Origin: Welwitschia mirabilis | Taxonomy: Eukaryota | Reading direction: 5' to 3' | Assembly (NCBI GenBank): GCA_051453625.1 | Contig: JBOZIK010000001.1 | Coordinates: forward strand, 41,801,335-41,846,926 | DNA: 45,592 nt | Shown: positions 1-45,592 of the stretch, piece after piece | Layout: every line of letters starts with the position of its first letter | Position numbering within the stretch: position 1 is the stretch's first letter | The notes under the pieces: model-generated | Databases searched by the model: none | The model's input: the letters and a program-made list of their open reading frames with translations, nothing else | What the model was told of the DNA's origin: nothing | Translations under genes and position numbers: made by a program

Positions 1-209
1 AGTATAGGATACAATTTTTAAATCGTTATTGTATGCAAACTAAAAGGGTCTATAGTTAAGTAATAATTATGTTTTCTAATTATTTTAAAAATTATAATGT
101 ATTAATAGAGTCTAAATAAGATTTAATCCTAGGTTTCATTGTGCATGTTATTTAATAATATTTTTAAAAAATTATGGTTAATTAGGGTAATTAAAGTTAG
201 GGTGTTACA
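1..209 (-). mobile_element. Terminus of a Gypsy (Tekay/Del-like) LTR inserted into the adjacent Copia gag
   Basis: Ends in ...TAGGGTGTTACA (reverse complement TGTAACACCCTA), a typical Tekay/Del LTR start. The gag-like frame on the right stops abruptly here. Confidence 0.4.
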
Positions 210-1090
210 CTTTTGGTCTTGAAAAGGATGTGCCATTTTCCTTTTTATTTCTCCATTTTTTTCTTGTCAACATCTTCTTAAATTTTCTAGTAAACAAAGT
301 TAATTCTTAATCCATATCAGAATTAGAATCAAAATAAATATAACTAGAAGAGTCATCTTTAGAGTAGATTTTGAAGAAGAAACTTGTTTAGCATTAAGAT
401 CCATACCTTTACCTTTTATACCTTTTTGGAAATATTTTATCACAAAGGTTAGAATGTCACTTATCAATTCTTTAAACCTGATGTTTTTAATGTCCTTTAT
501 GTTTTCAATTGATAGAACCTTATTTTCATAAACTTTTGGTAAGGATCTCAAGATCTTCTTAGTAATTTAACTTGATTTGAGAGGTTCTCCAAGTCCCTAA
601 AACCCATTGATAATGTCCATTATTTCATTATTGAATTTGGTAAAACTTTCATCATCTTGCGTATGAAGTTACTCAAATTGTGTCATGAGAGATTGCCATT
701 TGGTCTTCTTGATCTGATTTTCTCCTTCATATGACACTTGCAAATAATCCCATATATCTTTTATAATAGAAAAATTTCTTCCTTTTTATAATCTTTTGCA
801 TTAAAATCAAAGTAAATAGCATTCATGGCCTTCTCATTCATCATAGCTTGATCTTGCTCTTTATTGTCCCATGTGCTCCTTGCCTTAATCACAAAGGTTG
901 TGACTCCATTATTTATAAGAGGCTCCATTAGAGGATTAAATCATTCTTCCACTATAGTCCAATAGTTAAAGCTTATGGCTTCAATGGATACTTGTGTTCT
1001 TATCTTTCAAAATTCATAATTTTCACTGGTGAAGTATGGCGGATGATTTATTGGTTAACCTTTTAAGTTTATAACCCTATTTAAGAAATT
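210..1090 (-). pseudogene. Decayed gag N-terminal half of a Sirevirus-like Ty1/copia element
   Basis: Minus strand gives RSLPKVYENKVLSIENIKDI (ORF 300-551, UBN2-type gag) and ELTLFTRKFKKML. Stops and frameshifts present. Lies just downstream of a PBS. Confidence 0.8.
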
Positions 1091-1130
1091 AAATTATAGT
1101 AAACATAACTCAAAAAAAACTTCTTCCAAG

Positions 1131-1142
1131 GCTCTAATACCA
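1131..1142 (-). promoter_or_regulatory. Primer binding site, tRNA-iMet type
   Basis: GCTCTAATACCA = rc TGGTATTAGAGC, one mismatch to TGGTATCAGAGC, 2 nt from the LTR terminus at 1145. Confidence 0.75.
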
Positions 1143-1144
1143 AT

Positions 1145-2188
1145 TGTTAGGCTCGGTTTTCCTAGAGGGAAGAGGTGAATAGAAGAGATAAGGTAATTTT
1201 TCCAATTTGAATTCTTAACACTGCACAATATGAGATTTCAATCAACTAAGTACCTTTAAGCCTTTTTCAAGTTATGAACATAGTGTATAAAATACTATTA
1301 GAGATACAAAAATGAATGCTTAGGAGAAATACTAAATTATAAATAACACAAAACACATTGTAAAGAAAATAAGACTATTTTCATTATTTCTTATGTAGCC
1401 TCCTAGTGAAAATAAATGGAACCTTTATGGTTTTCTCCATCAAAACAATCAAGATTTTATGGCAATCCTCAATCACCATTACAAGCCAAATGCTTAGCTT
1501 GTAATCATAATTCAAAGCAGGTAGGTATGAAAGAAAAGATAAAGAGTAGATTACAATTGAAGCATTATGGATAATTTTTTCCAAAAAGATGTTTTATCAA
1601 TACAAATATCCATATAAACATAAAGGATAGATTATAGCTATTGTTGATCACTAGGACCAATGTAAATAATCATTGAAGTCCTTGAAATGGCTGGTTGGTT
1701 TGCCTATGAGAGTTTGTCATAGTTGTCCATAGTCAATAATGGATATATTTGTGTTGGCTATTAGACTGACAGTTAACCTTCATGAGCTAACAGTTGATCC
1801 CTCTTTATACATTCATCTTTTTTAAACTGGGTGGTTAACCATTATTGCTACATTTAAATAGATTCCATGGGTGGTCAAACCCTAGATTTACTAGATCGAG
1901 CCTGGCAGTTTACCCCTTGCACATTGACAGTCAATCCCTTAAAGATATGATAGAGATTTTAAGAGTAACAAGTGTTCAACCTCCTTCAGAATGTTGGTCG
2001 ATCATCTGGGCATTTTTTACCATTTAAATTATCTAATCAGTCCAGTTCACTTGATGATTTATTTGACTTGATCCATGTTTTTATAAGATCTAACATATGC
2101 TTTAGAATGGCTTTAATGAACATTTAGTATTAACCTAAAAAACACCATCATTTTAGTATTTCACTAGATATTATTTGGTGTGACATCA
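1145..2188 (-). repeat. 5' LTR of the SIRE-like element (far boundary approximate)
   Basis: Starts TG next to the PBS. Contains CTAGAGGGAAGAGGTGAATAG (rc of the SIRE LTR-end motif CTATTCACCCCC..CTAG) and repeated decayed GGTCGACC-like palindromes at ~1700-2000. Candidate CA end at 2187-2188. Confidence 0.65.
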
Positions 2189-3851
2189 ATAGAAAACTTG
2201 AGAGGTGCAATAAATATAACCTTTGATTTGTTAGCATGCCAAAATAGATATTTTCTTAGAGTTTTTCTCTAAGCTTTTATAAATTTCCCTTCTACTTCTT
2301 TTCTTTCTTATGTGAAAGACTAATTGCACTAATTCCTATTGTTTTTACATTAGATATAAATGAAGAAAAATTACAAGAATTTAAAAAAATAAAAAATAAG
2401 ATTTTATTTTCTCTTGATGTATAACAACATAGGAACAACCCCAAGAACATTTTTGGAATGAAGTACTTAACAAGAAGTAGCAAAGAAAGAAGAAACATCT
2501 GATAGAGCTTTTGTGAGGTCCCATTAGTAGTGGCCTCCAAAAGCCTCATCTTGTCTTTATTACTCTAAGAACTCTGATACTTGGTGGCCTTCAAGAGAAA
2601 ATACAATTAAGCTAAGATCTTACACAAGGAAACCTTTTCTTAAGTTTCTAATAAAGTTCTTCTCTTAAAATATCAGCTTCAATATCTCTCACTTCTACAT
2701 TCTCAACTTCAACTCTTAAAGCATACTCTTCATCTCATTACTTGCTCTTATTTCTAAGGATTTAAGAAGAATCTTAATTATGAGGGAATTCTCTAATGTT
2801 ATCCTCTTACACGTTTACCATAAATAAGCTCTAATCATAGCATATTTGTGACATCTAGATTCCCTCTAAATATAATATATTCCTCATGCTAATATTTCTT
2901 AAACATGCTAAATTAAATAGCTACTTATTTCCAACACGACAATTATACATGGCAAATTTTATTTTCCACATAATACACTTAATTAATACAAACTTATTTT
3001 AATTTGATTTTCTAAGAATGCTCCTGCATTATATGCCCTCTCTTAAAAATGAGCTCATCCCAAAGTGAAAAAAAAGTATAGTATTAATGTCATCACCAAA
3101 ACATTGAAACTTTGTACATGAAGTCAATCTTTTCCTATAAACTAATAGATCTGTTTCTTCATCATGCATCAGATCATCCATAATTGGTTTATCTTCAGTA
3201 ATCTTCATGGCATCAAACATGAAACAAGCTCCATGCTTCTATGACTTTCCTCCTTTGAACCTCTCCAAGTTATTAAATTTTACTTTCCACTAGCTTGCTG
3301 AAACCCATTATAAGCATGTGAGGCAACCTTTCCTTTTTTTCCTTTAGCAGTGTCCTCCATCTTAAAGTAATACTTTCTTTGAATGCCTATAGTTTTTGTT
3401 CATCTATTTTCTAATAACTTTGAACAATACTAATATTCACCAAAGATGTAATACCATTATAATGTAAAGAAAGTAGGATCTAGAGAAATTAGTGCTTTAA
3501 ATAGGAGGAAATGAAGTAGAAGGAGAATGTATTGAGAAGTTACTATAAAATCTCTAAGAAAATATTTATTTGAAATGCCAACTAGTACAACAGTACAATA
3601 ACATTTAGGAGTCTTCAACATAAATCATAACCCTTTAAAAAATTCCAAAAAAAACAAAAGTGAGCATCAAAATAGAAATTTTATCCCTTCTTTACTCTTC
3701 ATATCCATTTCTCTTAAACCCCATAAACATTTATTACACTTTCCTCACTTTGTTCTCTTCTTCCTTCTCTTCTAAATCATTTTTTTAATCTTTCCTCCCA
3801 TCCATCTAACTCATTTTCTTTTATGTAATTCTTCCCTTTAAAAAAATTAAT

Positions 3852-3874
3852 AAGAAGAAGAAGAAGAAGAAGAA
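3852..3874. repeat. (AAG)n microsatellite
   Basis: aagaagaagaagaagaagaagaa read directly. Confidence 0.9.
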
Positions 3875-5398
3875 ATAAAATGAAATTTTATAATTCTAAA
3901 TGCTTCATGTAAAATCATAAAAAGGGTAAATTTGTATTAAAAATTTTTAGAGTTGAGTTCTAATTATCAAATTTTTTAGCCTAATATTTAGATATAAAAT
4001 AGTTACTTAAATGTATGAGTAAATATTAAGCACATTGGCATCAAAATATTAATGTCTAGCCATTTCAATCATTTATCAAATTGAAAGCTACTAAAACAAC
4101 AAATTTGATTGTCAAAATTCTAATCTGATTGTTAACGTTCCAATTTGATTATCAAATTCTAATCTAATCATTGAAATAGAAGACTAATCATGAAATTTCA
4201 TATACAAATGTCATTTTATTAGTCTATTATAATATAATACAACTAATAACACTAAGAGAATCTCAGATTTAATGCCACCTAGGATTAATTAAGCATCAGT
4301 TAAGGTCCTTCCCTAATAAACACATAATTCTAGAGCCTTTATGGCATATAGAAAGGATTAATAAAATTAATAGATCTTTAAAGAAGTTAAAAAAGGACTA
4401 GAACCAAGTTTCAAGTTCACTTTATCATCAAGAAAAGGTAGTCCATTCAAAGTTCAACATCTATAAAAAGTACCACCCAATTATTAAAGATGAACTTCAT
4501 TATAACAAATCAACCTCAGTAATCTTTTATCCATCTCTACTCATAAATAGTAAAAAGACAGCCTTTTTTAATCATAAATTCTGTTTTACATATTTTCAAA
4601 ATTTTTCATTTTTTGAATAACATAAAGGTATTTCTTTTTTAAAATATATTTAATGCATTACTTTGTAGTCCATTTATTTCTAAAATTTTATTATCCTTGT
4701 CTTGAAGAAAAGTTGTTTTCTTTTAACTTATTATTATTAAAAATATAATAAAAGTTCTTTCTTCAAAAGGAATTAGGTGTGATTCACTTTTATATAAATC
4801 ATGAAACTAAATAAGTTCTAAGTGAAAAATAAAGAATTTTTGCTTCGATTATTTACTATTATAAATTTTTTATTTTTTTAATTTATTTTATGAAGTTAAT
4901 ATAAGAAAAACTATACCACCCACTAGGGTTAGTAGTTTATTTAATCTGGTAAAAACCTATGTAAATCCCTTACTGACTTAGGGGCCGACCATCAAATGTT
5001 AAGGTTTTTTTTATGATTTACCCTAAAGATGTTGAATCCCATGCTTAAATGCAGACTAAATATAAGGTATAAACCATAATCCACCTCACATATCATAGTA
5101 TTCAAATCCAAAACAGTAAACCTCTCAACTTATAATGTGCTAAACCCAATACATTATGCACCAAAATCTCTTTTTTCTATTTTTGACTATCCTTTTAGTA
5201 ATGTTTTTTTCTTTTTAATTTAGATTATGGGTTTACTTATTAGCTTCATGATATCTTAGTACCATGTTATCTCTGATACCATGATGTGATATCTAAAGAA
5301 ATCCACTTACTTAATTAATTAATTTAAGTCAAATGATCAAATGTTAGACCCTTTTATTATAATCATATTAAAACTTCATTTGTTATAGTGATTTTAGA

Positions 5399-6902
5399 TG
5401 TTGGTGAAAATCTAGTTTTGATGATTTCACTTGTCAAATATGTTGTGCTATCATAAAGACAGGTTAATATAAATAAAACTAGATTACAAAAAGCATAAGT
5501 CCATGTCATACCTCAAATCTCAAATCCTACAACAAAATTTAGCATAGAGTTTAAAATGTTAACCAATTGAAGACATCTATAGGATTGAATATGTCTATGA
5601 GAAAAATGTCTACACATTGGAAGACGTCTATGGTAAAGATTTTTACAGCATCAAAGATGTATATGTTGAATCAATTTTCAATAACATATGAAAGACGTCT
5701 ATCTCAATGAAAACGACTATATTGAAGCAAGGATATGACAAAGATGAAAGACATATACATAGTTGAAGACGTCTATACTAAACTAAAAGAGGTAACAAGA
5801 ACAATTTGTACTTTGATGAATTATTTGCATTCTAGTGAAGATATGAAGTTTGGCATTATAGATTTATTATCACTAAGGGTCAATGATTCTACAGTTTAAG
5901 TTTCATTAATTTCTAGGCACTTTGATCAAATACATCTTCCATGACATTTGACTAATGGAATACATCTACCATCCTAAAGATATCTATGCTGAAAGTTCAT
6001 AGAAAATAAAATAGACATTGTGCATCTAAGACTCGGCCATTTCTATTTGTTGTATGATGGTTACAAAGCTTAAACTTCTATCTTCCTAGGTCAAATAGCT
6101 AGAATCTCTTTAAAAGGTATAAAGGCATTACTTAATGGACATATTAAAATAAATAAAACACACATATGCACAAATGAACACATGGGTGATTAGATCTACT
6201 TATGAAGCATCAAGCTATTATTTGCAAGGAACTTTCAATTGACTACATCTTTTGTACATTAGATTCTATAAATGTTGCATCATTCTTTAGCACTTGTTGG
6301 TGATGACAACAAGAAGGAATTCAAGTTATCTATCAAAGGAATATCATTCATGCTTGTTGATTCATTTGTTATTATTTATTTGTTGGAACTGAAATCATTA
6401 GACTATAATATTCTTGAATACGCTTGTACAGTACATTTCTTATTATCAAACTTAAGTATTCCTTGTTAGGATTCAATATTATAAGGCTACCCTTATATGA
6501 GTGTACTCTTGTAAGTGCTTTCAAGCATGTTTTTATTATTGTGTTATTGTACATCCTTGAGGGGAAAAGAGTATTGCCTTACAACAAGCATGTCACATCG
6601 TGTTAGTGCTTGTGAGTGTATTTTTGGTATTGTGTTGTTAATTATCCCTAAGAAAAAGAGAGTGATACCTTACAAGGAGCATCTTACATTGTATGTAAGG
6701 TTAGTGATGGATCAAAACCTCTATTTTGTAGGTCAAGATTATCCAAAGGTATGAGAGAAAGCTATCCTCTATGTGTGGACATACCCAAGTTTGGGAACTA
6801 CATTATCTTTATAAGGTTTCATTACATAGTTTTTAATTTTTTTTTAGTGAAATTTATTTTTGGTAGACCTCATTCACCCCTTCTCTCTAAGTTCAATCCT
6901 CA
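5399..6902 (+). mobile_element. Solo LTR, Sirevirus-like, ~1.5 kb
   Basis: TG...CA ends and flanking 5-mers TTAGA (5394-5398) / TTAGG (6903-6907), a 4/5 TSD. Begins TGTTGGTGAAAATCTAGTTTTGATGAT and ends with CATTCACCCCTT..CTAA. Clustered AGACGTCT palindromes at ~5570-5775. Confidence 0.75.
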
Positions 6903-7247
6903 TTAGGTATGTATAAAACTTATTTTTTGGAATGATAAATATTTTAAGGACTTATAATGAAAATTAATAATTAATGTATTAGTAATATCTGATAAGTGAT
7001 ATATGAATAAAATGTAATGGTATTGATTATGAGATTATAACTGGATCATGTAATTGTAACTTACTACATTAATTCTAGAAATCTTATAGGACTTGTGGAG
7101 TTATCATTAAATCTTTAAAAGTTGAATGTTAGAACTTATCCCTATTAGATAAACTCCATCTCCACTTTTTTTTTTCCATATTAATCTTTCAATGACTTTT
7201 TCTTTATATTATGGAAAAAGGCATCTTAAATTTTTTCGTCTCTTTAT

Positions 7248-10200
7248 TGTAAATGCCAAATTGTGTGTATTTTATGGGGTATTTTAAGTACTTCTATAAG
7301 ACATTTGAATAGGTTAAATGGAGTTTTGATGATTATGAAGAGTCAATGAGATGATCACACAGACATGTAATTCTTACAACATTTGGAGGCATTTTGGATA
7401 GATTATAAAACTTAGCATTTTGAGGAGGAGTCCAATGATCCATAAGGCTAATTTCCTTTAGATAAAGAAGCTCAAGAGGATGTTATCTGGTCATCGTCTA
7501 GACGAGAATTACTAGATGATAGTACATTTCGAGCTGATAGGGACGTTGACATGAACCAGGGCTGGAAACCGATGAGTCATCTTTTGTTATGGGAATCGTC
7601 TCCTATAATTGTCTAGATAATAGTCAGGATAACAACTATTTTATATGAACAAATGAATGATCTTTGTAATGGGTCATGTGCCCCATTAGAGTTGCTAGAG
7701 TTTCATTTCTGACATCTAGGTTTGTAATCCAAAATCTTCCATGTAGACCTATAAATATTTCTCTTGCCCTCACTTTTAAAATCATCTTTTATACCAGAAA
7801 GTCTTGTGATGGAAGATCAAAGAACAAGAGGTTCATCTTATCCTCCCTTGAGATGCTATTGCTTTTTAAGTGGATGTTGGTTCAATATTAATAAAAAGAT
7901 TACTTTACTTCTATTATGTACATCACCCTCATGGTTTATATTAGTTATGATTCCCTAACAATCTCATACTTAATCTATATTATAAGAGCAATCTTTGATA
8001 GGTTGATATTCTTAATTTAGTACTTGAAATTTCATTTCATATTGTATTTCCATCATTTAGTAGTTGCATTTATCTATATTCTGTTTAATGTGTCTTATAG
8101 CTTATGTTGATTAGGATTAAGTGACAAATTGATCTAAGTTATAAGGGTTAATCTTGGTGATAAAAAGATTGGTAGTTAAATAGATTCATTACTTGGAGTA
8201 TTTCCATTGTATTTCATTTATAATCATTACATTAAGCATTCATATTGCATTGTATTTCTACATTCTTCTTATTTCATGTACTTAATTAGAAAAGATCAAA
8301 AATACTTTGTTAAATCAATTTTGTACCTTCTAGTCTAATACCTTCAATATATTACAACATTCAAGTTAATGCTTATCTATACTAGTATGTGTTTTGTACA
8401 AGAATTTGTGATTTATAGGTTTTACTTAAGGACTTAAGGATTGCATAAATTCACACTAAAATGTTTTGGCACTATTGTTGCGGAAGGTGAAAAGAAGCTG
8501 AAGAACTATCACTATCTAGATAAGTACTTTAGATTTTGATTTGAGTTATTTATTTGAATAGCCTTGCATTTCTACTCTAGATTCCATAGGTTTATTTTCT
8601 GAAATTTTCATTTTAGTAGTTTTAATAAGCCTTGTCATCCTTTCTATTATCTAGACAAAGTACAAATGATAATCTATAATTAGTATTTTCCTTTTTTTTT
8701 TTTGCAATAAGGTTTTCTATTTTTTTAGTAACATAATAAAATAATGTCATCTTATTTGTCATCTAGATGTCTAAGCAGAAGACTGTCACTATTGTTTCTA
8801 TTTCTATTTTTTTCACAGTATATGTTTTTATATTTCTACAAAATATCTACTAGTCATCTTTCATATTGCCTGGATGATTGATAAGATGACAGCCATTATG
8901 CATTTTCTAAGTGTTAACAATCCAAACAATTCTAGTAAAAAGATGAAATATCAAAGGGAACAGAGATTGATCTTCACCTTGCACTTACTTCTTTATCATC
9001 TTAATTAATTATTCCTATTCCATCCTTCTCATCTATTTCTATGAATAGTGATCAAAGAACCCTTCAAGAATTTTTTTTTAAAAGGAGGAGAAACTTGAGA
9101 ATTTCTAAGGAAAATGATAAAGGATGACTTTAAGAAATTTTTATAAAAAGAGGGTGAACAACACCAAATGATGTTGGGATTAGGAATTGGACCCCTTCTT
9201 ATTTTCAACCTTTTATTTTTTCTCCTTTTCTTTTTAGGATTCATGTAGAAATTACAATGAATCATTTCAACATTTTATGGATTTTACCTCATTTAGAGAA
9301 GCATCCTATAATCATTTTAACAAATCCTAACCATCTTCCATGAATTGCTATGAACAAGATACATCTCCCATGAATTATAATAAAGAAGAAGAAGACTAAC
9401 TTCATGAACCAATCAAAGAAATAAAGAGGATGCAAGAAATTATTAATAAAAATAAAAATTTTAAAAAATCAAAATAATAACCTAGAAGATCTGATTGGGA
9501 TCCTTATAGAAAATAAGCCTTTGGATCAAACTTCAATATCCCATGCATTAGGATATGGCCAAAAGAAAGATAATGATGACTTAACTCAATTTTTCAACAA
9601 TAAGGACAAAGATGATTATTTACTACATGATAATATTAAGACACTAAATTATATCCCTAGAATCCATTTACTGCTAGAAAATCTAAATGAAATAGAGGAA
9701 TCATTTCATACAAAATATGAAAATTTTTCAACCCATGATGAAGATAATGTTTACATTTCTCTTGATGACCTTTTTAATGAATCCAACAATTTAGATAATG
9801 AGAGTAATACTCAAGAAGAGAAGGGGAATATAGTCAAAAATAATGATGAAAAAAGTAAATAAACAATTCAACAAAGTAATGATAAATATAATAATGAAGA
9901 AAAGAAACATAATAAAGGACCCATAGAGATTCAATCTAACTTAATAAAGGATAGACTTATTCATTCCAATTCAACCAATCAACCTAAATACTATACCCAT
10001 CTTTCTCCATCCCTTCCACTTTTGCTTCCATGTAATACTTAAAGTAACATCCTTCCCTCTCCTCCCCTATTCACTTTACCTTGTGCTTTTAATAATTACT
10101 CTTTTTAAAGTATGACTTAGGATACTCTGGAATTTTAAATTAGTGTAAAAATTATTTTTCTAAATAATAATCCATACTTATAATTGAATCTTAAAGAGCT

Positions 10201-12700
10201 TTTTAATCCCATTAAACATTTTGAAAAGCCTTCAAAAACTTTTTGGATCCATTCTTTGAGTAGTTCCTTAAATGCCTTATGTAATAATAATCATGATTTA
10301 CAATGATTCAATAAGAGATTATTTGTTAATGAAATTTATCACTTCTTCATCTCTTATTTAGATTATGAAATTTGTGCTATTAAGGTTTGGTCCTTTTACT
10401 CTTTTTTCCTCTAATTAATTTTAGTTAGAAATAATTATATACCTTTTATGTTTTATCAATTAGTCTCTATTTGGGTTGGTTCTTATTTTTCCGAAAAAAA
10501 GGTACAATACCCGAGTAAATATTTTACACAGTTAGTTAATCTCTAAATGGTTAGGTCCTTATCTTTTAGAAAAAGTACATTTTTAATACTCAATTAAAAT
10601 CTCTAATGTGAACACTGGAAAAATTCAGAAAGTTAACAGATAAATGTTAAAAACCTATGAATCACCTATCGGTTAAATCTTGAACATGATAAAATCACTT
10701 GTCTTAGAAGTCCTCTTATCATTGTCTAAATTCTTCCTTAGCTGATTTCTTTGGTGGATGTCATGCTATCACTTAAACATATTTAACTTAACTAATGTAT
10801 TACTTTTATAAAATTACCATAACTATTAATCTTTTACTTGGGCATTTTAAAGTGATAAGATTGGATCAATCTAATCTTAAGACATTTGTATATCTATGAA
10901 CTTCCTTTTGAAGGAAGATGACTTGGTTCTTATGTTATCTCTTAATGATGTGAGTCTTTAGTTGTTAAAGTATGTCATCCTTTATTTCTCACCTTATTAC
11001 TTCATCCTTGTTATTAAGAGTACTTAATCATGTGTGCTTTACTTCAAACAAAAAAAAGGAAGAAAAGATATAAATAATAATCATTACCTTTCGTATATGA
11101 GCTAAAAAACATAGTCATCATGATGTCCTATCACACTGGGGTAAATTTTCTTGAGAGGGGCCTTTGGTAGTGTTAGTAACTATGGGAACTCCATTAGGGG
11201 GTCAGTTGGTCATGCTTCATAGGTGCTTACTCCTCTAATGGTGGTTATACTTCCCTCACCATGTAAATAATTATCACTTAGAGACTATAGGATTAGTGAT
11301 ATCCCCAGTGTCATTAGAGGCATTGCTTATTTTTTAGACTCATTTCTATACAGTACTCCCACATGATCATTTCACCTTTTAGGATTCTAGTGTGTTTTTT
11401 GGGTGGAAGTAGGTGAGTTCATTTTTAAGTAGCTTTTGATCTTATCATTTATTAATTGAAAACATTAGATCTTCTTGAAATCATCATAATCATTGCTTAT
11501 TTGAATGGTACTTTATGAAGTTTTTACATCGTGTCATACATCATCAATTAAGTGATTTTATGATTTCTATCAAGGGACTTTGCTAAGTTAGAATTTAGAG
11601 TAGGTATACAATCTTCTTTATATTCCTAGTTGTTTATTTTCATTTGCTTTCCCTAGTCATTTTACTTAGTATTTCAAAGTCGTTTTCATACTTTTTCATC
11701 ATAATACTTAGAACTTCATCACTTAGTAGTTTTCTTACTATTTTTGTTTCACTTGTGGTTTTTATCCATAGAGGTTCACTTTCTTTTAGCACTTTGTAGA
11801 TTATGTTCCTTTAGCATCTTTTTTAGTTATCACACCTCCACTTACAAATCTTGAATGTTTATTGAGTTTGGGAACATTTGAGGATTTTTCTTAGTATTAT
11901 TTCTCTTTCTTAATGCATTTTCATTTCCCTACCTTGATACCCTTTTCTCTTGCCTTGAGTTCTTTTTGGTTCCTTTACTTATTAGCTTTTATCTATCTTT
12001 TAGACTTCATGAGGACTTTCTGAGGCCTTACTGGTGCTATGATTGACTATCTAATTCTACTTGAACTTCACTGTTTTACCAAATCTTTTGTTTTCTGATT
12101 GTCATCCCATGTCTGCTATCTAGACAACAGACTAGATGACAATAGCTTCGTATTATGTTATTGCAATATGGAACATATTGATTCATTTGTGGGGGGTAGA
12201 ACATATTTGTGTGACATTTTTGGTAAAAATTTTAATTATGAGGATCAGTTTGAGCTTTCATGATACATACATATGATGTTCTAGTCCAATTATGATTTCA
12301 TATTACTTGTGAGATATGTATTATGGGTATTGTTTATAAGAACATAGCAAAGGAGCTATAAGATCTTCTTGCAGGTGTGGTCCAAAAGATTCGGAAGATC
12401 ATGGATAAGGGAAGTAATGTTATGATTATTCTTGATATATTTGCCCCTTGTATAATGTACTTAAAACTTACTGATTGATTTATATACATCATTTTGAGTT
12501 ATCACTATTCTTGATTAAACATGCACAACATTTATGTGAGTTATTATGGTTATATCTTTTGATAAATTTAATTAGTTCTCCTATTAGATGCACTACAGTT
12601 TTCCATGAATTAACTCACTCAAACTGGATGTGAACAATAAAGATCATAGATGAAATTTACCTTTCTTAAAGTAATAATTCAAACAAAATTTAGTTTGTAC
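7248..12700 (+). mobile_element. Degenerate non-autonomous Athila-like Gypsy element (5' LTR ~7248-8460; right boundary uncertain)
   Basis: LTR-like start TGTAAATGCCAAAT. At 8467-8483 TGGCACTATTGTTGCGG resembles a deaminated tRNA-Asp PBS (TGGCGCCGTTGCCGGGG). Internal G-run PPT-like TGTGGGGGGTAG near 12188. No recognisable gag/pol. Confidence 0.5.
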
Positions 12701-13627
12701 AATAATAATAAAACCTATTATTGAAATCTTATCATATATATTCATATCTTTTAATTATTTTGAATGGAGATTTGCATAGATATGTTAATAGTAGAAATGA
12801 TCTTTTTAAAGGTCATGGTTTATCACCATTTCTTTTTATATTGTTGTTTAATTTTGAGATCAATGATTAATATGGTTTACGTATTTAAGTTGTAAATGAT
12901 ATTCTCCATTTAACTGATGTTAAATAAGTTTATCATACTTTTATATTTTTTAGAGCTAAAATGAAAAATTTCAAAAGTATTTAAGATATATTACATACTT
13001 TTTTTATTTTTTGGAACTTTTAATTTCAGAATTAATCTTAAAAAACATATGAATTACACTTTATCATAAATTAAGATATATTTATGAAATGCAAAGTGTT
13101 CTAAATTGTGTAATAATAATTACATGAAAATTATTTAGATATTTCTCTTTTTATAGGAATAGTATAAAAAGAATTATAAAGTAATGTTCAAAACAAGATG
13201 ATCCAATAATTGGAAAATTAGAAAGGTAAATTTCCATTTTTAGTATGAATAACTCAACTTATTTGACGTTGTTTTTAGTACCTATTAATTTACTTCATAT
13301 TTTATCTCTCAACATGTAATGAAGTAAGACAACTTCAAGTTATGAATGATGGTGGCTTCTAGCCTATGGTAAGAAGGAAAATAAAAAGCGAGATCAATTA
13401 TGATGGTAAGCTTTAATATAAATAAGTCCTTATTAATAGACTTAGACATTCGTTTTGCTATTTTAAATTTTTCCAATTAAGAAGGAAACTTAAAGGACTC
13501 AAGAAGAGGATAAGTTATTACTAATGTTGATAATTAGGAAGACATAAGGATTAGATCTCTTTTCCTTCTTCATGATAAGTACTTTCTTGAAAAAATTATG
13601 GGTTTTTAGATTACATTTAAGAAGATG

Positions 13628-13796
13628 AATTTATTCATAGTTAACAAAATGGCTTTTATTTTTTTTAAGAGATTATAATTCAACTTGAAAAGTGTAAGAT
13701 TGAGTTTAATTAAATTTATTTATAGTTAATAAAATGGCTTTTATTTTTTTAAGAGATTAGAATTCAACTTGCAAAGTGTAAGATTGAGTTTGATTA
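13628..13796. repeat. ~85-bp two-copy tandem duplication
   Basis: AATTTATT(C/T)ATAGTTAA(C/T)AAAATGGCTTTTATT...GTGTAAGATTGAGTTT(A/G)ATTA occurs at 13628 and again at 13713. Confidence 0.85.
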
Positions 13797-13918
13797 TCTA
13801 AATGAACTCATAAAACATTAATGTAATGGGCCTTGCAAAAGTTTTTAAGTTTCATATTTTTGGCTTTTATAGAATGGATGATTATGGTAGATTATATTCT
13901 AAAAAAATTATTACACAC

Positions 13919-14202
13919 TGTTATGAGAAACGAGGAGCAATAAATAGAAGATAAACAAGTATNNNNNNNNNNACGTCCATAGGCAAGGAGAGAGATTTCT
14001 TATTCCTCAAGCAAAATTATTGTTTCAAGATGATGAACCCTAAAATCATATATATAACCTCACCGGTTTAGGTCACTCTAGAAAAAAGAAAATACATATA
14101 ATGGTTCAAACTGTTCATCAAAAGAAAATACATTTAACAGTTTGAACCGTTCATTAAAAGAAAATACATATAATGGTTCATCAAAATTCAAGACACTCAA
14201 CA
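13919..14202 (-). repeat. 3' LTR of the Tnt1-like element
   Basis: TG..CA, matches 18202-18544. Contains a 10-N gap and 3 copies of a 36-bp unit. Confidence 0.92.
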
Positions 14203-14284
14203 ATTCTCCACCTTGACTTGAATTGGCTCAAATCACTAGAAACCAAGAGTAATTCCATCCCTGCCATTCATGCCCTTAGGGCTT

Positions 14285-27024: not shown

Positions 27025-30000
27025 GTAAAATATTAACTAAACTCATGTTGTCACAAAAAATGGGTACCTGACCATAGTTAATTTCAAAATCCTTGATCAT
27101 TTCCTTCATCCCTAGAAGATGGATACAACAACTTCCTGCTACTATATATTCTGGTTTTACTATAAAAAGAAACATATAATTTTGTTTCTTACTTGTTCAT
27201 CCTATCAAATATGATCTAAGAAAGAAGCAAATTCCACTTGTGCTTTTTCTATTATTCTTGCATCTAGTCTAATCTACATTTACTTAATCCTACAAGTTCA
27301 AAATATGTTCCTTTGGGATATCATAGCCCACAATCACTAGTATCTTTTATATATCATATGATTCTTCTAACACCTTAGAGGTAAGATTTCTTAGGGTTTG
27401 CTTCATGTCTAGCACACATAGCCACACTAAACATTATATTAGCTCTACTAGCTATTAGATATAATAAGCTTCCTATCATGCTCCTATAGAGTTTTTGATT
27501 CACTGATTTTCTATGATCATCAAGACTAACTTACAAGAAGTTGATATAGGAGTAATGGTTGATTTTGTATTTTCAAGTTCAAATTGCTTAAGCAAATCCT
27601 TTGCATCTTTTGATTGAGAGATAAAAATGCCTTATTTTGTTTGCTTAATTTGTAGTCCAAGAAACACACTGACTTCTCCAAGCATACTCATCTCAAAGTG
27701 TGTTGTCATAATATTAGCAAATTCTTTTGAGAAATCCTATTTTGAGGCTCCAAAAATTATATCAACGTAGATCTAAATGATAATAAAATAGTGCTTAAGT
27801 TTCTTTACAAATAGAGTTTTAGTCATCGCTCCCCACCTATAACCACTATCCTCAAAACATTATCAGTTTTTCATACCATGCCCTAGAGGCTTGTTTTAAT
27901 CCATATAAAAACTTTTAGAGTCTATGAACATGGTTTGGTTTATGAGGATCTATGAATCCTATTGGTTGTTCCACATACACTTCTTTGTTGAGAGTTCCAT
28001 TTAAGAAAGCACTTTTCACATTCATTTGGAATACTTTAAAATTTTTGAAGGCTGTAAAGGAAAGAAACATTCTAATGCTATTTACTCTTGCCATAGGAGC
28101 AAAGGTGTCTCCTATGTTAATCTTTTCAATCTGATTGTAGCCTTGGGTCACTAATTCTAGCCTTATTCTTGATTACATTATTGTGTTCATCACATTTATT
28201 CTTAAAAATCCATTTTATTCTAATCACATTCTTATCCTTTCGTCTTTCCACTAATTTTCAAACATTATTTCTTTTAAATTGTTGTAACTCTTCTTGAATT
28301 GCCATCATCTATTCTTCATGAATTTCAGCCTCTTTATATTTTCAGGTTTCAACTTGAGAGACATAAGAAACATGAGCACAAAACTTTTTAATTAAATTTC
28401 TCATGTGAATTTTTGAGTTCACATATCTAATAACTGATTTAAGAGGGTGATCTTTTAGTTCTTTGACATTTTTGGAAAGTACCTATTGCATTGTTTCCTC
28501 TTGCTTTATATTTATGACTTCCTTGAGGGTTGCGATACTTAGGGATATATCTTCTTTACTACTTGAAGGAAGAAGTTCGGTACTAACGTCATCTATTTAC
28601 ACATTTATGGACTCTTACATCATTAGACTTCATTTATTAAAAATCTTATAAGCTCTAATTCTAGTTGAATATCTAAGAAAATTTGCTTCATTTACCTTAG
28701 ACTTACATTTTTTCAATTTTTCTCTACCTTTTAAAATAAAGCACTTGCTTCTAAAAAATTTAAAATAAGATACATTTGGTTTTCTTCCTTTTTAAAGCTT
28801 ATAGGGGATTTTATCCATTCTGGGTCTTAGATATTCTCTATTGATAATATAACATGTAGTACTTACTGCTTCAGCCCAAAAGGATTTGGGTACCTCCTTA
28901 TCATTTAGCATTATTCTTGCCATCTCTTAAAGGACCCTGTTTTTCATTTCTACTACTCCATTTTGTTGTGAGATTTTTGTTGCTAAAAACTAATGTTCTA
29001 TACCATTTTCCACACAATATTTCTCAAAGAGATAGTTTTCAAATTCCTCTTCATGATTGCTTCTAATTCATTTAATAATATACCCCTTTTAATTTGAATT
29101 TTATTACATATTTCAATACACTTTTTAAAAGTTTCACTCTTGTTTTCATGGAAAGAAATCCAAGTAAATCTAGAGAAGTTACTCACCATTATCAGATAGT
29201 ATCAGTTTCCTCCCAAGCTTTTGGTTTGAGTAAGACCTACCAAGTTCATATAAATAATTTCAAGGGGCATTGTTAAGGAAACTAAGTTTTTACTCTTATG
29301 ATAGGTTCTTATTTGTTTTCATTTTTTGCACGCATTACACAACCCATATTTATCAATATTGATCTTAAGTATTCCTCTCACGATTTCCTTTTTAATGATG
29401 GTTTTAAGATGATCATAGTTTACATGACCTAACCATTGGTATCATGACTCGTCTTGGTTTATATAAGAAAAATGACAACCAGAAGAAGGTTGATTAATAC
29501 TATAAACACTGTCTATTCTATTTGCTTTAAGAAGAACTTCATTTGCTTTGTCATGTCTAACTTCACATTTTTCTTAATAAAAAATAACTTTATGACCTTT
29601 ATTACAAATCTGACTAATACTAAGTGAATTATGTTTAAGACCATTTATATATGAAACTTCATTAATTTGGACATGTTACTTCCACTGATGCTACCAATGC
29701 CTTCAATTTTTACCTTTCCCTCATCACCAAAGGTTACTTCTCCTTCATCAAAATCATCCAAGTTATGGAATTTTGATTTTTCACCTATCATGTGCCAAGA
29801 ACAACCACTATTCAAATACTAATAAGTTTCACTTGATGCCTTAAACGCTGTTTGAATCAACAAGCTTTTCAAATTGTTAGCTCTTACCTACTTAGTCTTT
29901 TTGAACTGTTGTGGTATAAAGGTTTTAGTAATAAATTTAAATGGGGAAGCACTAGTATGATTTGAAAATAGCATTACCTTTCTAAATTTACAAAATAATT

Positions 30001-30800
30001 TTGAGTGGCCTCATTTTCCATGAAAATGATAAGTAAGTTTTAAAAGAAAATATTATTTTACCATGTTACCTTATCTGCATGAATGGCTGGTTTTGGGGAG
30101 GTGAATCCAATACTTCTTTTGTTTTGAGCTGATTTTTCTATTTCAAGCATCTATTTCAATTTACTAGAATTGTTAGAAAATTTATCTATAGAATGAGACA
30201 AACTTTTAACCTCTTGAATTAGCTCCATGTTCTCTGTTTGGATCATCTTATATTTGGCCTCTAATATTTCTTTTTCCTTGTTTAGAGCCTTTACTATTTT
30301 GTTTAATTCATTGATCTGATTTGCTAGTTCTTCACACTCTGAGTACAGCTCTTGGCAAGTGTTTTTTGAATCTTCTTCTCCTTCCTCTATAATGTCTAAA
30401 TCATTTGGTTCAATTGAACAAGACCCCTTTTTTAAGGGAGGTACTATTGCCATGAAAGAGAGTTTCCTATTTCCATCTAATTCTTTACTAGAGCTGCTAT
30501 CTTCTTCCTTATTAGCATTGTCCTAAATGGCAATGAATGATGGTTTCTAGGATTTTTTATAGTCCCATCTGTTATTAGGACATTCACACGCCACATGTCC
30601 ATATCCTTTACAAGCATAGCACTGGATCTCCTTTTCTTTATCTTGATCTCTTCTTGACTTGGATTAACCCCTTTTAAGCCCCTTGCTTGATTTTCCATCT
30701 CTTCTTTTTCTGTTTAAGAATTTTTAAATCTTTTTGCTAATAGTGCAACCTCATCCTCATTAAGGTCATTAACTGATTTTTTAAATTTGGAATCTTCCTA
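27025..30800 (-). pseudogene. Sirevirus-like gag-pol pseudogene truncated at both ends
   Basis: EDEVALLAKRFKKF; zinc knuckle CYACKGYGHVACECP (~30575-30625); protease YLNSGCSWHMIG (~29790-29820); integrase; RT TFAPMARVNSIR..FQMNVKSAFLNG..EVYVEQP and IYVD; RNase H EYIVAGSCC..IFCDNMS. Confidence 0.92.
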
Positions 30801-30960
30801 CACTATAAGAAATAGAATGCCTTAATTATAGGACATTTTAAAGCATACATTTTAATAAATGCCTTAAATGAAAAAAAAAAAAAAGTCTTTTTAAGGCATT
30901 TTTCCAAATAAACGCCTTAATTGTTTTTAATCTTATTAAACAAACGTCATAAACGTTATG
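30801..30960. repeat. Left TIR and subterminal repeats
   Basis: CACTA start followed by AATGCCTTAA, AATGCCTTAA, TTAAGGCATT, AACGCCTTAA. Confidence 0.85.
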
Positions 30961-31094
30961 ATCTTTTAAGATACTTAGTAGGATGAACCTTGTAAAAGCC
31001 AAGTTTATTTAAAAAAAATACAGTCGCGCATTGCTAAAAATAAAACCATCATGCGTTTATTCCGAAAACATAGCGCGGGCTATTGCGCATATCT

Positions 31095-32679
31095 TACGAA
31101 GAGGATCTTGATGCCCTAGCAATTCTGTGAAGACGAGTTTCTGCATATGCTAAGGCTTGATAGACCATTCTCTGTGAGTGATCCTAACTCTCCTCGAGGT
31201 CGCTTACTAAGAGAGTTTGAGAAGGAGTTTTAGGGCTGTTGTTTTGGATTCGATATCAGGAACATTCCTAAGCTCTGATATGCGTCACTCTCCATCTCCA
31301 TCTGATTGTTATTCTGATGAAGAAATGGTACTGGAATCCATTGTGCAGGTGGCAAAGTTGGAATTTGAGAAAGTTGTGCAGGCCGAGCTTAGTCGGACAA
31401 GAGTACAGATTATGAAAGGAACAAAGACTGAGGAACTTATGCAAGAATGGGGCATGGATGAAAGAGTGTTCCAGCATTCATCTGCTCCCAGTAGCATAGA
31501 TGAATTTAGGGATCTTATGGATATTCTTGTGGAGTTGCCTCCCCTGCGTGAGGAGTATGGTCCTCTTGTGCAGACAATTAATGGAGTTCTTCTTAGATCG
31601 TTGAATCCGATGTTGTTTCAGAATACTAAAAGCAAGGGAAGTCTAGTGATGCAAATATCGAAGCCAGTGGTTATTCCTGCAGAGATGGGCACAAATGTCA
31701 TGGATATTCTTGGCTATTTAGCCTCTGTAGGAATCGAGCAGCTCAGTGCTAAATTCCACAAATGAATGCCCCTTGAGTATTCAAGATTTTGCAGTGGATT
31801 CACATCCTACTCTTGAGTCTTCAAGAAGGCTATTATTAGAATGCCCAAAAGGAAATTTCAACGCCTACCAGAGGTTCATTGCAAATACATGTTCATGAAT
31901 ATTCGGATTTGTCAAAGTACAATTCAGACTCTAAGAAGGCAAAAGCATCATATGCTACTGATAAATATACAGAATATGTGTCTCTTGAAGAGCTTGCTCC
32001 ATTGGCAACGGACAAGCTAGAGGCCTTATCTATCGAGGGATCGAAAATACAATCCAATATGGGGGGACAAGAAGCTCCTTCAAATGTTAGTGCAATGTCG
32101 ATGGGAGGCTTATCGGTTTTCCAAAGGATAGAGTCTCGTAGTAGTGGAGGATTAGGCCTTAAGGGAATTACTACTTTGCATTCGCTAGATACAAAAGGAT
32201 GCAGTGATGATCTTGGTGGCCTATTGGATTTGTCTATTAGCCTGGAAGAATGGTTGGAGATTAACTCTAGAGCTGTGGATGAACAATAAACGAGGGAGAG
32301 GACAACAAAAATACGTACTGCACATCATGCCATTAGACCAGATTTAGTCATCCTCAAAGCCTCCGAAAATGACAAGGAAAACCAGGGTAGTAAAAAGTGT
32401 GGAAATGGGAGATGGGGCTTTATGGGGAATNNNNNNNNNNNNNNNNNNNNNNNNNNNNNNNNNNNNNNNNNNNNNNNNNNNNNNNNNNNNNNNNNNNNNN
32501 NNNNNNNNNNNNNNNNNNNNNNNNNNNNNNATGACAAGGAAAACCAGGGTAGTAAAAAGTGTGGAAATGGGAGATGGGGCTTTATGGGGAATACGTTAAC
32601 AATAGGTGTATTGATTCAGTTACAAGATCCACTGTGCAATTTTGAACCTGGTGGAGCATCAATGATGGCTCTAGTTTAA
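31095..32679 (+). pseudogene. PMIR1: Captured internal fragment of PLASTID MOVEMENT IMPAIRED 1-RELATED gene
   Basis: EFLHMLRL..SPRGRLLREFEKE; TEELMQEWGMDERVFQ; LPPL..GPLVQTINGVLLRSLNPMLF..GSLVMQISKPVVIPAEMG..LASVGIEQLS; EYVSLEELAPLATDKLEALSIEG; GFMGNTLTIGVLIQLQDPLCNFEPGG. Stops at 31231, 31763, 32287, 32677 plus frameshifts. NT-C2 domain and C-terminus absent. Confidence 0.9.
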
Positions 32680-34169
32680 GCCATTGGAACAATGAGTGGC
32701 TCCCCATTCTTCATCAAATTTTTATTTTTAAACGCGATTCTGAAGGTACATCCATTGCCTTTCCTTCTTTAAATGCGATTGAAAAGTTACATACTCCTTC
32801 TTTTGAAGAATTGCAGGGATTTTTAGATACGCAAACTAAAAATGCATCAGAGCTTCCAACTGTAGAAACGAAGGCATTGCTTCTCCTTCTAAAGGAACAC
32901 CTATCTGGCCTCCAATTACTACCATCAATTAACTTTGATGGCCCTCGATTAACCCCTTCGGCACTGTTGAAAGCCATTTATTTTTCATGTTCTTTATTAT
33001 CGATGGTATCCATGTAGGATTTTCTGAATCCTTATATAAGCATTTTTCATTATCTTGACCCCCTCCTGAGTGGGGATGGTTATTTTTGTAACTTTGAAAT
33101 TAATACAACTCTTAAAACTTGGGCTAAATAAAGCCCACAAAGTAGAAAATCTTAAAATGTTTATGACATTAATTCATTTTTTAGCTTACATGTGTTGCTA
33201 ATTTCTTATTGTATTATTTTTGGAAACTTCTCAATCTCTCTTACATAACATTTTCAACTGGTGATTTTCAATTTTCAACTTGTCCAATTAGTTTAACATA
33301 ACCTCTTTTATGTTTAAGAGACATGGTACTTCTACCGTCTTACAATCAATTAAAAAAAAATGAAAACTACAATTTGAATTAACTTCCTTTAGGCAACATG
33401 CATTATTGGTTTCATGACCTTCCTCCTGGAATGTAGGCAACTGAGAACTCAAGCACAGATAGTTCAGACCACATCATAACTTGCAGTCTGCATGGGCAAG
33501 ACTGAACATGAACGTAAGTTTTCTGATGAAATAGAAATTGAGGCATAGAACCATATAAGTCCTCTGCATGGAGCAGCATGGAACAGCACAAACTAGGAAA
33601 GTTATTAATTATTCTAATGCATTTGTCTTGTTAAGTATTTAAATGTATTTATCACTAATTGTTGGATCTGTTATAAATTCTCTTTCTCTTGACAAGTCAT
33701 GGCTATACATTTGTATATAAATAAGCTAAAAATATTTTCAGCCGAAAGGCTGCATATCTTTCTGTCCAAGTCACCAAAACTTTTGAAAACAGCACTGTGT
33801 TTCGAGGTCTTTATCCTTCAAATAAAGCAATAACTGACTGTATTTTTCTAAATTGATATGTTATTCTCACAAACTCCAGAATTTTCTGTTCAAGTATTAA
33901 GTCTTAACAAATTCCTCTGAAATCAATATCAGGAACATGGTTCAAATGTGATGAAATTTACAATTATGATAGAAATATTCAAAGGGGACGACAAAAATAG
34001 TCATGTCATGTACTGGCTTTTGTTTCCTTGCTTTTCCAGAAAGGAAAGCCTGCATAGATGCTTATTGGAAGAAGTTAAATTTAAATGGATCAAAAAAGGT
34101 GTTGGATATTCTGAATGGAACTTCAAGAGTTTCAGAAGATAGGCTAAAGTGCAACAATTTCATGTCAAG

Positions 34170-36860
34170 AGCCTACATGGTTTATTTTTGAGAGCTTTAG
34201 TATTCCACAAGATAGCATCTTGTTTGCATCACTGATGTAGAAAGAGGTTTAGTCTGACAACTGCAGTTTCCTCCTTATGCCATATCTAAATTGGATAAAC
34301 TGGTTATGCACAGAAGGGTAATTTCTAGAATTGTAAGTCATCTTTTGAAAACATTCTGTGGAAAAGGTAATGTTAAATTAGATCATTTAAGTAATGAACT
34401 TCAGCAGATCACAACTACCAAATGGGTTGCCATAGATGTCGAACATGACAAATAGGAAATTCATTTGTTTTTGATAACTAAATATATGAACAAAATGTAT
34501 GACCTTGTGTAGGATGCCTTGAATAATGAAAAGAAATGTACATTTAACAAGTGCATGGAGAAGGCTTTGTTCTAATCAGCCTGCGAGCAATAGTCCCAAT
34601 TGGCACTGTTGGCNNNNNNNNNNNNNNNNNNNNNNNNNNNNNNNNNNNNNNNNNNNNNNNNNNNNNNNNNNNNNNNNNNNNNNNNNNNNNNNNNNNNNNN
34701 NNNNNNNNNNNNNNNNNNNNNNNNNNNNNNNNNNNNNNNNNNNNNNNNNNNNNNNNNNNNNNNNNNNNNNNNNNNNNNNNNNNNNNNNNNNNNNNNNNNN
34801 NNNNNNNNNNNNNNNNNNNNNNNNNNNNNNNNNNNNNNNNNNNNNNNNNNNNNNNNNNNNNNNNNNNNNNNNNNNNNNNNNNNNNNNNNNNNNNNNNNNN
34901 NNNNNNNNNNNNNNNNNNNNNNNNNNNNNNNNNNNNNNNNNNNNNNNNNNNNNNNNNNNNNNNNNNNNNNNNNNNNNNNNNNNNNNNNNNNNNNNNNNNN
35001 NNNNNNNNNNNNNNNNNNNNNNNNNNNNNNNNNNNNNNNNNNNNNNNNNNNNNNNNNNNNNNNNNNNNNNNNNNNNNNNNNNNNNNNNNNNNNNNNNNNN
35101 NNNNNNNNNNNNNNNNNNNNTTCTAATCAGCCTGCGAGCAATAGTCCCAATTGGCACTGTTGGCTCTTGGTGCTCAAATTAAACATCTCGAGCTAAATGG
35201 AACATATTTGAGTGTGGAAGTTCAACATCCCAATGCAAATCAACTTAGTAATAGATGGGTGTTAGTAATTTTTGAAAAGTATGTTGGAGGCATTGTCAGT
35301 TTTTACAAATGTTTAGGAAGTGTAAACCATGAAAATGATTCAGGGAAATGAGGAACGATAACATTTCTGTCTGTAGAAGCAGCACAAATGGCTATATCTC
35401 AACTCAACAATTTGAAAGTGGAAGGATTTTCTTTGTCAGTCTCTTCATTGAATTTATCTCACAGGTTTGGGAACAAAGCACTTGCATTTTTTACTGTGAG
35501 AGCAACAATCATGTGGACTTAGCAAAGGAGTGGCAATAATTGAATGTGCCATTAAGGATGTTGGTGGAGTTGCATTGTCACGCTTAGGGAAATAGATAAG
35601 AACATCAACTATATAAGTGTAAGCACGGAAAAAAACATTGTTCTATATTCATGGCTGGTCTTGATGCATATGTTATAGAGCACTAATTATTGCAGACTTT
35701 AAAGCTTTTAACAGATCCTGTCATTCTGGATGCTTTTATTCTCAGAAATCCTGCTGCTCAGCAAACTTCACAATCTGTCTGTGAAAAAGGCTTAATAAAA
35801 GAGCTTTGTGTGTTTTTTCCTTGAGATAAATTTCGGGTTGTTATTTGCTATTCAGACACAAAGGATTTGTATTCCCATGCTTTGGTTACATTGGAGGGCA
35901 GTAATCATCTGAAGGCGACAAGAGCACTTACCCATCTTCAAGGAACAATTCTTCCTAAACGCTTATCGTGGTAAAAGATAACCTATCAAGAAACATTTTA
36001 TAGCACATTATTGATTGCCTATTGTATATTTGATGTCTTAGAGAATGAGGTAGCCATTTGGTTAATTCATTTCCATAAGAGAATCCTAGTGATGTTATGA
36101 AAAACTTTTATTCTCTGATTTTGTAAAATATTTTTAATGAAGAATAAACTACGTTTTGAAGTTTACCATCTCTGCCTCTTTCGCATAAGCACTGGTCCAT
36201 CAACCTCATCCTGTAATTCATGCTTTTGAAGTTTAATTGCCATTCTTATTGCTACTAAAAATTGACAAAAATGTAATATGATGCTGTAAATTAATGGCAA
36301 TCTTCACCTAATAGTAAATTTCATTCGCAGGTGCATCTGTTTGCATTACAAAGACTGACTCTGCTTCTTACAAGGTGAAGATATCCTCAAACAAAATGGA
36401 ATCAGTTGCAAAATATAGGTTGATGTTGTAGTAGCTAACTGAAGGTATTACAACAGAACATGATAAGCTTGATCCTGAAGTCCTGCAACTTCTCTTTCAT
36501 CAACAAGGTATCGAAATTTTACGATCATTGGAAAGAGAGATAGAAACTTGTATAGTGTTTGACAAGTGCAGCTTAAGAATCAAGGTTTTTCGGCCAGCTC
36601 AAAAAATTGACAAAGCAATAAAAGGTGTTGTAGAAGGCTTGATGCTACTCTCTGAGAACCAGTACCATAATATTTTTCTTAGAGTATAGAGCTTGTCATA
36701 TGGATTGATGAAGGAAATTATCAATGGGTTTGGTGTAGATCTTGCTAGACTTGAGGTACTTATGCTGGAAGGAGATTTCATGCTTAATACATGTTGTCAT
36801 AATTTATGTGATCATGGAAATAAAGAGATCAAAATCAGAGCTAGAAATAGTATTGCTGAA
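34170..36860 (+). pseudogene. DEAH11: Captured central fragment of a DEAH11/DEAH12-type RNA helicase-RBR gene
   Basis: PTWFIF..HLVCITD; LLKTFCGKGN; CMEKALF..LALGAQIKHLEL..SVEVQHPNAN; LQGTILPKRLSW*KI; SYKVKISSN; EVLQLLFHQQGIEILRSLERE; LMKEIINGFGVDL..FMLNTCCH..HGNKEIK. Probable intron ending TTCGCAG at 36330. Many stops. Confidence 0.85.
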
Positions 36861-37112
36861 ATCACTGCATGTGTGATCGAATGGTTGCTTTGGAATCGAC
36901 AGGTCGAGGAGGAGATTGTTCTGACTTGTAGGTATTTTACTTTTCAGATTACTAGGCCTTTAATGAGTGATTAAAATGTACAGATTATATACTGGGTTTT
37001 GTGTGGCAGGGACCTTGGTATTGGAATAGTCGCATAGAATCCTCTAGGAAAGGGCTTTTTAGCTGCTGGACCTAAAATTGTTGAAACTCTTGCAGATAAT
37101 GATATCAGAAAG
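36861..37112 (+). pseudogene. Captured aldo-keto reductase fragment (auxin-induced PCNT115/AKR13-like), two exons
   Basis: ITACVIEWLLWNRQVEEEIVLTCR, then a GT-AG intron at 36932-37009, then [33 protein letters not shown] followed by a GT donor at 37113. Matches [40 protein letters not shown]. Confidence 0.9.
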
Positions 37113-38896
37113 GTGTGTTCCTCATACTCTAGTACTTTATATATCCATTTTAGAGTCTGATCAGTAATCTATAAATCTCGAGCAATTTTTTATCAAAACA
37201 GTAAAAATAAGTTGTTGTAGTCTTACCAATTACCAGTCCTAAGGTCAATCATAATATGGAATTCTAGACAAAACTATGGGCCTTACCAGGAGTACATAGA
37301 ATTTGAGCACTTCCTTTGTCATAATATTGTATAATTTTCTTGTGAGGTTTCCTCTAAAATTTATGCCTCTGACCCTCCTTTTACAACATCATCCAATCTC
37401 ATTAGATATTGTAAGAAAACAAACATTGATATCCCCGTTATTGCTTTGCTATGGCAATGCAAACCTGTAGAACAAGAACCTAAGAGAGAGGATTTATGAC
37501 AGTATTATGACTACAGAATCAGAAGGGAGTAGAAGGAGATTCATCTTCTGATTTTGAACATCACTTCCTTAGTTGTTCTAATTGGCCTTCATCACTTTAT
37601 TTCTTCTCTTCTTCTTATTCTCCTTATACTTTGTCTCATTATAGACCTACTATAGCAATCATTCTTTTTTTAGTATTTACAGACAAGACTATGTGGCCGA
37701 CTTTTAGGAATGCTCGCTTAGCTGCTTACACCCAGAATTAGACAAGTCTTCAACGTTATTTTTCTATTCGTGGTGCTTATTCTCTTTGCTCTCATCTCTG
37801 TGATGCATGTGAATTTCGTTGCTTAGGTTCTGGGTTTCATGTCTTATTTTTTAAGTTGGGTTACTTTGAGCAATCTGAATATAACCTTCAAATAGAAATA
37901 TCGTTTAGTTATTAGTTTTGGTTAAAGAAGCATGTTACAAATCCTAGTTGTATTAATGATTTATTAGAAGACGATGTAAGTAAAGCTTAAGAAATTTTGT
38001 GTTTTCCCTTTAATATTTCACTACTTCATCAATAGGCTTAGAAGATTTTGTATTGCTACTATTGTTATGAAAGAAAAGAAAGAGTTGGATCACTATGACA
38101 AGAACCCTTTAATAAATCTATCAGATAATTCTAGTCTTTTTGATCATTTATCATCTCTTATTTTTCCCTTAAGGCTTTTAGAAAATTCCACCAGATAAAA
38201 TGCTCTGCTACATGGCTCCCAAGTAATAAATCACTGAGCTTCTATGAGAGCAAGTGTGAACTTTGTGTTTTTTGTCATTTTGCTAGATTTTCAAGGATTG
38301 ACCTCACAGCCTATGCAAGACGATTTGATCGTTTCGTATTATCAATCTACTGTGGTAGCTTTTCTTAAGAGACTTCTCATACAATGCTCTCATGTCTCTC
38401 TGAGTGATTCTCCCAAGTCATGTGGAGTTGAGTAGATAAGATGCAAGTTCACTTCGACAGACGGAGTTTCCTTTGAGTTAAATGCTTCTTGCTAAATTGA
38501 AAATCAATATACTGTCATCAAAATTGAAATGCTATTCTTCAAATGTACATGACTCTAATTCATTTACTGTAGATGATAAAACAGACACAGAACACAGTGC
38601 TAACTCTTCAATAATAATAATTTATTTTTGCAAGACATCCAAAGAGGCATTTTCAATCAAAAATACATCTAAGAGTAACAATCATGCCAATGGTAGTACC
38701 GACTTGCAGTAGATCGATTGAGTTAGCTAAGGTACTTGCAAAATCATTAGCTAAGATAGTAGCTGTAATTACTAACAAGGAGGCTAACGCTAAATAGGAG
38801 AGCATTCACATGTTGGTTTAAGGTAAACATCCACCATTAGTACAGGGTACACATCCCAGAAATGTCCGTTTGGGTAAAATAGTTAGAGTTGAAAAC

Positions 38897-39313
38897 CATA
38901 GTTAGATGGATCAAAGCAGATCGTGGAGCGTTTTTCTGATTAGTAGCTTCCGGATTGCTGAATCGCCTCAGATCGTTCTACAGATCACCCCAAATCACAT
39001 ACCAATTTTTGTAAAATCGCGGGTTAAAATCCTAAAGCTAGATTGAAACATTTGTTTCCATAAAATTGCAAGTTGAACAATTGATTTCTGTAACTGCACC
39101 CCTCATTTTTTTGGATGCGAAGGTTGTTTTGATGAAAATTGTAGATTGATTTTAATAAAAGCTTGGTTTATAAATAGAGCAAATTTGTTTTTCAACTTGC
39201 AGAATCCATTTTCTTTCATGAAGCACGATCCAGCTCTGATTTGAAGCATCTTTTATTGGAGCGCAATGTGGAATCGCCCGGATCGCGATTCCGATCCGCT
39301 CCATCTAATCATG
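38897..39313. mobile_element. 417-bp hAT-like MITE nested in the CACTA
   Basis: TIRs CATAGTTAGATGGA and rc CATGATTAGATGGA (12/14). 8-bp flanks TTGAAAAC / GTAAAAAC (6/8). Subterminal GATCG/AATCG motifs. Confidence 0.7.
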
Positions 39314-40399
39314 GTAAAAACACACATTTACTTGAGGATGGTGATGAGAGTCAGAGTAATGGACAATTCGTTATTATCATTTATAGCTAATGCTAAAAAA
39401 GAAAGGAAGGTGAGCGTCCTTGTCATATGGAGATGATCTCTTCAAGTCAAAAATGATGACAGAGATGAGCGAAATTTATTCAAGTTGTGTCTAAAGTATA
39501 GATCTTCGATTAATTTCACTGGCAACAATACAGATATGCTCATATTAAAACATAAAGCAAGCCTCTTACCAAACTCCTCTTCCTACCAGTCAACTCTCTC
39601 TGGGCTCTATTGGTAGTAATCAATTTTTTTTTGCACCTGCCTCCTCAATATCTATCGATCTTCTTTGGGAACATTTAGTAGAACAGCAATGATGAGCGAA
39701 TACATAAACTTACACTTGTAAAGGCCCTTTACAATGGTCTCGATGCCCTTGATAGAGTCACCAGCTTCTGCCAGCAAAGTGATTCAAGTAGTTGTTGAAA
39801 GTTATAACTCAGTTGAGTTGGAGGAGGAGTTTCCAGCACAGTAGATACAGAGACATAGCACGGACACTTAAAGGAGATGGATGTTAAGTGAATAAATCAT
39901 TAGAGAAGAAAAGCTTTAAAAAAAATATATATATGTGTGCTTGGTCAAATTCCCATGGTCTGCCAATGCTGGCAGCTTTGTGGGATGGTGAATTTGAAGT
40001 GAATGGTTTGGAATGTATGGCTATTCATGAAGCGCCGTGTTAATGAAGAGGACAGCAGCATTCCAAAGGACTAGCTGTAACTACATTTCAACTGGAACTA
40101 TATGAGCTAAAGCTTCATAGCCATTGACATTTATCATTCTAAGCTTGGAGATAGCCAGAGTATAGAGGTTTAAGATAGATTATGAATCCCAGGATTACAT
40201 ATACCAAACTTCTGTTTCAACAAAGTGAACATGCTACATAGTAATTTGAAGCAAAGCATTTCATTGGAAGCTCGACCTATACCTTGTATTATTTTTAGTT
40301 CTATATTGCCTTGAGCGATGCTTGAGATGAAATGGTGTGGCTATCTGTTTCACCATTAAATGTTTGATTTCTGAAGTAATAGGTAATTGTTGAAAGTCC

Positions 40400-41290
40400 T
40401 TACTGACAAATTTCAAGATGAAGGCTAATTCCCTCCTGGATTAGGCAGCATTGTTAGCTTTCTCCTAAAGAGAAAAGGTAGCAGGGAAAGATTAATACCT
40501 ATAGGACCACTATGGCACTATTATATACAAGCAAATATCTTAGAAGGCCAAACTAAATTGGTTAAATTCAAATGGAATCTTATGTGCTGTTTACACCCTA
40601 ACACACACTATGAACTTAGTGTAAAAACTTTAAGAGAACTCTAAATATCCAGGAGAGATTGTTAGTAGTTTGAAATACAGAGATTATGTCTTTGGACTTT
40701 TTAGCATTTTGGAAAATGTGATGTTATGGATTAAAGATAAGAAATAATCAAGGAAAATAAAAGATTAAAATAAGGATAAATTTCAATGAAAGAAACACAT
40801 GATAATTTAGAGGATGAAGCAAAACAATGGAATTTAGAAATAGGATCTATGCAGCATCGAATTTTGATAATAGAAATTATCTTCCACCAAAGGTTAGGGA
40901 GCAAATACTTTCATATCTGTGTTTGAAGTTTGAGTAGATTAAATCTAAAGCAGAAGGTCATTGAAGGACTTCCTAAATTTGATAGAAATACTTATGTAAA
41001 ACCTCATTTAAGAGGCATGTCTCCATCCTCTAAGTGTAATGAACTTAGATAAAAGCCATGGCACTTTGGAAAGACTCCATTCTTCAATAAGAAATCACAA
41101 AGTGTGAAAAGTTTGAATGGTGTATTACATGATGACAAGAAGAACCAAGTTAAGTTGGTGATCAGGGATGGCCTTTTGACTAATGATAACATTATGACAA
41201 ATGCAGTTTGGGATATAACTTATCAAAGCATATGCACTGTTAGATTCTGCATTTTGGGATATAACATTGTGACAAAAGCTATATTTTGAA
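40400..41290 (+). pseudogene. Decayed L1-type LINE ORF2 scraps
   Basis: PKEKR*QGKINTYR..IIYKQIS (RT N-terminal motif) at ~40465-40540 and LVIRDGLLTNDNI (zf-RVT-like) at ~41155-41195. Confidence 0.4.
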
Positions 41291-42479
41291 CGTTAATGAA
41301 GTTTCAGGATTTTTCCTAAGTTTGTTAGATTCTGCATCCCACTTTCTTAAGCCACTGTAAACATTCATGGAGTTGAGAGTCTGATGTTCTGACACCAGTT
41401 TTAGGAAAGCAGATTTTGGAATTGGGTTGCATAGCCCTTTCTTTGGATACTGTCTTTATATGCACTGTGTAAACAAGGGAATCCCCTATTCAAAGATAAC
41501 ACTTGCATTAACAATAGGTCAAATTGATAAGTATTAACTGTAGTGTAGAATGCATATAACAAAACGTTACATCTCAGAAATTGGACAAATTGTAAAACAT
41601 TGTGGCTGAAATGACTTTTCTTTCCTCATTCCACATGTGCTTCTTGAAGACTGGCTTTCACATACAAGGGTGATTGGCAAGTATATTGTCAGAACAACAT
41701 GTCCACATTTACAGGACCCTTATTAGATGTCTCTCCATGCTCTTATTTTCAGATTCTTTTGGTTATGGGTCTCATGTTTTTTTAAGATTCTTTTTGCAGG
41801 TAATACTTCATTGAAAGACGTAAGCAAAATGGATCAACCTTTGCATGCCATGAAATTACTGCTTGGAACCAGTATTTCATAATCAGGTACTACTTACTTA
41901 TCAATTGAATTCTTCCATAGTATACTAAATGTGTAATATACTACATTTGGGCATCATTTAATTCATAATTAACATTTTCTTTATCTTAGCTTTCTTTTTT
42001 GGTTAATCAATAGCATTTATTTATCTTTATGAATATGCTAAAATTACATGAATTATTTTTCATTCATAATATATGTTTTGTCAATCATTTGAATTGATAC
42101 TACAATTTACAATTGTTTCTCACTCACTTGGTTGCATAAAAAGTCTAGAATCATCTAAAGGAACTTAACTATACAATCATTCTAATAAGAAAATCATTTT
42201 CCCCCTCTTGTTCCTATTTAACCTCTTTTATAGGACCTCCTTCCTTTTAGCCTAAAGGATGCTCTTAGTATTTGATAATAAACTCTTTGGTACTTTGCTG
42301 GCTCTGCAATTTTCACTTCTGTGTGTCAGTATTCAATTTTCGAGCTATCCTTGGATTTCTTTCCACACAAACTTACCAAAAAACCTCTAACAAAGGATTA
42401 AATCATGATTTAGGGATGTGCTAACGCATCATAAGGATGTTTATTTTATTATTATAATTATTTTTTTTTCTAGATGACA

Positions 42480-42862
42480 TCTTTTAAGGTGTTTATTGGA
42501 TAAAATGCCACAAAATGGCTTTTGAGGCATTTATAAAAATGAACACCTCAAAATGGATTGAAGGCCTTTATTTAAAAATTGCTCAAAAGGTCTTAGGATG
42601 CATTTCTTTAGAGAAATGCCTCAAAAGTCCTATTAAGGCATTTCTTCAAAATAATGCCTCAAAAGCCTTTTATGCCACTTCTTAAAATAGTGCCTCAAAA
42701 GGCCTTTTAAGGCATTTTTATTAAGATGCCTCAGAAACTCCTTAAAAGGCAAGGTTTTTTAAAGCTTTTTGTGAAGAAATGCCTTAAAAACTTTGAAGGT
42801 TTTTTTTAAAGACCTTTTAAGGCATTTTTAAAATGCCTTAAAAGCCTATATTTATTATAGTA
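42480..42862. repeat. Right subterminal repeat array and TIR of the CACTA
   Basis: Many direct and inverted copies of AATGCCT(C/T)AAAA / TTTT(A/G)AGGCATTT, ending in TATTTATTATAGTA. Confidence 0.88.
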
Positions 42863-45592
42863 ATAGCTATAGTAACTATGATAGTAACTTGCTAAAGCAA
42901 TCCTACTAAAGCAACTCTAATATAATAACATGCTAGAATAACTTGGTATCATTCAAGGTGTTATCTTGATTGTTGTCCTGGATGTCATCTAGATGATCAG
43001 ATGGATGACAGCTACAGTAACTACTACAATAACTTGCTATAGTAACCCTACTAAAGTAACTTTGCTAGAGTAATTTTGCTATAATAACTTGCTATAGATG
43101 ATGAATTTTTTCATTCAAATCATTTCTAGCCATCATCTATTTATTTAAGATTAACTTATTAGATTTTAAAGCATTAGAAATAACTTTAAAAGCATTCAAA
43201 TTAATGTAAATGGTATCATTTTCCATTATTGTCTCCTCGTATGGATGTTAGAAGTCTATCATAAGTACCTTGAATGGAACATGTCTCAAAAATAATCCAT
43301 AAATGATTAGAAATGTTAGAAACTATTATTTCTTAATTATCATGAAGGTTAGAATACTTTTATTATTAAATGATTAAAAACCTATTCAAATAAATCTAAA
43401 ACATACTTTAAAAATGATGTTAAATATTGTTAATTTAACTCACAACATAGTTCCTTACTAAATATTTGTTAGCCTTTAACAAAGAAAGTAGAGATGAATA
43501 GAATAAGCCAAATTGGAAAAAGGATGAAACATAACACTTAAGCATAAATGATCTTACATTATCAAATATAGAGTGCATATCAAAAAGATATTTCAATTAA
43601 ACATCATGAGAAATATATGCATTAAATTTAGAATCATGGTTTTAGTTCTATAAAAAACATATTTCTAATAAACATATTTGTTTTAATAAAGCCAATCTTT
43701 TGATGATTCTAAAGATTCCACCCGTATGAAGTAGATAAAATTATCATGAACTTTAAGTAAGTTTAAATGTGATGATTAGAAGGAATAAGATAAAAGTTTT
43801 GAGGGATGTAAAATAAAAATTAAAAGCCAAGAAGGCAAAAAACACATCAAAATAAAATTAAAAAGGAAAATAAAATAAACAAAAATAAGCTAAGGCATTA
43901 TGAAAACAAACACTAAACTATCTAGATCGTAAATTCTATCCTCTCAAAACCTAATACTTTATTTGAAAGAATAGAAAATGTAAATATTTTTTAAAATATC
44001 AAATTTATTTCTCTAATTCTTTGATCCTATTCTAAATAAAGAAACTATAATTAACAACTTTGAAATTATCTAACTTAATAAATAGACATAAACACATTGT
44101 ATTAGAACATACTCTACTTAAATTTTATTACTTATTAATAGTCTCTCATTTTATATTAAAGATACATGATTCTTGATCAATAAAACGTTATAGTTTTTTA
44201 TGAATAGAATAAATGAAAATGATAATGTATTAATTAAAATTGACATATCATAGCTATAATCTCAAGCATCAATTTAAAATATGTCTACAAATTAATAATA
44301 CTTAATAATGTAATAATCATAACACTCTTTAAAGTGTACTTATTTTTACCTTGAGTTCCTCCCATTACAGAGTGTTCATTTTTAAACCATTGATCTTTCT
44401 TTTATCACAAGCGATAGGATCCATTAGACAAGACATAGGTCATTAAGTAACTTTGCTCCTAGTGTGGTAATCCCTAAAATTGTTTAGAAGTAATTATCAA
44501 AGTTCATTTATAATATAAATTGATATTTCATTTTTATTTAAAACTTATTTTTATTTTCCTTTTTCTCTTTCTATATATATATATATTCCACAAATATGAA
44601 AAGATACTTATGCATTATCAAACTACTAATAACTTGTAGCCTTAATAAGAATGAAGTTGATAAGGAGACAAAACATATAATATAAACAAACTAATTAAGC
44701 ATATTTTCCTCTTCTAGAATGAGAGTTCATAGGAATTTAAATGTCTTTCAATTGGCTAAAATCTAATTAATCATTTATATACTATAAAAACCTAGAATAA
44801 TTATACATACTATATGATTAAAAACTTAAAGTCAGGTTAATAGATGTTGGAAAAAAGAAACTATCTAAAAAATTACATTCACATAAGCATAAGTAATGGA
44901 CATATCTTCAAGAAAAGAGGCTTCACTATATTAATTACTATAAGTAGAATGTAGTTTCTTTACTTTACATTTGTCCCTATGCCAAAAAAAAAAAAAAGTT
45001 TAAAATATAGTTATTACATTATACTTGTTCAAAAAAATAAGGATCAAACCATATAGAAACCAATTGATAGACAATGAAAGGTATATGATCATTTTTGAAT
45101 AGAAGAAATTATTGGCAACAAAAATATAATGATAAAAACTTGATAGAAAAAAATTTATAATCTAAATAAGAGATGAATAATTGATAAATTTCATTCAAAC
45201 ATGGTCTCTTATTAAATTGATGAAAAATATAATTATCATTTCATGATTCATTGATGGCACTACTCAAAGAATAGATCCAACAAATATTAGAAGGCTTCTT
45301 AGGATGATTGATTAGGGTATATTTGATAAGACTAAGAAGTTCCATAAGATTCAACTTAAAACATGGATTCTCATCAATAAGATTAGGCCTTCCCTAATTT
45401 AATACTCTAAGGAATCCTAAATCACATTTTTCAAAATTAGGAGGTAATGTGGCATTATGGGTATAAGAAAGAATTGCATTTTGATTTTCACTAGGAAGCA
45501 TGAGTGAAAGAGATGGAGAAATATTTTTAATTGGATTAGACTCTTCAAGTTTAATTACTTTATGAGATGTAAGAAGTCTATCCCTTATTTGG
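42863..45592 (-). mobile_element. Internal region of a second, inverted copy of the Athila-like family seen at 7248-12700
   Basis: The reverse complement of ~45030-45520 aligns by eye with ~10003-10500 (e.g. TTGGATC(C/T)ATTCTTTGAGTAGT, AATGAAATTTATCA..TTCATCTCTTATTTAGATTAT). GTCATCTAGATGA motif at ~42985 is shared. Confidence 0.65.

Follow-up and report, generated by a model that had tools for sequence, protein, structure and literature searches.

Transposons that carry pieces of host genes are well known from plants. Tgm-Express1, a CACTA transposon of soybean found in the wp allele of F3H, is 5.7 kb long and contains five host gene fragments that act as exons and introns (PMC1947982). Pack-CACTA1a of Arabidopsis thaliana and its relatives are described as multi-copy elements with intact target-site duplications (TSDs), whose movement was seen in epiRILs, and Pack-CACTAs of maize have been found by packFinder (PMC6379663, PMC8903248). 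According to a survey of gene fragments in gymnosperm transposable elements (TEs), Welwitschia mirabilis included, all major TE superfamilies capture exons and on average 13.68% of the capturing TEs carry at least two fragments (Plant Commun 2026, PMC13477047). The original prediction had regarded gene capture by CACTA elements as less documented than that by Pack-MULEs and Helitrons; with cases in soybean, Arabidopsis and maize, and the gymnosperm survey, this overstated the novelty. packFinder discards singletons. The maize En/Spm element has a 13-nt terminal inverted repeat (TIR), CACTACAAGAAAA, and TNPA-binding 12-mers, six at the 5′ end and eight at the 3′ end.

The 45.6-kb window (the whole stretch of DNA that was analysed) contains, at 30801..42862, a candidate Pack-CACTA that is most likely old, dead and transposase-less, with pieces of three unrelated host genes. 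The interpretation favoured here, with moderate confidence, is that of a Pack-TYPE element: a non-autonomous CACTA transposon (En/Spm-type), now a fossil, whose host is a Welwitschia-like gymnosperm. With Tgm-Express1 it shares CACTA-type ends, the lack of a transposase, and several unrelated gene fragments with exon/intron structure (PMC1947982). The soybean element is, in that account, known from a mutant allele with its fragments spliced into transcripts, whereas the candidate described here is known from sequence alone; in place of 5.7 kb with five fragments, it has about 11.35 kb with three recognisable fragments and 7.1 kb unassigned, is heavily decayed, and resides in a gymnosperm. Unlike the Arabidopsis Pack-CACTAs, it has an imperfect TSD, and a single locus was read. 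The gymnosperm survey, as far as its consulted part goes, gives genome-wide statistics and illustrates them with LTR retrotransposons (PMC13477047), while the present case is one dissected DNA transposon.

All that the element keeps of CACTA are its cis parts, namely the outer inverted repeat and the subterminal motif arrays. The left TIR (30801..30816, + strand), read directly as CACTATAAGAAATAGA, is a textbook CACTA end: CACTATAAGAAATAG, also given as CACTATAAGAAA, with the end form CACTATAAG. Seven of its first eight positions are identical to CACTACAA, the start of the Arabidopsis CACTA1 TIRs (PMC6379663, PMC8903248). The right TIR (42847..42862, − strand; reverse complement TACTATAATAAATATA) is degenerate: it agrees with the left one at 13 of 16 positions in inverted orientation, and the right end reads ...TTATTATAGTA, that is, TAGTA and not TAGTG, with a G>A change of the terminal base. 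The CACTA-type TIRs of the original prediction are hence canonical on the left side and degraded on the right. By itself, the 16-nt match is not above chance for the window, in which three matches with up to three mismatches occur against 1.7 expected (at least three in 21 of 100 shuffles). When the two terminal 60-mers are aligned, the score is 40, a value reached by 5 of 2828 random 60-mers of the window. Repeat units of the CTATAGTAAC type abound in the right flank, which makes an ACTATA-like end there likelier by chance; what gives the right match weight is its position, which coincides with the outer limit of the right motif array.

These arrays are the most distinctive feature of the ends. 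CACTA subterminal regions extend up to several hundred nucleotides and contain a short motif in closely spaced direct and inverted copies at both ends (PMC8978399), and this is the arrangement found here. In the left region (30801..30930; 130 nt), the AATGCCTTAA/TTAAGGCATT motif occurs four times, in direct and inverted copies; the right one (42481..42846) is much longer, about 380 nt, and holds 10 core motifs, likewise of both orientations, among them a palindromic unit of 37 nt that is repeated in tandem 6.3 times at 42502-42733. With up to one mismatch, TTAAGGCATTT occurs 16 times in the window against 3.1 expected, a number reached in none of 100 shuffles; four of the matches lie at 30815-30920 and seven at 42522-42841. 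The 7-nt core (AAGGCAT/ATGCCTT) has 33 matches in the window, counting both orientations, and the only 500-nt bins with at least three cores are 30501-31000 (three) and 42501-43000 (10). The clusters face inward at both ends, with direct and inverted copies, and no other cluster is found in the 45.6 kb, which confirms the prediction of a single subterminal repeat family at both ends. The motifs are expected to be transposase-binding sites. In its CACTA-type TIR and its short subterminal motif arrays, arranged in both orientations and longer at one end, the element resembles maize En/Spm. En/Spm encodes TNPA and TNPD, in contrast, and neither is detectable here in six-frame scans of 30801-42450.

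The recognisable interior consists of host gene pieces, PMI1/PMIR1-like, DEAH11-like (helicase) and AKR13-like (reductase), which the Pfam and tblastn results place on the + strand, as had been anticipated. The PMI1/PMIR1-like pseudogene piece (31135..32676) covers residues ~615-1098 of a 1249-residue homologue (tblastn), with two PMI1_PMIR1-2_C matches (E 1e-11 and 3e-15), two frame changes and three in-frame stops visible in the alignments shown; no intron was seen within it. The DEAH11-like pseudogene piece (34216..36872) covers residues ~873-1506 of a 1744-residue homologue (tblastn). Its Pfam matches above cutoffs are RBD_DEAH11 (6e-25), KH_DEAH11_2nd (2e-20) and KH_DEAH11 (2e-11), while the RRM and the first KH (KH_DEAH11_1st) match weakly, the latter below cutoff; its reading frame is broken by 12 stops and by frame changes, and it has one intron, of ~240 nt, with the end cag| at 36329. 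The third piece, from an aldo-keto reductase (AKR13/perakine-reductase-like; 36873..37113), corresponds to residues ~162-215 of a 327-residue Welwitschia transcript (~155-215 in the tblastn alignment); a partial exon is followed by a GT..AG intron that has been kept (36932-37009) and then by the following exon, which has one stop. Against perakine reductase it gives E 3e-6, in two stretches split at this intron. The DEAH11 piece adjoins the AKR piece in the same reading frame, with no spacer or intergenic DNA. Since both keep introns, it was genomic DNA that was copied. At least three unrelated host genes had been proposed, and three unrelated families are indeed detected, each as an internal piece only. 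For DEAH11 and AKR, the best matches are Welwitschia mirabilis transcripts, and the GC content of the window is ~30%, which supports the suggestion of a possibly non-angiosperm host; the Welwitschia genome is reported at 29.07% (PMC8275611).

In Pfam scans of 30801-37100 and 37000-42450, read through in six frames, no transposase or other TE protein domain was detected and the PMI1 and DEAH11 domains were the only ones found, as the prediction of a transposase-free element implied. An interior significantly similar to host protein-coding genes in the absence of a transposase is what defines the Pack-TYPE class, and the element shows both features. Nor does the 45.6-kb window contain an autonomous CACTA with a DDE transposase (Transposase_21/24 type), and a pattern scan of metagenomes for the element gave chance-level matches only. 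Altogether, 7.1 kb of the interior (30931-31134, 32677-34215 and 37114-42480) lack an assigned identity, which counts against the favoured explanation. The first of these stretches, a spacer of 204 nt, has a CpG observed/expected ratio of 1.58 against 0.12-0.17 in the flanks. The second shows no Pfam match and could be a donor intron or other captured DNA. In the third, 5.4 kb long, with a GC content of 0.33-0.35 that exceeds that of the flanks, the six frames yielded no Pfam domain, and no additional AKR exon was found.

Outside the element, a Ty1/copia fragment (27545..30800, − strand; RVT_2, integrase SH3, gag_pre-integrs, Pol_BBD and a CCHC knuckle) has its gag cut off at the left CACTA end, at 30800. 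Six-frame searches of the 2.7 kb to the right of 42862 found neither Retrotran_gag_2 nor any other Pfam match, although two other copia gag regions of the window do give Retrotran_gag_2. As the gag is not resumed on the right, a simple insertion with intact flanks is unsupported. The flanking trinucleotides, read directly as CTA (30798..30800) and ATA (42863..42865), agree at two of three positions, a difference that is compatible with decay or with two insertions. Imperfect TSD and flanks without demonstrated contiguity speak against a clean single insertion. These same observations are the starting point of the alternative that survives best, which is nonetheless rather unlikely: one CACTA family would have inserted twice, as separate elements, each now visible as a single end (left at 30801, right at 42862), around DNA that had not been mobilised as one piece. 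The much shorter left repeat region would fit such an origin, and the arrangement would supply the raw material from which new Pack-CACTAs arise by "tandem insertion plus aberrant excision", a model described for Arabidopsis Pack-CACTA1a and other Pack-TYPE families (PMC6379663, PMC8903248). However, the intervening DNA is not ordinary chromosome but a one-strand mosaic of truncated internal gene pieces, and a mosaic with a spacer-less DEAH11/AKR fusion requires a capture process even under two insertions. Moreover, there are no inner ends or additional motif clusters anywhere in the window, and the mismatch of the flanks is explained equally well by loss of adjacent DNA or by a subsequent insertion into the right flank.

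A distinctly improbable alternative is that another vehicle or process (a Helitron, a Pack-MULE or repair filler DNA) built the mosaic, the CACTA-like ends being small unrelated remnants or products of chance. Helitron cargo typically comprises several fragments on the same strand, and the three pieces have this appearance. The weakness of the TIR match when taken alone points the same way, as does an internal GC-rich hairpin with CTAAT after it (39270-39308). This hairpin, however, is the only such site on both strands of 30000-43600 (two overlapping predictions, 39270 and 39280), and its place is in the unassigned stretch downstream of the last of the three fragments. The arrays of motifs at the two ends are strongly non-random and have the right orientation. 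Helitrons have the structure 5′-TC ... hairpin ... CTRR-3′ and insert between A and T, without TIR or TSD; MULEs have long TIRs and a 9-11-bp TSD, and hAT elements an 8-bp TSD. A Helitron was rejected on the absence of a Helitron-type 3′ end (hairpin plus CTRR) at either boundary, and Pack-MULE and hAT on the 10-nt flanks, AATCTTCCTA and ATAGCTATAG, which share no 8-10-nt duplication.

The two N runs inside the element raise the question of an assembly artefact, in which scaffolding would have joined unrelated contigs and placed ends and fragments of different molecules together. This is very improbable, given that exact duplicates border both gaps: 32369-32430 is identical to 32531-32592 (62 nt) around the 100-N gap at 32431..32530, and 34570-34613 to 35121-35164 (44 nt) around the 507-N gap at 34614..35120. 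PMIR1 residues 1051-1070 align on both sides of the first gap and DEAH11 residues ~1000-1005 on both sides of the second, and the two protein alignments are colinear across the gaps once one duplicate is dropped. A third gap of the window, at 22654-22753, has the same flanking-duplicate pattern. Both internal gaps are unmerged contig overlaps, and the real length of the element is therefore ~11.35 kb once they are collapsed; this corrects the ~12 kb of the original description. Finally, native gene neighbours or a segmental duplication decayed in place, which the prediction had named among the findings that would overturn it and which has co-location as its sole argument, is extremely improbable because all three are internal pieces (residues 615-1098 of 1249, 873-1506 of 1744 and ~155-215 of 327) and DEAH11 passes directly into AKR, in frame and without intergenic DNA.

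For the favoured Pack-CACTA, a plausible history can be outlined. The gene pieces may have been acquired as DNA copies, through repair or template switching in the course of cut-and-paste transposition; alternatively, two neighbouring elements may have been mobilised again as a single one. Movement of the unit would have depended in trans on a related autonomous element, and the unit would then have inserted into or beside the copia retrotransposon. Silencing would have followed, and then decay mainly by C-to-T/G-to-A changes. The direction of the replacements was assessed by counting those that a single C>T/G>A change in the copy of the window would account for, against the reverse: 25 against 5 for DEAH11 compared with the Welwitschia transcript (binomial p 3e-4), and 54 against 21 for PMIR1. 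The cargo contains stops (3 in PMIR1, 12 in DEAH11, 1 in AKR). The element would no longer encode anything and is probably immobile. Given such heavy decay of the cargo, three mismatches in the 16-nt TIR and one in the 3-nt TSD would be expected from an originally perfect pair.

Serial capture, another part of the original prediction, receives a hint from the unequal identity of two pieces to Welwitschia transcripts, 111/160 (69%) for DEAH11 and 47/53 (89%) for AKR (Fisher p 0.006). A more ambitious reading, improbable when all its parts are taken jointly, would take the element as a record, still legible, of how a DNA transposon shuffled exons step by step in a gymnosperm. In it, the AKR piece would have been gained much later than the DEAH11 piece and joined in frame to the last DEAH11 KH domain, at a junction where a few residues are similar in both; the CpG-rich 204 nt would be a putative surviving unmethylated transposon promoter; and a putative sense read-through RNA over the three fragments would feed small RNAs against the PMIR1, DEAH11 and AKR donors.

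For annotation, the locus carries a warning: the PMIR1-, DEAH11- and AKR-like matches here are transposon cargo, not genes. If confirmed genome-wide, it would offer a dissected case, from the gnetophyte lineage, of exon shuffling by a DNA transposon and not by an LTR retrotransposon, in which the unequal decay of the fragments, as an internal dating signal, and the direct in-frame exon fusion would show a route to chimeric coding sequence.

The segment 30801–42862 is read here, with a modest degree of confidence, as a probable fossil Pack-CACTA, a CACTA-type transposon without transposase that carries pieces of host genes. The left end (30801–30816), whose sequence is CACTATAAGAAATAGA, is identical at 13 of 16 positions to the reverse complement of the right end (42847–42862; TACTATAATAAATATA), which terminates in TAGTA instead of the expected TAGTG. 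By itself this terminal inverted repeat (TIR) match is weak: the left-end 16-mer, with up to three mismatches, finds three matches in the window where 1.7 would be expected, and 21 of 100 shuffles give at least three. The match gains weight, however, from its position beside two arrays of a subterminal motif. With at most one mismatch, the motif TTAAGGCATTT occurs 16 times in the window (3.1 expected, with none of 100 shuffles getting to 16), four copies being located in 30815–30920 and seven in 42522–42841. Its 7-nt core (AAGGCAT/ATGCCTT) has 33 matches across the window, and only two 500-nt bins contain three or more: there are 3 around the left end and 10 around the right, with both orientations represented. 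The right array contains a 37-nt palindromic unit in 6.3 repeats, and in each array the TIR-like word lies outermost and points outward. The terminal 60-mers align to each other with a score of 40, which is reached by 5 of 2828 random 60-mers from the window. CACTA elements are defined in the literature by their CACTA termini, by subterminal regions several hundred nucleotides long with direct and inverted repeats, and by a 3-bp duplication (PMC8978399; PMC6379663). The motif arrays here fit this definition, and the right terminus and the flanking trinucleotides agree with it imperfectly; the CACTA-type ends with a single motif family claimed by the original prediction are confirmed.

The trinucleotides flanking the element are CTA on the left and ATA on the right (two of three nucleotides alike), within the outer sequences ...GAATCTTCCTA and GCTATAGTAAC..., respectively. 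The right flank is made up of CTATAGTAAC-type repeats, so that an ACTATA-like word beside the array is likelier to arise by chance. The block of short CTATAGTAAC/GCTATAGTAACTT-type repeats that adjoins the right end (42865–43097) includes a short palindrome flanked by two direct copies of 64 nt (78%). Elsewhere in the window, a word ...TTCATTTGTTATAGTG at 5375–5390, read on the minus strand, resembles a CACTA-type end, three mismatches away from the left TIR; no subterminal motif cluster lies beside it, and it is probably due to chance.

The main rival explanation, rather unlikely, is that two ends of one CACTA family bracket a pre-existing mosaic. The window is a mosaic of broken retrotransposons. 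Left of 30801 lies a minus-strand Ty1/copia fragment (RVT_2, integrase SH3, gag_pre-integrs, Pol_BBD and a CCHC knuckle), the gag reading frame of which reaches to about 30 nt from the CACTA end. After a simple insertion into this copia element, an N-terminal gag domain would be expected right of 42862. Pfam searches in six frames of 42863–45592 found no domain whatsoever, while Retrotran_gag_2 was detected in two other copia gag regions of the window. A tblastx comparison of these two gags with the right flank gave a best E of 0.11; it also missed the left-flank copia, and hence had no working positive control. The missing gag fits a more recent insertion into the right flank, past the 2.7 kb visible here, a transposon-adjacent deletion, or two elements giving one end each, as the rival supposes. 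The Pfam search of the rest of the window (59 ORFs of at least 55 aa) included a second Ty1/copia fragment (Retrotran_gag_2, Pol_BBD, gag_pre-integrs) at 16758–18060 and another small remnant of gag at 303–566, both on the minus strand. Just beyond the cut copia, 26634–26993 shows weak Pfam similarity to Ribosomal_L22 (plus strand; E 2e-6, right at the cutoff) and to PsaA_PsaB (minus strand; E 1e-3, which misses it), and may be a small insert of organellar origin. A dispersed repeat also occurs twice in inverted orientation, 35 kb apart (10107–10498 and 45025–45430; about 400 nt, 71% identity).

Returning to the Pack-CACTA reading, the cargo comprises pieces of PMI1/PMIR1-like, DEAH11-like and aldo-keto reductase (AKR) genes, all on the plus strand, as originally predicted and as now seen in Pfam, tblastn and structure matches. 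The PMIR1 piece (31135–32676) matches Pfam PMI1_PMIR1-2_C (E 1e-11 and 3e-15) and, by tblastn, residues 615–1098 of a 1249-residue homologue with 49–65% identity; its best named relative is from Ginkgo. Two frame changes and three stops appear in the printed alignments, and the N-terminal 614 and C-terminal 150 residues are absent throughout the window. The DEAH11 piece (34216–36872) matches RBD_DEAH11 (E 6e-25), KH_DEAH11_2nd and KH_DEAH11, together with weak Pfam matches to RRM_DEAH11 and KH_DEAH11_1st, and corresponds by tblastn to residues 873–1506 of a 1744-residue homologue. It is damaged by 12 stops and several frame changes, and includes about 240 nt that do not align, ending in ...ttcgcag at 36329, which are read as a retained intron. 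A Welwitschia mirabilis transcript product of 384 residues is 69% identical to its last 160 codons, in an ungapped alignment with three stops. Against representative proteins, the RBD ORF has only five matches at E ≤1e-3, and the KH ORF one match in a word-indexed protein search.

The AKR piece (36873–37113) was first spotted by eye, and then confirmed with solved structures and a Welwitschia transcript. Its read-through translation matches perakine reductase (E 3e-6, chain residues 169–197 and 195–227), and the Welwitschia AKR transcript product aligns to the window over residues 148–219, with 47 of 53 residues identical in the unambiguous part. The two AKR stretches are parted by 78 nt with GT and AG borders (36932–37009), a retained intron, which means that the source copied was genomic DNA and not mRNA. 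No AKR domain was detected by Pfam in 30801–37100, including the first AKR exon, or downstream in 37000–42450 (53 plus-strand ORFs; six read-through frames), and no more AKR exons were found downstream at relaxed tblastn settings. The DEAH11 homology stops at about 36872 and the AKR homology begins at about 36873, without spacer and in one reading frame, both falling inside the same ORF (36690–36974, stop to stop). This junction, together with the representation of all three genes by internal pieces only, excludes that the pieces are native neighbouring genes.

The absence of a transposase is also borne out: a six-frame Pfam scan of 30801–37100 and 37000–42450, with stops read as X, showed host-gene domains only and no transposase family. 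Pfam on the 53 plus-strand ORFs (at least 28 aa) overlapping 37000–42450 gave nothing credible, and Rfam had no matches in the whole window. Interior stretches without assignable content (30931–31134, 32677–34215 and 37114–42480) total 7.1 kb. Their G+C (0.33–0.35) and CpG observed/expected (0.15–1.58) are mostly higher than those of the flanks (0.25–0.31 and 0.12–0.17), values that would fit genic or younger DNA and prove nothing. The highest ratio, 1.58, belongs to the 204-nt patch at 30931–31134, directly inside the left subterminal repeats; the patch may be newly acquired DNA, or else a promoter or leader of the parent element that has survived unmethylated. At 39262–39308, a GC- and CpG-rich perfect hairpin with an 8-nt stem (GGAATCGC...GCGATTCC) followed by CTAAT resembles a Helitron 3′ end; it is the sole such site (two overlapping predictions) across 30000–43600.

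The window (45,592 nt, about 30% G+C) contains seven N runs, two of them inside the element. These are surrounded by exact duplicates of 62 nt (32431–32530) and 44 nt (34614–35120), and the sequences on both sides align to the same residues (PMIR1 1051–1070 and DEAH11 about 1000–1005, respectively) and are colinear onward, which identifies both gaps as unmerged contig overlaps. Contig ends that overlap were apparently not merged during assembly, which makes the gap sizes fictitious, and the element length becomes 12,062 − 162 − 551, or about 11,349 nt. The gap at 22654–22753 (22614–22793) has the same pattern, with flanking duplicates of 40 nt and 97.5% identity. Words of 35121–43300 are carried in part by 14 of the 24 sequencing runs listed, seven of which (X1–X4, X5, X6 and X7; studies P1–P3; organisms A and B) carry at least half of the sampled words, shares that say nothing on continuity, copy number or expression; no RNA run is listed as carrying them. 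A metagenome scan with the right-end palindrome, in a degenerate form of 25 nt, listed 73 stretches at 72 loci, to which blastn of 30700–43000 gave three matches of 25–39 nt, attributable to chance, and no related copies.

The Pack-CACTA reading was right in kind, but its novelty had been over-rated, since gene-fragment CACTAs are described in soybean, Arabidopsis and maize. For instance, the 5.7-kb CACTA element Tgm-Express1 of soybean consists of five host gene fragments acting as exons and introns (PMC1947982). Arabidopsis Pack-CACTAs start with CACTACAA, have a 3-bp target-site duplication and cargo partly of unknown origin, and have been modelled as products of tandem insertion and aberrant excision (PMC6379663). 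According to packFinder results, the largest number of donor loci is that of maize Pack-CACTAs (PMC8903248); the main text of that paper does not mention gymnosperm, Welwitschia, Ginkgo, Picea or Gnetum. In a 2026 survey of 23 vascular plants including W. mirabilis, all major TE superfamilies are reported to capture exons (PMC13477047). The terms "CACTA", "DNA transposon" and "gene fragments" do not occur in the main text of the Welwitschia genome paper (PMC8275611), and none of the matches listed for Welwitschia and CACTA concerns such an element.

The G+C of the window agrees with the 29.07% reported for the Welwitschia genome (PMC8275611), and the closest proteins to the DEAH11 and AKR pieces are Welwitschia transcripts, which points to a gnetophyte host resembling Welwitschia. 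DEAH11 is the more diverged from them (111/160 identical vs. 47/53 for AKR; Fisher p 0.006). This hints that the two pieces may have been acquired at different times; equally, the true DEAH11 donor could be a paralogue missing from the database. Among the 49 of 160 codons that differ from the DEAH11 transcript, 25 can be accounted for by one C>T or G>A change in the window copy and 5 by the reverse (binomial p 3e-4). The same excess is found against two homologues each for PMIR1 (54 to 21 and 47 to 18) and for DEAH11 over its entire piece (67 to 31 and 54 to 25), although host-wide AT bias may contribute to these comparisons with foreign homologues. A signature of this type is described for methylated, silenced DNA in Welwitschia (PMC8275611), and it shows that the copies in the window are derived and dying.
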